Shown: in pieces, positions 1-64,000 of the stretch
Layout: every line of letters begins with the position of its first letter
How positions within the stretch are numbered: the first letter of the stretch is position 1
Origin: Polyangiales bacterium
GTDB taxonomy: Bacteria > Myxococcota_A > Polyangia > Polyangiales > Ga0077539
Direction: 5' to 3'
Assembly (NCBI GenBank): GCA_044229975.1
Contig: JBGARZ010000002.1
Span: 224,001-288,000, forward strand
DNA length: 64,000 bases
Translations under genes and position numbers: made by a program
Notes under the pieces: generated by a model
Databases searched by the model: none
The model's input: the letters and a program-made list of their open reading frames with translations, nothing else
What the model was told of the DNA's origin: nothing

Positions 1-111
1 GCGCTGCGTCACGGTCCGTCGCACGGTGCGACTTACGGAGATCGACCCGGCGACGCCCGCCGCGGTGCGCGCATCGTGGCTGCGGTGCTGCTCCGAGCGC
101 CTCCCGCGCTG

Positions 112-1041
112 CTACCCCTTCGTCGACGCCTCGGTGCGCGCTCCGCTCGACGCGACCGCAGACTGAGCGTCGTCCTGCGGTTGCGTCTCGTGGAAGCGGT
201 CGAAGTGCATCACCCGACGTCCGTCGGGCAGCGCCTCGATGATGTCCACGAAGCGATGACCCCAGAGCACGTCGGTCACCGCGTACGCGTGCCGCGCGTG
301 CACCGCCTGCCCTGACGTCTCGTCCATCCCGACGAGCGAGACGATGATGAGCGCCTCCCACTCGGCGAGCTTCTCCGGCGTCACGCCAAACATCGGGCTC
401 TCGCTGATGATCGGGTGCGCCGCCGTCCAGCTCATGACGAAGATGGGGTTGGTCGCGCGGGCGAGGCTCAGGTCGTGGAAGCGGCGCACGGGCTCGCCCT
501 CCACCGTGCGCTCGGCGCGGAGGAGCGTGACGTGCAGCGCGGCCTCGACGATCTGGTTGCCGCGCGCGTTGGCCATGCGGAAGATCAACGACTGGACGCC
601 GTCGCGGTTCACGATCAGCGCCTTGTCGGAGAACAGCACCCGCGCCGTGGGCCGCGCGAACTTCGCGAACATCAGCCCCGTCGCCATCGCGGTGCTCACC
701 AGTCCGCAGAGCGCCTCGATGCTCACCACGATGTTCGCGTACGGCGTGCGCGGGACCATCTTCCCGTACCCGATGGTCGCCATCGTCTGGACGCTGAAGA
801 AGAACGCGTCGACCACCGAGCCAGGCCGGGCGTTTTCGAGGCAGTCGCCGCCGAGCAGGTAGAGCGCCGCGAAGAACGCGTTGGCCCCGAGGTACACCGC
901 GAGCACCGACAGCAGCAGCCAGCGCCACTTCGCGGCGAGCAGGCGGTGGTAGAGGTCGTTCCAGAGGCCGCGCGGCGCGCCGACGCGCTCGATGGACGGC
1001 GAGCCCGGCGTGAAGATCTGCGGCGACGGCGGGGCGGCCAT
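112..1041 (-). CDS. Inward-rectifier potassium channel (KirBac family)
   Basis: K+ selectivity filter in FFFSVQTMATIGYG, two TM helices, and a Kir cytoplasmic domain (FAKFARP, RMANARGNQI, FHET). Confidence 0.93.
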   Translation of the reverse strand: MAAPPSPQIFTPGSPSIERVGAPRGLWNDLYHRLLAAKWRWLLLSVLAVYLGANAFFAALYLLGGDCLENARPGSVVDAFFFSVQTMATIGYGKMVPRTPYANIVVSIEALCGLVSTAMATGLMFAKFARPTARVLFSDKALIVNRDGVQSLIFRMANARGNQIVEAALHVTLLRAERTVEGEPVRRFHDLSLARATNPIFVMSWTAAHPIISESPMFGVTPEKLAEWEALIIVSLVGMDETSGQAVHARHAYAVTDVLWGHRFVDIIEALPDGRRVMHFDRFHETQPQDDAQSAVASSGARTEASTKG

Positions 1042-1047
1042 CGGGCG

Positions 1048-1760
1048 CTATCCGCCCGCGAGCGCGCGGTCGATGGCCTGGGCCGAGAAGCCCGCCATGA
1101 TGTGACCGCGCACGTCGAGGATGGGGATCGACCCCGTCGGCACCCCCGCGCGCTGCGCCTTCGTTCGCATCTCCTGCGCGGCCGCGGCGTCCTGTTCGAT
1201 GTCCTTCTCCACGAAGGCCACGTGGCGCTGCGTGAGGTACGCCGCCGCCTGGTGACACGCGCTGCACCACGACGCGCCGTACACGATCACCTGCGACGGA
1301 CCGTGCGCCGTCGACGCGTCCGCCGACGCCGCGACGGGCGCGCTCGACCCGAGCGGACCCTCCTGGCCGCCCCGCGCGAGCAGCACCGCGCCGAGCGACT
1401 CCGAGCGCACCGCGCGCAGCGGAAACACACCCGCGGGCGATGGGGCGCGGAGGTTGGCGACCCAGACCCAGCCGGGCGTTCGTAGCTCCGGCCGCGACGG
1501 ATCGACCCGCACCAGCTCACGCGACGTCTCGGGCACCTCGGACGCCCTCGTCACCGGGTGCGACGCGCCCTGCTGGTCGTACCAGAAGAAGACCACGTCC
1601 GTAGACTCCGCCCGCACCGTGAACCCCGGCTCGGGCACCGGCGTCGCCGCCACCGCCGCACCGCCGTCCCCCGTCGCGGGCGTCGGTGTGGCGCTCCGTC
1701 GACATCCCGCCGAAGCGAGCAGCGCCACCGCGATCATCCATGGGCCGTGTCGTCGCTGCA

Positions 1761-1761
<1 letters not shown>
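1048..1761 (-). CDS. Exported glutaredoxin-like (NrdH/Grx fold) protein
   Basis: C-terminal YGASWCSACH (CxxC) and GSIPILDV; N-terminal signal/lipobox LLASAGC. Start moved to ATG 1761, which overlaps the ABC-F stop (TGATG). Confidence 0.75.
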
Positions 1762-3662
<1,901 letters not shown>

Positions 3663-3702
3663 GGCGGTTTCGGCGCTTGAATGGATGAACGCCGCTAGGG
3701 TG

Positions 3703-6219
3703 TCAACGCCCGCGCAGGCCCTGCGCCACGCGCAGCACGTCGGCCAGCACCCCGGCCGCCGTCACCGCGCCGCCCGCGCCCGCGCCCTGCACGATGAGCG
3801 GGCTCTCCGAGTACCGCTCCGTGGTGAACGCCACGAAGGACTCGGCCCCGCGCAGTCGCGTCGACGGGTGAGCCGCGTCGACCACCATCGGCCCGACCCT
3901 CGCCTCGGGCCGGCCGTTGAGCCCCACCGGGTCGATGCGTACCAGGTAGCGCAGCACCTTCCCCTCCGCGCGAATGCCCGCCATGCGCTCGCCGAAGGCC
4001 GCGTCGTTGTCTCGCAGCCGCGCGAAGAAGCCCTCGACCGACGACTCGGCGAGGATGTCCGCCGGGGCGAGCGGCTCGACCTCGATGTCCTCCAGCGCCA
4101 TCGGGACGCCGAGCTCCCGCACCAGGATCAGCGCCTTGCGCGCGACGTCGAGACCCGACAGGTCGTCCCGCGGGTGCGGCTCGGTGAACCCACGCGCCTT
4201 CGCCGTCTCCACCGCGGCCGACAACGGGATGCCCTTCATCACCTCGTTGCAGAGGTAGCCGAGCGTTCCCGAGAGTGAGCCCTCGATGAGCAGCACGCGA
4301 TCGCCGGTGCGAACGAGGTCTTGCAGCGTCTCGATGACCGGAAGGCTCGCGCCCACGGTGGTCTCGTAGCGGTACCCGCGGAAGTGCCGACGCGCCGAGG
4401 CCATCAGCCGCTCGCGCGCCTCCCACGCCACCGTCAGCGGCTTCTTGTTGGCCGACACCACGTGGATGCCCCGCGCCAGCGCACCCGCATACACGGCGTC
4501 CATCCCGTCGAGCGCGGTGCAGTCCACCAGCACGGGCACCGGCAAGCGTTGCAGGCGATCGAGCACCGCGTCCATCGCGAGCGGTTCGCCCTTACCCACT
4601 TCGGTAAACAGCTCGCGCCACGCATCGAGCCGGACGCCCGTGGCGTCGAACACCGTCTGCGTCGACGCCGCGATGCCCACCACCTTCAACCGAACGCCGT
4701 GGGCCTCCCGCAGAAACGCCTGCTGCTGCGCGAGCTGCGCCAGGAGCTGCGCGCCCACGACACCCTTGCCCAGCACCATGAGGTTCACCTCCTGGTGGGC
4801 GAAGTTGAAGGCGGCGTGGACGGTGCGCACCGCCAGCGCCGTGTCGGCCGCGTCGATGGCGCACGAGATCGACCGCGAGCTCGCCCCCTGCGCGATGGCG
4901 CACACGGCGACGCCCACCGCCCCGAGCGCGCCGAAGAAGCGCCCCGGCGCGTTGGTCATGCGCCCCATGTCCTCGGCCACGAGCGAGAGCAGCGTCACGG
5001 GCGCGCGCACCCCCACCGGCTCCAGATCTCCACGCTCGAACTCCAGCGCCAGCTCCTTGGCGAGCGCCTCACGCGCCACGTCCACCGACGCGCCCGGGAT
5101 CACCACCGCGACGCCCTGCCCGTGCGCCGCCTGCGAGGTCATCCACACCGCGACGCCCGTCGCGCGCAGCGCCCGCAGCACCCGCTCGCCGAGCTGCATC
5201 TCGGCCGACAATCGACGGAGGCGGAGGTCGAGCAGCGCGAGGTTCTCCAGCGACGTCACGCAGGTCGGTCGCTCGCCCGGCGCGCGGTCGCCGCCGTCGA
5301 TGCGCGTCCCCGGCGCGGTGGGCGCCATGGTGTTGCGGATGCGCATCGGCACGCCGCTCTCCATCAGCGGAATCATCGTCCGCGGGTGGAACATCCTCGC
5401 CCCGAAGCTCGCCAGCTCCAGCGCCTCCATGTAGCTCATGCGGTCGATGGGGTAGGCGTCCTTCACGAGCCCCGGGTCGGCGGTCATCACCCCGGAGACG
5501 TCCGTCCAGATGTTGACCTCCGAGGCGTCGAGGCCGCGCGCCAGCAGAGTCGCCGTGTAGTCCGATCCGTTGCGCCCGAGCGTGGTGGTGCGCCCGTCGG
5601 TCGTCTGCCCGAGGAAGCCCGTGTGCACGGTGACGGGTGTGCTCCACCGCGAGCTCACCGCGCCGAGCTTCGCGCGCGTCGCGTCCCAGTCGACGAGCGC
5701 GTTGCCGAAGCGGGCGTCGGTCACCAGCCACGTGCGCGCGTCGACGAACTCCGCTGGAATGCCCCGCGCCGTGAGCAGCATCGACACCACCGTCGCGCTC
5801 AAGCGCTCGCCAAACGACATCACCAGGTCGAGCGTCTGCGCGGTGCGTTCGCGCAGCAGCGACACCCCCGTGAGCAGTCGTCGCAGCGGCACCAGCAGCT
5901 CGCGCACGACCGGCGTGATCTGCGGCCGATCGCCTGTCGTCCCGTGCGCCTTCTCGATGCTCTGGAGCACCAGCAGCCCATTGGCGGTGGCCACGTCGGC
6001 GACGTGGTCGATCATCCGCTCGGCGGCATCGTCGGCGCCGCGCGCGGCGTGATCGGCCGCCTCGATGAGGTGGTCGGTGGTGTCGCCCATCGCCGAGACG
6101 ACCACCGCGAGCGGCCCCGTCGCGACCTCCGCCGCGATCAGCGAGAGCACCTGGGAGAGGCGCTCGGGGGAGCCCACCGACGAGCCGCCGAACTTCATCA
6201 CGCGCAGCGAGGTCACCAT
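3703..6219 (-). CDS. thrA: Bifunctional aspartate kinase / homoserine dehydrogenase
   Basis: MKFGGSSV, TTTLGRNGSDYTA, WTDVSGVMTADP, ACT region, GKGVVG, YETTVGASLP, EPHPRDDLSGLDVARK, GAGAGGAVTA. Start moved to ATG 6219. Confidence 0.92.
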   Translation of the reverse strand: MVTSLRVMKFGGSSVGSPERLSQVLSLIAAEVATGPLAVVVSAMGDTTDHLIEAADHAARGADDAAERMIDHVADVATANGLLVLQSIEKAHGTTGDRPQITPVVRELLVPLRRLLTGVSLLRERTAQTLDLVMSFGERLSATVVSMLLTARGIPAEFVDARTWLVTDARFGNALVDWDATRAKLGAVSSRWSTPVTVHTGFLGQTTDGRTTTLGRNGSDYTATLLARGLDASEVNIWTDVSGVMTADPGLVKDAYPIDRMSYMEALELASFGARMFHPRTMIPLMESGVPMRIRNTMAPTAPGTRIDGGDRAPGERPTCVTSLENLALLDLRLRRLSAEMQLGERVLRALRATGVAVWMTSQAAHGQGVAVVIPGASVDVAREALAKELALEFERGDLEPVGVRAPVTLLSLVAEDMGRMTNAPGRFFGALGAVGVAVCAIAQGASSRSISCAIDAADTALAVRTVHAAFNFAHQEVNLMVLGKGVVGAQLLAQLAQQQAFLREAHGVRLKVVGIAASTQTVFDATGVRLDAWRELFTEVGKGEPLAMDAVLDRLQRLPVPVLVDCTALDGMDAVYAGALARGIHVVSANKKPLTVAWEARERLMASARRHFRGYRYETTVGASLPVIETLQDLVRTGDRVLLIEGSLSGTLGYLCNEVMKGIPLSAAVETAKARGFTEPHPRDDLSGLDVARKALILVRELGVPMALEDIEVEPLAPADILAESSVEGFFARLRDNDAAFGERMAGIRAEGKVLRYLVRIDPVGLNGRPEARVGPMVVDAAHPSTRLRGAESFVAFTTERYSESPLIVQGAGAGGAVTAAGVLADVLRVAQGLRGR

Positions 6220-6303
6220 TGGTCGCGGCGAGGTATCCCGCACCCGCCGCCCGGCGCGCAACCGCGTTGACCCGGCGGCCGCGATGGGACATCCCAGTCG
6301 CCG

Positions 6304-6996
6304 ATGAAGACCTTGGAAGTGGGTGGTTTGCGCGTTCGCTCGGTGGGGCCGGTCGCGGGGCCTGCGGTGATCCTCTGCCACGGGTACGGCGCTCCGGGCG
6401 ACGACCTCTGCTCGCTCGCTTCGGCCATCGACGCGGGGCCCGGCGTGCGGTGGTTCTTCCCTGAAGCGCCGCTCGAGCTCGGCGGCGGCGCTCGCGCGTG
6501 GTGGCCCATCGACATGGTCGCCATCCAGATCGCGCTCATGCAGGGACGCCCTCGCGTCTTCGACACCGAGGCCGTGCCCGCCGGGATGACCGACGCGCTC
6601 GCTCGCACGCAGGCGTGCCTTCAGGCGCTCATCCGCGACCACGGCGTCGACCCCGCGAGCACCGTCATCGGTGGCTTTTCACAGGGCTCGATGGTGACCA
6701 CCGACCTCTTCCTCAATGCCTCCGAGAAGTGGGCGGGACTCATGGCCCTCTCGGGCACGCTCCTCGCCGGCACCCGCTGGCGCCCTGCCGCCCAGCAGAA
6801 CGCCCGCGGCCGTCGTGTCTTCCAGAGTCACGGTCGGCAGGACCCCATCCTCCCCTACCCTGTCGCGGAGGAGCTCCACACCTTGCTGGAGTCCAACGGC
6901 GCCACTGTCGACTGGGTCCCCTTCAACGGGCCCCACACCATCACGCCCACCGTGTGTAGCCGCGCGGGCGCGTGGCTCCAGTCGGTGCTGCGTTAG
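6304..6996 (+). CDS. Phospholipase/carboxylesterase (alpha/beta hydrolase)
   Basis: CHGYGA, GGFSQG nucleophile elbow, HGRQDPIL, GPH. Confidence 0.88.
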   Translation: MKTLEVGGLRVRSVGPVAGPAVILCHGYGAPGDDLCSLASAIDAGPGVRWFFPEAPLELGGGARAWWPIDMVAIQIALMQGRPRVFDTEAVPAGMTDALARTQACLQALIRDHGVDPASTVIGGFSQGSMVTTDLFLNASEKWAGLMALSGTLLAGTRWRPAAQQNARGRRVFQSHGRQDPILPYPVAEELHTLLESNGATVDWVPFNGPHTITPTVCSRAGAWLQSVLR

Positions 6997-7763
6997 AGCT
7001 TCGCGCGAGCGCGGTGCACGAGCGATTGCACGGCGGCCTCGGCGGCGGCGGTGAGGCGCTTGGAGGTGGTTCCGTTGGAAGGGATGACCTCGCCCTCGAC
7101 CATCGCGACCGTGATCGAGGGCTGCTCCAGGAGTCGTCGTCCGTGTTGCCCGAGCGACTCGTGCCAGTAGATTGCCTCGGGTTCGCGGTACGCGATGCCC
7201 ACCGGCAACACCTCCGCGCCGCTGCGCGCCGCCGCGAGGAAGGCGCCCGCGTGGAAGGGTCGCACCTCGTCGCCCGGGTACGTCGTGCCCTCGGGGAAGA
7301 CCGTGACCGCCCTGCCCGCTCCGAGTCGATCGCCCACGCGACGGATGGACGCCGCGCCGCTCGCGCTGTTGCTGCGATCGACGTACAGCGTGCCCGCGAT
7401 GGCCGCGAGGTAGGCCACCACGGGCCAGCGCTGGAGGTCGTCCTTCGAGAGGATGTTTCCGCCGTAGCGTGAGAGCACCAGCAGGATGTCGATCATCGAG
7501 CGGTGGTTGGATACGATGAGCCGACCCGTCGCCGGAACCGGAGGCAGCGACGTGTTCACCCCGTCGTCGAGGACGCGAACGCCCATCACCGTGAGCAGCC
7601 GTCGGCTCCACCCCCGCACGTAGGCGTCACGCCGCGCTTCGGTCTGCCCGCGCAGCCGCCCCTCCACCCATAGAACACCCACCTCCGCGCCCGTCACCGA
7701 AGCCAGTCCCAGGGCTCTCGCGGCGACGCGAGACGATCGCAGAACGGCCTTCGGGTCGATCAC
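6993..7763 (-). CDS. Lysophospholipid (1-acyl-glycerol-3-phosphate) acyltransferase family protein
   Basis: NHRSMID (HxxxxD) and FPEGT motifs. Confidence 0.88.
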   Translation of the reverse strand: MIDPKAVLRSSRVAARALGLASVTGAEVGVLWVEGRLRGQTEARRDAYVRGWSRRLLTVMGVRVLDDGVNTSLPPVPATGRLIVSNHRSMIDILLVLSRYGGNILSKDDLQRWPVVAYLAAIAGTLYVDRSNSASGAASIRRVGDRLGAGRAVTVFPEGTTYPGDEVRPFHAGAFLAAARSGAEVLPVGIAYREPEAIYWHESLGQHGRRLLEQPSITVAMVEGEVIPSNGTTSKRLTAAAEAAVQSLVHRARAKL

Positions 7764-7798
7764 GAAGGAGCGCTACAACGCCCCGCCGCGCCGCGCAA

Positions 7799-8566
7799 TC
7801 AGCGAAGCGGGACGACCGTCGCGCACACGCCCGCGGGGCCGCTGCGCCGCGTGGGGATGTTGCGGTCGAGGCGCCACGATCCGCTCGCGCACTGGTACCA
7901 CTCGTTGTCGAAGCGGCTCTGGAGGCAGGTGCGGCCGGGCATCTCGCGACCGTAGGTTCCGCTGAAGCAGCTCGCGACCGGAGCGCTCATCTCGGGCGGC
8001 ATGGTCGGGGCCATCGTCGTGCCCGCGCCACAGCCCAGCGGGGTCGACGAGGCCACGAGCTCGGCGCGCACTTCTACCCGGTCGGACCATCCCACGCCGC
8101 TGCGGTTGTAGAGCTCGCGGGTGATCACGGGCGAGGCGTCGATGATGGGCTTCCGCGCCGCCTGCTCGACGCAGATGTTGGGGCCGACGTCGGCCACCTG
8201 CGCGACACACCAGCGGCCCGTGCGGGGGTTGGTGAGGCGCACCTTCGCGCGACAGCCGAAGCGCCACGAGTCGGCGATGTACATCCAGCGACCGTCGGCG
8301 ACGCCGCCGCAGGCCATGGTGCCCACCTCCACACCGCCGCCGAAGGTGGTGATGAAGTACATGTTGTCCGAAGGGATCGTGCGCACCGCGATCTCGCCGC
8401 GCTGGGGGCAGTAGTGACCACCCACCGTGAGCTCGCTCACCACGGACGCGGACACCCCGTCGCCCGAACCCTCCGCGTCGGTGAGCGCGTCGTCGCTGCC
8501 GTAACAGCCCGTGAGCACCACCAGGGACATCAGGCTCAAGCGCGCGATTCGGATGGCGTTGGTCAT
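7799..8566 (-). CDS. Lipoprotein with RlpA-like double-psi beta-barrel domain and Cys-rich C-terminal module
   Basis: Lipobox VLTGC; FGCRAKVRLTNPRTGRWCVAQVADVGP...IDAS pattern typical of DPBB/RlpA. Confidence 0.6.
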   Translation of the reverse strand: MTNAIRIARLSLMSLVVLTGCYGSDDALTDAEGSGDGVSASVVSELTVGGHYCPQRGEIAVRTIPSDNMYFITTFGGGVEVGTMACGGVADGRWMYIADSWRFGCRAKVRLTNPRTGRWCVAQVADVGPNICVEQAARKPIIDASPVITRELYNRSGVGWSDRVEVRAELVASSTPLGCGAGTTMAPTMPPEMSAPVASCFSGTYGREMPGRTCLQSRFDNEWYQCASGSWRLDRNIPTRRSGPAGVCATVVPLR

Positions 8567-8610
8567 GACCTCACACCGCGCTGTGCAGTCCACATGCCGC
8601 TCTGAAACGC

Positions 8611-9807
8611 TTGGATTCAGGCCGGTTGCCGGTGGTCATCGAAGCCCCAGGCCACAACGCACCCAGGCTTTACAGAGAACCCTACCCACGCGCTGCGTCA
8701 TCGGGACTAGCATCGCGGCCCGTGCGCCCCTCCAAAGCATGGGTTCTGTGTGTGTTCTCGGCGTTGGGCTGCGGTCTCGGAAACCCCGAGCTGCGCGTCC
8801 TGCCTGACGGCAACGTCGTCGTCGAGGTCGATGCCGGGAAGACCGCGGACCTCGGTGACCCCGTCGACCTCGGTGTCACCAACGACGACGGCACCTCCGC
8901 CGATCGCCCCGTCGACGATGATCGGTCCGTCGTCGATGCGGGCGACGACGTGGTCATCGCTGACGACGTGACCACCGTCGACTCTGGTGACGTCGTCGTC
9001 ACGACGGACGTCTCGGATGCTGGCTCGGACGTGGCAGATGTTCCGGCGACCGATGTCGCGGACGTGGTGGCGGTCGACGTCGCCGACGCGGGCATCGACG
9101 TCCCGGAGGCGTCCGATGTTCCGGCGGCACCCGACCTGCCCGCGGCGCCCGACGTGCCCGTGATGGATGTTCCTGCGATGGCCGATGTGCCCGCGTCGAC
9201 TGATGTTCCGACGGTGCCCGATGTTCCTTCGGCGCCCGATGTTCCGACGGCGCCCGATGTCCCGCCGGCCATCAGCTGGCACCTCGTGACGGGCGACACG
9301 ATGTACACGCCGTGGCGTGGCACGGCCCCGGGCAGCCCCGAGGTTCGCGATTGCCCGGACGGGCAGGTGCTTGTCGGGCTGCGGACCTGGTCTTCGGACT
9401 ACGTCAGCGGCATGGCACCGTGGTGCGCGCCGCTCACCACGATGGGCACCATGGGCACGGCGACCCTCGGCGGCCGCGTGGGCGGAACGAGCAACGACAA
9501 CGGCAGCGACGACGACGACCTCTGCCCCGCGGGTGAGCTCATCGTGCGCTTCACGGGTCGATCGGGCGGCATCATCGATCGCTCGCAGGCGGTCTGCGCG
9601 CCGCTGTCGACGTGGCTCACGACGCGCGCCATCGGCAGGACGTTGCGCCGCTATGGCGACAGCAGCGGCGGCAGCGCCTTCGAAGACACCTGCCCCGCCG
9701 GCTACGTCGGAGCGGGCTTCCAAGGCTCGACGCGCGTCAACTTCGACTACTTCCGCGACCGCCTCGGATCGCTCCGCCTGCGCTGCGTTCGCGTGGCCGA
9801 TCGGTAG
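8611..9807 (+). CDS. Exported/lipoprotein with acidic D-V-P repeat stalk and Cys-containing C-terminal beta domain
   Basis: FSALGC lipobox-like segment, low-complexity D/V/P linker, three CP-x-G-x-x-x-x-G repeats. Start uncertain. Confidence 0.6.
   Translation: MDSGRLPVVIEAPGHNAPRLYREPYPRAASSGLASRPVRPSKAWVLCVFSALGCGLGNPELRVLPDGNVVVEVDAGKTADLGDPVDLGVTNDDGTSADRPVDDDRSVVDAGDDVVIADDVTTVDSGDVVVTTDVSDAGSDVADVPATDVADVVAVDVADAGIDVPEASDVPAAPDLPAAPDVPVMDVPAMADVPASTDVPTVPDVPSAPDVPTAPDVPPAISWHLVTGDTMYTPWRGTAPGSPEVRDCPDGQVLVGLRTWSSDYVSGMAPWCAPLTTMGTMGTATLGGRVGGTSNDNGSDDDDLCPAGELIVRFTGRSGGIIDRSQAVCAPLSTWLTTRAIGRTLRRYGDSSGGSAFEDTCPAGYVGAGFQGSTRVNFDYFRDRLGSLRLRCVRVADR
9115..9264 (+). repeat. Imperfect 18-bp coding tandem repeat (DVPxxP, about 8 units)
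   Basis: Units such as GATGTTCCGACGGTGCCC, GATGTTCCTTCGGCGCCC, GATGTTCCGACGGCGCCC. Confidence 0.8.
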
Positions 9808-9813
9808 CGCGCG

Positions 9814-11007
9814 CTACTCCCTGAAGGCCACGTCGAGCGCCTGCCCGAGATCGTCGAGCAGGTCGCTCTGGGCCTCGATGCCGACCGCGAGTCGCACGAG
9901 GTTGTCGGGCATCCCTACCGCGAGCCGCTCGTCCGAGCTCAGCTCGTAATAGGACATCAGCGCAGGCTGCTCGATGAGCGTCTCGACCCCGCCGAGCGAC
10001 GGGGCGATGGCCGCCACGCGGCACGCGTCCACGAAGCGCGACGTGCGAGCGCCGTCCCCCTTCACGAGGAAGCTGACCACACCACCGAAGCCCTGCATCT
10101 GCGCCACCGCGACGCGATGATCGGGGTGGCTCTCCAGCCCCGGATAGAACACCCGCTCGATGCGCGGATCGGTCTCCAGCGCGCGAGCGATGGCGAGCGT
10201 CGAGGCGTTTTGCCGGGCCACCCGAAGCGCGAGGGTCTTCATCCCGCGCAGCAGCAGGTACGCCGCGTGCGGGTCGAGCACGCCGCCCATCACCCCGCGG
10301 AAATCGCGGATCGCATCGACGAGCACGGCCGACCCGCTCACGGCGCCTGCCAGCAGATCGTTGTGCCCGCCGAGGTACTTCGTCGCCGAGTGGATCACCA
10401 GGTCGACGCCCAGCTCCAGCGGCCGTTGGTTGACCGGCGTGGAGAAGGTCGCGTCGATGAGAAACTTCACTGACGGGTGCGCGGCCTTCAGCGCTCGCAG
10501 CGCTTCAAGGTCGACCACACGCAGGTACGGGTTGGTCGGCGACTCCGAAAACACCACCCGCGTCCTGCCCGGGACGATCGCCCGCGCGAGCGCCTCAGGA
10601 TCACCCGGCTCGACCACCGTCGACTCCACGCCGTAGCGCGGCAGCACACCCGTCACGAACTGCCGCGTGCGCCGGTAGCAGTCCCTGGTGAGCACCACGT
10701 GGTGACCCGATCGCAGCATCGCGAGCAGCGCCGTCGTGATGGCCGCCATGCCCGACGCGAAGAGCGCCGAGTCCTCCGCGCCGTCGAGGTCGGCGAGCTT
10801 GCGCTCGGCCGCGCGCACTGTCGGGTTGCCGTAGCGACCGTACTCCTCGCGCTCGACCTCGCCGCGGTGGTGCCGCCCGAGCTCGCTCGCGTCCTCGAAG
10901 GTGTACGTCGAGGTCAACGCGAGGGGTGTCGTGAGGGAGTCGTGGGCGTTCTTGCGCGACTCGCCCGCGTGCACCGCGCGCGTGTCCAAAGACCTCTCGT
11001 CGCTCAT
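9814..11007 (-). CDS. Cys/Met metabolism PLP-dependent enzyme (cystathionine gamma-synthase-like)
   Basis: YGRYGNPT, FASGMAAI, ESPTNP, HSATKYLGGHND (PLP lysine), SLGGVETL. Confidence 0.9.
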   Translation of the reverse strand: MSDERSLDTRAVHAGESRKNAHDSLTTPLALTSTYTFEDASELGRHHRGEVEREEYGRYGNPTVRAAERKLADLDGAEDSALFASGMAAITTALLAMLRSGHHVVLTRDCYRRTRQFVTGVLPRYGVESTVVEPGDPEALARAIVPGRTRVVFSESPTNPYLRVVDLEALRALKAAHPSVKFLIDATFSTPVNQRPLELGVDLVIHSATKYLGGHNDLLAGAVSGSAVLVDAIRDFRGVMGGVLDPHAAYLLLRGMKTLALRVARQNASTLAIARALETDPRIERVFYPGLESHPDHRVAVAQMQGFGGVVSFLVKGDGARTSRFVDACRVAAIAPSLGGVETLIEQPALMSYYELSSDERLAVGMPDNLVRLAVGIEAQSDLLDDLGQALDVAFRE

Positions 11008-11022
11008 GTCTTGGATCTCCTG

Positions 11023-11565
11023 TCAGCGTCGGTTGGCGCGCTGGGCGGGCGCGATGTGCAGCCGCGTGGCGGCCGCCTCGTAGAGCGCGATGCAGCGCAG
11101 GTGGGCGTCGTTGGCCTCGCTCACCAGCCGGTTGGCCCGATCGAGCATCGCACCGAGCCGCCGCGCGTCTTCGGGCGACGGATCACCCGAGTCGGGCAGC
11201 AGCGCGCGCATCTGCGTCTGGAGCTCGTGCGCGTCGTGGTTGCCCCGGTAGGTGGTCACGCAGGAGTCGCGCAGGTCGCTCGCGCCCGGCGTCCGCGGGT
11301 GCAGCGCTTCGAGCGCACGAATCGCCTGGTGCTCCTCTTCCCCATGGCCCGCGCGGATGATCCCCGACACGGCCTCGACCGCCCCGCGCAGCTCGGCCTC
11401 GTCCGACAGCTCCAGCGGGTCGCGCGGCCGGTCGTCGTGGTCGGGCCCGTTGCGCGCCGCCAACAGCAGCAGCGGAACGGTCACCGCCACCGCCCCGAGC
11501 GCCACCAGCGCGCCCCTCGGCCGCGGCGCCTTCTTCTTCGCTGGGCTGTCGGGGTCCGCCGCCAC
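11023..11565 (-). CDS. Hypothetical membrane-anchored helical protein
   Basis: GTG start 2 nt beyond the carboxylase stop; basic N-terminus, one TM segment, helical domain with 2 Cys. Confidence 0.55.
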   Translation of the reverse strand: MAADPDSPAKKKAPRPRGALVALGAVAVTVPLLLLAARNGPDHDDRPRDPLELSDEAELRGAVEAVSGIIRAGHGEEEHQAIRALEALHPRTPGASDLRDSCVTTYRGNHDAHELQTQMRALLPDSGDPSPEDARRLGAMLDRANRLVSEANDAHLRCIALYEAAATRLHIAPAQRANRR

Positions 11566-11567
11566 CG

Positions 11568-13097
11568 TCAGACCGGCGGAACCATGTGGTGCTTGCGGGG
11601 CCGCGACTGCCGCTTGCCCGCGAGCCGGGCGAAGCGCCGCGACAGCTCGCCGCGCAGGCCCTCGAAGGGCACCACCGCGTCGATGACGAGGTCGTTCGCG
11701 AGCTTGTAGAGGTCCACGTCCTCCCGGTACTCGGCGCGCAGCTTCTGCACGTACGCCTCCCGCTCCGGGCCCTCCGCGACCTCCTGGATCTTGTTGAAGT
11801 ACACCGCGTTGACCGCCGCGCTCGGGCCCATCACGGCGATGGACGCCGTCGGCAGCGCGAGGCACGCGTCGGGCTCGAAGGCCGGCCCGCACATCGCGTA
11901 GAGCCCAGCCCCGTAGGCCTTTCGCACCACCACCGAGAGCTTCGGCACGCGCGCCTCGCTCACGGCCGCGATCATCTTGGCGCCGGCCCGGATGATGCCG
12001 TCGCGCTCGACCTTGGTGCCGATCATGAAGCCCGGCACGTCGGCCAGGTACAGCAGCGGGATGTTGAACGAGTCGCACAACCAGATGAAGCGCGCGGCCT
12101 TGTCGGCGCTGTCGACGAAGATGACGCCGCCCTTGTACCAGGGCTGGTTGGCCACGATGCCCACGGGCTTGCCGTCGATGCGCGCGAAGGCGGTGATCAT
12201 CTCCTGCGCGAAGAGCTTCTTCACTTCGAGGAGGGAGTCCTTGTCGACGATCTCCCGGATGAAGTGGAACATGTTGAAGGGCTTGTTCTCATCCACCGGG
12301 ACGATCTGCTCCAGCGTCTTGCCCGTGGCGTCGGGCGCCACCGGCTCGACGACCGGCGCGGCTTCGTCGAAGTTCTGCGGCATGTACGCGAGGTAGCGCT
12401 TCGCCCACGCGATGGCCTCGTCCTCGGACTTCACCAGCACGTCGCCGCACCCGGAGACCGAGCAGTGCATCTTTGCGCCGCCCATCTCTTCGAGCGTGAC
12501 CTTCTCGCCGATGACCATTTCGGCCATGCGCGGCGAGCCCAGGTACATGGCCGCGTTGCCCTCGACCATCACCACGACGTCGCAGAACGCCGGGATGTAC
12601 GCCCCGCCCGCGGCGCTCGGCCCGAAGAGCAGGCACACCTGCGGAATCTGCCCCGACATCTGCACCTGGTTGTAGAAGATGCGCCCCGCCCCACGGCGCC
12701 CAGGGAACATCAACACCTGGTCGGTGATGCGCGCCCCGGCCGAGTCGACGAGGTAGAGCAGCGGGCAGCTCAGGTCGCGCGCGATCTCCTGCACACGCAG
12801 GATCTTCTCGACGGTGCGCCACCCCCACGACCCGGCCTTGACCGTGGAGTCGTTGGCCATGATCGCCACGGTGCGGCCGTTGACGGTCGCGGTGCCGGTG
12901 ACGACGCCGTCGGCGGGCAGGTCGGGGTCGGTGTTGTTGGCGAGCGCCGCGTCTTCCTGGAAGGACCCGGCGTCGATGAGGCGGGCGATGCGCTCGCGGG
13001 CGAAGAGCTTACCGTCCTTGGTATTCTTCGCGTGGTACTTCTCCGCCCCGCCGCGCTCGACGCGGGCGACGACCTGCTTCAGGCGTTCGTCTGACAT
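11568..13097 (-). CDS. Acyl-CoA carboxylase carboxyltransferase beta subunit (methylcrotonyl/propionyl-CoA type)
   Basis: ARERI, DGVVTG, DSAGARI, AGGAY, EEMGGA, DVPGFMIG, RKAYGAG. Confidence 0.92.
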   Translation of the reverse strand: MSDERLKQVVARVERGGAEKYHAKNTKDGKLFARERIARLIDAGSFQEDAALANNTDPDLPADGVVTGTATVNGRTVAIMANDSTVKAGSWGWRTVEKILRVQEIARDLSCPLLYLVDSAGARITDQVLMFPGRRGAGRIFYNQVQMSGQIPQVCLLFGPSAAGGAYIPAFCDVVVMVEGNAAMYLGSPRMAEMVIGEKVTLEEMGGAKMHCSVSGCGDVLVKSEDEAIAWAKRYLAYMPQNFDEAAPVVEPVAPDATGKTLEQIVPVDENKPFNMFHFIREIVDKDSLLEVKKLFAQEMITAFARIDGKPVGIVANQPWYKGGVIFVDSADKAARFIWLCDSFNIPLLYLADVPGFMIGTKVERDGIIRAGAKMIAAVSEARVPKLSVVVRKAYGAGLYAMCGPAFEPDACLALPTASIAVMGPSAAVNAVYFNKIQEVAEGPEREAYVQKLRAEYREDVDLYKLANDLVIDAVVPFEGLRGELSRRFARLAGKRQSRPRKHHMVPPV

Positions 13098-13163
13098 GGC
13101 GGGTGCCGTACCCCAACCCTCGCGGCGACCGCAAGGGTTGAGGGCGGCCGAGGAGGCAGGCGA

Positions 13164-15650
13164 TCAGAAGAGCTGCACCGAGCGGGCGAACGCGATGCGC
13201 AGGCCGACGGTGGCGTCGTGGCCCAGACCCCAGTCCTGGCCACCGAAGGTGCGACCGTACAGGTCGTACCCGAGCGTGAGCTGGAGCGGGTTGAAGAGGG
13301 GAATGGAGAGCCGCCCCGACGCGCGGATGATCTGGTTGTCGATGCCGCCCGGATCGCTGAGCGTGTACTCGATGGAGAACCCGCCATCGATGTTGCGGCC
13401 GCCGATGGTGAACAGCGTGCCGGGGCGCGCAACGAGCGAGCCGACGATCGCGAACTCGGGCTTGGAGCCGGTGACCTGGGCCGGCGCCAGGGCGTCGATC
13501 CAGTTCATACCGGCCGTGAGGTTGAGGGTCATGCGCTCCAGCAGCTCGAAGCGCGCACCCAACGTCGGGCGCAGCGTGAGGTGGTGGAAGTCGGGGTCGC
13601 GCGGCGTGGGCGGGCCGTCGATCTCGGTCTCGACGTAGCCCACCGCCACCGGCAGCGGGTGGTACCACTTGCGCGTCCCGCGGAACCAGCGCCACGCCAC
13701 CGAGGTGTTGTACGAGATGAGGTCGAGGTTCTCGTCGAAGGAGCCCCGCGTGGGGTTCATCATCGCCGGGGTGCCCATCGCGGGCGCCGGGGTGACCGCC
13801 GCGCGGCCATACTGGAGCCGCAGGCCGTTGTCCCAGGTGAAGTAGGGGTTGTCGGCGTCGGCGCGCACCAGCGAGTCGATGCGGAGGTTCATCGACTGCG
13901 CGCGCGAGAGCTGCGGGTCGGAGTACGTCGTGGGAAACGCGTTGTTGCCCGCGATGGTCGTGGAGCTGAACCCGATGTCCGTGGTCCAACGGAAATTCCA
14001 GCGGGTGTGGTCGGCGGGGTCGCGCGGCGCATGGGTGATGTCCCCCGTCCGCGCCGTGCGCAGCCAACCGAGAAACAGCTCCTGCGCGCTCGTCTCCTGG
14101 TAGCGCTCGAAGACCACGCCGTCGCCCACGCCGCCGTCGCCACCCGTGGCGATGTAGCCCGTGGTGATGATGCGGTACTGCTGGGCCTCGTCGATGAGCC
14201 GGCCGTTGACCTTCACGACCCCTTCGGCGACCGTGATGCCGCGCAGGTAGAAGCCCTCGGCGCGCGCCGCGAGCGCGAGCGTCTTGAGCACGGCGCCGGT
14301 CACCCGCGAGACGTGCAGCGAGTCCTCGAAGGGCAGCGCCGCCGCGATGGACAGCGGCGTCACGCTGCCGCGCAGCGGGAAGAGCCCCGCGGGCGACTTC
14401 ACGGCCCCGCGGTTGATGATCGCGACGTCCGCCTCGGCGGAGTCGCGCAGCACATCGAGGAAGAGCCCGGCGAACGCGTCGCGCGAGAGCTCGGCGTCGA
14501 GGTGACCGCCCGCGAGCGGCTGCGCGTACGTGCTGCACAGCCATTGCCGGGTCGAGTTGACGAAGCTCGTCACCACCTCGGGCGCCGCCCCGCTGCGCGC
14601 CGCGCGGCTCACCCGCGTGGCCGACGGCTCCAGCACCACCGCGTTGCCGCTGCGCGTCGACACGATCGGCACGCCGGAGCGCGCCGTCTGCACCGCCGCC
14701 GTGCCCGCCGGGAGGTCGTGCACCACGATCACGTCGGGGCCCTGCCCCGGCTCGAAGGCCTCGGCCACCTGAAGCCCCTGCTCCAGCTCGTGTCGGGGGC
14801 GCGGATCGATGATCACGACCACGTGCATCGCGCCCGCCGAGCGAGCCGCCGTCACCGCGCGCGGAACCGCCTCGTCGAGCGGGTCGAGCGTGAGACCCTC
14901 CGCGCGGTTGCGCGCCAGCGAGTCCCGCCACGACGGGTCGACCATGGAGATGAGCGCCACGCGGCCGGCCGGGGAGTCGAAGGTCACCGGCGCGTCGTCG
15001 GCGTCCTCCACCACCTCGCAAAGATCGTGGTGCGCCGCATCGCAGTGCAGGTTGGAGAGGACGTGACGCAGGTTGCGCGCTCGCAGCGCGCGAAGCCCCG
15101 CGACGATGGGCGCCCGATCGGCCGAGAGGTCACGGTGACCGAAGGCCATCACGCGGATGCCGCTCGCCTCGACGGCACGCACGAACGCGTCGACGTCGTG
15201 CTGCACCGTGAGCCGCGTGACCGCGGACGGACCGAGCAGGTCACCCGCGTCGAAGGCCAGGGTCTCGGGCTCGGCGGCGAGCTGCGAGGCCACCGAGGCG
15301 AAGGCCGTCACGGGCGGGTCGTCGCCACACACCACGGGGCTGAACTGTCCGTTGATGCCCGCGGTGATCGCGATGCGAAACGGCGGCGGCGCCGGAGGGG
15401 TCAGCGGCGGCGGCGGGGTCGGGGCGACCTGCGCGGCGGGGTCGGGGGTCACCTGCGCGGCCGGGGTCACCTGCGCGGCGGGCCCCGTCGGCGGACGGGC
15501 CGGAGCGACGACCGGGCGCGCGGGCAGCGCTGGACGCGCGGGGGTGGTCGGCGGGCGCGCGGGCTGCGCGAAGGCTACCGACGTCATCGACAGCAGCGAC
15601 AGCACCGCCGCTCCACACGAACCTCTCCATTGTCCCATTGGTTCTCTCAT
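13164..15650 (-). CDS. Exported 5'-nucleotidase-like protein with C-terminal putative outer-membrane beta-barrel
   Basis: Signal peptide ending AFA, Pro-rich linker, DAGDLLG, ADVAIINRGAV, LPFED, YRIITTGYIATGGDG; C-terminal amphipathic strands ending in Phe. Start 15650 or 15638. Confidence 0.6.
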   Translation of the reverse strand: MREPMGQWRGSCGAAVLSLLSMTSVAFAQPARPPTTPARPALPARPVVAPARPPTGPAAQVTPAAQVTPDPAAQVAPTPPPPLTPPAPPPFRIAITAGINGQFSPVVCGDDPPVTAFASVASQLAAEPETLAFDAGDLLGPSAVTRLTVQHDVDAFVRAVEASGIRVMAFGHRDLSADRAPIVAGLRALRARNLRHVLSNLHCDAAHHDLCEVVEDADDAPVTFDSPAGRVALISMVDPSWRDSLARNRAEGLTLDPLDEAVPRAVTAARSAGAMHVVVIIDPRPRHELEQGLQVAEAFEPGQGPDVIVVHDLPAGTAAVQTARSGVPIVSTRSGNAVVLEPSATRVSRAARSGAAPEVVTSFVNSTRQWLCSTYAQPLAGGHLDAELSRDAFAGLFLDVLRDSAEADVAIINRGAVKSPAGLFPLRGSVTPLSIAAALPFEDSLHVSRVTGAVLKTLALAARAEGFYLRGITVAEGVVKVNGRLIDEAQQYRIITTGYIATGGDGGVGDGVVFERYQETSAQELFLGWLRTARTGDITHAPRDPADHTRWNFRWTTDIGFSSTTIAGNNAFPTTYSDPQLSRAQSMNLRIDSLVRADADNPYFTWDNGLRLQYGRAAVTPAPAMGTPAMMNPTRGSFDENLDLISYNTSVAWRWFRGTRKWYHPLPVAVGYVETEIDGPPTPRDPDFHHLTLRPTLGARFELLERMTLNLTAGMNWIDALAPAQVTGSKPEFAIVGSLVARPGTLFTIGGRNIDGGFSIEYTLSDPGGIDNQIIRASGRLSIPLFNPLQLTLGYDLYGRTFGGQDWGLGHDATVGLRIAFARSVQLF

Positions 15651-15737
15651 CTCCTCGATTGGTTGATCCGCTGTCCCTTGGCAGGACACCCAGACATTGC
15701 CGCGGAGCCCCCCCAACGGAGGCCCCCCGCCTTCCAT

Positions 15738-16538
15738 TCACTCGCCGCGATACACCGGCTTGCGCCCCTCGCTGAACGCCGCCAGCGCCTCGCGTCGGTC
15801 ACTCGACACCAGCGTCTTCTCGTAGCAGCGCGCCTCCAGCAACAAGCCCTCCGCCAGGTCGAGCTCGGCCCCGCCGTCCACGGCCTCCATCGCCGCCGCC
15901 AGCGCGATGGGCGCCCCCGCCGCGAGCGGCGCCGCCACCCGCTTCGCCGCCGCGAGCGCGCTCTCTCCCGGGTTGGCCAGCGCGGTCACGAGCCCGTGCG
16001 CCAGCGCCTCGTGCGCCGCGTAGCGCCGGGCCAGCAGGATCATCTCCTTCGCGCGCCCGACGCCCACCAGCCGCGGCAGTCGCTGTGTCCCGCCCGCTCC
16101 GGGGATGATCGCCAGCGACGTCTCGGGCAGGCCCACCACGGCGCTCGCTCCCGCGACCCTCAGGTCACACGCCAGCGCCAGCTCGAAGCCGCCACCCAGC
16201 GCCACGCCCTGGATGGCCGCGATCACCGGCTTGGGACACGCGTCCACCGCCCCGAAGCTCTCCCGATACAATCCCAGCAACGCCCGCACGTCGTCTTCCG
16301 ACATGCCCTGGCGTTCCTTCAAATCAGCGCCCGCGCAGAACGCCTTCTCCCCCGACCCGGTGAGAATCACCACCCGCACGGCGGTGTCGGCGCTCAGCGC
16401 GCGAAACACCGCGCCGATTTCCTGGAGAAGTACCCTGGAGAGGGCGTTCATGCGCTCGGGGCGCTGGAGGGTGACGACTGCGATGGAGCCGTCGTGTTCG
16501 AGGGAGAGCGCGGTGTACGGCGGCGTCGCGGCGGTCAT
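15738..16538 (-). CDS. Enoyl-CoA hydratase/isomerase (crotonase family)
   Basis: AFCAGADLKE, GVALGGGFELALACD, PETSLAIIPGAGGTQRL. Confidence 0.93.
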   Translation of the reverse strand: MTAATPPYTALSLEHDGSIAVVTLQRPERMNALSRVLLQEIGAVFRALSADTAVRVVILTGSGEKAFCAGADLKERQGMSEDDVRALLGLYRESFGAVDACPKPVIAAIQGVALGGGFELALACDLRVAGASAVVGLPETSLAIIPGAGGTQRLPRLVGVGRAKEMILLARRYAAHEALAHGLVTALANPGESALAAAKRVAAPLAAGAPIALAAAMEAVDGGAELDLAEGLLLEARCYEKTLVSSDRREALAAFSEGRKPVYRGE

Positions 16539-16568
16539 GTCCGCCGCGGAGTACCGGAATCGCCCGTT

Positions 16569-17753
16569 TCAATCAAGCCAGGAATCGCCCCGCTTGCCGC
16601 GCAGCTTCTGCGGGATGTACTCCTCCGTGATGAAGCGGATGCCGCGCGAAGACAGAGCCTCCAGTTCGTACTTCTTCTGCGTCTTCTTCATCAGCTGCAG
16701 CTCCTCCTGCCAGCGCTTCGCCGCGAACCAGTCGTAGCGGAGCAGCTGCTCGATGCGCGAGCTGTCCTCGTCCTTCAGCGCCATCGACACGTTGGCCTGC
16801 AGGTTGAACTTCTCCGCGTCCGAGCTCATCAACCCGAGAAAGCGCGCCTGCGGGACGGCCATGCGCATCGACTCGTACGCGAGGTTGATGCTCCCCTGCT
16901 TGATGACCGAATAGATGTAGAAGCCCCACGGGTCGTTGTCCGTGAGCACGTACACCGGGAGCTTCAGCTCGTCGTGCATGCGCCGGAGCAGACGCCGCGT
17001 GCCGCGCGCCGCCATGCCGCTGCCGTGCAGGAGCATGCAGTTGTTCTTCTGCCAGAAGCGGTCTTCGTTGAGGCGCGCCCACACGGCGCCCTTCTCGATG
17101 AAGAGGATGTACTCCGCCTCGCTCTTCATGAACTCGATGCGGTTGTCCTCCACGATGCTCGGGATGCTCCACCCGCCCGACCCCATGCGCCGCAGGTCGA
17201 TGGTGTCGCCCGTGTCGCGGATGGTCATCGGGCCCACCATCGCGCCGCGGTTCTCCGCGCGCAGGTGCAGCTCCTCGCGCAGCGCGTCGATGGTCACCTC
17301 CAGGTCTTCGATGATCGGGTCGCTCTCGGCCTGCTCCTCGAAGGTGTTCTCCTTGGTGCCCGCGACCGAGTGCTTGGCGCCGTAGTAGATGTCGCGAATC
17401 GACGTCGTCGCGCCTGCCTCGATGAGCTTCTTGCAGTGCTCCGCGATCAGGAACGTCTGCATGAACAGCTTCGCCTGCTTCAGGTGGAAGAAGTTGCGCG
17501 ACTGGCGCGACTCCCCCAGGCGAATGAGCCCCGCGTCCTGGTCGAAGCTCACGTTCGACAGCGCGCGCACCGGGATGCTCAGCGCCGGGTTCTTCCCCCG
17601 CCGCACCTCCGCCAGCGCCGTAAACGCCAGGTCGGTGATCTTCTGCAGCGTCACCTTGTCGCGCTCGCCGATCACCACGGCTTCGCCCGACCCGCTCTCC
17701 GTCGCCGCGCGCGCCGCCGTCTCGCCCGCCGGTGCCTTCTTCTTGGTTGCCAT
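16569..17753 (-). CDS. top6A: DNA topoisomerase VI subunit A (Spo11-like)
   Basis: Catalytic Tyr motif SIRDIYY, QAESDPIIEDLE, Toprim IEKGAV and DNDPWG, C-terminal KYELEAL. Confidence 0.92.
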   Translation of the reverse strand: MATKKKAPAGETAARAATESGSGEAVVIGERDKVTLQKITDLAFTALAEVRRGKNPALSIPVRALSNVSFDQDAGLIRLGESRQSRNFFHLKQAKLFMQTFLIAEHCKKLIEAGATTSIRDIYYGAKHSVAGTKENTFEEQAESDPIIEDLEVTIDALREELHLRAENRGAMVGPMTIRDTGDTIDLRRMGSGGWSIPSIVEDNRIEFMKSEAEYILFIEKGAVWARLNEDRFWQKNNCMLLHGSGMAARGTRRLLRRMHDELKLPVYVLTDNDPWGFYIYSVIKQGSINLAYESMRMAVPQARFLGLMSSDAEKFNLQANVSMALKDEDSSRIEQLLRYDWFAAKRWQEELQLMKKTQKKYELEALSSRGIRFITEEYIPQKLRGKRGDSWLD

Positions 17754-17758
17754 GGCGA

Positions 17759-19792
17759 CTACTGCTTCCTTCCGGGCTTCGACCGAACCTTCAGCACCAA
17801 CTGCCTGCCGCCTCCGGGCGTCACGTCTTCAAAGGGGTTTCCCTCCCCTTCATCGGACAACTCCGGCGGTGGCGTCGACGGACGCGCCTCCACCTTCGGC
17901 GCCTCGGACTCCACCATGTCACCCGTCGCGCTCTCCGCTCCCTCCGCCGCAGGCGCGGCGCCCTCCACGGTCGGCATCGTGATGCGCACGTGGTTGGGCA
18001 GCGCGTCGGTGAAGTCCTTGAGCACGCTCTCCTCGGACACCTTCGTGATGCTGTGAATCGAGGCCGACAGCTCCACGATGTACTTCTCGAACAAGCTCTT
18101 GCGCTGCGTCTCCCAGCGCTCCGCCTGCTGCGCCTTCACCCACGTCCCGAGCTTGCGCCCGCACTCCATCAGCGCGAGCCGGATCTCCCGCACCACCTCG
18201 TCGTAGTGCGCGACGGCCTCCTTCGCCTCGCTCGTAAACGGCACCCACACGCTCGCCAGGTGCACGAAGATCGCCAGCGGGCCGACCGGCAGCTCGCCCT
18301 TGCGCTGCGACAGCCCGTACGACTTCCAATCGACCTTCAGCACCGCCTCGTGAATCGCGCACGCCCGCGGCTGGTACAGCAGCGGAACCCGATTGGCGAA
18401 GCGCAGCACGTCGGCCGAGTCTTCTTTGGACAACGTTCCGCCAAAGGCCACGCCCGCCTCCACCACGAAGGGATTGCCGCGGTACACCGCCGGCGGCCGT
18501 GTGTGCGACGTGAAGAACTCCCCTTTGAAGCGGCGCTTCAAGCCCTCCATGATGAGCGCCTCGCCCACCGGAACCACGCACGTCGCGGGCGGTGGCAGGA
18601 TCTTCACCTGCGAGCGCGCCATCGTCTCGTAGATCTTCTCGACCATCGTCGGCGTCGACAGCTTCGCCTTCTGCGTCGGCTCCAAGCCCGAGTTGCGCAG
18701 GATCAGATCCGCCAGCGACGCGCTGAACCCCGTCCCCTCTTCCAACAGCTCTTCGCGCAGGTTGGTGTCGGACTTCGCCAGCTTGCTCGCCAGCTTGCGC
18801 GGCGGCGGTAGCGCCGCGTTCGACGCCACCATCGCGGCGTGCAGCGCCTCGATCTTCGCCGCCTCTGCCTTCGGCGCCTGCGAGTCGGGGTTGAGGTCCG
18901 CGCGCTTGCACAGCTCATCGGCGACCGCCGACGTCACCCGCGAAAACTCCTCCATCAGCGTCGCGCGCACCGTGCGCCGCCCCGCCTCGTGCAGGATCTT
19001 GATGAGCATCCCGAGCTCGACCCCGTGCGGGTGCGGCTTGATCTCCTGCGCCTCGGGCGGGAGAAATTCGCTCACCCGCGGGTAGTGCACCGCCGCACCC
19101 TTCGGCGGCTTGTACGTCAGCTCCAGGTGGGGATTGGCCACCACCGTCTGCTCCAGGTACGCGTCCACCGACGTGCGACCGCCACGGTACAAACCCGTGA
19201 GCTCGATCTCGACGGACGTGCCGTGATCCTTCTCCCACGGCGACGTGTCGTTCTTGTCATTGAGCTGCTTGGGCTCGTTGGTGCGCGAGTCGATGCGCAC
19301 CTCCACCCGCCACGCGGGGCGACCCTTGCCGATCTTGCTCACCACCACCACCGGGCGGCCCGTCGTCAGGTGGCCGTACATGCCCGCCGCGCTGATGCCG
19401 ATGCCCTGCTGCCCTCGCGACTGCCGCAGCCGGTGGAACTTCGATCCGTACAGCAGCTTCGCGAAGATCTTGGGGATCTGCTCCTTCACGATGCCGGGGC
19501 CGTTGTCCTCGACGCGCACGCGGTAGCGGCCGTCGGAGACCTCCTCCACGGTGACCTCCAGCGTCGGGAGGATGCCCGCCTCTTCACAAGCATCGAGGGC
19601 GTTGTCGACCGCCTCCTTGATGGTCGTGAGCAGCGCCTTCGCGGGGTTGTCGAAGCCCAACAGGTGGCGGTTCTTCGTGAAGAACTCGCTCACCGAGATG
19701 TCGCGCTGCTTGGCGCCCATCGCCTCGGCGCTCGACCGGCGCCCCGCTGGCTTGGGGGCGTCGGTGTCCTGGACCACTGCTTCCGTCGTCAT
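17759..19792 (-). CDS. top6B: DNA topoisomerase VI subunit B
   Basis: SVSEFF, GHKL motifs KEAVDNALDA, DNGPGI, LYGSKF, SRGQQGIG; transducer RFANRVPLLY and VPFTSEAKEA. Start moved to ATG 19792. Confidence 0.93.
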   Translation of the reverse strand: MTTEAVVQDTDAPKPAGRRSSAEAMGAKQRDISVSEFFTKNRHLLGFDNPAKALLTTIKEAVDNALDACEEAGILPTLEVTVEEVSDGRYRVRVEDNGPGIVKEQIPKIFAKLLYGSKFHRLRQSRGQQGIGISAAGMYGHLTTGRPVVVVSKIGKGRPAWRVEVRIDSRTNEPKQLNDKNDTSPWEKDHGTSVEIELTGLYRGGRTSVDAYLEQTVVANPHLELTYKPPKGAAVHYPRVSEFLPPEAQEIKPHPHGVELGMLIKILHEAGRRTVRATLMEEFSRVTSAVADELCKRADLNPDSQAPKAEAAKIEALHAAMVASNAALPPPRKLASKLAKSDTNLREELLEEGTGFSASLADLILRNSGLEPTQKAKLSTPTMVEKIYETMARSQVKILPPPATCVVPVGEALIMEGLKRRFKGEFFTSHTRPPAVYRGNPFVVEAGVAFGGTLSKEDSADVLRFANRVPLLYQPRACAIHEAVLKVDWKSYGLSQRKGELPVGPLAIFVHLASVWVPFTSEAKEAVAHYDEVVREIRLALMECGRKLGTWVKAQQAERWETQRKSLFEKYIVELSASIHSITKVSEESVLKDFTDALPNHVRITMPTVEGAAPAAEGAESATGDMVESEAPKVEARPSTPPPELSDEGEGNPFEDVTPGGGRQLVLKVRSKPGRKQ

Positions 19793-19968
19793 GGGGGCGT
19801 CTGCTCCGTCGCGGTTTTCTCTGGAGATCAACGGGTCATCCCGGCGTCTTGAACGCCCATTCGAGTAGAACTTCACTGAACATGCGTCAAGTTCCCGAGG
19901 GAGCTGCGGCGCACGCGAGGGAGGGGCCGTCTGTCACGCGATCCCCGAGAAATCCAGCCAGTTGCACA

Positions 19969-19985
19969 GGGACATTCCCTGTCCC
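19969..19985 (-). terminator. Possible stem-loop just downstream of dcd
   Basis: GGGACA-TTCCC-TGTCCC inverted repeat; no strong U-tract. Confidence 0.3.
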
Positions 19986-19993
19986 CTCGCGAC

Positions 19994-21148
19994 TCAGCGC
20001 TTGAAGCGCAACGGGAGCTGCGAGGTGTCGTCGTCGTCATCGGGGAGAAACTGCTTGCTGAGACGCAGCCGTTGACCCTGGTAGTGCGACCGCAATCCCC
20101 GCCCGTAGAGCTCGTCGGGCGCCGCGTGGTTGCGCAACAGGATCACCCGGAAGAGATGGTTGCCCTCGTCGACGTGGAAGGGCACGTCGCGCCCTCGCAC
20201 TTCGAGCACGACGGCGGCGGCGGCGGCTCCCTTGTCGTCGGCCGCGATGTAGCCGAAGCCCGAGTCGAAGAAGCCCGCGTAGTGGGTCCGCACCTCGCCC
20301 GCGCCCGCGTCAAACGGAACCATCTCCGCGCACACCGACGGCGGCAGCCGCACCAGCTCGTTGGAGCGCAGGATGTAGAACTCGTCGGGCTCCAGCAGCA
20401 GCGGCTCGGAGGGGCGGTGATAGATGCGCTCCCAGAAGTGCGAGATGCGGTGCTTGCCGCGCAGGTCGATGGCGCCGGTGTTGCGCTTGGCGCGGTACCC
20501 GATGGTCCCCTCCGACGAGAGGTCGACGGACATGAACACGCCCTCCTCGACGCGCAGGTTCTGGTCGCCGAGCGGGAGGCGATCGCGCGTGACGAAGACG
20601 GGCTCGCTGGCGAGCAAAGAGCGGGTCTCCTGGTCGTCGAGCATCGGGTTGCCGACCATGAAGCGAAGCTGCGCGAGGCTGTCTCCCTCCCGCACACGAA
20701 CCGGGAACGACCGCGGCACGACTTCGAGGTAGATGCGACCTGCGAAGCCGGGCGGGATGTCGTCGAAGGAGGTTCCGTTTTCGGTGACGAGGCGGCAGAA
20801 GATGTCGAGTCGGCCGGTGCTGCTCTTGGGGTTGGCGCGTGCGCGAACGCCGACCGGGAGCTTGAGCGATTCGAGGAGGGGGAAGAGGTAGACGGCGTTG
20901 CGTTCGAGCACGACGCCGTCGGGGCCCGCGTCGACGGGGTAGATGCCGAAGCGACGCAGGCGACCGTCGACGCCCTCGCGACCGGGGAGGAAGCTGCACT
21001 GCACGCGGGTCCCGGCGCGACCGATGCGGAGGTCGATGCTGTTGGGTTGTACCTGCGTCGACTCGACGGGACGCTCCGCCACGACGGTGCCGTCCGTGAG
21101 CGCCTGCCGGATCCACTGGGAAGGGAGAACACCGCCGCGCTCGCTCAT
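19994..21148 (-). CDS. dcd: 2'-deoxycytidine 5'-triphosphate deaminase (long, two-domain type)
   Basis: QVQPNSIDLRIG, ARANPKSSTGRLDIFCR, LEPDEFYIL, HYAGFFDSGFG, YQGQRLRLSK. Confidence 0.88.
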   Translation of the reverse strand: MSERGGVLPSQWIRQALTDGTVVAERPVESTQVQPNSIDLRIGRAGTRVQCSFLPGREGVDGRLRRFGIYPVDAGPDGVVLERNAVYLFPLLESLKLPVGVRARANPKSSTGRLDIFCRLVTENGTSFDDIPPGFAGRIYLEVVPRSFPVRVREGDSLAQLRFMVGNPMLDDQETRSLLASEPVFVTRDRLPLGDQNLRVEEGVFMSVDLSSEGTIGYRAKRNTGAIDLRGKHRISHFWERIYHRPSEPLLLEPDEFYILRSNELVRLPPSVCAEMVPFDAGAGEVRTHYAGFFDSGFGYIAADDKGAAAAAVVLEVRGRDVPFHVDEGNHLFRVILLRNHAAPDELYGRGLRSHYQGQRLRLSKQFLPDDDDDTSQLPLRFKR

Positions 21149-21200
21149 CGCGCGGGACCCTCCCATGGGCGCGCGAATCACCTGCAATTTACGGCAAAAC

Positions 21201-21411
21201 GGGTGCGTGTGTGCGAGGGTCGCGTGTACACATTTTCGAGGGGGCGTGTACGGGTTTCACGAGGGGTGTGTACGGGTTCCCGGCCGGGTGTGTCTGGGCG
21301 TTCGAGTGGGTGTGTACGGGTTTCGGAAGGGGTGTGCGTGCCTTACGAGGGGCCGTGTGTGGTCTACGAAGGCTCGTGCGCGGTTTGCGAAGGCTCGTGC
21401 GCGTCGTACGG
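21201..21411. repeat. Degenerate direct-repeat array, 22-bp then 21-bp period
   Basis: GTGTAC-like cores at 21224, 21246, 21268, 21290, 21312, 21334 (22-bp spacing), then GTGTGT/GTGCGC cores at 21355, 21376, 21397 (21-bp spacing). Confidence 0.8.
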
Positions 21412-21522
21412 AGCGCCCGCATCGCTCATCGGGCGTAGGGATGGCGAGCGCACTCGGGCGGCGGCGCCTCGCGGTGCACCGCGAGCATTCTGTTGCCATG
21501 TCCCACGACTACCATGCGGGCG

Positions 21523-21837
21523 TCACCGCGCCGTGCAGCGGCGTAAGACTGTCTCGGGACCAATCGTCGACTGGATCACGATTGCGAAGGGCTCCCACCC
21601 TGCCGTCTCGGGCCGTGGCTCTCGGGAGACCGTACCGCCGATCTTCACCTCCCACTGCGTGCAAGGCATCTCCTGCGCCCGCGCGTCGCGTCCGCCGAGG
21701 ATGCCCGTGTCGTGCGACCCACCGTCGAGCAGACCACCGAGCATCCCCGTGGTGTTGTTCGCTGAGCACGCCATGAACCCGACGTGCAGCACCACCGCGC
21801 CCACCAACATTCCACCCGCCATCTTCATCCGTTGCAT
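21523..21837 (-). CDS. Small putative lipoprotein
   Basis: Hydrophobic leader ending FMAC; GGAGG RBS upstream; terminal Cys pair (CTQWEV...RRC). Confidence 0.6.
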   Translation of the reverse strand: MQRMKMAGGMLVGAVVLHVGFMACSANNTTGMLGGLLDGGSHDTGILGGRDARAQEMPCTQWEVKIGGTVSREPRPETAGWEPFAIVIQSTIGPETVLRRCTAR

Positions 21838-21877
21838 CGCTCGCCTCCGCCGCGGGCGAACTGACGCCCGCGGCGCG

Positions 21878-22180
21878 ATGCTACCGTGCGCCGTGGCCGA
21901 ACAAGCGCCGACGGAGTGCCCACGGTGCGTGGCGGAGCGGCGGGCACGATGGGTGGCGTCTGTCGCAGCCTTCGTGACGTTTCCGGCCCTCCTCGCCGGG
22001 GCCTCCGCTGCCTGTGCGCTGGCGATGGTGGCGTCGTCGCGCGGCCAGCACGTTGATGACCCGGCGTTGGCTGCGACTGGGCTCCACCACCTGCTGATCG
22101 CCGGCGTGGTCGCGCCGGTGGCGGTGGCGCTCTGGTATCTCGCACACCGTCTCTCTCGCCGGGCCGATCACCAGCGGTGA
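21878..22180 (+). CDS. Small hypothetical membrane protein with CxxC
   Basis: CPRC followed by two hydrophobic segments; start uncertain. Confidence 0.4.
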   Translation: MLPCAVAEQAPTECPRCVAERRARWVASVAAFVTFPALLAGASAACALAMVASSRGQHVDDPALAATGLHHLLIAGVVAPVAVALWYLAHRLSRRADHQR

Positions 22181-22374
22181 CGTGGAGAACAACGCCAGGA
22201 GCGGCACCGGGGCGAGCACCCGAGCTGCGTTTGGCCCACAAGCGCGCTTGCTCGGCGTTCCGCTTCGCCACGCACCGAGGGCGCTCCGTCGCGGTCATCG
22301 TGCACTTCGGCATCGGCGAGGGTCGGTGCAGTCACGGGCAGCGATCTCCGCACTACCTGTCCGCCTACGCCGGC

Positions 22375-22857
22375 TCATTCGCTCCGCGCGGAGCGACGAA
22401 ACCGGACGTTCTCCACCTCGAACCCGAGGCTCTCGAACAGTCGACGTGACGGCTCGTTGAACCCCCACGTCTGCGCCTTGAGCTCTGTCACGCCGACCGC
22501 CTGCGCCTCCTGCGCGAGGGCCGCGACGAGCGCGCGGGCGACACCGCGCCGTCTCGCGGTCGGGTCCACGGCGAGCTGGTCCACCTCGCACCAACTGCGA
22601 GCCCGAAGAAAGGCGCTCGCCTCCCGCACCATGAACATCGCCAGCACGTAGCCCACTGCCCTCCCCTCGATCTCAGCGATCCAGACTCGCGCGTTGGGGT
22701 CTGCGAGGCGCGCGGTGAACCACGCGGCGACCGCCTCGGCGCTGGGCGGACCGAAGGTGTCTGGACGCGCGTCGACGTGCAGTTGCTGAACGATGCCGTT
22801 GAGCCGCACGAGCTGCTCGACGTCTCCCACGTGCGCCCGCCGGATGATCGCTTCCAT
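22375..22857 (-). CDS. GNAT family N-acetyltransferase
   Basis: IIRRA start, VDQLAVDPTARRRGVARAL (motif A), NEPSRRLFESLGF. Confidence 0.88.
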   Translation of the reverse strand: MEAIIRRAHVGDVEQLVRLNGIVQQLHVDARPDTFGPPSAEAVAAWFTARLADPNARVWIAEIEGRAVGYVLAMFMVREASAFLRARSWCEVDQLAVDPTARRRGVARALVAALAQEAQAVGVTELKAQTWGFNEPSRRLFESLGFEVENVRFRRSARSE

Positions 22858-23015
22858 GATGGTCCGCGCAGTGTAGTCGCGACCCGCGAGCGCCACCGAA
22901 GCACCCACGTCGCTCTGGAGAGCGTCGCCCACGCCCGCCCAGCGCGGGCGTGGGCGGGTGCTGCGTGCGAACACCGTGGCCATCCCCTCGCACGCTGCGA
23001 TATCTTCCGCGCCCT

Positions 23016-23828
23016 ATGGCGAAATCCAAGACTCCCGCTCCCCGCAAGGCAGGCGCGTCCAGCGCCACGACCACTACCGTGTCGAGCGCCGCTTCGGCGA
23101 AGTTCGATGCCGCCGCGAGGCTTATCCCCGAGGAGGCCGTTCGCAACATCCCGCAGTACCCGCGCGCCTGGCTCGCGTGGGCGGCGGGTGTCGCCGCGGC
23201 CGCCGCCCGGCAGTCCGCCGCGCTCGTGAAGGTGCCGCTCGAAGACGGCCCGCTCACGGCCGAGGAGATCCTCGAGCTCGCGCCCTTCATCGAGTACGTG
23301 CGCTCCACCAAGGGCCGCCTCGACGCCGACCGCACCACCGAGCACGACGTCGACCCGAGCGAGCTCGCGCTGCTCCTCAGCATCCGCGCCGACCAGCAGA
23401 AGATCATCCGCGCGTTTCGCACGCTGCGCTTCCGCCGCAACAAGGTGGGCCTCGGCCTCATCCGCAGCCTCGTGCGCGGATCAGCGCGCGACCCGCAGGA
23501 CGCCGTGCAGGACAACACCGGGCTGCTGAGCCTCTGCAACAGCGTCGACCACGAGAAGTGGCTCGCGAGCCTCCCCAACGGCGAGGGCGCCGCCGCCGCC
23601 CGCCTCTGGGACCGCCACAACGACCTCGTCACCCTCGCCGCCCGCTGGTCCGCGCCGACGGGCGCCCACGAGGCGCGCACCCACGCCCAGCGCCTCTGGA
23701 CCGCGCTGCGCCTCCGCCTGGAGCGCGTTCTCATCGCGGGCCGCTACCAGAACGCCGGTGACCGCGCCCTGCGCGACGAGTACCGGGGCTTCCGCCGCCC
23801 GACCGCGCGCAAGACGAAGAAGAAGTAG
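23016..23828 (+). CDS. Hypothetical alpha-helical protein with basic termini
   Basis: Strong GC3 coding bias; MAKSKTPAPRK...ARKTKKK; no family recognised. Confidence 0.65.
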   Translation: MAKSKTPAPRKAGASSATTTTVSSAASAKFDAAARLIPEEAVRNIPQYPRAWLAWAAGVAAAAARQSAALVKVPLEDGPLTAEEILELAPFIEYVRSTKGRLDADRTTEHDVDPSELALLLSIRADQQKIIRAFRTLRFRRNKVGLGLIRSLVRGSARDPQDAVQDNTGLLSLCNSVDHEKWLASLPNGEGAAAARLWDRHNDLVTLAARWSAPTGAHEARTHAQRLWTALRLRLERVLIAGRYQNAGDRALRDEYRGFRRPTARKTKKK

Positions 23829-23832
23829 TCGC

Positions 23833-25098
23833 TCAGTAGTTTCCGATCACCGCCGGTCGCCGTCGGGAGTGTCGTCGCTCCACCGGCGGCGGCTCTGGCG
23901 GCGCCACCCGCAGCGGTTCCGGCGACGCCACCTGAACATCCTCCAACGGACGATCGCTCGTGCCGGCCTCGTGTGACACCACCGTCGTCGGCACCACCGG
24001 GTCGCGCCTCGTCACCCGCGACGCCGTCGGCGAGTCCTCCTGCACCGCCACAAGCCCGACGAACACCACGCCCGCCACGCCCACCACCGCGGCCACGGCG
24101 CGCGTCGTCGGCACCCGCCGCTGCGGCGGCGGTGGCAGCGCGCCGCGTTCGTCCAGCGTGCGCACATAGTTCTGCGACACCGCGGGGCGTCGCCGCACCG
24201 TCGCCGCGGGTGCGGGCTGGCGGAAGTCTCGCGCCCACGTCACCTGCGCCGTCTGCGACGCGAAGGGCAGCAGCGCCCGACCGAACTCCCGCACCGTCGG
24301 CGTGCGCTCCGCGGGGTCGCGCGCCAGCGCCCGCACCAGCGCCGCATCGAACTCGCGCGGAACCCCGTGCACCACCTTCCCCGGCGCCACGAGGGGCGCG
24401 CTGAGGATGCGATCGAAGGTCTCGAACATCGACGATCCCTCGAACGGAACCACCCCCGCCACGCTCGCATACAGCACCGCGGCGAGGGACCACACGTCGC
24501 TGCGCTCGTCGGTGTCGCGCGCCTCGCGCACCTGCTCTGGGGACATGAACGACGGCGTCCCGAGCACCGACGCCGCGTGGGTGAGCCCGGCGCCGGGCGA
24601 CTTCACCTTCACGATGCCGAAGTCGAGGAGCTTCGGGTGATCGCCGTGCGGCCCCTGCGCGATGAAGATGTTGGCGGGCTTCAGATCACGATGAACAACC
24701 CCCGCCTCATGCACCGCCGCCACCGCGGACAACACCGGGAGCATGAGGTCGACGCCGGCCTCGACGGAGAGTCTGCCCTCGCGCTCCAGGCGATCTTCGA
24801 GGGTCTCGCCGACGAGAAGCTCCATCGCCATGAAGGGCACGCCGTCGACGGAGCCGAGGTCTTGCACGTCGACGATGTGCGGGTGCTGGAGCGCCGACGC
24901 GGTCTCGGCCTCGCGGAGAAAGCGCACCACGGCCTCGGGGTTGCGGGCGAGGTCGGCGTTGAGGACCTTCAGCGCGACACGCTTCCGCAGAGGGTGGCGG
25001 AGCGCTTCGTAGACCGTCCCGAAGGTGCCGCTCCCAAGGAGCGAGAGCACTTCATAGGGGCCGAAGCGAAGGCCGGGGCGGAGGGTTCCTGAGCTCAT
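23833..25098 (-). CDS. Membrane-anchored Ser/Thr protein kinase (Hanks type)
   Basis: LGSGTFG, VALK, HRDLKPAN, DFG, GTPSFMSPEQ, DVWS; one TM segment near the C-terminus. Confidence 0.93.
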   Translation of the reverse strand: MSSGTLRPGLRFGPYEVLSLLGSGTFGTVYEALRHPLRKRVALKVLNADLARNPEAVVRFLREAETASALQHPHIVDVQDLGSVDGVPFMAMELLVGETLEDRLEREGRLSVEAGVDLMLPVLSAVAAVHEAGVVHRDLKPANIFIAQGPHGDHPKLLDFGIVKVKSPGAGLTHAASVLGTPSFMSPEQVREARDTDERSDVWSLAAVLYASVAGVVPFEGSSMFETFDRILSAPLVAPGKVVHGVPREFDAALVRALARDPAERTPTVREFGRALLPFASQTAQVTWARDFRQPAPAATVRRRPAVSQNYVRTLDERGALPPPPQRRVPTTRAVAAVVGVAGVVFVGLVAVQEDSPTASRVTRRDPVVPTTVVSHEAGTSDRPLEDVQVASPEPLRVAPPEPPPVERRHSRRRPAVIGNY

Positions 25099-25189
25099 GG
25101 GGCGCGACAAAATCCCTGAAACCACGATCACCCGATCGTAACTGAACATTTGTACGGTCGCTGAGGGCCGTGGTAGTCCGTTCGCTGCG

Positions 25190-25708
25190 ATGCGCGCTCG
25201 TCGAACCCCGCCTGCGGCCCGTGACGACTACGACGCCTACGACCTCCCTCCCCCCGAGGTCTTCGACGCGCCGGCCGACATGCCCGTCGATGAGCCGCCG
25301 TCCGAGAGCGCGACCTCCGCGGCGCCGTCCATCGCGTTGCCCGCGCGGGTGTGCCTGGTATGCGGCGACGACCCGTCCTTCGATGGGGGATGTCCCCACG
25401 ACGAGGTCGCGACGCTCAGCGCGCTCGACGCGGCGACCCGCGGCCTGCTCGGCGAGCTGCGTGTGCTGCACGAGTCGCTGCGTGCCCAGCAACGGGGCTT
25501 GCGGCGTGTGGTGAGCGATGCGGTCGCGAGCGGGAGTGCGACGGTGGAGGTGCGTGAGCCGCCGGTGGTTCCGACGCGGGTGGTGCTCATTCCGCCGCCT
25601 TCGGCGGTGAAGCGGCCGCGACGGGCGCTGGCCGATGGTGGAGCGCAGGGGCGCTTCGGCTTCGTGGAGATCGTGGCGCCCATCGCCGACCCCGACGTCA
25701 ATCGTTGA
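25190..25708 (+). CDS. Hypothetical protein with putative zinc-binding motif and coiled coil
   Basis: CLVCGDDPSFDGGCPH (CxxC-x9-CxH) followed by a heptad-like helix. Confidence 0.5.
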   Translation: MRARRTPPAARDDYDAYDLPPPEVFDAPADMPVDEPPSESATSAAPSIALPARVCLVCGDDPSFDGGCPHDEVATLSALDAATRGLLGELRVLHESLRAQQRGLRRVVSDAVASGSATVEVREPPVVPTRVVLIPPPSAVKRPRRALADGGAQGRFGFVEIVAPIADPDVNR

Positions 25709-25771
25709 CGGGGGTCGCGTCGAGCGTTCCCCGCGGCGGGCGTCGGCGCTATAAGCCCTCCCCCTCGCGCG

Positions 25772-28453
25772 ATGCCAGCCTCGTCGCCTGACCAACGACC
25801 GTCTCTCACGCGCGGACTCGGACTCTCCGCAGGCATCGTCGCGTTTGGCGGGGTCGGCATCGCGGACGGCGTCCTCGCGTGGTCGCGCGCCCCGCGTGGA
25901 TCGCTCCCCCCATCGCTCGGGCTGCTGGTGGTGCTCCAGTGCGCGGCCATCCTGGTGAGCTTCGGCATCGGGCTGGGTCTGTTGGAAGAGCTGGTGCTGG
26001 TCTCGGCGCGGCGCGTCCCGTGGTTGCAGCGCGTGGGCTCTTGGTGCCTCGGCGGCCCGCGGCGGTGGTTCGCTCGCGACCCCGACGGCGCGGCCATCGT
26101 CGCGTCGACGGCCATCGGGGTGGGCGTCGCGTTTGGCCCGCTGTACCCGCTCGCGCACTCGGTGTTTCACACCTTCCACTCGCGCTCGCTCGCGGCGCTG
26201 GCGGTGTTTCTCGCGCCCTTCGGCTTCGCCCTCGGCGCGATCGTCCTGCTGCTCCTCCTGTCGGGTCCGCTGCGGTGGTTCTTCCACCGCGTCGGGCGCG
26301 TCGCGTCGGTGGGGACGATGCTGTCGCTGTCGCTCTTCGTGGCGGTGGCGCAGTCGGTGCGGTTCTTCTCGCTCAACTGGGCGTCGTTTCGAAACCTCGA
26401 GTTCGGCGCCGTGGCGCTCGGGACGGCGCTGCTCGTCGCCAACGCGCTCGCGCTGCTGGGCTTCGGTCGTCGCGTGCTGCGCCTCGATCGTCCGCTGCGC
26501 TGGCGCGTGCCCTTCGCGCTGATGGTGATGGCGCTCGGGGCCTTCGTGACGTCGGCGTTTACGCTGGGCGCGCGGCAGACGGTGGCGGCGACGCTCTTCA
26601 ACCGCAGCCTCCTCGCGCAGCGGGTGGCGCGCGGCTTTCAGTTGAGCCTCGACCTCGACGGCGACGGCTACTCCGCGGTGTTCAACGGCGGCGACTGCAA
26701 CGACCGCGACGCGCGCATCTCACCGCGGGCGCACGACATCCCCGGCAACGGCCGCGACGAAAACTGCACCGGCCGCGACGCGCGCGTCGAGCGTGACGAG
26801 AGCGACGGTCACATCGTCCCGCTGCCGCCCGACGCGGCGACGCAGCGACCGAGCTTCGTGCTGCTCTCCATCGACGCGATGCGGCCCGACCACATGGGCT
26901 GCTACGGCTACCGCCGACCGACGACGCCCAACATCGATCGCTTCGCGCGCGGAGCGGCTCGCTTCACCAACGCGTACTGCGCATCGCCGCGCTCGCTGCG
27001 GTCGTTCGGGAGCATCTGGGCGGGGCGGTATGCGTCGATGGTTGCGTGGGGCAACGACGTGCAGTTTCCCCCGTTGGAGGCGTCCAACGTGACGCTCGCC
27101 GAGCAGCTCGGGTCGGCCGGGTACGCGACGGCGGCCTTCAACAACACGAGCTACTTCTCGCACACGGCGGGCTTCTTCCAGGGCTTCACGCAGGTGGCCG
27201 AGGAGTACGGGTTCAAGTCCGAGGTGGCTCCCACCATCGCGCGCATCCAGTCATTTCTGCGCGACCACGAGGGCGACCCGGCGCCGTTCTTCCTGTGGTC
27301 GCACCTGATGGAGCCGCACGACCCCTACCGCGACCGCACCGCGCCGCGCGACTTCGGCCACACGCCGATGGACACCTACGACGAGGAGATCGCCGCCGCC
27401 GACGACGCCCTCGGCGCGGTGCTCACGCAGCTCGACGCGCTCGCCACGCGACGTCCGCTGGTGGTGGTCATCTTTGGCGACCACGGCGAGGCCTTCGGCG
27501 AGCACGGCGTCTACCACCACTCCTTCGACCTCCACGAAGAGGCGCTGCGGGTGCCGATTCTCATCCGTGGTCCGGGCATCGCGCCGGGGCCGCGCAACGC
27601 GCTGACCAACCTGTTCGACCTGCACCCGACGCTGCTCAACTTCGCCAACCGCCGACCCGAGGCGCCCGTGTCGGGGCGCTCGCTCCTGCCGGTGCTCTTC
27701 GACCCGTCGCCGTCGACCATCACGCCGCCCGGTTGGCGCACGTCGATGTACGGCGAGGTCACGCCCGACGGGGTGTTTCCGTCGGAGCAGAAGTCCATCT
27801 ATGCGCCGCCGTTCAAGCTCATCCACGACCTGAGGCGCGGGACCTGGGAGCTGTTCGACATCGCGCACGACCGCGGCGAGATCCACAACCTCTACGACGC
27901 GCGCCCCGAGCTCGCGGCCGACCTGCGTGAGCGACTGGTGACGTGGACCGACCACGCCGCCACGGCGGGCAACAGCTCCAACGAGCTCATTGCGGCGGCG
28001 CGGTTGACGGCGGTTCCCGCGAACATCCAGCACCCGATGAACGTGCGCTTCGGCGACATCGCGGAGCTGCTCGGGTACGACCTCCCGGCCGATCGTGTGC
28101 CCATCGAGGGGACGTACCGCGCGGTGTTCTACTGGCGCGTGCTGCGTCGCACGCGGGTGCCGGTGTTGATGGTGACGTCCTTCGATCCGGTGGACGGACA
28201 GCCCATCTGGCCGCTCTTCGTCGCGCGGCACGTTCCCATCTACGGGCGCTACCCGACGACGGAGTGGCGCGCGGGAGAGATTCTCCGCGACGAGGTGACG
28301 TTGCGGGTCGACCCGGAGATGCGCGCGGCGCGGCTGCGAACCTTCGTCTCGCTGGAGATCGCCGAGACCGCGCAGAGGATTCCGCCGCTCACGGTGACGG
28401 CGCCCGACGCGCGGCTGGAGATCACCGCGGTCGACATCCTGCCGCGCCAATAG
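25772..28453 (+). CDS. Membrane-bound sulfatase-like (alkaline phosphatase superfamily) protein with putative metal-binding motif
   Basis: About 7 N-terminal TM segments; DLDGDGYS...DCND...GNGRDENC; SIDAMRPD, TTPNID, HLMEPH, GDHGEAFGEHG. Confidence 0.85.
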   Translation: MPASSPDQRPSLTRGLGLSAGIVAFGGVGIADGVLAWSRAPRGSLPPSLGLLVVLQCAAILVSFGIGLGLLEELVLVSARRVPWLQRVGSWCLGGPRRWFARDPDGAAIVASTAIGVGVAFGPLYPLAHSVFHTFHSRSLAALAVFLAPFGFALGAIVLLLLLSGPLRWFFHRVGRVASVGTMLSLSLFVAVAQSVRFFSLNWASFRNLEFGAVALGTALLVANALALLGFGRRVLRLDRPLRWRVPFALMVMALGAFVTSAFTLGARQTVAATLFNRSLLAQRVARGFQLSLDLDGDGYSAVFNGGDCNDRDARISPRAHDIPGNGRDENCTGRDARVERDESDGHIVPLPPDAATQRPSFVLLSIDAMRPDHMGCYGYRRPTTPNIDRFARGAARFTNAYCASPRSLRSFGSIWAGRYASMVAWGNDVQFPPLEASNVTLAEQLGSAGYATAAFNNTSYFSHTAGFFQGFTQVAEEYGFKSEVAPTIARIQSFLRDHEGDPAPFFLWSHLMEPHDPYRDRTAPRDFGHTPMDTYDEEIAAADDALGAVLTQLDALATRRPLVVVIFGDHGEAFGEHGVYHHSFDLHEEALRVPILIRGPGIAPGPRNALTNLFDLHPTLLNFANRRPEAPVSGRSLLPVLFDPSPSTITPPGWRTSMYGEVTPDGVFPSEQKSIYAPPFKLIHDLRRGTWELFDIAHDRGEIHNLYDARPELAADLRERLVTWTDHAATAGNSSNELIAAARLTAVPANIQHPMNVRFGDIAELLGYDLPADRVPIEGTYRAVFYWRVLRRTRVPVLMVTSFDPVDGQPIWPLFVARHVPIYGRYPTTEWRAGEILRDEVTLRVDPEMRAARLRTFVSLEIAETAQRIPPLTVTAPDARLEITAVDILPRQ

Positions 28454-28469
28454 GGCGGTCAGTGAATGT

Positions 28470-28493
28470 CCGACGCGGGCGAGCGTCGGTCTT
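28470..28493 (+). terminator. Possible weak intrinsic terminator after the sulfatase-like gene
   Basis: CCGACGC-GGGCGA-GCGTCGG stem followed by TCTT. Confidence 0.35.
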
Positions 28494-28521
28494 GCGGGCG
28501 TCGCGCGGGGGGACCTATGGT
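28492..28521 (+). promoter_or_regulatory. Putative sigma70-type promoter of the PARP-retron operon
   Basis: TTGCGG-18 bp-TATGGT, about 30 nt upstream of the PARP ATG; GAGGT RBS at 28541. Confidence 0.4.
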
Positions 28522-28551
28522 GCGGGCCGCGAAGGGCGACGAGGTGCTGTC

Positions 28552-30000
28552 ATGGCGGGTGTGAAGTCGTGGAAGTTTGGTGACGCGAGCGCTCCGGCAT
28601 TTCCCGATGATTTCGAGATCGCGCGCAAGGCGGTGTTGCAGGTCACGGACATCAAGACCAACCACAACAAGTACTACGCGGTGGAGGTCCACCAGGGGAC
28701 GTTGAAGGGCAAGCCGGTGTTCCGTGTGTTCACGCACTACGGGCGCACCGATGACCTGGAGAACAACCCCGAGGCGGGGCAGAAGGAGTGCCGCTACGCC
28801 AACACGCTGGGCGAGGCGCAGGCCATCTACGACGGCATCTATCGCGAGAAGACCTCGGCGGCGAAGGGCTACAAGGAGCTGAGCCTCGCATCGAGCAAGA
28901 TCGGCTCGCAGAAGGCGCGCGGCACGAGCGCGGGCGAGGTCGACGCCAAGACCATCAAGCGGCTCGCCGAACAGAAGGTGGCGCGCGGCGAGGTCGCGGC
29001 GACGACCATCAAGGTGTCCAACCTGAGCCCGACGGTGCAGTCGTTGGTGAAGTTGATCTACGCCGAGGCGACCAACGCGCTGACGACGGCCGTCAACGTG
29101 AAGATCACGGCCAACGGCATCGAGACGCCGCTGGGCATCCTGACGGTGGGGCAGATCGAGAAGGGAGAGTCCATCCTTCAAGACCTGTACAAGCTCTTTC
29201 AACAGGGCTCGAAAAACCGCAACAAGATGATCGACCTGTCGGGGGACTTCTATACGACCATCCCGCATCGCATCGGTCGCACGCGGGCCGCCATCGATGA
29301 AGCGGTGATCGACACGATGGAGGACTTCGAGGCCAAGCAGGAGACCCTTCAGCTCATGAAGGACATGCTCCAGGTCAACGGCGACGGCGGATCGGTGCTC
29401 TTCGAGAGCAAGGTCGACGAGCAGTACGAAGCGCTCAAGTGCGGCATCACGATGCTGGAGCGGTCGAACCCGACCTACGACGAGATCGAGCAGTTCGTCC
29501 TGAAGAGCCAGATCAAGACGAAGGCCATCAAGGTGAAGAACGTCTACACCCTGCGGCGCGCTGGCGAGCACGAGGTGTTCACCAACCACATCGACAACCA
29601 GCGGCTGCTCTTCCACGGCTCGCGCATCAAGAACTGGGTGGGCATTCTCTCGCGCGGCATCCTGATGCCGAAGATCGTCGTGAGCATGGGCGTCAACCGC
29701 ACCGACGCGGGCTGGCTCGGCAACGGCATCTACTTCGGCGACGCGTCGTGCACGAGCGCGTTCTACACGTCGCCGGCGAAGTCGGGCGCGCGCTTCATGG
29801 CGCTGGCGAAGGTCGCGCTCGGCAAGATGAAGCCGTACACGAAGATCACCTACGGCATCGCCGAGGCGCCCGCGGGCTTCAACTCCTGCCACGGCGTGCG
29901 AAACCAGAAGGGCAACGACTCGCAGTTCTCCGATGACGAGTACGTGATCTACGACTCGCGTCAGCAGCGCCTGGATTACCTGGTCGAATTCACGATGTAG
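28552..30000 (+). CDS. Poly(ADP-ribose) polymerase (WGR + regulatory helical + catalytic ART domains)
   Basis: NHNKYY...THYGRT (WGR); PLGIL and FYTTIPH (regulatory); LLFHGSR, GIYFG, DDEYVIYD (H-Y-E triad). Start moved to ATG 28552. Confidence 0.92.
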   Translation: MAGVKSWKFGDASAPAFPDDFEIARKAVLQVTDIKTNHNKYYAVEVHQGTLKGKPVFRVFTHYGRTDDLENNPEAGQKECRYANTLGEAQAIYDGIYREKTSAAKGYKELSLASSKIGSQKARGTSAGEVDAKTIKRLAEQKVARGEVAATTIKVSNLSPTVQSLVKLIYAEATNALTTAVNVKITANGIETPLGILTVGQIEKGESILQDLYKLFQQGSKNRNKMIDLSGDFYTTIPHRIGRTRAAIDEAVIDTMEDFEAKQETLQLMKDMLQVNGDGGSVLFESKVDEQYEALKCGITMLERSNPTYDEIEQFVLKSQIKTKAIKVKNVYTLRRAGEHEVFTNHIDNQRLLFHGSRIKNWVGILSRGILMPKIVVSMGVNRTDAGWLGNGIYFGDASCTSAFYTSPAKSGARFMALAKVALGKMKPYTKITYGIAEAPAGFNSCHGVRNQKGNDSQFSDDEYVIYDSRQQRLDYLVEFTM

Positions 30001-30011
30001 GGAGAGTTGCC

Positions 30012-30794
30012 ATGGATGCTCAGGTGATCCTGGTGGATGTGAATCCGAAGATGGTGGCGGCGTGGCGGGAGGTCTTCGTCGACCACCCGGAGGTGCTGAT
30101 CGTCCATGGGTCGATGACCGACCAGGCGACGAGCGCGTGGGTCACGCCGACCAACAGCCGCGCGCAGATGGACGGCGGGCTTGATGGGGTGATCAAGAAG
30201 TTCCTGGGGCCGTCGATCCAGACGAAGGTGCAGTCGGAGGTGGCGAAGCGGTACCAGGGGACGATGCCGCTGGGTCACGCGACCTGTGTGGCGACGGGCG
30301 CGCCGAAGCCGCGGTGGCTCATCTCGACGCCGACCATGGTGGGCCGCTCGGACGACGTGTCCGATACGCTCAACGTGGCGCTCGCGTGCGCGGCGGCATT
30401 CCAGATGGTGCGGATGCAGAACGCGGCGGCGCCGGGGAGCATCGGCTCGGTGGCGCTGCCGGGCTTGGGCGCCAACACGGGCAAGGTGCCGGTGGAGATC
30501 TGCGCCGACCTGATGTGGACGGCCTACAACCTGGTCAGCAACCAGAACTTCACGGGCTTCCACGACATGCGCGTGGCGCTGGAGGCCGAGCTCGGAGCGC
30601 TCGGCAATGACGTGCAGGCCAAGCCGGTGACGAGCGCGCCCATGTACAAGGGCGGCGTCGTGCCGACCAAGGCCGCGGTGATGGCGGCGAAGGGTCCGAT
30701 GATTCCACCGAAGGGCCCGGTGATTCCGCCGAAGGTGGTGGGTGGCGTGGTGCCGAAGCCCAAGCCGCTGGCTGACTTCGACGACACCGAGTGA
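30012..30794 (+). CDS. Macrodomain protein (ADP-ribose binding/hydrolase)
   Basis: VHGSMT, WVTPTNSRAQMDGGLD, LISTPTM, VALPGLGANTG; GGAG RBS right after the PARP stop. Confidence 0.85.
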   Translation: MDAQVILVDVNPKMVAAWREVFVDHPEVLIVHGSMTDQATSAWVTPTNSRAQMDGGLDGVIKKFLGPSIQTKVQSEVAKRYQGTMPLGHATCVATGAPKPRWLISTPTMVGRSDDVSDTLNVALACAAAFQMVRMQNAAAPGSIGSVALPGLGANTGKVPVEICADLMWTAYNLVSNQNFTGFHDMRVALEAELGALGNDVQAKPVTSAPMYKGGVVPTKAAVMAAKGPMIPPKGPVIPPKVVGGVVPKPKPLADFDDTE

Positions 30795-30847
30795 CCCGGT
30801 AAGTTGCCCATGAAGCGCCACCCGAAGCAGCGTCCCGGAGCATCTCC

Positions 30848-33382
30848 ATGAGCGTTCGAGGGATCGTGATGCGAATGTTCCGCCCGACCGGGGCGGAGCG
30901 GTTGGTGGCCATCTCGGCGGAGTCGGTCGCGGGGTCACCCGGGCGGCTGACGCTGAAGGTTCAGCGGTTCTTCCGGCGGGGGAAGCTCACGGGAACGGAG
31001 GCGTATGGGCCCTTCCCCGAGGCGGAGCTGGAGCAGCGGCTCGCGGACCTCGCCGACGACCTCGCGTCGGAGGGGTACACGCGCGCCGGGGTGCGGGCGA
31101 TGATCGATCGCCTGCAGAGTCCGAGCGCCCGTCGTCGCGCGATGTCGGCCGCGCGGCTCGGGTGGATCGGCGATCGCGCCGCGGTCGATCCGCTGCTTGA
31201 TCGGGCGACGTTGGAGGGCACGGAGCTCACCAGCGTGGTCGAGGCGCTGGGTCGGCTGGGCGACCTGACGGCGGCGCCGCTGGCGCGTGCAGAGGCCGAG
31301 CGGAAGCTGTTGTCGCGGCGTCGGGCGGGCGCCGAGGCGCTGCGCGCGATGGGCGATGCGGTGGGTTTGGCGGAGGTGGTGCAGCGGGCCGTCGATCGGC
31401 TGCCGCAGGCGATGCGCGACGCGTGGAAGGCGACGGACGCGAGCGCCCACGAAGAGGACGCGCTCGTCGACCTGGAGACGGTGTTCGCCCACCTCGACGT
31501 GAAGGAGCAGTTTCTCGCGTTGGACTCGCTGTATGAGGTGGCGACGCCGCTGGCGCTGGCCTTCGTGCGGCGGGTGTTGTCGACGCACGCGGAGGTGCAC
31601 CGGCCGCATCGCTGGCGATACACCAAGAGCATCCTGCGACGCGCGACGATGCGTGACGATGCGGAGACCTTCGGGGTGATCATGCGGCGGGTGGAGCTGC
31701 TGAGTCGCAAGCCGGCGATGACCATGGCGGTGGTGAAGAGCGGGCTCGACGGTCAGAGTCGGCAGACGCGGGTGTTCAGCAAGCAGACCGAGCGGCACGT
31801 TCGCAAGGCGAGCTGGCGCTACCTCGAACGCCTCGGTCGCTATCGCCCCGCCCGCTACACCGAGGTCGCGGCGGGCTTCCTCGCGGCGCTGCGCCCGGAG
31901 GATCGCGAGCTGCCGAAGGGTGACGGCGACGAGTGGTCGCGGGTGTTTCTCTACAACCGCATCCTGCGGCGCTTCGATGCGCGGGTGAGGTTGAATCCGA
32001 AGACGCTGCGAAGCGCGGTGCCGGTGACCAAGGGGGCGAAGGGCGCGGCGATCAGCGACCAGCGGGTCGAGTCGTTTCCGGGGCTGTGGGACGCGTATCC
32101 GCGGCCGCTGCTCACGCTGCTGGCGAAGGCGCGCGCGACGGAGGTGCAGCAGTTTGCGCTGCTGGCGGTGAGACGGCGGCATCCCGATTTGTTGCGTGAG
32201 GCGACGGCGCAGGAGCTCGCCGACATGCTGACGGCGGCACACCCGGACGTGTTGGAGCTCGCGGTCAACGAGCTCGATCGGAGGTTCGATCCGGCGAAGC
32301 CCGACTGGGCTTTGCTCGAAGCGTTGATGGTCGACGATCGCGCGGTGATTCGTGAGCACGCGGTCGCGATGCTGGCGCGTTGCGCCGATCAGTGGACCTC
32401 GGACATCGAGCGGGTGATGCGCTACGTGGGCGCGTCGGACGCGGCGCTCCGATCGACGGCGGCGTCGGTGGTGCTGGCGGCGCTGCCCGCGGCGGACGCG
32501 TGGTTTCGTCGCGAGCTTGCCGAGCGGGTGCTGGCGAAGTTGCAGTCCGTGGAGCCGACGGAAGGAGCGCACGATGGCTACGCGCGCGTCGCGCGAGATG
32601 GGCTGTCCGAAGAGCTCAACGCCATCCTCGGGCTCGACGAGATTCTCGCGATGATCGACGGCGGGTCGATCGCGGCGAAGGTGGCGGGCGGGGCGCTGCT
32701 GGGGTCGCGGCCCGAGGCGGTGGAGACGCTCGGGACCGATCGCATCCTGGCGATGGCGATGAGCGACATCGCGGCGGTGCGGGCGTCGGCGCACGCGCTG
32801 CTCCACGGCGCGGTGGCGAAGCTGCGAGCTGATCCGTCGGTGCTCTTCGCGCTGACAGACTCGGAGTGGAAGGACACGCGGACCTTTGCGTTCGAGCTGC
32901 TGCGCGGGCCGGTGGACGTCGCGGCGCTGGGCCTCGATGGCATCGTGGGCCTGTGTGATTCCAATCGCGAAGACGTGCAGGGCTTCGGGCGCGAGATGGC
33001 GCTCAAGCACTTCGACGCGCTCGACACCGCGGAGCTGCTGCACCGGCTGGCGGAGCACCCGTCGGCGGTGATTCGTCGCTTCGCGGTCGACCTCGCGGTG
33101 GCGCACTTGAAGGACGGCTTCGTGGCGCTGTCGCGGCTGGAGGCGTTCTTCCGCAGGTCGTTGTTGGACGTGCGGCCTGACCGGCGCGAGAAGCGTCTGG
33201 TGGTGGACTTCCTGCGCGAGCGCGGACTGCGCGACGAGCGGCAGGCAGAGGTCGCGTCGCGGGTGCTGGGTGAGTTCGTGCGGACGCGGGGGAAGGCGGA
33301 CTTCGAGAGCGCGCTCGATGCGCTGGTGCGACTGAAGCTGCGCTACCCCGAGGTCGAGTCGGTGGTCGGAGGTCTCGCGTGA
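30848..33382 (+). CDS. HEAT/ARM-repeat protein with degenerate N-terminal WGR-like domain
   Basis: Repeated HEAT-like units (ARRRAMSAARLGWIG, VVEALGRLG, VRASAHALL, IRRFAVDLA); GGAG RBS; stop overlaps the next start (GTGA). Confidence 0.75.
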   Translation: MSVRGIVMRMFRPTGAERLVAISAESVAGSPGRLTLKVQRFFRRGKLTGTEAYGPFPEAELEQRLADLADDLASEGYTRAGVRAMIDRLQSPSARRRAMSAARLGWIGDRAAVDPLLDRATLEGTELTSVVEALGRLGDLTAAPLARAEAERKLLSRRRAGAEALRAMGDAVGLAEVVQRAVDRLPQAMRDAWKATDASAHEEDALVDLETVFAHLDVKEQFLALDSLYEVATPLALAFVRRVLSTHAEVHRPHRWRYTKSILRRATMRDDAETFGVIMRRVELLSRKPAMTMAVVKSGLDGQSRQTRVFSKQTERHVRKASWRYLERLGRYRPARYTEVAAGFLAALRPEDRELPKGDGDEWSRVFLYNRILRRFDARVRLNPKTLRSAVPVTKGAKGAAISDQRVESFPGLWDAYPRPLLTLLAKARATEVQQFALLAVRRRHPDLLREATAQELADMLTAAHPDVLELAVNELDRRFDPAKPDWALLEALMVDDRAVIREHAVAMLARCADQWTSDIERVMRYVGASDAALRSTAASVVLAALPAADAWFRRELAERVLAKLQSVEPTEGAHDGYARVARDGLSEELNAILGLDEILAMIDGGSIAAKVAGGALLGSRPEAVETLGTDRILAMAMSDIAAVRASAHALLHGAVAKLRADPSVLFALTDSEWKDTRTFAFELLRGPVDVAALGLDGIVGLCDSNREDVQGFGREMALKHFDALDTAELLHRLAEHPSAVIRRFAVDLAVAHLKDGFVALSRLEAFFRRSLLDVRPDRREKRLVVDFLRERGLRDERQAEVASRVLGEFVRTRGKADFESALDALVRLKLRYPEVESVVGGLA

Positions 33383-35067
33383 TCGTCGAGTTCAAGTACG
33401 CGGGCCAGAGCGGCATCGTGAGCGGGCTGCGCGACACGCGGGTGGGTCTCGCGACCAACAGCGTGCGCGACCCGGCGTTCTTCAAAGGAGTGATGCGCTC
33501 GCCGACGCTCTTCCGTGAAGGGATGGCGGCGCTCTATTCGGTGGTCGTCAGCGACTACAAGTTTCGCCCGCGCGACCGGCTGGCCTTCAAGGCGTGGCTC
33601 GACCAGCAGGACCAGAAGTTTCTCGCCAACCTGGGCAACCGCACCGAAGACGCCAGGCGACGCATCGCGGCGCTCGAAGCCCGGCGCGATGTGCTCGACC
33701 AGAAGCGCATCGACCGGCTCAAGCCCTTCTACCGGGCGCGCGCCGAGTACTTCGACTGGGTCTACACGCACCAGTACGAGCTGAAGTACCTGCTCGACCC
33801 GGTCATCACGGTGCACCCCGACGAGCTGTCCTTCGAGGCGTTTTCGAAGGACGAGAGCTCGTACGCGCGGGTGGGCGTGAAGTACGACCTCTTCGAGAAG
33901 ATCGACGAGTTCGCGTGCGGCACGACGAACATCGACTTCAGCGCGTCGCTGCACGGTGAGCTCGATCGGATGCGGAGCTATCGCCGTACGCGCTTCGACA
34001 TCGACCCGTCGGGCCTGGCGGTGGCGCGCGAGGGGAGCGCGTCGCACAAGGAGAAGAAGATCGACCTGCCTGAGAGCTGGGTGAAGGGATTTCTCCAGGT
34101 GCAGTCGGCGATGACGCTGGGGCTCACGCGGCTGCGCATCGAGCCGGTGGACCTCTACAACCTCTGCCGCTTTCTCAAGCGCCACAAGGCCAAGGAGTCG
34201 CCGCGGGCGATGCGGTGGGAGCTGGTCCCGGGCAAGCGCGCGCGGGTGGTGTTCGAGCCGTGGGAGGCCGCGGTGGAGATGGGCGCCAGCGCGGTGTACG
34301 ACGGCCCGAAACCGGTGAGCATCCGGACGTGGGGTCGCGATCGGTTGAGCACCCTCGCCCGCATCATCCCGATGGCTCAGCGCATCGACGTGTTTCTCGC
34401 CGGCACGGGGCTGCCGACGGTGTGGCTGGTCGACCTGGGTGAGATCACGTTCACGCTCGCGCTCTCGGGTTGGACCGACAACGACTGGACGGCGGGCACC
34501 GGGCGCTTCGATCTCCTGTCGCGCCGGATGGATGCGTCTCCGTTGGAGCTCGCTTCGACCTGGGATGCCCTCAAGGTGCAGCGGCGTGGCACGGACGTGG
34601 GGCTCTCACAAGCGACGGGCCTGGGGCTGGAGAAGACCCGCAGCGCCCTCTCGTATCTGTGTCAGGTGGGAAGGGCGATGTACGACCTGGGTGGCGGCGT
34701 CTATCGACAACGCGAGTTGTTCGCGGAGCCGTTTACCACCAAGGAGGCGGTGGCCGCGGCGGTGGCGCCTGCGCCGAGCGAGACCTCGCCCGCCGGGCAG
34801 AAGGCGCAGACCATCTTCAACGCGGGGGGCGTGCTCATCACGGCGCGGCGCCCGGTGTCCAATGGATACAAGCTGTCAGGTAGCGTGAAGGGGGTGGACG
34901 GTTATCGGTATCGCCCGATGCTGGGAGTGGACGCCGCGGGGAAGATCCTGGAGGCGACCTGTACTTGCGCCTGGTCGCAGAAGCATGGTCTAACGCAGGG
35001 GCCTTGTGAGCATGTGCTCGCGCTGCGCCTCGGCCACATGCACCGGCTCGAAGCCGAGGGCGCGTAG
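33379..35067 (+). CDS. SWIM zinc-finger domain protein
   Basis: C-terminal CTC-x12-CEH (CxC...CxH SWIM); DPVITVHPD, FEAFSKDESSY, DLPESWVKGFLQVQSA, LALSGW. Confidence 0.85.
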   Translation: MIVEFKYAGQSGIVSGLRDTRVGLATNSVRDPAFFKGVMRSPTLFREGMAALYSVVVSDYKFRPRDRLAFKAWLDQQDQKFLANLGNRTEDARRRIAALEARRDVLDQKRIDRLKPFYRARAEYFDWVYTHQYELKYLLDPVITVHPDELSFEAFSKDESSYARVGVKYDLFEKIDEFACGTTNIDFSASLHGELDRMRSYRRTRFDIDPSGLAVAREGSASHKEKKIDLPESWVKGFLQVQSAMTLGLTRLRIEPVDLYNLCRFLKRHKAKESPRAMRWELVPGKRARVVFEPWEAAVEMGASAVYDGPKPVSIRTWGRDRLSTLARIIPMAQRIDVFLAGTGLPTVWLVDLGEITFTLALSGWTDNDWTAGTGRFDLLSRRMDASPLELASTWDALKVQRRGTDVGLSQATGLGLEKTRSALSYLCQVGRAMYDLGGGVYRQRELFAEPFTTKEAVAAAVAPAPSETSPAGQKAQTIFNAGGVLITARRPVSNGYKLSGSVKGVDGYRYRPMLGVDAAGKILEATCTCAWSQKHGLTQGPCEHVLALRLGHMHRLEAEGA

Positions 35068-35069
35068 GA

Positions 35070-35362
35070 TGTCGAAGGAGGTGTTTCGAGAGGTCGATCG
35101 AGGACGGGGCGTGGTGAGTGCCTTAGCAATCTGTGCGGCGTTACGCCGCGCTTGTCGAAGTGCCCGCCATTCGTCACGAGCCCGTTCATCACACGCGTAC
35201 CCCGACGGTGCCCGGCGCCGTTCTGGTTGGGTGCCTCCGGCACCACGGCGCCATGGCACCATCGGGGTACGCTTTCAGTGGAACGGTCGCGTCCCAGGGA
35301 TGTTCGTAAGCCCACCGCGCCCCGTCCCCGATCGATCCTCGAAGCACCACTCTCTTCCGACA
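35070..35362 (+). ncRNA. Retron non-coding RNA (msr-msd)
   Basis: Terminal inverted repeat 35080-35116 / 35313-35348; CTTA 35122-35125 pairs with TAAG 35307-35310, leaving G35126 unpaired; msr hairpin 35133-35151; long msd hairpin 35195-35272; lies directly upstream of a retron-type RT. Confidence 0.85.
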
Positions 35363-35375
35363 ACGGAGGTCGCCC

Positions 35376-36761
35376 GTGGCCATTGACCACAAGGCCGCCC
35401 TCTACCGACGCCTCGTGCGCGAGGCGAGCGACGGCGCCGCGGTCGACCGTATGCGCGTCAACGGCTTCTGGCCGTGGGACCAAGGGATCCCCGCCGACCC
35501 GGCCGCCGAGCGGAAGGAGCGGGCCGAGATCGAGGGCGAGATCGCGAAGATCCAGGCCCAGTCGACCAAGGCCATCGACCCCGACAAGGCGCTGGCCCAG
35601 GAGCGCAAGCGGCGCTGGGAGGAGAGCAAGAAGCGCCGCGCGGCGAAGCGCCAGGAGCGCATGGCCAAGGCGAAGAAGCGCCGGGGCGACTTCCTCCTCT
35701 ATCGACAGCGCAACATCCTGCACCTCGGGATGGGCGTCAGCGCCGGGCTTCAGGACACCAATCCCGACACGCGTGAACTCGCGCGGCGCGGACTCCCCGT
35801 CGCCACGCAAGGCGCCGACCTCGCGATGATGATGGGGGTTCCGCTCGGCACGCTGCGCTGGTTGTGCTTCCACCGGAGGGGGGCGGCGCTGGTGCACTAC
35901 CACCGCTTCGGCATCCCCAAGAAGAGTGGCGGCATCCGCGCCATCTCGGCCCCGAAGCCTCGGCTCGCCAACGCGCAACGCTGGGTCTTTCAGAACATCC
36001 TCGAACGCCTCGACGTCGCACCGCCCGCGCATGGCTTCGTGCGGCACCGCTCCATCCTCACCAACGCGACCCCCCACGCAGGTCGCGCCGTGGTGATGAA
36101 CCTCGACCTCAAGGACTTCTTTCCTTCGGTGACGTTTCGTCGCGTGAAGGGGCTCTTCCGCAAGGTCGGATACAACGAGCACGTCGCGACCATCCTCGCG
36201 CTGCTCTGCACCGAACCGCCGCGGGCGAGGGTCGAGGTCGACGGTCGGGTGATCTACCTCGCGCTCGGCGACCGCGTGCTGCCGCAGGGTGCCTGCACCA
36301 GCCCGGCGATCACCAACGCCCTGTGCAAGCGGCTCGATGCGCGTCTGTCGGCGCTCGCGGCGCGACACGACTTCACGTACACGCGCTACGCCGATGACCT
36401 CACGTTCTCGGGAGAAGACGCCGCGCGCGTGGGTCGACTGCGACGCAGCGTGGTGAGCATCGTGACGTCGGAGGGCTTCACCGAAAACGCCGCCAAGACC
36501 CGCGTCATGCACAAGGGGTCGCGGCAGGAGGTGACCGGGCTCACCGTCAACGAGCGGCCGACGATGCCGCGCGACGAGTATCGGCAGCTCCGCGCGATGC
36601 TCCACAACGCGGCGAAGCTCGGCCTGGAGAGCCAGAACCGCGCACACCATCCGGCGTTTGCACAGTACCTCCAGGGACGCGTGGAGTTTGCGTGCTGGGC
36701 CGATCCGACGCGGGCGCCGAAGCTACGAGAGGCCCTCGCGGCTGCCCTCGCGCGAGGCTGA
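35376..36761 (+). CDS. Retron-type reverse transcriptase with charged N-terminal extension
   Basis: YADD at 36387-36398, NATPH (retron NAxxH), VTGL (retron region Y), DLKDFFPS, LPQGACTSP; GGAGGT RBS at 35365. Confidence 0.93.
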   Translation: MAIDHKAALYRRLVREASDGAAVDRMRVNGFWPWDQGIPADPAAERKERAEIEGEIAKIQAQSTKAIDPDKALAQERKRRWEESKKRRAAKRQERMAKAKKRRGDFLLYRQRNILHLGMGVSAGLQDTNPDTRELARRGLPVATQGADLAMMMGVPLGTLRWLCFHRRGAALVHYHRFGIPKKSGGIRAISAPKPRLANAQRWVFQNILERLDVAPPAHGFVRHRSILTNATPHAGRAVVMNLDLKDFFPSVTFRRVKGLFRKVGYNEHVATILALLCTEPPRARVEVDGRVIYLALGDRVLPQGACTSPAITNALCKRLDARLSALAARHDFTYTRYADDLTFSGEDAARVGRLRRSVVSIVTSEGFTENAAKTRVMHKGSRQEVTGLTVNERPTMPRDEYRQLRAMLHNAAKLGLESQNRAHHPAFAQYLQGRVEFACWADPTRAPKLREALAAALARG

Positions 36762-36770
36762 CGCCGCGCC

Positions 36771-39605
36771 CTACGGTGGGGCGACGAGCGGCACGGCGGC
36801 GATCATCACCACCGCGAACGCGACGGACGACTGAAGGCTGACGGCGCGCAATCGACGCGGGTCGTCGAAGGTGACGACGAGCTGCTGGGTTCCGCGGCGG
36901 AGCGCGAAGGGCGGGGCGTCTTCCACGGTGAGCGCGCCGGCGTCCCGCGCGTTGATCTGGAGGTAGATGCGCTGCACCGGCGCGGGCTGCCGAGCGCGGA
37001 GGGCGACGCGAACGCGTCGTTGAAAACGCGGGGCGTTGGAGCGCGAGCCGAGGATGGTGTTGCCGGGCTCCTGGGCGCGAGCGAGGAGGTCACCGGCGCG
37101 ATCGAGGGGGTCGTTGGCGCCGAGGCCCGACGCGAGGCGGGGCACGACGTCGGGGTCGCCGAGGCTGATGAGCGCGTCGAGCGCCGCGCGGCGAGTCAAC
37201 GGGTAGCGGGTGCGCGCGAGCGTGGCGACCAGCGGGGGAATCGCGGACGCGTCGCCGAGGGCGCCCAGCGCTTCGGCGCCGACGGGGGCGAGGCGCGGGC
37301 TCTCCAGCAGCGCCTGCCAGGTGGCGCGCGAGGTGGGTGATCGCGCCGCGAGGAGCAACGCGATGGCGCGGTCGCGCTCGGCGTCGGAGGCGTGCTCGTC
37401 GGCCGCCCACGCGTTGAGCACCGGGATCGCCGCGGGGACCCGAAGTGCAGCCAAACCGAGCGCCGCCCTCCGTCGCTGGGCCTCGTCCGACGTCGCGGTG
37501 AGCACGCGGGTGGCGATCTCCTGTCCGCGCGCGTCGCCCAGCATCACGAGCGACACGGCGGCCTCGTCGGACAAGGGCGCCGGTCGCGGCAGCAGCGAGG
37601 CGAGCGCTTCGCGGACCTCCGCCGAGCGGTCGTCGAGGTCACCGAGCACACGCGCTGCTCTCGCCGCGAGCTCGGGGTCGCTGGCGAGTAGCAGCATCGC
37701 GACCTCCCTGGCGGCGTTGCGATCCCCCTGGAGCGCCCGCGCGAGCGCCGCGGGGATGACGGCCTCGGTACGTCGTGAACGCGCCGCTGCTGCGTCGCCG
37801 TGGGCGCCCTCCCAGCCGACGACCAACGATCGCAGCGCTCGCGTTCGTGCGGGGTCTTCGTCGGCGCGGTTGCGGCGCTCGCCGGGGTCGCGGGTGAGGT
37901 CGTAGCGCTCAAGGGTTCCGTCGGCGTTGTCGACGATGAGCTTGTCGTCGCCGTCGACGACCATGCGGAGGGAGCCGGTCTCGGCGAAGGCCAGCGTGGG
38001 CGGGCGATCGGTGGTCGCCAACGCGCCGAGGTCGCTGCCCTCGACGCCGGGAGGGAGCGCGCTTCCGACGCCGCGGAGGATGGTGGGCAGGAGGTCGACC
38101 AGGCTCACCGGCGCGGAGACCACGCGCGGCGTCACGCCCGGCGCGACGATGATGAGCGGAACGCGCGCCTGCTCGTCGTAGAGGGAGGTTCCGTGGAAGG
38201 AGCCGCCGTGCTCGCCGAACTCTTCGCCGTGGTCGGCGGTGATGATCCAGGTGACGGGGCGCGCCCAGCCGTCGATGAGCGCGCCGAGGGCGTCATCGAC
38301 CGCGCTGCATTCGGCGTCGTAGCGGGCGCGGGCGTCGCTTCCGTAGGGGTGCTCCGGGTGGACGACGTAGGGCTCGTGCGGCTCGAAGAGGTGCAGCCAC
38401 GCGAAGCCATGTTGGTCGCGGCGGAGCGTTCGCGACCAGCGGAGGGCGTCCTGCACGCGGGTGTCGGCGGGGGCCCACGACTCGTCGGCCATCTGGAGAT
38501 CCCAATGACGAGAGGCCAACGTGCGGAAGCGATCGCCGTCGACGAAGAAGACCGCCGGCGGGTACCAGCCCGCGGTGGTGTAGCCCGCTTCGCGCAGACG
38601 ACCCGCGAGGGTCATGGTGCGACCGAAGCGCGCGCCGAGGGCCATGGCGGCGCGGGCGTGTGTTCCGGTCATGAGCGAGGCGAGCGAGTAGCTCGTATGC
38701 GGCGTGGCGGTGTACGCACGGCGGAAGAGCAGGCCGCGCGCAGCGAGCGCGTCGAGGCGGGGCATGCGACCGCGACCGCCGAGCGCGCGGAGGGCGTCGG
38801 CGCGAAGTGCGTCGACGGTGACCAGGACCACGTCGCCCTCGGAGAGGGGGAGAGATGCACCGTCGGTGCGGCGGGCGCGGCGGACGACAGGCGTCGCGTC
38901 GTCGCCCGGATGGAGGAGGCCGGCCAGGCGCGCCGTGTACTGGCCGAGCGGCGAGAGGCGTCGCACGGAGGCGCGGGCGCCGTGTCCCGAGAGTAGCGAG
39001 ATCACTGCCCACGTCATCAACGCGACGACGGGCGCGCGAACGAGCCACACGCGACGGCCCGAGGCGCGAGGTTCGTTGAGCGACGCGGCGCCGCACCACG
39101 CGGTCGTCGCGATCCAGGCGAGGAGCGCGTGCAGGAGCTCGTACTGCCGCACCAGCACCGTCGCGTGGATGAGGTAGAGCGCCGTCGCGCCCATCGCGAT
39201 GACCCAGGATGACGCGCGCAGCGGGCGCTCCCGGCGCGCGGCGAGGAGTCCCACGATGGCGCTCGCGACGACCGCGAGTGCAACCAGTGGGCGATGCAGG
39301 CCGAGGCGATGGATGCCCGTTCCGGAGAAGAGGGCGAGGCCCGCCCACGCGCCGAAGCCGGCCGCCGCGAGCGTCGCGACCGCGGGGCGCAGCGACGCGG
39401 GAATGCGCCGCCAGATCGCGGACGCCGCGACGCGAGCGACGCCGACCACCGTCACGGCGAGGGCCGACGCGCCGAGGACCGTGAACAATCCAACGGTCCA
39501 CGCACCCTGTGCATCGCGGGAGAGGGCCATCACGGCGTCGAGCACCGCCGCCGCTCCCGCGACCGCGAGCGTCGCGTCGATGGCCCTCCCGCGCGCGACC
39601 ATCAC
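36771..39605 (-). CDS. Membrane-bound sulfatase-like protein with C-terminal HEAT repeats
   Basis: N-terminal TM segments; VTVDALRAD, HLFEPH, ADHGEEFGEHG; HEAT-like repeats after about aa 610. Confidence 0.8.
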   Translation of the reverse strand: MMVARGRAIDATLAVAGAAAVLDAVMALSRDAQGAWTVGLFTVLGASALAVTVVGVARVAASAIWRRIPASLRPAVATLAAAGFGAWAGLALFSGTGIHRLGLHRPLVALAVVASAIVGLLAARRERPLRASSWVIAMGATALYLIHATVLVRQYELLHALLAWIATTAWCGAASLNEPRASGRRVWLVRAPVVALMTWAVISLLSGHGARASVRRLSPLGQYTARLAGLLHPGDDATPVVRRARRTDGASLPLSEGDVVLVTVDALRADALRALGGRGRMPRLDALAARGLLFRRAYTATPHTSYSLASLMTGTHARAAMALGARFGRTMTLAGRLREAGYTTAGWYPPAVFFVDGDRFRTLASRHWDLQMADESWAPADTRVQDALRWSRTLRRDQHGFAWLHLFEPHEPYVVHPEHPYGSDARARYDAECSAVDDALGALIDGWARPVTWIITADHGEEFGEHGGSFHGTSLYDEQARVPLIIVAPGVTPRVVSAPVSLVDLLPTILRGVGSALPPGVEGSDLGALATTDRPPTLAFAETGSLRMVVDGDDKLIVDNADGTLERYDLTRDPGERRNRADEDPARTRALRSLVVGWEGAHGDAAAARSRRTEAVIPAALARALQGDRNAAREVAMLLLASDPELAARAARVLGDLDDRSAEVREALASLLPRPAPLSDEAAVSLVMLGDARGQEIATRVLTATSDEAQRRRAALGLAALRVPAAIPVLNAWAADEHASDAERDRAIALLLAARSPTSRATWQALLESPRLAPVGAEALGALGDASAIPPLVATLARTRYPLTRRAALDALISLGDPDVVPRLASGLGANDPLDRAGDLLARAQEPGNTILGSRSNAPRFQRRVRVALRARQPAPVQRIYLQINARDAGALTVEDAPPFALRRGTQQLVVTFDDPRRLRAVSLQSSVAFAVVMIAAVPLVAPP

Positions 39606-39608
39606 CGC

Positions 39609-41750
39609 TCAGCCCGCCTCTTCTGCGATGGGGGCGGCGCCGCGTTGCAGGAGTCGACGCACAGCGCGCGAGAGTTGCGGGTGACGGGTGAGCGACGGGT
39701 CGTCGCCGACGATCTCCGTCGCCGCCTCGCGCGCTGCGACCATGAGCGCAGCATCGCGCACCGGGTCGGCGAAGCGCAGCGTCAGATCGGCGCCCGACTG
39801 TCGCTCACCGAACCACTCCCCTGCCCCGCGCCGCGCGAGATCGCGCTCCGCGAGCACGAAGCCGTCGGAGCAGCCCGCGATCTCCTCCAGTCGCGCGTTG
39901 GTCTCTTCTGCCTCGGCCTCGGGGACGAGCAGACAGGCCGCGCGTTGGCCCCCGCGACCGACTCGACCGCGGAGCTGATGCAACTGCGCCACCCCGAAGA
40001 ACTCCGCCCCCAGCACCACCATCAGGTTGGCCTCTGGCACGTCGAGGCCGACCTCCACGACGGTGGTTCCGATGAGCAGCGGGTGCGTGCCGCGGCGGAA
40101 GGCATCGAGCGCATCCTTCTGCGCGTCGGCCGTCATTCGCCCGTGAAGCACCACGATGCGATCGCGGCCCAGCGCCTCGCCCAGCCACGACTCTGCATCG
40201 GCGACACCCGTTCGCGGGCCCTCCTCCTCGTCGGCCATCCCGTCGATGCGCGGAACCACCACGAACACCCGCCCCCCCGCGTCGAGCGCTCGCTCGATGG
40301 TGCGCTGCACGAAGGCCCGATCATCGGCCTTCACCACCCGCGTCGTCACGGGCTGCCGGTTGGCGGGTCGCTCGGCGAGCGTCACGAGGTCGAGGTCGCC
40401 GTAGCGCGCGAGCGCGAGGGTGCGAGGGATGGGCGTGGCCGACAGCACCAGCAGGTGGGGACTGGGCGATCGACCCGCGACCATGGCCAGCCGCTGCGCC
40501 ACGCCGAAGCGGTGCTGCTCGTCGATGACCACGAGGTCGAGCGCGGGAGGCGTTCCGCCCTCTTCGAGGATCGCGTGGGTGCCCACGACCATCCGCACCA
40601 GACCCTCGGCGATGACCTTCTCCGCCTGCCGCCGGGCGCGCGCCGTGGTCGACCCGAGCAGCACCGCCATGGGGCCCGCGTCGCCCGCGAGACCGCGCTC
40701 CAGGGTCTTCGCGTGCTGCGCCGCCACGAGGGTCGTCGGGCAGAGCCACGCGACGCTCCCACCGCCGCGCAGCACCGCCAGCGACGTGGCGAGGGCGACG
40801 GCGGTCTTGCCGGACCCGACATCGCCGACCAGCAAGCGTCGCATCGGCTGACCGCTCGCAAGGTCGCCCAGGAGCGTGTCGATGGCGCTGCGCTGACCGG
40901 CGGTGAGCGAGAGGCCGAGGCGCTGTCCGGTGAGGTCGGCGACGCTTGATGTGTCGGTGAACACCCGCGCGCCGCCGACGGTGCGGCGGGTGCGTTCGTG
41001 GGCCACGCTGACGGCGAGGAGTTCTTCGAAGGCGAGGCGGCGGTGGGCCTCGCTGCGGCCCTCGACGAGCGCGGCGAGGACCTCGGGCGTGACCGATCCA
41101 TCGGGCGCGTGGAGGAGCTTGAGCGAGGCGGGTGCGGACGGCAGCGAGAGCGCGCGGGCGACGGGCGCGGGGACCGGGTCACCCCAGCGGGCGATGCCGG
41201 TGAGCGCGGCGGCGACGATGCGGGCAATGGTTCCGGGCGGGACGCTGCCGATGCCCGCGTAGACGGGCTCGATGGCGCGCGAGCGGGTGCCGGGCGCGAG
41301 CACCTTGGGCTGCACCAGCTCGGGGCCGTTGGGCTGCTGCTTGATGGTACCGGTGAGGCGCACCGTCATGCCGGGCGCGAGCCGCGCGGACATGCCCGCC
41401 TTCGCGTGGAAGAACACCGCGCGCAGCACGGTCGTACCGCGGGGCTCGCGCAGCGCGAGGGTGAGCCGACGGGCGCGCGGGTTGCCCGCGAGGCGGGCGT
41501 CTTCGATGAAGCCCTCTACGGAGACCAGCGTGCCCGACTCGGCGTGGCGCACCCGGCGCCAGTCGTCGGCGCCGCGCAGGTCGAGGTAGCGGCGCGGGAG
41601 GTGCGCGAGGAGGTCGCCCACGGTCGCGAAGCCGCGCGCGCGGAGCACGGTCGCGACGGTCGGACCGACGTGCAACACGCTCTCGATGGGCGCGTCCTGG
41701 AGGTCACCCTCCGGGGGAGGAACGGTCGCGACGACGGGTCGTTCCTTCAT
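39609..41750 (-). CDS. recG: ATP-dependent DNA helicase RecG
   Basis: PRRYLD, wedge/OB domain, GDVGSGKT, DEQHRFG, SATPIPRT, TTVVEVG, QLHQLRGRVGR, DGFVLAERDL. Confidence 0.93.
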   Translation of the reverse strand: MKERPVVATVPPPEGDLQDAPIESVLHVGPTVATVLRARGFATVGDLLAHLPRRYLDLRGADDWRRVRHAESGTLVSVEGFIEDARLAGNPRARRLTLALREPRGTTVLRAVFFHAKAGMSARLAPGMTVRLTGTIKQQPNGPELVQPKVLAPGTRSRAIEPVYAGIGSVPPGTIARIVAAALTGIARWGDPVPAPVARALSLPSAPASLKLLHAPDGSVTPEVLAALVEGRSEAHRRLAFEELLAVSVAHERTRRTVGGARVFTDTSSVADLTGQRLGLSLTAGQRSAIDTLLGDLASGQPMRRLLVGDVGSGKTAVALATSLAVLRGGGSVAWLCPTTLVAAQHAKTLERGLAGDAGPMAVLLGSTTARARRQAEKVIAEGLVRMVVGTHAILEEGGTPPALDLVVIDEQHRFGVAQRLAMVAGRSPSPHLLVLSATPIPRTLALARYGDLDLVTLAERPANRQPVTTRVVKADDRAFVQRTIERALDAGGRVFVVVPRIDGMADEEEGPRTGVADAESWLGEALGRDRIVVLHGRMTADAQKDALDAFRRGTHPLLIGTTVVEVGLDVPEANLMVVLGAEFFGVAQLHQLRGRVGRGGQRAACLLVPEAEAEETNARLEEIAGCSDGFVLAERDLARRGAGEWFGERQSGADLTLRFADPVRDAALMVAAREAATEIVGDDPSLTRHPQLSRAVRRLLQRGAAPIAEEAG

Positions 41751-41783
41751 CGGTCGGCGGGTGAGCGGGAGTGGATCTGGCGC

Positions 41784-42266
41784 TCAGCCCTTGAAGCTGA
41801 CTTCGAGCACCTCGTAGGTGCGCTTGCCGCCGGGCGTCTGCACGTTGACCTCGTCGCCGGCCTCGCGCCCGATGAGCTGCTTGGCGATGGGCGACGCGAT
41901 GGAGATGGAGCCGCGCGCGATGTCGGCCTCGGACGGCCCCACGATGCGGTAGGTGACCTCCTCGCCGGTGTCGCTGTTGCTGATGCGAACCGTCGCGCCG
42001 AAGGTGACCTTGGAGCCCTTGAGCTTCGTCGTGTCGATGATCTCGACGCGCCCCATGATGGACTCGAGCTCCGCGATGCGGCCCTCGATGAAGCCCTGCT
42101 TCTCCTTGGCCGCGTGGTACTCGGCGTTTTCCCTCAGGTCGCCGTGCTCGCGCGCCGTCGCGATCTCTTGAATGACCTTCGGGCGCTGCACCGACTTCAG
42201 GTCGCGCAGCTCATCGGTGTGGCGCTGGTGACCTTCGGGCGTGATGGGGACGGTGCCGGTGCTCAT
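41784..42266 (-). CDS. greA: Transcription elongation factor GreA
   Basis: HGDLRENAEYHAAK, ISIASPIA; start moved to ATG 42266. Confidence 0.95.
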   Translation of the reverse strand: MSTGTVPITPEGHQRHTDELRDLKSVQRPKVIQEIATAREHGDLRENAEYHAAKEKQGFIEGRIAELESIMGRVEIIDTTKLKGSKVTFGATVRISNSDTGEEVTYRIVGPSEADIARGSISIASPIAKQLIGREAGDEVNVQTPGGKRTYEVLEVSFKG

Positions 42267-42330
42267 GGTTCCACTCTGGTACCAGAACAGTGCCCCTTCG
42301 CAAGCAATGCTTTCGACGGCCGCGCCCGCG

Positions 42331-43617
42331 CTATCGCTGGCCCGCGCAGGTGAAGCGCGCGACCTCGGCGCCGCCCTCTCCAACGCGTCCGATCCACGCC
42401 GTCGCCCGCTCGTCGACCCACGTCGGCAAGGCCGCCCCCAGCGCCGGCTCGACCCACGCGGACAGCGCTCCCTGCTGAGGTCGCCCCGACGCATCCACGC
42501 CCCGGTGCCGCACCTCCACACGCTCGCCCACGCGCTCACGCCACCAGATCTCGACGGACGCTCCCGGACCCAGCGCGCGCGTGACTCGCGGCGCTCCCGT
42601 GGGGTTGGCGCCGTCATCGGAGAGCACCGCGACGTCGCCTGCGTGCGTCAACCCGGCAGGCCCGACATCGACGCGCACTGCGCGCACCTCGCCGCCGTCT
42701 CCGCGCCCCTCGCTGTCACTCGGGCCGCCGCCACGAAACGCCACCCACACCGCATCGGAGCCCGCGAGCGCCGCGAGGCCGAAGTGGTGATCGACCGCGC
42801 GCGTCACCCGTAGCGGCACGCCCAGGGGCGCACCTGTTGTGCTGACCGCGACGCCCCAGACATCCGTCGCCGTGTCGTTGGACTCCGACGCGTCCACGTC
42901 CCTCGCCGTCAGCCAGAACACCGCCGCGCGCCCGCCCGGCAACGCCACGACGGTCGGGTCGGTCGCGTCTTGCGCGGCGGGCGAGAGCGCGCGCGGAGGA
43001 CCGCAGCGGAGGCCCGTCGGCGTGGGCGTCGCGACCTGCACGCGAATGCTTCCGGCGGCGGGCGCGGGGCCGTCCTCGTCCCACGCGACGATCCATCCAT
43101 GGGCGAGTCCCGCGAGCGCGAGCGAGAGACCCTCGTCCCTCCCCTCGGGCACCACGCAGCGACCGGCGTCTCCGTCCGCGGTCCAGACGATGTGTTCGCG
43201 CACTGCCATTCCGGAGCGCACCCAGGCCGCCGCGAGGGCGCCCGTCCCGTCGACGGCCAGCACGGGGTCGGACCGCTCGCCGACGCCGCTGCTCACCCGA
43301 CCGACGGTGGGGTCGGGGTACGACCAGTGCCCGAGCGAGTCGGCGCCCGAGACGCTCCAGAAGGTCCTGACCCCGCGGGCACCCGGCGCGATGACCAGCG
43401 CTTCGAGGCCGCCGTCGGCCGCCTGTCCGAGCGTGGGAATCGGCGTGACTCCCAACCGACGACACGCCGTCCGCACCGGAGGAGCGTCCAGGCGGGGAGA
43501 CGGAAGAATGGGGTCGTCGCCCTCGCCCGCGTCGTCGGCGAACACGGGCGGCGGGCGGTGACAGCCGCGGCCGCAGCCTGTGGTGAGAAGCGCCAGCATG
43601 AGCGTCCAGACCCGCAT
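42331..43617 (-). CDS. Hypothetical lipoprotein (beta-rich, possibly propeller-like)
   Basis: Lipobox LLTTGC; repeated AAAW/IVAW/AVFW/WVAF strands. Confidence 0.6.
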   Translation of the reverse strand: MRVWTLMLALLTTGCGRGCHRPPPVFADDAGEGDDPILPSPRLDAPPVRTACRRLGVTPIPTLGQAADGGLEALVIAPGARGVRTFWSVSGADSLGHWSYPDPTVGRVSSGVGERSDPVLAVDGTGALAAAWVRSGMAVREHIVWTADGDAGRCVVPEGRDEGLSLALAGLAHGWIVAWDEDGPAPAAGSIRVQVATPTPTGLRCGPPRALSPAAQDATDPTVVALPGGRAAVFWLTARDVDASESNDTATDVWGVAVSTTGAPLGVPLRVTRAVDHHFGLAALAGSDAVWVAFRGGGPSDSEGRGDGGEVRAVRVDVGPAGLTHAGDVAVLSDDGANPTGAPRVTRALGPGASVEIWWRERVGERVEVRHRGVDASGRPQQGALSAWVEPALGAALPTWVDERATAWIGRVGEGGAEVARFTCAGQR

Positions 43618-43770
43618 CGCGCCGCATCTTGCGCGAGGTCGTGGGACACCGCGCAAAGAACTTCGTCAGATTCTTGATGAGCGCACCCGAAGCACGCTAG
43701 CGGCCCACTCGGCGGTTGCGAGAGGCCGGTCGTGGCCCGCGGCAACACGCAGAGGGAGTCGTCTGCGACC

Positions 43771-44424
43771 ATGCGCAAGCTGGTGCTCGGTGCGGTGTTG
43801 GTTCCGGTGTTGGCGGTGGTTGCGGTGCGCGGTGCGCGGTCTCCGAGAGACGCTCACGCAGCCTCGGCCCGTGACGGCGTGGCGCTCGCCGTGAGCCGCG
43901 CCCTGGAGGGTCGCTTCGTGGCACCCGCGGCGCGCACCGCCAGCGGAACGCGTCCGGCCGTCGCCCGCCGCGTCTGCGAGGTGACCGCCCCCAACCTCGG
44001 CGAGCACGTCTTCTACCTGGAGGACGCCTTCGCCTCGTCGCCGCAGCGACCCTTCGCGTCCGCGTTGCTCATCGTGACGCCCGTCGACGGCACCCACGCG
44101 CGCATCGCCGAGCTCCGCCCGCGCGACACCGCGGCCCTCGCCGGCACCTGCGACCGCGCGAGCACCACCGCCCGCGCCGCGCCGGTCATGGCCGAGCCCG
44201 GCTGCGTCATGAACGCCGAGGTGCGCGCCCACGGTCTCACCGCCCGCACCGAAGGCGACCGCTGCCCGTCGGTGCTCAACGGCGCCCACCACCGCGCGCG
44301 AACGCTCACCGTCGACGGGGACTCTCTCGCCGTCCTCGACCTCGGCCTCACCCGCTCCGGCGCCATCGCGTGGGGAGATCCGGCCGCGCCCGTCCGCTAT
44401 CGACGCCTGCCCGCTGCACGCTGA
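43771..44424 (+). CDS. CpcT/CpeT-like (chromophore lyase fold) exported protein
   Basis: LEGRF, FYLEDA, P-x-RPF, CPSVLNGA, DLG...G...WG...P pattern resembles CpcT; N-terminal hydrophobic leader. Confidence 0.55.
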   Translation: MRKLVLGAVLVPVLAVVAVRGARSPRDAHAASARDGVALAVSRALEGRFVAPAARTASGTRPAVARRVCEVTAPNLGEHVFYLEDAFASSPQRPFASALLIVTPVDGTHARIAELRPRDTAALAGTCDRASTTARAAPVMAEPGCVMNAEVRAHGLTARTEGDRCPSVLNGAHHRARTLTVDGDSLAVLDLGLTRSGAIAWGDPAAPVRYRRLPAAR

Positions 44425-44481
44425 TCGACGCCCGGCGTCCGTCACCCCACGACGGACGGGCGGAGGGTATTCTCCGCGCCG

Positions 44482-46611
44482 ATGCGCCTCCTCCCGCTCG
44501 CTCCCGTTGTTCTTACCTTTGGCTGTATGACCGCGACGCCCGCTCCCGACGCGGGAGACGCGCAGACGCCTGACGTGCCCTTCGCCGACGACCTCGGTAC
44601 CCCGAAGCCCGACGTCGGCACGGTGATGGACGCGGGCATCGACGCCGGATTTCCGCAGGACGTGGTCGTCGAGCCGAGGGACGTACCGCCGCCGCGCGAT
44701 GTGCCGCCGGTCGATCCGACCGTTGCGCGCTGGGTGCTGCCCCGTCCCGCCGATGGTGACTTCCACGAAGCCTTCGCGCTCCCGTGGCCCAACGACATCG
44801 CGCGCGATGCCGAGGGCAAGCTCGACCTCACGTTCTTCCCGAGCGAGGGCGCCCATCCGCTCGTGACGCAGTACCTCCGCGCCTTCAACCACCGCCTCGC
44901 GGGCTTCTCTCCCGCTGGCGCGATCTACTTCACCTTCGGCGCCAACCTCGACCCGGCCACCCTCCCCGCCGACGCCGCCTCCACGCGCAGCGCCGAGTCG
45001 CCGCTGCAGCTCCTCGACGTCGACCCGCGCAGCCCCACCCGCGGCGCGCGCATCCCGCTCCAGTGGTTCGTGCGCGAGGCGGCGACCCGCTACTGGCCCG
45101 CCCACTCGCTCGCCGTCGCGCCGGTGTTCGGCTTCCCGATGCGCCCGGGCACCCGCTATGCCCTCGTGATCACCGACGCGCTCCGCACCGCTGGCGGAAC
45201 GCCGTTTCGCCGCGACGTCGACCTGCAGCGCATGCTCTTCGACGACTCGACCACCGACCCGGTGATCCGCGCGGCGCGCGACGTCTACGCGCCCGCCCTG
45301 GCCGAACTGGAGCGCGCCGGGGTCACGCGCGAGCATGTGCTGTCGGTCACGACCTTCACCACCGACGATCCGACGGTGGAGTTCTTCCGGGCGGCGGACT
45401 GGATACACCGCGCGGGTGCCGAGCCTGCGCTCATGGACCTCGGTGACCCGGCCGACGGCGCGGACTTCGTGACCCTGCGCGGCCACTACGGCCCCAATCT
45501 CATCTTCCAGACCGGGCCTTCGCCCTACTCGGTCCAGGGGTCCGGGGACTTCACCCTCGACGCCGACGGCACGCCCGTCCAGCAGCGCACGGAAAACGTC
45601 CGCTTCGCCCTCACGCTCCCGCACACGCCGATGCCCGCGAGCGGTTACCCCGTCGCCATCTACGCGCACGGCACGGGCGGCGACTACCAGAGCTTCATCC
45701 GCGATCGCACGGCCGCCGCCCTCGCCGCGCAAGGCGTCGCGGTCATCGGCTTCGACCAGATCTTCCACGGCGAGCGCGCGGCCGCGGGAACCTCACCCGA
45801 GAGCGCGTTCTTCAACTTCACCAACCCCAGCGCGGGGCGCACCAACAACCGCCAGGCCGCCCTCGACCTCGTGCAGGCGGGGCGCTTCGCGCGGCGGTTC
45901 ACCTTCCCGCTGCGCCTCGGTGACGCGGGCGCCGTCACGGTGCGCTTCGACCCCGCGCACGTGATGTTCTTCGGTCACTCGCAGGGTGGGCTCAACGGGC
46001 CGCTCTGGCTCGCGGCCGACGACGGAGCGAGCGCCGCGGTGCTCTCCGGCGCGGGCGGCTCCATCGCCATCGCGCTGCTGGAGAAGACCGAGCCCATCAA
46101 CATCCCCAACCTCATCACCGCCGCGCTCGGTCTGTCTCGTGGGGAGTTCGTCGAGCTCCATCCCGTGGTGTCCCTGCTGCAGATGCTGGTCGACCCCTCC
46201 GACCCGCAGCACTACGGGCGCTTCATCATCCGCGAGCCGCGGCCGACCATGCGTCCGGCGCACGTCTACCAGACGCAGGGCTTCGTCGATCACTACGCGC
46301 CGCCGGCGGGCATCGCGGCGCTGGCGCTCACCATCGGGCTGCCCCTCACGTTGCCCGTGTACCACGCCGAGCTCGGCCCGACGCTGGTGGGCGGTCCGCT
46401 CGCGCGGCTGCCGCTGCGGGGCAACCTCGGGACGATGGCCGCGCCCGTCAGCGGATCGTGGATGCAGTTCGAGTCCGAGGTGGGCCGCGACGGTCACTTC
46501 GTGGTGTTCGACATCCCCGCGGCGCGGCTGAGGGCAGCGGCGTTTCTCGGCACGGCGGCGCGCGACCCGGCGGGGATTCCGACGGTGCTCGACGAGGTGA
46601 TGGGGGAGTAG
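44482..46611 (+). CDS. Lipoprotein alpha/beta hydrolase (lipase-like)
   Basis: LTFGC lipobox, PWPND, YAHGTGG, FGHSQGG nucleophile, late Asp and His (DHYAP, DGHF). Confidence 0.75.
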   Translation: MRLLPLAPVVLTFGCMTATPAPDAGDAQTPDVPFADDLGTPKPDVGTVMDAGIDAGFPQDVVVEPRDVPPPRDVPPVDPTVARWVLPRPADGDFHEAFALPWPNDIARDAEGKLDLTFFPSEGAHPLVTQYLRAFNHRLAGFSPAGAIYFTFGANLDPATLPADAASTRSAESPLQLLDVDPRSPTRGARIPLQWFVREAATRYWPAHSLAVAPVFGFPMRPGTRYALVITDALRTAGGTPFRRDVDLQRMLFDDSTTDPVIRAARDVYAPALAELERAGVTREHVLSVTTFTTDDPTVEFFRAADWIHRAGAEPALMDLGDPADGADFVTLRGHYGPNLIFQTGPSPYSVQGSGDFTLDADGTPVQQRTENVRFALTLPHTPMPASGYPVAIYAHGTGGDYQSFIRDRTAAALAAQGVAVIGFDQIFHGERAAAGTSPESAFFNFTNPSAGRTNNRQAALDLVQAGRFARRFTFPLRLGDAGAVTVRFDPAHVMFFGHSQGGLNGPLWLAADDGASAAVLSGAGGSIAIALLEKTEPINIPNLITAALGLSRGEFVELHPVVSLLQMLVDPSDPQHYGRFIIREPRPTMRPAHVYQTQGFVDHYAPPAGIAALALTIGLPLTLPVYHAELGPTLVGGPLARLPLRGNLGTMAAPVSGSWMQFESEVGRDGHFVVFDIPAARLRAAAFLGTAARDPAGIPTVLDEVMGE

Positions 46612-46648
46612 CGGGCGGGAGGGAGCGGCGGGAGGGAGCGACGTTCGA

Positions 46649-47497
46649 TCAGGCCTTGCCGGCCGCGAACTTCGTGATGGGGCCCATCGCCATGTACTCG
46701 CCCTTGTGGGCCTTCATCGCGTTGAGCACCATCAGGACCAGGTAGCCCAGCCAGAGCAGCGAGCCGATCATGGCGAGGACGCCCGAGATCTGCGCGAGCA
46801 CCACGCTGATGACGTTGAGCAGGATCGACGATCCGATGCAGAACAGGATCGCCTGCCACGCGTGGAAGCGAACCCAGCGACGCTGCGGCTCCTGGGGCTC
46901 GGTCACCGCGATGATGATCGCAATGATCGGGATGATGTACCCGGCGAGCGCCGCGATGTTGTAGTCGAGGCCGAGCGTCTGGGTCTTCATCCCCGGCGTG
47001 TACGGCGGAACGTCACCACCACCACCACCACCCGCCGGCTGCATGGCGTTGCCCGGCGGGGGGCCGAAGCCACCCGGCTGCTGGCCGTACTGCGGCTGCT
47101 GGGGCTGGGCGCCGAAGCCACCCGGCTGCTGGCCGCCGTACTGCTGCTGTTGCGGCTGCTGGGGCTGAGCGCCAAAGCCACCCTGCTGCGGCTGGCCATA
47201 CTGCTGTTGCGGCTGAGCGCCGAAGCCACCCTGCTGCGGCTGGCCATACTGCGGCTGCTGGGGCTGAGCACCGAAGCCACCCGGCTGCGAACCAGGCTGC
47301 ACGGGCTGAAACCCAGGCATCGCCTGCGTCGCGCCGTAGCCAGGGTTTTGCGGCTGTTGCTGCTGCTGGGGGTAACCCGGCTGCGCCCCGTAGCCGCCCT
47401 GCTGTTGCTGCTGGGGGTAACCTTGCTGGGGGAAGCCCGGTTGACCGCCCGGGGGGTAGCCGCCTGGGGGATATCCGCCGCCCGGAGGTTGCTGCAT
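46649..47497 (-). CDS. Three-TM membrane protein (DUF4870-like) with long Gln/Gly/Pro-rich N-terminus
   Basis: [21 protein letters not shown] and three TM segments; GGAAGGA RBS. Confidence 0.75.
47060..47290 (-). repeat. Coding tandem repeats GGFGAQPQQ(PQ)YGQ(P/Q)
   Basis: About 5 near-identical GGFG(A/P)...YG units. Confidence 0.8.
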
Positions 47498-47664
47498 GGT
47501 GAGCTCGTCCTTCCTTACTGCGCCTCGCCCGAACCTTCCGAGCTGAGCCGGGCGGTACCTTCGCAAACGCGCGCCTCGGGTGTCAACGTCCTGCCCTGTT
47601 GAAACGCGCTCGCGGCGGTGGTTGCGTGGGGCGTCCGTTCGGCGCTATGCCCCGCCCGCGAATC

Positions 47665-47883
47665 ATGACGGAGCGCGCGGCGGACATCGCGATCGTGGTC
47701 AACGGTGAGCCGATGTCGGTGGCCGGGGGCCTCACCGTGCGCGCCCTCCTCGACCACCTGGGCATGCCCGGCCTCGCGGCGGTGGAGCGCAACCGTGAGC
47801 TCGTCCCGCGCGCCCGGCACGCGGTCGAGGTCGTCGAAGGCGGCGACGTGTTGGAGATCGTCCACCTCGTGGGCGGCGGCTGA
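47665..47883 (+). CDS. thiS: Sulfur carrier protein ThiS
   Basis: [23 protein letters not shown]-terminus; directly upstream of thiG. Confidence 0.9.
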
Positions 47884-47898
47884 GCGGAGGTCTTGGAG

Positions 47899-48702
47899 AT
47901 GAGCGACGACGCACTCACCATCGGCGGGCGAACCTTCGGGTCGCGCCTCTTCGTGGGCACCGGGAAGTACCGCGACGTCGACGAGACCCGCGCCGCGCTG
48001 CGCGCCTCCGGGGCGACGGTGGTGACTGTTGCGGTGCGCCGCGTCGACCTCACGCAGACCGGGAAGGGGTCGATGTTCGGCATGCTGCGCGAGGAGGGCT
48101 TCGTGCTGCTGCCCAACACCGCCGGCTGCTACACGGCCGACGACGCCGCGCGCTGCGCGCGCCTCGGGCGAGAGGCCGCCGAGACCGACCTCGTGAAGCT
48201 GGAGGTCATCGGCGACCCGAAGACGCTCTTCCCCGACACCGAGGCGCTCGTGGCGGCTGCGCGTGTGCTGGTGAAGGAAGGCTTCTTCGTGCTGCCGTAC
48301 ACCAACGACGACCCCATCGTGGCGCGCAAGCTCGCCGACGTCGGTTGCCCCGCGGTGATGCCCCTCGGCGCGCCCATCGGCTCGGGCCTCGGCATCCGCA
48401 ACCCGCACAACCTCCGCATCCTCATGGAGACGGTGAGCGTTCCGGTCATCGTCGACGCGGGCGTCGGGACGGCCAGCGACGCCGCCGTCGCGATGGAGCT
48501 TGGCGCCGACGGCGTGCTCATGAACACCGCCATCGCCCTCGCGAAGAACCCCGTGCAGATGGCCGCTGCCATGAAGCTCGGGGTCGAGGCTGGTCGCCTC
48601 GCGTTCCTCGCGGGTCGGATGGAGCGGAAGCTCTACGCCAACGCGAGCTCGCCCCTCACCGGGACCATCGCCTCGTCCGCGTCGCCGCTCTCCATCGAGT
48701 GA
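47899..48702 (+). CDS. thiG: Thiazole synthase
   Basis: [46 protein letters not shown]. Confidence 0.96.
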
Positions 48703-48950
48703 TGGTCGGCCTTCGTTCGTTCGCGCTGCTCGCTCTCCTGGGAGCGCCGCTCCAGTGCCCGTCGCGCGCCCAGCCTGAGCTCGCCCGCGAGGACGGCCCC
48801 GACGAGGCGCTGTGGACTCTCGCCGAGCGCTTCGGTCGGGAAGGCAACGAGCCAGCGCGGCGCACCACGCTCCAGCAGCTCGTCGAGCGCTACCCGAGCT
48901 CGCGGTACAGCGCTCGCGCGTCGCTGGCCCTCGCCGACGCCGGGCGATGA
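48702..48950 (+). CDS. Small exported TPR-like protein
   Basis: Start overlaps the thiG stop (TGATG), stop overlaps the thiE start (ATGA); signal-like leader; LVERYPSSRYS TPR-type motif. Confidence 0.6.
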   Translation: MVGLRSFALLALLGAPLQCPSRAQPELAREDGPDEALWTLAERFGREGNEPARRTTLQQLVERYPSSRYSARASLALADAGR

Positions 48951-49564
48951 ACGCGCTGCCGCGGTTGTGGCTCTGCGCGGACGTCGACGGCGTCGCCGCC
49001 GCCGAGCTCATCGCGCGCACCCGCGACGCCCTTCGGTCGGGGCCCTCGGTGGTCTGGCTGCGCTCTCCCCAGGGTTGGCCCGCCGGGCCGCTCGCCTCGC
49101 TCGCCTCGTCGCTCATGGACGCGGTCGGTGCGAGCGCGTCGCTGTTGTTGGTGGGCGATCGGGTCGACGTTGCGCTCGCGGCCGGCGCGCACGGCGTGCA
49201 CCTCACCGAGCGCAGCCTCGCGGTCTCGGACGTGCGTCGACTCCTCGGCCACGAGCGACTGGTCTCGCAAGCGGTTCATGATGCCGCGGGCATCGACCGG
49301 GCGCGGGTCGGCGTGGATGCCATGGTGCTCTCGCCCTTCGGACCGGTTGCGGGGAAGGGACCTGCCCTCGGTGCACCGGGCTTCGCGGCGCTGCGAAACA
49401 GGGCGCCCGAGGTGTTCACTGTCGCGTTGGGTGGTGTGACCGATGCGGAGGTCGTGACGGCCGCGCTCGCGGCGGGCGCGGATGGGGTCGCGGTGCGGCG
49501 GGCCCTGTTGGAGTCGACCGACGTCGCTGAGGCCGTCGCGGCGCTACGCCGTGCGATGTCTTGA
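48947..49564 (+). CDS. thiE: Thiamine phosphate synthase (ThiE/TenI family)
   Basis: DRVDVALAAGAHGVHL, AVH, ALGGV, GADGVAV; in the thi operon. Could instead be TenI-like. Confidence 0.7.
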   Translation: MNALPRLWLCADVDGVAAAELIARTRDALRSGPSVVWLRSPQGWPAGPLASLASSLMDAVGASASLLLVGDRVDVALAAGAHGVHLTERSLAVSDVRRLLGHERLVSQAVHDAAGIDRARVGVDAMVLSPFGPVAGKGPALGAPGFAALRNRAPEVFTVALGGVTDAEVVTAALAAGADGVAVRRALLESTDVAEAVAALRRAMS

Positions 49565-49598
49565 CCCCTGCGCGCGTTGGTGCGATCGAACCGCGGCC

Positions 49599-50180
49599 AT
49601 GAAAGCCCTCTGCGTCGCTCTCGGACTCTCGTTGCTCGTCTGCCCCCCGCTCGCGAGCGCGCAGACCGAGCCTCGGTATCTGCCGCAGGTGCGAACCGAG
49701 CTCACCGCGATGGGCTACACGGCGCAGTGCGCGGCCGTGAGCGCGACGGTGGGCACCTGCCGCGTCGAGCACGTCGGGGCCCAGGCCGCGGGCGCGACCA
49801 GCGCCGGGCGACGCTTCGAGCTGGTGGTGGAGTACAGCGACGTGACCGACACCGTGTACGCGTACCTCGCTCGCTACGCGACGCTGCGGGTCGAGCAGCC
49901 CAACGCCACCACGGCCTTCCGCCGCATCGCCGAGATGAACTGGGAGATGCTCGTGGGGAAGTTCGAGTGGAACGCGGCGTCAGGCGAGCTCCGCCTCGGC
50001 ACCGTGATGCACACCGACTCCAACTTCGACCGTCGTGCCTTCCGCGGTGCGGTGCGCTCGCTGCTGCGGCTGGGTGATCGATACGCCGACGAGGTCGGTC
50101 GTCTCACGGCTGGGACGGTGGGCGAAGCGCCCGCGATCGCGCCGGGCACCACGATGGCGCCCATCGCCGCTCCGCGCTGA
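49599..50180 (+). CDS. Exported YbjN-like domain protein
   Basis: Signal peptide ending ASA; EMNWEMLVGKFEWN...GELRL resembles the YbjN/T3S-chaperone fold. Confidence 0.55.
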   Translation: MKALCVALGLSLLVCPPLASAQTEPRYLPQVRTELTAMGYTAQCAAVSATVGTCRVEHVGAQAAGATSAGRRFELVVEYSDVTDTVYAYLARYATLRVEQPNATTAFRRIAEMNWEMLVGKFEWNAASGELRLGTVMHTDSNFDRRAFRGAVRSLLRLGDRYADEVGRLTAGTVGEAPAIAPGTTMAPIAAPR

Positions 50181-50189
50181 AGGACTGCG

Positions 50190-51074
50190 CTACTGGCGCA
50201 GCGGCGCGCGAAACACCACAAGGCCATCGCCCGGAGCGAGCGAAGGCGCCGGGGTCACCGCGGCGCCCCACTGCATCGCGCCGTTGTTCTCGGCGAAGGT
50301 GAAGGTGAACGACTCCCCGCGCGTGAGCCGCGCCGCGGTGTTGCCAGGGATGCGCGGCAGCAGCGAGTCGGGCACCAGCATGGCGGCGGGCACGTCGCTG
50401 TCCTGACCCGACGGCACGATTCGACCGCCGTGCCAGAAGCCCACCGCGAGCTGCACCCGATCGCGCAACGTCGTGATGTTGAGCGCCTGGCGGATGGCCT
50501 TGGCCACCATGCCGTAGGTCATCGCGCCGACGAGCGCGCCGAGCACCGGCCCGTCGGGCGTCGCACGCAGCGGAACCGCTGACAGCATGTATCCGCGCAT
50601 CGGCGCACCTTCCATGGTCACGAAGTCGCCCGTGCACGACCCTGCCGTGCCCGCGAGCGCGGCGCCCACGCAGGCGAAGGGCGTACGCAGATCGAGGCCC
50701 GGAAGGTAGTCCCTCCCCGGCTCGCGATCGCCCGCGAGGCCCTTCCCGTCGGGGCCCACCACGCCGACGAAGTACGTGGGGTAGAGCGAGAGCTGGCGAC
50801 CGTTGGCGCTGCGGTCGTCGTGGAGGTCGCGCACCCGGTTGCGCAGGCGGCCCACGTCGAAGGGCGCGTCGAAGCCCGAGATCACCGTCGGCGCGGCGTT
50901 GGTGAGCGTCGTCTGGAGCCCGTTGGTGAGGCGCCCGAGCGCTTCGAGGCCCTCGCGGGTGTGAGCCTGCGCGTGCGTCGCAGCCTCCCGACCGACCGCG
51001 TCGTTGTTGCCCTTGGAGCAACCGAGGCCGCACAGCACCAGCACCCAGGACCATCGCGTGTTCATCGCCGTCAT
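50190..51074 (-). CDS. Hypothetical lipoprotein (possible Cache/PAS-like fold)
   Basis: Lipobox LCGLGC; VVGPDGKGLA and SAVPL...VLGALVG resemble Cache domains. Confidence 0.55.
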   Translation of the reverse strand: MTAMNTRWSWVLVLCGLGCSKGNNDAVGREAATHAQAHTREGLEALGRLTNGLQTTLTNAAPTVISGFDAPFDVGRLRNRVRDLHDDRSANGRQLSLYPTYFVGVVGPDGKGLAGDREPGRDYLPGLDLRTPFACVGAALAGTAGSCTGDFVTMEGAPMRGYMLSAVPLRATPDGPVLGALVGAMTYGMVAKAIRQALNITTLRDRVQLAVGFWHGGRIVPSGQDSDVPAAMLVPDSLLPRIPGNTAARLTRGESFTFTFAENNGAMQWGAAVTPAPSLAPGDGLVVFRAPLRQ

Positions 51075-51134
51075 CGCTCTCTACCGACACCGCCGACCGC
51101 CGACGGTTCCCGCTTCATCGAGTACCACATCACT

Positions 51135-52334
51135 TCACTCGTACCGGAGCGCTTCGACGGGGTCGAGCTGCGCCGCCCGACGCGCCGGAACCACCCCCGA
51201 CACCACGCCCGTCACGAAGGAGCTGCCGAAGGCGACGGCGGCGATCCAGGGCGAGAGGGCGACCGGGACGTCGGGCGCGTAGCGGCGCACGAGGAAGATG
51301 ATGAGCGCCCCGGTGCCGAGACCGACGGCTCCGCCGATGGTGGAGATCACCACGCTCTCCAACAAGAACTGCCAGAGGATGTCCTGCTGCGTGGCCCCGA
51401 CGGCGCGGCGCACGCCGATCTCGCGGGTGCGCTCGCGGACGCTCACCAGCATGATGTTCATGATGCCGATGCCGCCAACCACGAGGGAGATGGAGGCGAT
51501 GGCGAGCAGCACCATGGTCATCGCGCCAGTGATGGCGCCGAAGGTCTTGAGCAGGTCTTCCTGGCTCTGGACGGTGAACGATCGCTCGCCGTTGCGGCGC
51601 CGCGCGAGCACCTCCTCGATCTCCGCAATGGCCGCGGCGGTCTCCTCCTTCGAGCGCGCCGCCGTCACGAGCTGCGAGACGTGATCGAGACCGAAGAGGT
51701 CCATCGCGGAGGTCGCAGGGATGAAGACGAGGTCGTCGAGGTCGAAGCCGAGCGAGCGACCCTTGGGCTCCATCACGCCGACCACGCGAAAGCGCCCGCC
51801 CGCGATGCGCACCGGCTGACCGAGCGGGCTCTCGTCGCCGAAGAGTTCCTGCACCACGCGGCGGCCCAGGACGGCCACGCGGCGGCGCGAGGTGATGTCC
51901 TCCTCGCGCACGAACTCCCCCGCGTCGACGTGCATGTTGCGCAGGTCGCTGAAGGCCGGGCCGACGCCCAGCACCATGGTGTCGCGCTGCCGGTTGCGAA
52001 AGCGCACCGCGCCGCCGCCCTGCACCATCGGCGACACGCCGCGCAGCAGCGACGCCTGACGACTCAGCGCGCGGGCGTCGTCCATGGTGAGCGGGCGCGC
52101 GAGCCCCTGCGCAGGCGGACCAAACCCGCGGGTCTCGGTGCGGCCCGGAACCACGCTGAGCAGGTTGCTGCCGATGCCCGAGAGCGTGTTGTTGAGGTAC
52201 ACGCGGGCACCATCACCGACGCTCACCAGCAGCGTGACCGCGAGAACGCCGATGACCACGCCCAGCATCGTGAGAGCGGCGCGAAGCTTGTTGGCGCTGA
52301 GGGCCAGAAGCGCGCTGAGCATGTGCTCGAACAC
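51135..52334 (-). CDS. MacB/FtsX-family ABC transporter permease
   Basis: LRAALTMLGVVIG, GGIGIMNIMLVSVRERTREIG, PARRAAQLDPVEALRYE. Confidence 0.93.
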   Translation of the reverse strand: MFEHMLSALLALSANKLRAALTMLGVVIGVLAVTLLVSVGDGARVYLNNTLSGIGSNLLSVVPGRTETRGFGPPAQGLARPLTMDDARALSRQASLLRGVSPMVQGGGAVRFRNRQRDTMVLGVGPAFSDLRNMHVDAGEFVREEDITSRRRVAVLGRRVVQELFGDESPLGQPVRIAGGRFRVVGVMEPKGRSLGFDLDDLVFIPATSAMDLFGLDHVSQLVTAARSKEETAAAIAEIEEVLARRRNGERSFTVQSQEDLLKTFGAITGAMTMVLLAIASISLVVGGIGIMNIMLVSVRERTREIGVRRAVGATQQDILWQFLLESVVISTIGGAVGLGTGALIIFLVRRYAPDVPVALSPWIAAVAFGSSFVTGVVSGVVPARRAAQLDPVEALRYE

Positions 52335-52335
52335 G

Positions 52336-53043
52336 TCAGTGCCCCTCCAGCGGCGCGCCGTCGTGGACGAGCTGACCGTCGACCAGCTTGATGTTGCGCC
52401 GCGCGCGTCGGGCCATCGCGGGGTCGTGGGTGACGATCACCACCGTGACGCCGAGGTCGCTGTTGAGCGCCTCGAAGAGCTTGACGATCTCCTGGCCTAC
52501 CTTCTGATCGAGGTTGCCGGTGGGCTCGTCGCAGAGCAGCAGCGCGGGCTTCGTGACGATGGCGCGCGCGATGGCCACCCGCTGCCGCTCGCCGCCCGAG
52601 AGGCGATCGGGCGGATGATCCCAGCGGTGGCCGAGGCCCACCCGGTCGAGCGCCTCGCGGGCGCGGCTGCGTCGCTCGCGCACGCCGACGCCGGCGTAGC
52701 GCAGCGGGAGCGCGACGTTGTCCACCGCGCTCGTCCTCGCCAGCAGATTGAACGACTGGAACACGAAGCCGATGAAGCGGTTGCGGAGCGAGGCGAGCTC
52801 GTCGTCGTCGAGCGTTCCGACGTCGTAGCCCGCGAGCCGGTACGTGCCGCGCGACGGCGTGTCGAGGCACCCGAGCTGGTACATCATCGTGCTCTTGCCG
52901 CTGCCCGACGGGCCGATGATGGCGACGTACTCGCCGCGCTCGATGGTGAAGCTCACGCCCCGCAGCGCCCTCACCTCCTCCTCGCCGAGCGTAAACGACC
53001 GCTCCAGATCGATGACCTCCATCAGCGGTCCACCCTCGCTCAT
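52336..53043 (-). CDS. ABC transporter ATP-binding protein (LolD/MacB type)
   Basis: [42 protein letters not shown]; start overlaps the upstream stop (ATGA). Confidence 0.93.
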
Positions 53044-54209
53044 CGCGGGGCTGTCCCACCTCGATCGACCGACGACACCCTCACCGCCGACCCGTCGCGC
53101 AGACCCTCGACGTTGGTGTTGAGGATCACCACCTCGCCGGGTCGCAGCCCGTCGACGACCTCCACCGACTCCCACGTGGCAACGCCGACGCGCACCGTCC
53201 GACGCTGCGCCTTGCCCTCCGTGACGACGTAGACGGCGCGGTCGGTTCCGCGACCCACGACCGCGATGGGCGGGACGAAGATCACGTCGCTGCGCGTGGC
53301 GGCGATCACGTCCGCGTCGGCGCTCATCCCGACCCGCAGCCGCGCGTCTGTCGGCAGCTCGACCCGGATGGCGATGGAGCGATTGCCCCGACCGTCGGCC
53401 GTCACGCTTGGCGCGATCTCCTGCACGCGACCCGCGATGCGGTCGTTGGGAAACGCGTCGAGCGACACCTCCGCGATGAGCCCGACGGTCACCCGACCGA
53501 GGTCGGCCTCGTCGACGTCCGTGTCGAGGTGCAACCGCGACACGTCCGCGAGCGCCAACAGCGGACCGCCCGGCGCCGTCACCTCCCCCTCCTCCACGCT
53601 CGTCGTCAGCACCATCCCCGCGAAGGGGGCGCGCACCACGGAGCGGCTCATCGCCCCCCGCGCCATCGCGACGTTGGCGACCCCCTGCGCCCTCGCTGCT
53701 TCCGCCGCCGACACTGCCCGCAGCGCGACCTCCGCCTGCCCCGCGAGCGTCTCGGCTTCCGCGGTCGGTGCGGCCCCGCTCTCACTGAGCCGCCCGATGC
53801 GAGCGGCCGTGCGCTGGGCCAGCCGTGCGCTCGACTCGGCCTGCGCCCGCTGCGCCCCCGCGACGAGCACCCCGGTCTCGGCGCTGTGCAGCCGGTCGCG
53901 CAGGTCGGACGTGTCGTAGGTCACCAGCGGCTCACCTGCCGCCACGCGCTCGCCGCGTCGGTGATGCAACCGCACCACGCGCCCGGCGATCTCCGCCCGC
54001 AGCATCGCCTCACGCTCGGCCGCGATGCGACCCGTCGACACCGACGACACCAGGTCGCGCACGCTCCCACGCCGCACCTGCCACGCCCGCACCGCGAGGC
54101 CCTCTGGGGGTCGTCGCTTCTTCCAGACGACCCCGCCGGCGACCAGCGCCGCGGCGACGAGCAGCCACGCCACCCAACCGCGACGCTTGCGCCGGAGGCT
54201 CTCAGCCAC
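53040..54209 (-). CDS. Efflux periplasmic adaptor (MacA/HlyD family)
   Basis: N-terminal TM, lipoyl halves (IAGRV...[17 protein letters not shown]), VDEAD, LRVGMSA, GLRPGE. Confidence 0.88.
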
Positions 54210-54924
54210 CGCGAACTCCGACTTCCCAGCGCGCGAAGATGGCGTCCATCGTCTCCGGGCTCTCGCAGGCGGCGCCGCGTGCGTCCTCCTCCAACCTCGC
54301 ATCGGCGGGCATCAGGTGGCGCCCGCGAAACAGCACCGCGCGCATCCCCGCATCCCTCGCGCCGACGTAGTCCGCCGACCACGAATCGCCCACGTGGACG
54401 ATGTCCGCGGGTGCGACGCCGAGGCGCTCGGCGGTCCAATCGAAGATCGCCCGATCGGGCTTCTCCATCCCGAGCGCGCCGCTGTCGGCGACCACGTCGA
54501 AGTCGGCGCTCCACCCCATCTCTTCGATGAGAAACGCGAGGGCCCCCTCGGAGTTGGAGATCACCCCGACGGGCACTCCCCTCGCCCGCAGCGCGCGCAC
54601 CCGCTCGATCATCCCAACGATGGGACGCCGCCACAGGTTGCGCCGCGGCTGCTCGGTGAAGAGCCATTCCGCGAGCGGTGAGACGGAGGCATCGGCCACC
54701 CCGACGCTCCGCAGCAGCGTCGACATCAGAAGCACCCACGGGTGACCGCCGAGGCCCTCGCGAATCGCCTCGTTGTACCGGCGCCACATCGCAGGTCGCG
54801 CGTCTTCGAGCGCGTCGGGCGACACCGTCACGCCACGCTCGGCGAGGCGCGCAGCGAGCATCGCGGTGTCCATCTCGGCGAGCGTCTGTCCGAAGTCGAA
54901 GGTCACCGCGCGCACGACCGTCAC
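54202..54924 (-). CDS. HAD-superfamily hydrolase (subfamily IA)
   Basis: FDFGQTL, VISN, EKPDRAIF, HVGDSWSADYVGARDAG; start overlaps the GH31 stop (GTGA). Confidence 0.88.
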   Translation of the reverse strand: MTVVRAVTFDFGQTLAEMDTAMLAARLAERGVTVSPDALEDARPAMWRRYNEAIREGLGGHPWVLLMSTLLRSVGVADASVSPLAEWLFTEQPRRNLWRRPIVGMIERVRALRARGVPVGVISNSEGALAFLIEEMGWSADFDVVADSGALGMEKPDRAIFDWTAERLGVAPADIVHVGDSWSADYVGARDAGMRAVLFRGRHLMPADARLEEDARGAACESPETMDAIFARWEVGVRGG

Positions 54925-57491
54925 GTGGCTCCGCGGACGATCTGCGCCTCGCCCGCGCCCTCCTGCACGACCCACACGACCCCGCGCATCGTGTCGACGT
55001 CCCAGCACCGGGTGCAGCGCCCGTCGCGCGCATCGGCGTTGCGCGTGAGGCCACTGCCTCCGACCGTCACACCCGTCACCATGCTCGCCGCGGTGCCCGC
55101 GACCAGCTCGCTTCGAAGCACCGATACGGTGCCCGTCGGCTGCCACGCGATGGTCCACCCGGTCGAGGTGCGCTCGACCCGCACGTTGGCGTCGGTGCCG
55201 AGCGCGCGCATCGTGGCCGTCGCGCCGGGGAAGGCCCTCATCCGACGGATCGTCGCGCGATCGGAGAGATCCACCACCTGGTCACCCTCGGTCGGCACCA
55301 GCGACTGAACCTCCTGCGGGTTCATCGGCACCACCGTCCCCTCGCGCACCAGCAGCACGGGCTGCCCGATCGGCGCCGCGATGGTCGCGTCGCTCCGCCC
55401 TTCGTACGACGTCCCCGTCCACCAGTGGACCCAGCGCCCAGGCGGCACCCGCACCGCGCGCGTCGTCGCATCGGCAGTCACCACCGGCGCCACGAAGAGG
55501 TCATCACCGAGCAGGTACGCCTCCGGGTCGCGCGCCGACATCGCGTCGTCGGGGAAGGCCACGGCCGCCGACACCAACGGCGGAACGCCCGTCGCCGAGG
55601 CCCGCAGCGCGTGCTCGATGTAGTACGGCGTGAGGTCGTCGTGGAGCCGCGCCAGGCCGCGGTAGATGCGCGTGGCGTCCTCGTCATACGACCACGGGTT
55701 GTGCGACTCGCCGCCGCCGCCGAGTTGCATGAAGGGGCTCAGCGCCGTGTGCTCGGCCCAGCGCAGCAGCACCTCCTTGGTGGGCCTGCCCCCGCGGTAG
55801 CCGCCGGTGTCCGACGCGTAGCTGGGGAACCCGCTCTCGGCGAGCGACACCATGCCGTGAATGGCCGCGCGCAGGCCGCCCACGTTGACCTCGTCGTGGT
55901 TGGAGAGGTCGTTGTCGAGGTCGCCCGGCCAGATGAGGTCGGAGATGGCCTGACCGCCCCACGACGACGCGCGCCCCAGGAGGAATCCGTCGCCGCCCGC
56001 CCACCGGTCGAGCGCCGCGCGGTAGGCCGCGTGATAGCCCTGCGGGTAGAACCAATGGCCGCGCCGCTCGGTGTCGCCGTTGAAGAAGCGGAAGCCGGGC
56101 CGCGTGCCGATGAGCTCGCTGACGACGTCCTCGGCGTAGTCGAGCTTGAAGCCGCGCGCCCCGAGCTCGATGACGGGACGAAGCTGCTGCACCCAGAACT
56201 CTGTCGCGGCGGGGTTGGTCCAGTCGAGCGGCGAGCCGTTGGCGTTGGACATGCCGCTCGGGCCGCCGTAGCGCGTCGGCGTGATGTACGGGCGGCCGCT
56301 CGACGAGCGCACGAGGAGGTTCTGCTCGCGGGCCTGCACCCAGAGGCGTTCGGCGGGGTTTTGCGGCGTCTCGCCGTCGGTCACCGCGTCGAGGAAGGGA
56401 ACGCTCCAGAAGATGCTGCGGAACCCCAGCGACCGCAGCGTCGCCATCATCGCCTCGGGCTCGCGGAAGCGGACGCGGTCGATGGTGTGGTCGGAGTAGG
56501 AGGTCTGCCAGGGGTTGTCGATCCAGATGGTCGACGTCGGGATGCCTTCGGAGCGCAGCCGCCGCGCGTCTTCCAACACCTGCGCGTCGTTGTCCCAGGC
56601 GTTGCGCCACTGCTGATGCCCGAACGACCACCGCGGCGGCATCCGCGGCAACCCCGTGAGGCGCGTGTACGCCGCGATGACCCCGCGCGGCGTCGCCTGC
56701 GCGAAGAGGTGCAGCGTCGCGCGGGTGCCCTCGAAGCGTGCGCTCCAGCGCCCCGGCTCGGTCGCCCCCACGTCGAAGGCGCCCGCTTCGTAGGTCTCCA
56801 CGAAGACGCCGTAGCCCTTTGTCGACACCATGAAGGGCACCGGTACGTGCGCCTCGTTGGTGCCCGACTCCGACTGCCCCGACACATGGAACTGCGCCGG
56901 CACCACCCGACCACGCGCGTCGAAGCCCGCGAACTGCTCGCCGAGACCGTGGTAGCCGCCGTCGTCCATCGGCGCGTCGAAGCGCAGCATCGCCACGTCG
57001 GGCCCGCGCGCCTCGACCGCCAGCGACAGCACGTCGTCGTTGGTGCGCGTCAGTCGCAGCACCACGTCGCCTGTCGACGGGTGCGTGAGCGTGACCGTCC
57101 CGGCGGCCTCGTCGACCGAGCGCACCTCCGTCGGCACCACCCACTCGATGCCCGCGGGGTTGGCCTGCCGCGGGTCGTGAAAGCGCGTCGGGCTGATGCC
57201 TCCCGAGCGCGTCCCGATGACCACCAGCGGCATCGCCTCCGGGCTCTCGATGAGCCCCGTCGACGCGCGCCTCAATCGCAGCCGCGCGGGCGATCCCGCG
57301 AGCGTCGCTTCGAAGCCCGACCCCATCGCGCGGAGGCTCCACGGAATGGCCGGAGCGGGCGCGTCGATGCCCGCCTCCGTCGCGTCGGTGGTGACGTCGA
57401 CCACGCGAGCGTCCATCGCGCCGCCGCTGGGCACGTCGTCGTCGCAGGCGATGGGAAGGAGGGAAGCGAAGAGAAGGAGCGCGCGCTTCAT
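54921..57491 (-). CDS. Glycoside hydrolase family 31 lipoprotein
   Basis: Lipobox PIAC; GLGEQ, VPFMVS, PPRWSFG, WIDNPW, FKLDYAE, WPGD, DTGGY, YLLGDDLFVAPV, PPGRW. Confidence 0.9.
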   Translation of the reverse strand: MKRALLLFASLLPIACDDDVPSGGAMDARVVDVTTDATEAGIDAPAPAIPWSLRAMGSGFEATLAGSPARLRLRRASTGLIESPEAMPLVVIGTRSGGISPTRFHDPRQANPAGIEWVVPTEVRSVDEAAGTVTLTHPSTGDVVLRLTRTNDDVLSLAVEARGPDVAMLRFDAPMDDGGYHGLGEQFAGFDARGRVVPAQFHVSGQSESGTNEAHVPVPFMVSTKGYGVFVETYEAGAFDVGATEPGRWSARFEGTRATLHLFAQATPRGVIAAYTRLTGLPRMPPRWSFGHQQWRNAWDNDAQVLEDARRLRSEGIPTSTIWIDNPWQTSYSDHTIDRVRFREPEAMMATLRSLGFRSIFWSVPFLDAVTDGETPQNPAERLWVQAREQNLLVRSSSGRPYITPTRYGGPSGMSNANGSPLDWTNPAATEFWVQQLRPVIELGARGFKLDYAEDVVSELIGTRPGFRFFNGDTERRGHWFYPQGYHAAYRAALDRWAGGDGFLLGRASSWGGQAISDLIWPGDLDNDLSNHDEVNVGGLRAAIHGMVSLAESGFPSYASDTGGYRGGRPTKEVLLRWAEHTALSPFMQLGGGGESHNPWSYDEDATRIYRGLARLHDDLTPYYIEHALRASATGVPPLVSAAVAFPDDAMSARDPEAYLLGDDLFVAPVVTADATTRAVRVPPGRWVHWWTGTSYEGRSDATIAAPIGQPVLLVREGTVVPMNPQEVQSLVPTEGDQVVDLSDRATIRRMRAFPGATATMRALGTDANVRVERTSTGWTIAWQPTGTVSVLRSELVAGTAASMVTGVTVGGSGLTRNADARDGRCTRCWDVDTMRGVVWVVQEGAGEAQIVRGAT

Positions 57492-57516
57492 GGCGGCGCA
57501 GGATATCCGAACTAGG

Positions 57517-58137
57517 TCAGACGTCGTGGGGCCTTCGCCGCCAGAGCACGGCCGCGCCCGCGATGGTCGACACAACACCAACAGCACCCAACAGCATCGG
57601 CAGCGGCGTGCTTGGCGTGGCGGGCGGCGGCGCAGCGATCTTCGCGCGCTCGTCGGCGGTCTCGGCGCGGCGTCGCAGCAGCTCCAGCTTCAACGATTCC
57701 AATCCCCGCGCCATGGCCCACTCGTGGTTGGCCGAGAACGCGGGCTTGAGCACGAAGGACAAGCTCCGCAGCAGCGGCTTCTCCGCGCGCACGGTCCACT
57801 TGTACGTGACGACGCAGGTGGAGCCCGCGGCTTCGAGGGTCCACTCGCCGTGACCTTCGAGGTCACCGAAGGCGTCGAGGGCGATGGTGCGCGGTCGCTC
57901 GGCCGCAGTGACCCGCGCGCTCCAACGGAGCGTGTAGGGCAGCCAACCCTTGGTGAAGAAGCTCGTCACGCGACCGATGCCGTCGGCCGCGCCGTGCTCG
58001 ACCTCGGTCACCTCCAGGTAGACCGACGGCCACCAGCGCGGCAGCGACGGGGCGTCCTCCAGGATGCCGAACACCTCCTCGGGCGTCGCCTCGACCTCCC
58101 AGCGCGTGACGAACTCGTACTCGTTGTCGGCTGCCAT
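57517..58137 (-). CDS. SRPBCC (polyketide cyclase/START-like) protein with C-terminal TM
   Basis: FVTRWEVEATPEEV, PRWWP, GDLEGHGEW, FSANHEWAM; start overlaps the moeB stop. Confidence 0.8.
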   Translation of the reverse strand: MAADNEYEFVTRWEVEATPEEVFGILEDAPSLPRWWPSVYLEVTEVEHGAADGIGRVTSFFTKGWLPYTLRWSARVTAAERPRTIALDAFGDLEGHGEWTLEAAGSTCVVTYKWTVRAEKPLLRSLSFVLKPAFSANHEWAMARGLESLKLELLRRRAETADERAKIAAPPPATPSTPLPMLLGAVGVVSTIAGAAVLWRRRPHDV

Positions 58138-59309
58138 CAGGCGTGTCCCGGCAGCGCGCAGAAGTTCTCGTAGTCGATGTACTCGGTGATGCTCGGGGCC
58201 TTGCCGCACATCGGGCACTCGTCGTCGCGGCGCAGCTTGAGCTCGCGAAACTTCATCCCGAGCGAGTCGTAGGTGAGCAGTCGACCGACGAGCGGCTTGC
58301 CGATCTTGAGCACCAGCTTGATGGCCTCGGTGGCCTGGATGACCCCGACGATGCCGGGCAGCACGCCGAGCACACCGGCCTCCTGGCACGACGGCGCGAG
58401 GTGCGCGGGCGGCGGCTCCGGGTACAGGCACCGGTAGCAGGGACCCTCGTAGGGGACGAAGGTCGTCACCTGCCCCTCGAAGCGGAAGATGCTCCCGTGC
58501 ACGACGGGCTTGCGCTTCATCACCGACGCGTCGTTGACCAGGTAGCGCGTCGGGAAGTTGTCGCAGCCGTCCACGATGACGTCGAAGCCCTCGAAGATGC
58601 GGTCGACGTTTTCGCTGGTGAGCCGCTCCTGAAACTTCACCACGTTGAGCTCGGGGTTGAGTCCCTTGAGGGTCTTCTCGGCGGAGTCGACCTTCGGGAG
58701 GCCCACCGTCGACATGCTGTGGATGACCTGCCGTTGCAGGTTGGACGCGTCGACCACGTCGGCGTCCACCAGCCCGATGGTTCCGACACCGGCGGCCGCG
58801 AGGTAGAGCGCGGCGGGAGCGCCGAGGCCGCCCGCGCCGAGGCAGAGCACCTTGGCGTCGAGCAGCTTCGCCTGCCCCTTCTCGCCGATCTCGGGGAGCA
58901 GCAGGTGGCGCGAGTAGCGGTCCCGCTGGTCGGCCGTGAGCACCCGCGGAACCTCCATCGGATAGCGACGGTCCTTCCACTGCGAGAAGCCCGGGTTGGC
59001 GCTCTCGATGTTGGTGTAGCCCATCTCCTGGAGGGTCTTCGCGGCGAGCGCCGACCGCGTGCCGCCCGCGCAATACAGCACGATGCGCGCGCCCTTCTCG
59101 ACGAGCGTCGACTCGGCCTTGCTCTCCAGGTGTCCCCTCGGGATGTGCACCGCGCCGGGGATGTGCCCCGCCCTGAACTCGTCGCCCTCGCGCACGTCCA
59201 CGAGCGTGAAGTCGCGCGGGCCCTCCAGTCGGGTCTTCAGCTCCTCCAGCGAGATCTCGCGGATCGCGCGGCGGGTCTCGGCCATGATGTCCTGAAATGT
59301 CTTCGCCAT
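58137..59309 (-). CDS. moeB: Rhodanese-MoeB/ThiF adenylyltransferase fusion
   Basis: N-terminal rhodanese (DVRE, GHIPGA, YCAGGTRS); RYSRH, GAGGLG, SNLQRQ, DNFPTRY, CYRC and CPMC. Confidence 0.9.
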   Translation of the reverse strand: MAKTFQDIMAETRRAIREISLEELKTRLEGPRDFTLVDVREGDEFRAGHIPGAVHIPRGHLESKAESTLVEKGARIVLYCAGGTRSALAAKTLQEMGYTNIESANPGFSQWKDRRYPMEVPRVLTADQRDRYSRHLLLPEIGEKGQAKLLDAKVLCLGAGGLGAPAALYLAAAGVGTIGLVDADVVDASNLQRQVIHSMSTVGLPKVDSAEKTLKGLNPELNVVKFQERLTSENVDRIFEGFDVIVDGCDNFPTRYLVNDASVMKRKPVVHGSIFRFEGQVTTFVPYEGPCYRCLYPEPPPAHLAPSCQEAGVLGVLPGIVGVIQATEAIKLVLKIGKPLVGRLLTYDSLGMKFRELKLRRDDECPMCGKAPSITEYIDYENFCALPGHA

Positions 59310-59487
59310 GACTGCGATGCTCCAGTGGGACGCCGAAGGATCGGGCGCCGCGCCGAAGAGACTCGGCTCGCTGGCACCGTCACCATGATGGACGCGGGTT
59401 CTACGATAATGGAGCCCGTGGGGCCAGCGTCGAAGCGTCGCTCGGCATTGACGGTGCGACCGTCGATCCCGTAGGTGTTGCCCGGCA

Positions 59488-60531
59488 ATGGCACGACTGA
59501 CCTATCGGGATGCTGGTGTGGACACGGCCATGGGCGACGCCGTGGTGGAGCGCATCAAGCCCATGGTGGCCTCGACGCGGCGCCCGGAGGTGCTGGGCGA
59601 CCTCGGCGGCTTCGCGGGTCTGTGTCGGCTCCCGATGGGTTTGCGCGACCCGGTGCTGGTGAGCGGCACCGACGGCGTCGGCACCAAGTTGAAGGTGGCG
59701 TTCGCGATGAACCGCCACGACTCGGTGGGCATCGACCTCGTCGCGATGTGCGCCAACGACGTGGCGACGGTGGGCGCCGACTGCCTCTTCTTCCTCGACT
59801 ACTTCGCGACCGGGGTGCTCGAACCCGGTATCGCGCAGGACGTCATCGCGGGCGTGGCCGAGGGCTGCCGCCGCGCCGGGTGCGCGCTGCTGGGCGGCGA
59901 GACCGCGGAGCTGCCGGGGATGTATCCCCGCAACGAGTACGACCTGGCGGGTTTCTGCGTGGGCGTGGTCGACCGTCACAAGATGCTCGACGCGTCGCAG
60001 GTGAAGGTCGGCGACGTGGTGATCGGGGTGCACTCCTCGGGGCTGCACTCCAACGGCTACTCGCTCGCCCGGAGGGCTCTGTTGGAAGAGGCGAAGTACC
60101 CGCTCGACGCGCCGGCGGGCAACCTCAAGCGCACGCTCGGCGAGGAGCTCCTGGAACCGACACGCATCTACGCAAAGGCGGTGCAGCGCGCGGTGGTGAC
60201 CGGTCAGGTGAGGGCCGTCGCGCACATCACGGGGGCCGGGCTGCCGGGCAACATCCCGCGCGTGCTGCCCGATCGTCACGGCGTGACGCTCGACCCGCGG
60301 CGCTGGCCCCGGCCGGAGATCTTCCGTCTCATCCAGGAGGCGGGCGACGTGGAGGAGGCCGAGATGCGGCGCACCTTCAACCTGGGCCTCGGGCTCGTGG
60401 TGGTGGCGGCCGCCCAGGGCGCCGACGCGGTGCTCGCGTCCTTCCGCGAGATGGGCCAGGGGGCGGACATCGTCGGCGAGGTGGTTCCGTCCGACGCGGT
60501 GGACGACGACCGCGTGGTCTTCCTGGGCTGA
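59488..60531 (+). CDS. purM: Phosphoribosylformylglycinamidine cyclo-ligase
   Basis: YRDAGVD, GTDGVGTK, GGETAELPG, SSGLHSNGYS, HITGAG, TFNLG. Confidence 0.96.
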   Translation: MARLTYRDAGVDTAMGDAVVERIKPMVASTRRPEVLGDLGGFAGLCRLPMGLRDPVLVSGTDGVGTKLKVAFAMNRHDSVGIDLVAMCANDVATVGADCLFFLDYFATGVLEPGIAQDVIAGVAEGCRRAGCALLGGETAELPGMYPRNEYDLAGFCVGVVDRHKMLDASQVKVGDVVIGVHSSGLHSNGYSLARRALLEEAKYPLDAPAGNLKRTLGEELLEPTRIYAKAVQRAVVTGQVRAVAHITGAGLPGNIPRVLPDRHGVTLDPRRWPRPEIFRLIQEAGDVEEAEMRRTFNLGLGLVVVAAAQGADAVLASFREMGQGADIVGEVVPSDAVDDDRVVFLG

Positions 60532-60540
60532 GCCGTCGCC

Positions 60541-61146
60541 GTGCGCATCGTCGTCCTCGTCTCCGGCGGCGGAACCAACCTCCAGTCGCTCCTCGACGCC
60601 TCCCGCGCTGGTTCGCTCGGCGCGGCTGAGATCGTCGGCGTCATCTCCAACCGCCCCGGCGCGGGCGGGCTCGATCGCGCTACCAGGGCTGGCGTGCCGA
60701 CGCGCGTGATCGACCACCGCAACTTCGCCGAGCGCTCCGCCTTCGACGCTGCGCTGCGGGCCGAGGTGCAGTCGTTTGGCGCCGAGCTCGTGGTGCTCGC
60801 GGGCTTCATGCGGGTGCTGACGGAGACCTTCCTCTCGGGTCTCGAAGACCGGGTCATCAACATCCACCCCTCCCTGCTCCCCGCCTTCCCGGGCGTGCGC
60901 GCCCAGTCGCAGGCGTTGCACCACGGGGCGAAGGTCGCGGGCTGCACGGTGCACTTCGTCGACGCGGGCCTCGACTCTGGCGCCATCATCGCGCAGGCCG
61001 CCGTCCCGGTGCTCGACGACGACACCGAGGAGAGCTTGCAGGCGCGCATCCTCACCGAAGAGCACCGGCTGCTCCCGGCGGTGGTGGCCGACCTCGCCGC
61101 GGGGCGCGTGCGGCGCGAGGGGCGGCGGGTCTTCCGGGCGACGTGA
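60541..61146 (+). CDS. purN: Phosphoribosylglycinamide formyltransferase
   Basis: SGGGTNLQ, LAGFMR, NIHPSLLP, GCTVHFV, EEH. Confidence 0.96.
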   Translation: MRIVVLVSGGGTNLQSLLDASRAGSLGAAEIVGVISNRPGAGGLDRATRAGVPTRVIDHRNFAERSAFDAALRAEVQSFGAELVVLAGFMRVLTETFLSGLEDRVINIHPSLLPAFPGVRAQSQALHHGAKVAGCTVHFVDAGLDSGAIIAQAAVPVLDDDTEESLQARILTEEHRLLPAVVADLAAGRVRREGRRVFRAT

Positions 61147-62651
61147 CGCCGCCGCGAAGCTCCTACGACGTCGTCGTGATCGGCCTCTCGCTCGGGGCCC
61201 TCGCCACGGGTGCGCTGCTCGCTCGTCGCGGCTTTCGCGTGGTGGCGCTCGGCCACGGATCGCTACCGTTTCGCTACGAGCGCGCCGGCCACGCGCTCTA
61301 CCGCTCGCTCGGAACGCTCACCGCCCACGAGAGCCCCGCGTTCCGTCGGGTGTTCGCCGAGCTCGCGCTCCTGCCCGCGGTGCGCCGGCGTCTCACGGCG
61401 CTCGACCCGCCGTGGCAGGTGGTGCTGCCGCGACAGCGCGTCGACGTCCCCGCCAACGTCGACCGGCGCGTCGCCGAGGTGTTGCGGGAGTTTCCCGAGG
61501 TGCCGCGCGCGGTGGAGGAGTTCTACGCGCTGCTGAGCGAGGCCGACCCGGCCCTCGATGCGCTGCTCGGGGCCGACCTCTCGTGGCCGCCCGACGGCTT
61601 CTGGGAGCGACGGCGGGCGCGCGCGCTGGCGGATGCTGTTCCGCTGCGGCTCAACGCCGACGCGCTGGGTGCGTTTGCGAGTGACCATGGCTTTCGCACC
61701 TTCGTCGATGCCCAGTGTCGCTTCGCCGGCGCGAGCGACCCCGACGCCCTCGACACCCTGCGACGCGCCCGCGCCCATGGTGTCGCGCGCGCCGCCATGC
61801 TCGACGGCGACGAGCACGACGAGATCACCCGGATGCTCCTGGAGAAGATCCAGCAGCACGGCGGCGAGGTGCGAACACGCGACCACGTCGAGCGCATCGT
61901 GGTGCGCCGCGGGCGCGCCGTGGGCGTGGAGCTCTCCGGGGTCGACGAGGGTCTCGGTGCGTCGTGGATCGTCACCGGGCTCGACGCGGGCGCGGCCCAC
62001 CGCCTCACGCAGGAGCCCGCCTCGCGGGACTACACCCAGTCGCTGCTCTCGGCGCGGGCGCGGCACTACCGCTACCTCCTGAACGTGGTGGTGCGGCGCG
62101 AGGTCATCCCGACGGGCATGGCGCGTCGGCTCTTCGCGGTGATGGAGCTCGCGCGCCCGCTCACCGAGGAGAACCTCCTCGCCGTCGAAGTCGCACCGGG
62201 CGACGGGCCCGAGGCGACCCTCCGCGTGGGCGCGCTCCTCCCGCGCGCGCTCGTCGACGCGGGCGATGCGACGCTGCGGCGCGTGCGTCCGCGGGTGCTC
62301 GGCGCGCTGGGTCGGGTGATCCCCTTCCTCGATCGCAACACGCTCTGGGTCGAGTCACCGCACGACGGCCTCGCACCCGAAGACCCGACGGGCGCGCACG
62401 ACGGACGCGCCCCGGTGAAGGAGCCCATGGAGGCGCTGGAGGAGTTCACCTCGCCGGGCTTCCTCGGGCTCTGCGGTCACCCCATGCGCGGCGACGTCGA
62501 GCGGCTGCTGCTGCCGGGTCGACAGACGGTGCCCGCGCTCGGCACCGAAGGAGAGCTCATGGCCGCCCTCTCCGCCGCGCGGACCATCACGCGCAGCGAT
62601 CCGTCGAAGGAGCGTCTGCGCGTCGAGCTCTGGTCACGCGTCGAGTCGTGA
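61143..62651 (+). CDS. FAD-dependent oxidoreductase (phytoene dehydrogenase-like fold)
   Basis: N-terminal Rossmann-like YDVVVIGLSLGAL; HGGEVR...VERI...GRAVGV; start overlaps the purN stop (GTGA). Confidence 0.65.
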   Translation: MTPPRSSYDVVVIGLSLGALATGALLARRGFRVVALGHGSLPFRYERAGHALYRSLGTLTAHESPAFRRVFAELALLPAVRRRLTALDPPWQVVLPRQRVDVPANVDRRVAEVLREFPEVPRAVEEFYALLSEADPALDALLGADLSWPPDGFWERRRARALADAVPLRLNADALGAFASDHGFRTFVDAQCRFAGASDPDALDTLRRARAHGVARAAMLDGDEHDEITRMLLEKIQQHGGEVRTRDHVERIVVRRGRAVGVELSGVDEGLGASWIVTGLDAGAAHRLTQEPASRDYTQSLLSARARHYRYLLNVVVRREVIPTGMARRLFAVMELARPLTEENLLAVEVAPGDGPEATLRVGALLPRALVDAGDATLRRVRPRVLGALGRVIPFLDRNTLWVESPHDGLAPEDPTGAHDGRAPVKEPMEALEEFTSPGFLGLCGHPMRGDVERLLLPGRQTVPALGTEGELMAALSAARTITRSDPSKERLRVELWSRVES

Positions 62652-62688
62652 CGAGTCGACGCGCAGGTGAAGGTGCGGCGACAGTCGG

Positions 62689-62717
62689 TTGACGGCTTCG
62701 GCAATTCCACATAGCGT
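62689..62717 (+). promoter_or_regulatory. Putative sigma70 promoter of the BMC-T gene
   Basis: TTGACG-17 bp-TAGCGT. Confidence 0.5.
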
Positions 62718-62738
62718 CCGCGCGCCCTCGGCAGCCAT

Positions 62739-63392
62739 GTGCCGAAAGCAACCACACATCTCCTCGTGCAGCTCCGAACCTTCATCCACCTCGACGTGCT
62801 TCAGCCCCAGCTCGCGGGCTTCTTCCAGACCGTTGCGTCGGGCTTCCAGCCCCTCGCGGGTCAGGCCGCACTGTTGGTGGAGATCGCTCCGGGCATCTCC
62901 ATCAACAGCCTCACCGACGCGGCGCTCAAGGCCACGCGGGTGTTGCCGGGGATGCAGATCGTCGAGCGCGCCTTCGGGATGGTGGAGGTGCACCATTTCG
63001 ATCAGGGCGACGTGCGCGCGGCAGGCGACGCGATGCTCGATCGCGCGGGGCTCAAGGTCGAAGACCGGATGACCGCGGAGATCATCTCGCGCGAGGTCAT
63101 CACGGGCATCGACGCGCACCAGGCGATGCTGGTCAACCGCATGCGCCACGGGCAGCTCCTGCTCGAAGGCGAGACCCTCTATGTGTTGGAAGTGGCCCCG
63201 GCGGGTTACGCCGCGCTCGCGGCCAACGAGGCCGAGAAGGCCGCCAACATCAACCTGTTGGAGGTCGTGACCTTCGGGCAGTTCGGGCGGCTCTATCTCG
63301 GTGGTCGCGAGGAAGAAGTCGCTCAGGCGGCGGCCGCTGCGGAGCGCGCGCTGCGGGCTGTGACCGGTCGCCCTCCCAAGGCGAAGGGTTGA
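62739..63392 (+). CDS. Bacterial microcompartment shell protein, tandem-domain BMC-T (CcmP/CsoS1D-like)
   Basis: LRTF-x-x-LD-x-LQPQ, EIAPG, VERAFG, PAGYAALAANEAEKAA, FGRLYLGG; alternative start GTG 62766. Confidence 0.9.
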   Translation: MPKATTHLLVQLRTFIHLDVLQPQLAGFFQTVASGFQPLAGQAALLVEIAPGISINSLTDAALKATRVLPGMQIVERAFGMVEVHHFDQGDVRAAGDAMLDRAGLKVEDRMTAEIISREVITGIDAHQAMLVNRMRHGQLLLEGETLYVLEVAPAGYAALAANEAEKAANINLLEVVTFGQFGRLYLGGREEEVAQAAAAAERALRAVTGRPPKAKG

Positions 63393-63525
63393 GCGGCATC
63401 AGTGGTCCGGGATTCCATCATCAACAACGGCACGTGAGTCGTGGCAGATACGACAGCGTGTTTCTTGGGCGGCGCCGCCCTCATGTCGGCGCGAACGTGA
63501 ATCAGTGCATCGACAGGAGGCTCCA

Positions 63526-64000
63526 GTGAAGCGGAACAGCGGTTGGCTTGTCATCATTCTTTCGACTATCGCGGCGTGCAGCGACCCGGCAGTCAACAAC
63601 CCGACGCCCGACGCGGGCAACCCCATCGACGTCCAGGTCCCGGCCGACATGGGCACCACCACCACGGACCAGCCGCGTGTCACCGACAACGGCGTCCGCG
63701 CCGACGTTCGCCCCGACTCGGGCACCGCGTCGCGCACCGCCGTCGTGGCGGGCCGCGCCTGCATGAGCGACGAGACCTGCACGAGCGAGACCGCCGACCT
63801 GGTCTGTACCGCCCTCCCCGGTGGCCGCATCTGCTCCGGCGCCGAGTTCTGCGAGCAGGGCAACGTCGCGGCGGAAGAGGCCGCCTGCGGCGGTCGCTTC
63901 TCGACCTGCCTCGTGGTCGGCAACTTCACCAACGGCACCCAGGCCAGCGCGTGCACCCGCGCCTGCGTCCCCGCCGCCAACACCGAGGCGCTCGGCCAGT
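63526..64000 (+). CDS. Cys-rich lipoprotein (partial, runs off the window)
   Basis: AGGAGG RBS at 63515, GTG start, leader KRNSGWLVIILSTIAAC, Cys-rich body; no stop in the window, so absent from the ORF track. Confidence 0.7.
   Translation, partial: MKRNSGWLVIILSTIAACSDPAVNNPTPDAGNPIDVQVPADMGTTTTDQPRVTDNGVRADVRPDSGTASRTAVVAGRACMSDETCTSETADLVCTALPGGRICSGAEFCEQGNVAAEEAACGGRFSTCLVVGNFTNGTQASACTRACVPAANTEALGQ

Follow-up and report, generated by a model that had tools for sequence, protein, structure and literature searches.

The discovery of myxobacterial msDNA dates to 1984 (PMC6868368), and the closest described relatives of the locus presented here are the type XIII retrons (PMC7736814), represented by Mx162, Mx65, Sa163 and Ne144. 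With these our locus shares the clade of its reverse transcriptase (RT) as judged by HMM, a SWIM/DEDE protein, a HEAT/ARM protein, an msr-msd RNA upstream of the RT and a vertical pattern in myxobacteria. Phage has been reported to trigger characterised retrons (PMC12548924), and our literature search found no report on a tested function of any type XIII retron. Bacterial PARPs, the second family involved, have been described as sporadic and of unknown function (PMC4245714).

The locus lies in a window of 64,000 nucleotides, the whole stretch of Polyangiales DNA that was analysed, and consists of six co-oriented units on the + strand between positions 28552 and 36761, in the order WGR-PARP, macrodomain, HEAT, SWIM, msr-msd RNA and RT (Table 1). 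A preliminary description had proposed six tightly packed units here, all with one orientation, and all of them were recovered in place. The 11 nt gap, the 53 nt gap and the GTGA overlap were read directly from the sequence, and the gaps on either side of the ncRNA, of 2 nt and 13 nt, agree with the outer stem of its fold. A candidate promoter had also been proposed; however, our scan of positions 28200-37000 for sigma-70-like promoters returned 0 sites. Terminator matches number 6 against 3.6 expected. The nearest gene ahead of the PARP encodes a sulfatase in the same orientation and stops 98 nt before it. The best PADLOC models are WGR_XIII, HEAT-ARM_XIII, SWIM_XIII and RT_XIII, in agreement with the type XIII identity suggested earlier, and no PADLOC model matches the PARP or the macrodomain. 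Judged by sequence, HEAT, SWIM, msr-msd and RT together constitute an intact type XIII retron. Our preferred reading, which we hold tentatively, is that the six units form a retron-gated module for reversible mono-ADP-ribosylation, inherited as one unit and likely to act as an anti-phage alarm.

Table 1. Positions and supporting evidence of the features of the locus.
Feature	Position	Strand	Evidence
WGR-HD-ART ADP-ribosyltransferase	28552..30000	+	482 aa; Pfam WGR 2.6e-8, PARP_reg 1.2e-19, PARP 1.9e-29
Macrodomain	30012..30794	+	Pfam Macro 2.4e-11; ~200 aa domain and Pro/Lys-rich tail
Type XIII HEAT/ARM protein	30848..33382	+	844 aa; PADLOC WGR_XIII 2.9e-104, HEAT-ARM_XIII 2.2e-65
Type XIII SWIM protein	33379..35067	+	562 aa; PADLOC SWIM_XIII 2.8e-181
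msr-msd ncRNA	35070..35362	+	fold, covariation, inverted repeat, branch G
a1/a2 arms	35094-35116 and 35313-35335	+	23 nt each, pairing extends outward
Predicted branch G	G35126, within TAGC	+	invariant 20/20 (TAGC 12, TGGC 7, CAGC 1)
msr hairpin	35132-35150	+	covarying fold
msd hairpin	35195-35272	+	covarying fold
Type XIII retron RT	35376..36761	+	461 aa; PADLOC RT_XIII 4.8e-158, best of 63 models

The elements expected of a retron ncRNA, namely an a1/a2 inverted repeat, a priming G and an msd hairpin beside the RT, are all present, and an msDNA of ~140-150 nt is predicted, for which we infer the ends. The RNA between positions 35060 and 35380 has a fold z of -9.7, none of 100 shuffles being equally stable. 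Across 15 homologues, two-sided changes occur at 48 of the 71 pairs, and pairing is kept in 93.8% of the cells, compared with 35-46% when the partners are slid, the structure having been derived from the same alignment on which the covariation was scored. Rfam has no match within the 64-kb window. The RT carries the conserved motifs NATPH (230-234), YADD (338-341) and VTG (386-388), following the retron definitions YADD, NAXXH and VTG (PMC6868368), and has the N-terminal extension of clade 10 RTs, ~130 aa ahead of the core. The RT clade of the locus subtype reaches an SH-aLRT of only 82 in a quick tree, which counts against our preferred reading.

The HEAT/ARM accessory protein expected of a type XIII retron is recognised by both the WGR_XIII and the HEAT-ARM_XIII models. 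The published accessory protein (cluster 216) begins with a WGR-like domain. In our protein the corresponding N-terminal region can be aligned with that of another subtype's HEAT protein, which bears YGK, but in the locus subtype this putative WGR-like domain has lost the WGR motif (consensus VARG), and Pfam finds no WGR match in the protein. The SWIM protein corresponds by its SWIM_XIII model and motifs to the published cluster 114 protein, which is defined by a DEDE motif, a winged helix and a SWIM CxCx12CxH motif (PMC7736814). It has a DEDE-like motif formed by D140/D148/E153/D186/E225 (the first four invariant and E225 at least 90% conserved in an alignment of 59; last spacing 38 versus the published 37), a weakly matching winged helix (E 0.018) and the SWIM motif C528-C530-C543-H545. 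A profile search with it returned no solved nuclease relative, and we regard the protein as a putative nuclease on the basis of its motifs. The predicted complex of the PARP with HEAT 88-345 and SWIM 135-390 scored 0.00 and was used neither for nor against any reading.

The first gene encodes an enzyme with the WGR-HD-ART architecture and the H-Y-E triad (H355-Y394-E463) of the DNA-dependent poly-ARTs of the PARP1/2 type. Its WGR domain retains N37, N39, K40, Y63, R65, K100 and Y107, and neither these nor the catalytic residues, whose roles have been described (PMC8190142, PMC10711553), vary in any of the 105 homologues that share at least 58% identity. However, the acceptor set K903/Y986/M890 of PARP1/2-type poly-ARTs, mapped through alignments to PARP4 and PARP2, is absent, with T401 at PARP1 K903, D461 at Y986 and W388 at M890 in all 105 aligned homologues. 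The best solved relative is human PARP4 (E 7.6e-43 over HD and ART; PARP1/2 reach 1e-28 to 1e-24), a mono-transferase whose limitation to single ADP-ribose has been ascribed to a Thr in place of K903 and an Asp in place of Y986 (PMC10711553). On account of this PARP4-type acceptor site the enzyme is predicted to be a mono-transferase, and it likely adds single ADP-ribose units and not chains, although the bulky Trp at the M890 position leaves this in some doubt. On the rival reading that goes back to the preliminary description, perturbation of the retron makes the PARP build poly-ADP-ribose or deplete NAD+ lethally, and the macrodomain then resets it. We consider this very unlikely in view of the acceptor residues and of the linked erasers, which are a Ymx7-like macrodomain and ARH (see below), with no PARG seen among the ORFs listed for the loci; in its favour are the intact triad, WGR and regulatory domain, and the DNA-dependent polymer made by the Herpetosiphon PARP (PMC4245714).

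PARP homologues number 899 at E up to 1e-30, one of them from Pendulispora rubella, and in a 201-genome sample of the phylum of genome G024 the locus-type PARP occurs in G024 alone. Phage and plasmid collections hold 9 and 20 PARP records, respectively, all distant and with at most 30% full-length identity among the matches listed, and thus nothing points to a mobile carrier. The host genome encodes two further, distant PARPs, a point against our preferred reading.

The macrodomain, with N48, G56 and D58 invariant in an alignment of 36, is predicted from its sequence and model to be an eraser or a reader. Its nearest fold is that of yeast Ymx7, an ADP-ribose-1''-monophosphatase (1njr, Foldseek rank 1, E 1.6e-10, TM 0.68, 22% identity), ahead of macroH2A, MacroD2, YmdB and DarG. 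The model used is an alignment-based one (pLDDT 91), which replaced a single-sequence fold (pLDDT 51). A second eraser family is represented by ARH, an ADP-ribosylglycohydrolase: in 16 of 41 loci its gene follows the RT at a distance of no more than 1.5 kb, and all 11 module-positive genomes outside the host's family have a close ARH orthologue. As an obligatory part of the module ARH was rejected, being absent from the host's family and present in 9 genomes that are free of the module.

The PARP, the macrodomain and a SWIM protein of the same subtype show an identical pattern of presence in 25 of 221 genomes of the order, distributed over four families, the remaining 196 being without the module; none of the 221, all at least 88% complete, has one of the three without the others. 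In each of the 25 positive genomes, the retrieved locus has an RT next to SWIM. Among SWIM-anchored metagenome loci, 18 of 21 informative ones have the PARP and macrodomain upstream. This shared pattern and these loci support the linkage that the preliminary description had named as decisive. Its single operon is not required, however: the genes lie apart in 11 of the 25 genomes, in at least four different arrangements, with all parts still kept. This count takes G321 and G360 as linked, with PARP-macro-HEAT and HEAT-SWIM-RT at contig ends. Exceptions were found in G301 (87% complete), which has macro-HEAT-SWIM with no PARP found, in G287 (76% complete) and G029, which carry PARP-macro without a SWIM of the locus subtype, and in G027, which has a 57% PARP and SWIM genes of other subtypes only. 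Two metagenome loci (L091 and L076) are without the PARP and macrodomain upstream, and five (L115, L081, L052, L091 and L106) show no adjacent RT.

Two genomes of the host's genus have lost the block. In G305 a DHS-like gene directly adjoins the flanking sulfatase, and in G307 a decayed SWIM end and msr-msd relic is left (76% over 343 nt). Both losses start from the linked state, in which one deletion removes everything, and this too weakens our preferred reading. The PARP and SWIM trees, compared over 41 pairs, have a distance correlation of 0.77 and 13 shared supported splits, with one conflicting pair; plain vertical descent would lead to such agreement as well. It is conceivable, but quite unlikely in our view, that the PARP and macrodomain are a self-contained writer/eraser pair, similar to a toxin-antitoxin system, that was ancestrally adjacent to the retron and is co-inherited with it without functional coupling. 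The pair does stay intact when split from the retron (genus g2, G293 and G295), either loss could be a single deletion, and 7 genomes have a second, unlinked macrodomain paralogue. However, the macrodomain stays near HEAT-SWIM with the PARP elsewhere or not found in G249, G269, G301 and L106, the PARP, macrodomain and HEAT-SWIM are all separate in G406 and G025 (spread over three contigs in G406), and none of the 221 genomes, at least 88% complete, has one part without the others. The link of the retron to the PARP and macrodomain is not chance, and we consider their functional coupling highly probable. Because they are present in the same genomes even where the genes lie apart, signalling by reversible ADP-ribose tagging is likely.

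The surroundings of the locus are of a housekeeping kind (topoisomerase VI, recG, greA, purM/N and sulfatases). PADLOC matches among the 36 neighbours are to generic kinase, ABC and E1 domains, and there is no defence island within the 64-kb window. With a host-like GC3 of 0.89-0.93 and a single copy, the locus looks vertically inherited, unlike typical mobile defence, and the defence system proposed earlier is unsupported in that form. These features are also what would be seen if the module were coupled but served housekeeping DNA-end signalling or repair, with msDNA as a standing DNA-end ligand or decoy tuning a mono-ADP-ribosyltransferase that caps or marks breaks, and with the macrodomain and ARH uncapping chromosomal breaks ahead of ligation. 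It has also been suggested that vertically inherited retrons may be domesticated (PMC7736814). An ATP-dependent DNA ligase gene lies upstream in other type XIII subtypes (L133, L140), L100 encodes a fusion of the PARP with a ligase of this kind, and in L107, L110 and L111 ARH forms one protein with a BRCT-containing, NAD-dependent ligase. Upstream in other subtypes there is also a WGR-type protein, recognised by Pfam in L133 and from a similar N-terminus in L140-L142. However, the NAD ligase is perhaps the housekeeping ligA, the host copy being 59% identical to that of L080, and the lack of the module from most genomes of the order, with two losses inside one genus, is odd for core repair. We regard this explanation as rather unlikely.

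In a soil metatranscriptome (X1, word share 0.06), contigs of a ~90%-identical relative cover the PARP, both upstream junctions and HEAT-SWIM-ncRNA-RT at a mean depth of 215, whereas no bin of a neighbouring 19.8 kb exceeds 36. They give only a hint of transcription of the locus; DNA is possibly present, and neither a single transcript nor a ranking of the genes is derivable from them.

According to our preferred reading, that of a retron-gated alarm, the RT would produce a hairpin msDNA and, by analogy with other retrons, form a sensor particle with it, HEAT and SWIM. The msDNA would likely gate the PARP-like transferase, which would remain inactive as long as the msDNA has not been nicked or freed by a nuclease or DNA-binding protein of a phage; such an off-state is suggested because the helical regulatory domain and the PARP2-like WGR residues for phosphorylated DNA ends are kept. 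Once activated, the transferase would attach a single ADP-ribose to a DNA-end phosphate or to one of the proteins in the particle, for example the putative SWIM nuclease, while the Ymx7-like macrodomain, in many lineages together with ARH, would set the threshold and reset the system. PARP3 puts single ADP-ribose on DNA-end phosphates, and MACROD2 and ARH3 take it off (PMC5725667). It is a further and unlikely possibility that msDNA is the dedicated ligand, perhaps even the substrate, of the PARP4-like enzyme, in a bacterial RNP that reversibly caps DNA-end phosphates with ADP-ribose. Vault RNA does not stimulate a human PARP4 fragment (PMC10711553), which argues against our preferred reading.

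The co-travelling of a type XIII retron and a PARP is a lead on the roles of both retrons and bacterial PARPs, and both roles become open to one assay, in which labelling from NAD+ is expected to require the RT and msd. In addition, the locus provides a PARP4-like enzyme that is compact and conserved and that may be activated by a defined DNA encoded in the genome. If the msDNA is indeed its ligand, this would be the first retron with a resettable writer/eraser signal instead of a one-way toxin. It would also be a bacterial counterpart of the vault RNP with its PARP4, and an instance of a wider theme in which type XIII retrons recruit WGR-domain DNA-end enzymes, a PARP here and a DNA ligase in sister subtypes.

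Compared with the published type XIII retrons, our locus adds a dedicated PARP and macrodomain, often also ARH, and its HEAT WGR is degenerate. The words 'PARP' and 'macro' have 0 occurrences in the main text of PMC7736814 (Mestre et al. 2020), and a literature search that took in the main text of this paper found none describing a PARP/macrodomain retron. With human PARP4, the vault PARP, the enzyme shares the H-Y-E triad, an acceptor site made inactive by T and D and, as predicted here, an RNP association. However, PARP4 has BRCT, VIT and vWA domains, of which the locus PARP has none, containing only WGR, PARP_reg and PARP in 482 aa. The DNA-end residues of PARP2/3 are retained in its WGR, while the PARP4 WGR aligns only below threshold. 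PARP2, PARP3 and the Herpetosiphon aurantiacus PARP share the WGR-HD-ART architecture but are less similar (E 1e-28 to 1e-21), K903 is absent from the locus PARP, and our literature search found no retron association for them.

DarTG likewise has an ADP-ribosyltransferase beside a macrodomain eraser. Our transferase, however, is of PF00644 with a regulatory domain, not DarT, and is tied to a retron; the macrodomain is nearer to Ymx7 (rank 1) than to DarG (rank 6), and the PADLOC DarT/DarG models match neither protein. Retrons of the Eco1/Ec86 type carry a NAD-consuming NDT effector in a small mobile operon and, to our knowledge, no eraser gene. They share with the module proposed here a retron output that uses NAD+, but differ from it in RT clade and effector fold.

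The six-unit layout claimed in the preliminary description is present in the window sequence as stated, and the coordinates of its assigned genes are collected in the table below together with features of related loci. In addition to the SWIM protein and the reverse transcriptase (RT), the HEAT protein is recognized by a type XIII retron model of PADLOC (WGR_XIII, 2.9e-104), while neither the PARP nor the macrodomain of the locus has any PADLOC model. The RT carries all of the NATPH, YADD and VTG motifs, and the SWIM protein bears DEDE-like and CxCx12CxH motifs matching those of PMC7736814. Close database relatives are labelled Myxococcota and remoter ones Planctomycetota. The candidate promoter suggested earlier was not recovered, as a promoter scan found no sigma-70-like promoter at the locus. 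Five matching copies of a group II intron-like RT are also present in the same genome. Frameshifted copies of the retron genes in two other loci are either sequencing errors or decay.

Features of the window and of fetched loci (L, own coordinates)
Feature	Locus	Coordinates	Strand	Remarks
PARP	window	28552-30000	+	Pfam WGR, PARP_reg, PARP
Macrodomain	window	30012-30794	+	Pfam Macro
SWIM protein	window	33379-35067	+	Pfam SWIM; PADLOC SWIM_XIII 2.8e-181
RT	window	35376-36761	+	Pfam RVT_1; PADLOC RT_XIII 4.8e-158
DNA topoisomerase VI subunits A and B	window	16569-19876		adjoining dCTP deaminase
292-aa gene	window	22950-23828		no Pfam match; gene with similar Lys-rich start after RT in L009
Frameshifted RT	L018	16821-18202		
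Frameshifted HEAT and SWIM	L135	5234-9501		
msr-msd 3' of SWIM, no adjoining RT	L115	11740-12302		tandem pair
same	L081	3008-3481		tandem pair
same	L052	6618-6871		
Decayed SWIM end and msr-msd	L063	4044-4730		genome G307
ADP-ribosylglycohydrolase (ARH) fused to NAD-dependent DNA ligase with BRCT	L107	13389-16448		directly after RT
same	L110	13478-16837		directly after RT
same	L111	11690-14935		directly after RT
Second stand-alone macrodomain paralogue	L147	6291-6998		
same	L148	6309-7001		
same	L149	6089-6856		
ATP-dependent DNA ligase and WGR plus beta-propeller genes, other subtypes	L133	12538-15537		upstream; WGR gene by Pfam
same	L140	1562-6298		upstream; WGR gene by similar N-terminus
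WGR plus beta-propeller gene, other subtypes	L141	2953-4461		upstream; by similar N-terminus
same	L142	12019-13485		upstream; by similar N-terminus
ATP-dependent DNA ligase fused to PARP	L100	3926-6733		

The intergenic RNA folds with a z of -9.7, its a1/a2 arms measure 23 nt each, and the G at 35126 is kept in 20/20 homologues. Covariation analysis finds 48 of 71 pairs altered on both sides and 93.8% paired cells, against 35-46% with slid partners, figures which are flattered because the structure was drawn from the same alignment.

Association of the PARP and macrodomain with the retron was surveyed by three separate searches of one order-wide sample of 221 genomes (>=88% complete). Hits have >=59% identity for the PARP, E <=1e-45 for the macrodomain and >=51% identity for this subtype's SWIM protein, and all three proteins occur in the identical 25 genomes, from four families; a p-value is omitted because these genomes include non-independent kin. 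RT adjoins the SWIM gene in the fetched loci of all 25. Three further SWIM matches (41-44% identity) belong to another subtype, without such a PARP. Among 49 SWIM-anchored metagenome loci, a few of them near-duplicates, 21 reach >=1.2 kb upstream of HEAT; 18 of these carry PARP and macrodomain, one the macrodomain only and two neither. The linkage that the preliminary description had proposed to look for in other genomes is thus borne out by both surveys. Of 30 loci fetched from the PARP side, nine have the five genes complete and in order, and in another four PARP-macro-HEAT(-SWIM) continues up to a contig end. The other 17, several of them short, show PARP-macro (13) or the PARP alone (four); a SWIM_XIII gene is present somewhere in 29/30 of these genomes versus 31/251 in a phylum sample.

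Physical clustering is variable. The 25 positive genomes comprise 12 intact clusters, two spanning a contig break and 11 scattered arrangements, with PARP-macro lying elsewhere than the retron (six genus g2 genomes, G293 and G295), the PARP split from macrodomain and retron (G249, G269) or genes spread over three contigs (G406). Of 30 family genomes sampled (>=70% complete), PARP and a close SWIM occur together in 18, while G287 (76% complete) has the PARP without a close SWIM and G301 (87% complete) has macro-HEAT-SWIM with no PARP detected. A PARP without SWIM of this subtype is also found in G029 and G027, one or two msr-msd copies lack an adjoining RT in L115, L081 and L052, and neither msr-msd nor RT lies by SWIM in L091 and L106. 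Functional coupling of some kind between the retron and the PARP/macrodomain pair is very probable.

PARP and SWIM trees (41 pairs) agree with a correlation of 0.77, and a single pair of supported splits is in conflict; vertical descent alone could be sufficient for this agreement. In a quick tree, a branch with support of 82 separates the RTs of the subtype from the others. That the writer/eraser pair is simply co-inherited passively is improbable in our estimate. In two genomes of the same genus, 91% and 93% complete, none of PARP, macrodomain, SWIM and RT_XIII is present. The deoxyhypusine-synthase-like gene that sits 5' of the PARP in other genus members directly adjoins the downstream sulfatase in G305, and at the same site in G307 lies a relic (76% over 343 nt) which is a dead copy of this system. 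The relic adjoins a putative IS5-type transposase fragment.

Among solved structures the PARP matches human PARP4 best (E 7.6e-43), followed by PARP2, PARP1 and PARP3 at 1e-28 to 1e-21. T401 and D461, at the positions of PARP1 K903 and Y986 as in the mono-transferase PARP4 (PMC10711553), are invariant along with H355, Y394 and E463 in 105/105 homologues (>=58% identity). Polymer synthesis or NAD drain, the activity envisaged earlier, is judged highly improbable. WGR residues N37, N39, K40, Y63, R65, K100 and Y107 are kept and, from motif spacing and a weak PARP3 alignment (E 0.2), would correspond to PARP2 N127, N129, K130, W151, R153, K183 and Y201, to which PMC8190142 ascribes phosphorylated-end reading and an activation relay. 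The WGR motif of the HEAT protein is decayed in this subtype, so that in this system only the PARP has a clear WGR. Two more, distant PARP genes (about 26% identity) occur in the same genome (L039, contig C11; L041, contig C24). Eukaryotic full-length matches to the PARP of the window at 44-51% (P0004, P0022 and others, from a marine transcriptome and Acytostelium) are fused to BRCT, ankyrin or WWE, and other long matches have UDG, PNK3P or RNA ligase domains.

The macrodomain is predicted (pLDDT 91) to resemble most closely yeast Ymx7, an ADP-ribose-1''-monophosphatase, and the bond cleaved by Ymx7 would chemically be that of ADP-ribose placed on a terminal phosphate. Such caps are formed by PARP3 and taken off by MACROD2 and ARH3, as described in PMC5725667. 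An ARH gene lies <=1.5 kb 3' of RT in 15/42 loci by tblastn, or in 16/41 once L105 (identified by Pfam) is counted in and L144 (another subtype) left out; it is missing from the family of this genome. ARH and NAD-dependent ligase are separate adjoining genes in L080, and ARH is fused to a DSP-type phosphatase in L121. The second macrodomain paralogue (54-58%) occurs in seven family genomes, away from PARP and retron.

We tentatively propose that the retron would gate a reversible mono-ADP-ribosylation switch used against phage, a reading that may well be correct. DNA-end signalling or repair is a rather unlikely alternative, in favour of which are the housekeeping DNA of the window, a host-like GC3, the ATP-dependent ligase and WGR-type proteins upstream in sister subtypes, and the one PARP fused to such a ligase. 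The upstream genes in L133 and L140-L142 directly precede WGR-HEAT, SWIM and RT. Another type XIII subtype (L051, L053, L067, L145) has a 2100-aa protein 5' of SWIM and RT, WD40 plus HEAT by Pfam in the first three.

No publication on a retron with a PARP was found by title and abstract. 'PARP' and 'macro' are missing from the main text of PMC7736814, PMC13712802, PMC12548924 and bioRxiv 10.1101/2020.06.21.156273, and 'PARP' from that of PMC7159879 and PMC11974896 and from the supplements of PMC13712802, where 'Macro' rows concern other than type XIII. An earlier mention in print may exist beyond these texts. The locus holds a genuine and intact type XIII retron, whose subtype is marked out by a dedicated PARP4-like transferase and a Ymx7-like macrodomain.

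Follow-up and report, generated by a model that had tools for sequence, protein, structure and literature searches.

Introduction

Type XIII is the class to which the first retron found belongs. Its described members (RT clade 10; Retron-Mxa1/Mx162, Mxa2/Mx65, Nex2/Ne144 and Sau1/Sa163), as presented in the type XIII passages of Mestre 2020 (PMC7736814), have a reverse transcriptase (RT) with an N-terminal extension, encoded last in the order ARM/HEAT gene, SWIM gene, msr-msd and RT; the SWIM protein carries a CxCx12CxH motif and the start of a DEDE motif, and the host group is myxobacterial. The same passages assign the type by a linked SWIM protein of cluster 114, and report covariance models of the type XIII msr-msd (Firmicutes, Ne144, Mx162 and Mx65) that are not in Rfam. 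Type XIII fills 17 rows of the 2024 census (Khan table), and the rows consulted hold no RT-DNA result. The accessible part of the literature searched contained no phage-defence test of a type XIII retron, and we found no mechanism for the type in the literature searched.

Retron RTs prime from a 2'-OH, RNase H trims the template, and a short RNA-DNA overlap is left at the 3' end (8 bases in Mx162), according to the biochemistry outlined in PMC6868368 and PMC7736814. Ec86-type and census retrons, as portrayed in the relevant sections of PMC6868368 and PMC10849725, share an unpaired G in TAGC, preceded by TTA, at the inner end of the terminal stem, G as the first cDNA base, a short msr hairpin and a long msd stem.

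Bacterial PARPs have a little known biological setting (PMC8120803, in the text available). Herpetosiphon HaPARP and CdPARP of C. difficile CD160 have the domain order WGR-PARP_reg-PARP, a YGR variant of the WGR motif and an H-Y-E triad, and WGR is the DNA-sensing part in known PARPs (available text of PMC8120803 and PMC5966428); two bacterial WGR-PARPs were reported to be active in vitro, one of them requiring DNA (PMC8120803). The word 'retron' has 0 occurrences in the available text of PMC8120803, and 'PARP' has 0 in the main texts of Mestre 2020 (PMC7736814) and of the 2026 SPIRE survey (PMC13712802); the accessible portion of Millman 2020 (bioRxiv) mentions neither PARP nor SWIM. We found no paper in the open literature describing a retron-PARP pairing; the supplement of Mestre 2020 might still include clusters of PARP or macrodomain proteins close to type XIII RTs.

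A type XIII retron operon headed by PARP and macrodomain genes

The window, a stretch of 64,000 nucleotides from a Polyangiales bacterium, contains an operon in the order PARP-macrodomain-ARM-SWIM-RNA-RT, all on the plus strand. Its protein-coding features are:

28552..30000, plus strand: WGR-PARP_reg-PARP gene, 482 aa, first of the block (Pfam)
30012..30794, plus strand: macrodomain gene, 260 aa, whose product is predicted to bind or erase ADP-ribose (Pfam PF01661, E=2.4e-11)
30848..33382, plus strand: type XIII HEAT/ARM-repeat gene, up to 844 aa (PADLOC WGR_XIII E=2.9e-104, HEAT-ARM_XIII E=2.2e-65)
33379..35067, plus strand: type XIII SWIM Zn-finger gene, 562 aa, start overlapping the ARM stop (PADLOC SWIM_XIII E=2.8e-181)
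35376..36761, plus strand: retron reverse transcriptase, 461 aa, with N-terminal extension and GGAGG 6 nt upstream (PADLOC RT_XIII E=4.8e-158; Pfam RVT_1)

The RT matched RT_XIII best among 60 PADLOC families (525 bits versus 364 for the next) and carries NATPH at 230 (NAxxH, region X), YADD at 338 and VTG at 386 (region Y), which correspond to the retron RT motifs named in the part of PMC6868368 on RT sequences. The SWIM protein contains CxCx12CxH at residue 528 (CTC...CEH), and DPVITVHPDELSFE forms the Dx7[D/E]x4E start of the DEDE motif. RT, gene order and SWIM motifs are thus those of type XIII, and loci at 81-88% RT identity are titled Myxococcaceae, Myxococcales or Deltaproteobacteria MAGs. 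In type XIII a WGR-like domain is expected at the N-terminus of the ARM protein; the one here had no Pfam WGR match, unlike that of the distant locus L010; a single-sequence model of its N-terminus was of low confidence (mean pLDDT 58; three strands and a helix), with a ribosomal protein as the best structural match (Z 6.8) and a PARP1 fragment at Z 4.2. No NCBIfam model scored above cut-off for any of the five operon proteins.

The operon differs from type XIII as published in that the WGR-PARP and macrodomain genes stand at its head. The gap between these two genes is 11 nt and that between macrodomain and ARM about 50 nt, on the same strand. The catalytic triad of the PARP (H355, Y394, E463) and its HYGR motif were conserved in 25/25 orthologues. 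Domain order, YGR variant and triad are those of HaPARP and CdPARP; the partner here, in contrast, is of the macrodomain family and weakly similar to known hydrolases, with weak PDB matches to O-acetyl-ADP-ribose deacetylases. We found no ADP-ribosylglycohydrolase gene at the locus (four lie elsewhere in this genome, G000), nor did any of 8 neighbour ORFs taken from related loci encode one. On either side of the block is a sulfatase-domain gene, at 25772-28453 and 36771-39605. The locus has housekeeping neighbours and host-like GC3 and does not lie in a defence island.

Two further WGR-PARP_reg-PARP genes, each followed by a histidine-kinase gene, were seen in G000 at L120:4817-6373 (C24) and L121:5528-7447 (C11). 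In the locus titled Holophagales, the operon PARP is fused behind an ATP-dependent DNA ligase (L001:897-3761; ligase-OB-WGR-PARP_reg-PARP, 954 aa).

Structure of the template RNA

The gap between the SWIM and RT genes is 308 nt long and is filled by the RNA at 35070-35362, on the plus strand. An earlier reading of this DNA from its letters alone (the first-pass annotation) had proposed here an unannotated msr-msd RNA with a branching G at 35126. The features are:

35070..35116, plus strand: 5' arm of the long inverted repeat that closes the RNA, made up of the outer TGTCG and 35080-35116; fold, and covariation in 16/22 tested pairs
35122..35125, plus strand: 5' side of the short helix before the branch G, pairing with 35307-35310; 4/4 pairs with compensatory changes
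35126..35126, plus strand: predicted branching (priming) G in TTAGC; invariant in the alignment
35133..35151, plus strand: msr hairpin of 8 bp closed by a 3-nt loop, which the RT likely recognises; pairing in 100% of the cells of 18 homologues
35168..35178, plus strand: conserved block CATTCGTCACG, where the RT is predicted to stop and RNA and DNA to overlap; 8/11 columns invariant in alignment A1
35182..35286, plus strand: msd, with lower helix 35183-87/35281-85, long stem 35195-221/35245-272 and cap hairpin 35230-44; fold, covariation and wobble asymmetry
35168..35305, minus strand: predicted msDNA, from the helix register and PMC10849725
35307..35362, plus strand: 3' arm, with proximal helix 35307-10, long stem 35313-48 and outer 35358-62; fold and covariation

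Reading the sequence base by base, we recovered every helix that had been proposed. The long stem 35080-35116/35313-35348 has 36 opposed positions, comprising 32 Watson-Crick pairs, 3 G-U pairs and 1 A.C mismatch, plus a bulged A35091; beyond it lies the outer TGTCG/CGACA pairing (35070-74/35358-62) and within it CTTA/TAAG (35122-25/35307-10). The msr hairpin GTGCGGCG-TTA-CGCCGCGC is at 35133-51, and the msd stem occupies exactly 35195-221/35245-272, with the cap GGTGCC-TCC-GGCACC at 35230-44 and the extension CCGTTC/GAACGG at 35182-87/35281-86. Compared with Ec86-type and census retrons, this RNA stands out by a very long terminal stem, of 36 pairs and the outer extension, and by an internal loop between that stem and the proximal helix of 3-4 bp.

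The region 35060-35370 folded at -179 kcal/mol (z=-9.83), and 0/100 shuffles were equally good. The minus strand reaches the same energy (-179, z=-10.5), so energy cannot choose the strand. In the single-sequence ensemble, pair probabilities were near 1 for the long stem and the msd stem, for the cap and, in the msr hairpin, for a core of 5 bp; they were only 0.16-0.29 for CTTA/TAAG and 0.24-0.38 for the three flanking pairs of the msr hairpin, and for these low-probability pairs the support comes from covariation.

We found no sigma-70 promoter or informative terminator at the locus. RNA-library contigs contain close relatives of the RNA: one 253-nt contig of X12 spans the RNA alone, and contigs of X3 and X5 extend from SWIM to the RT. 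This sequence was itself the query that retrieved the runs, and they give contigs only, which do not show transcription, so that neither level nor ends can be read from them.

Rfam has no family that matches the region at its threshold (3 chance matches). The description as unannotated holds for Rfam; models of the type XIII msr-msd have, however, been in print since 2020, so that this RNA, taken by itself, adds an ordinary member to a retron class already described.

Covariation and strand of selection

Covariation across homologous SWIM-RT intergenic regions, which the first-pass annotation had named as a check on its structure, was scored in an alignment of 18 such regions (A1). Of 1231 cells, 90.2% were paired, and two-sided (compensatory) changes were seen in 54/71 pairs; the structure is conserved. 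Slid registers paired at 38-43%, and 0/500 shuffles reached any of the measures, a figure that is not a probability since the sequences are related. All six helices covaried, the proximal helix in all four of its pairs, and the layout with inverted repeats at the ends, a short hairpin in the msr and a long stem in the msd was borne out. The first pair of CCGTTC/GAACGG is unpaired in 9/18 homologues. One sequence, L001, has an extra hairpin after the G and is mis-registered at the proximal helix; it was kept in the A1 scoring, where it lowers helix 2, and was left out of alignment A2 and of the 37-locus test of the proximal helix described below.

We asked on which strand each stem is selected by counting mismatches under strand-neutral pairing in 37 loci, with identical pairings counted once. 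The terminal/outer stem had 65 G-U against 39 A.C on the sense strand, and the msd stem 7 G-U against 34 A.C, a contrast whose Fisher value (p=8e-7) is overstated by kinship. An A.C on the RNA strand is a G.T on the cDNA strand. The msd stem of the window itself has 0 G-U and 2 A.C, and the msd cDNA strand folds with z=-6.6. The wobble bias is thus opposite in the two stems: selection seems to act on the outer stem as RNA and on the msd as its DNA copy, which is what a retron predicts. The earlier argument that G-U pairs suggest selection at the RNA level is therefore sustained for the outer stem (65:39) and reversed for the msd stem, where the A.C pairs lie on the RNA (7:34).

These results bear on the simplest alternative, a chance or mobile palindrome (a REP-like element or terminator) in GC-rich intergenic DNA with no relation to the RT. 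Both strands do fold equally well, and palindromic repeats are present in the related intergenic regions of L002 and L011. The region is, however, a single copy in the 10.0-Mb genome, every strong match to the RNA model sits between a SWIM gene and an RT gene, and a palindrome of this kind leaves both the covariation and the opposite wobble bias of the two stems without explanation; we regard it as hardly tenable.

Branch site and predicted msDNA

A wider alignment of 22 rows reached loci titled Bacteroidota, Verrucomicrobiota and Planctomycetota, and G35126 and C35127 were invariant in 22/22 of its rows. From this alignment we built a model, which detected the RNA at 15 more loci held out from its construction, each time between SWIM and RT; at all 15 this GC again follows a helix, 3 or 4 pairs long. 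Model R1 has an RNAalifold structure from which the proximal helix is missing, and was for that reason used for locus finding only.

Over 37 loci, the three proximal pairs were kept in 35. Their 20 distinct combinations formed 56/60 Watson-Crick pairs, compared with 32.4+/-3.7 after shuffling (0 of 10000 shuffles), a contrast that is slightly favoured by the placement of the G and the 3' CG by motif in short windows with the best-pairing CG chosen, and whose shuffle values, like the Fisher value above, are overstated because related genomes are not independent. The base before the branch G varied between A, G and T in step with its partner T, C and A, and the G and the 3' arm lay 176-188 nt apart. 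The proposal of G35126 as the branching G is upheld by its place behind a covarying helix of 3-4 bp in all 22 rows and 15/15 held-out loci, and it agrees with TAGC as the commonest priming context in the survey portion of PMC6868368.

G35306 faces G35126 and is just as conserved. It may pair with C35127, in which case the first templated base would be C35305 and the first DNA base G, in agreement with the statement in section 6 of the census (PMC10849725). The predicted msDNA is about 130-140 nt long and begins 5'-GAACATC...; it would measure 128-138 nt if the RT stops within 35168-35178, and so be shorter than the 162 nt of Mx162.

Could the branch nucleotide instead be G35118 or G35120, or the first copied base G35306 rather than C35305? 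The weakness of the proximal helix in single-sequence folding leaves room for another G, and G35306, given its conservation, may either pair with C35127 or serve as template. Against this, G35118, the alternative named earlier, is a G in 6/18 rows only and so is not conserved, G35126 alone follows a covarying helix in all groups, and the TAGC context also speaks for it. We judge these alternatives very improbable. With an adjacent RT_XIII gene (NATPH, YADD and VTG present) and six covarying helices, the retron identity that had been claimed is supported, and 35070-35362 is very probably the msr-msd RNA of a type XIII retron with its branch site at G35126. The RNA now has a well-supported branch site and is a ready-made donor scaffold.

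Co-occurrence of the retron and PARP

The retron sub-lineage was found in 21 of 61 relatives and a PARP orthologue also in 21, with both in 20 and neither in 39. The exceptions were G018 with the retron only (80% complete; SWIM in several frames, macrodomain kept) and G028 with PARP only (76% complete). Among 301 genomes sampled evenly across the phylum, type XIII SWIM was present in 35 and a Pfam PARP match in only 5, which were exactly the 5 with a SWIM identity of at least 58%, that is, this sub-lineage; the other 30/35 SWIM-positive genomes were without a PARP domain, which type XIII therefore does not require.

The five-gene order recurred in L001 (titled Holophagales, Acidobacteriota), L002 (titled Planctomycetaceae) and G481 (Planctomycetota), of which only G481 was found independently of the RT search. 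PARP was present in 2/251 genomes of the phylum of L002 and in 1/301 of that of L001, and all three lay inside the operon. Among 18 metagenome PARP loci, some of which duplicate genomes already counted, 15 were at 59% identity or above, with the macrodomain in 12/12 that reach past the gene and ARM in 8/9 that reach further; two at 45-46% lacked macrodomain and ARM.

Loss was seen within one genus. In G001 and G004 the block lies between a deoxyhypusine-synthase gene, which is not at this place in the window, and a sulfatase-like gene; the same two genes are adjacent in the same-genus G006, where the whole block is absent as a unit. G008, of the same genus, retains a relic of the RNA at the syntenic site (L123:1558-1883), with broken pairs uncompensated and the cap hairpin deleted; the last 24 SWIM codons remain there, and we found none of the RT, ARM, macrodomain and PARP genes at that position. 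Neither G006 nor G008 yielded a PARP domain.

On the SWIM tree, the PARP-positive rows form one side of a branch with support of 100, which indicates one acquisition and not many independent ones. The tree is a quick search with no mixture model; the omission of L053 (G018) flatters the one-change result, three rows are untested for PARP, and two rows are second retrons of PARP-positive genomes. PARP and SWIM distances correlated (r=0.87, 25 genomes), which is no proof of a link because vertical descent alone predicts a correlation.

PARP and macrodomain might be passengers, a two-gene ADP-ribosylation module that entered once beside the retron and was inherited with it, with no tie to the msDNA. 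The single origin on the SWIM tree would fit this, as would the lack of PARP in most type XIII retrons. Linkage is also loose: of the 20 relatives with both, 9 are contiguous, 9 have the PARP-macrodomain pair elsewhere, G053 is split at contig ends and G007 falls in neither class, and the pair is unlinked from the retron in G271 and G291 as well. Two further unlinked PARP paralogues, present in G000 and its kin and seen also in G009 and G018, stand alone in these genomes, so PARP genes can persist without this retron. However, even the unlinked orthologues are confined to genomes of the sub-lineage (20/21 PARP-positive relatives; 5/5 in the phylum sample), the gene order survives across three phyla, and G006, G008 and G018, in which the retron is missing or damaged, also lack the orthologue (G018 is 80% complete, and G006 and G008 are possibly single deletions). 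We therefore consider passengers unlikely. PARP appears to be kept and lost together with the retron, which likely ties the small DNA to ADP-ribose signalling; judged from sequence, a functional link between the two is somewhat probable.

A possible link between msDNA and ADP-ribosylation

The long terminal stem would join the ends of the RNA, and the 3-4 bp helix would set G35126 opposite G35306. The RT may grip the msr hairpin, as suggested by other retrons and, for Ec86, by the data cited in the part of PMC6868368 on RT recognition; its likely primer is the 2'-OH of G35126, with copying from near C35305 back to near 35170. The predicted product is a branched RNA-DNA with a hairpin DNA of 130-140 nt.

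For the proteins, we lean slightly towards an arrangement in which a complex of RT, msDNA, ARM and SWIM is the sensor and the DNA-activated WGR-PARP the output. If the msDNA were disturbed or exposed, this would trigger ADP-ribosylation and the use of NAD+, and the macrodomain would reverse ADP-ribosylation and hold the background down. More tentatively, the operon may represent a sub-type of type XIII with a eukaryote-like, DNA-activated PARP effector, a dedicated macrodomain eraser and the msDNA as the ligand that sets PARP activity; on this reading the dependence would continue in trans once PARP and macrodomain genes have moved to another place in the genome. That the msDNA regulates PARP directly is a suggestion we make with similar reserve. 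If true, this would be the first mechanism for type XIII retrons and for a large family of bacterial PARPs.

Where tested, retrons of other types are mostly anti-phage. The present system could instead serve at DNA breaks or in replication stress, with msDNA, SWIM and ARM tuning a PARP that marks DNA ends for repair. The ligase-PARP fusion within the L001 retron operon points to DNA-damage handling rather than abortive infection as the output, and the housekeeping neighbourhood and host-like codon use of the locus are in keeping with it. Vertical inheritance is reported for type XIII in the relevant passage of Mestre 2020 (PMC7736814), and the accessible portion of Millman 2020 (bioRxiv) reports two RT clades, not named in that portion, to be rarely near defence genes. 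The fusion was seen in one locus only, however, and patchy presence with loss within one genus is typical of conflict systems; together with the anti-phage record of the other types, this makes a repair role rather unlikely in our view. The operon matters more than the RNA: it is a five-gene unit kept and lost as a block, in which the questions of type XIII and of bacterial PARPs are testable together.

Observations on related loci

Several related loci depart from the arrangement in the window. The extra hairpin of L001 lies between the branch G and the msr hairpin (L001:8704-8994). L053 (1887-3551; G018) has low-identity SWIM matches in several frames beside an intact RT and an intact RNA, and no PARP orthologue was found for it. 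In L010:8464-8930 (titled Chryseobacterium), a single RT is preceded by two msr-msd copies in tandem that differ in their msd stems, and two type XIII SWIM-RT units lie tail to tail in L086:9966-17275 (G164). A second SWIM-RT group (L061-L063, L095-L099) has a longer SWIM-RT spacing (about 0.75-1.5 kb) and weak or no RNA-model scores, which suggests another msr-msd class. On contigs C4, C14, C32 and C34 of G000, five weak matches to the RT share the same score (27% over residues 180-343) and are probably copies of one group II intron-like element.
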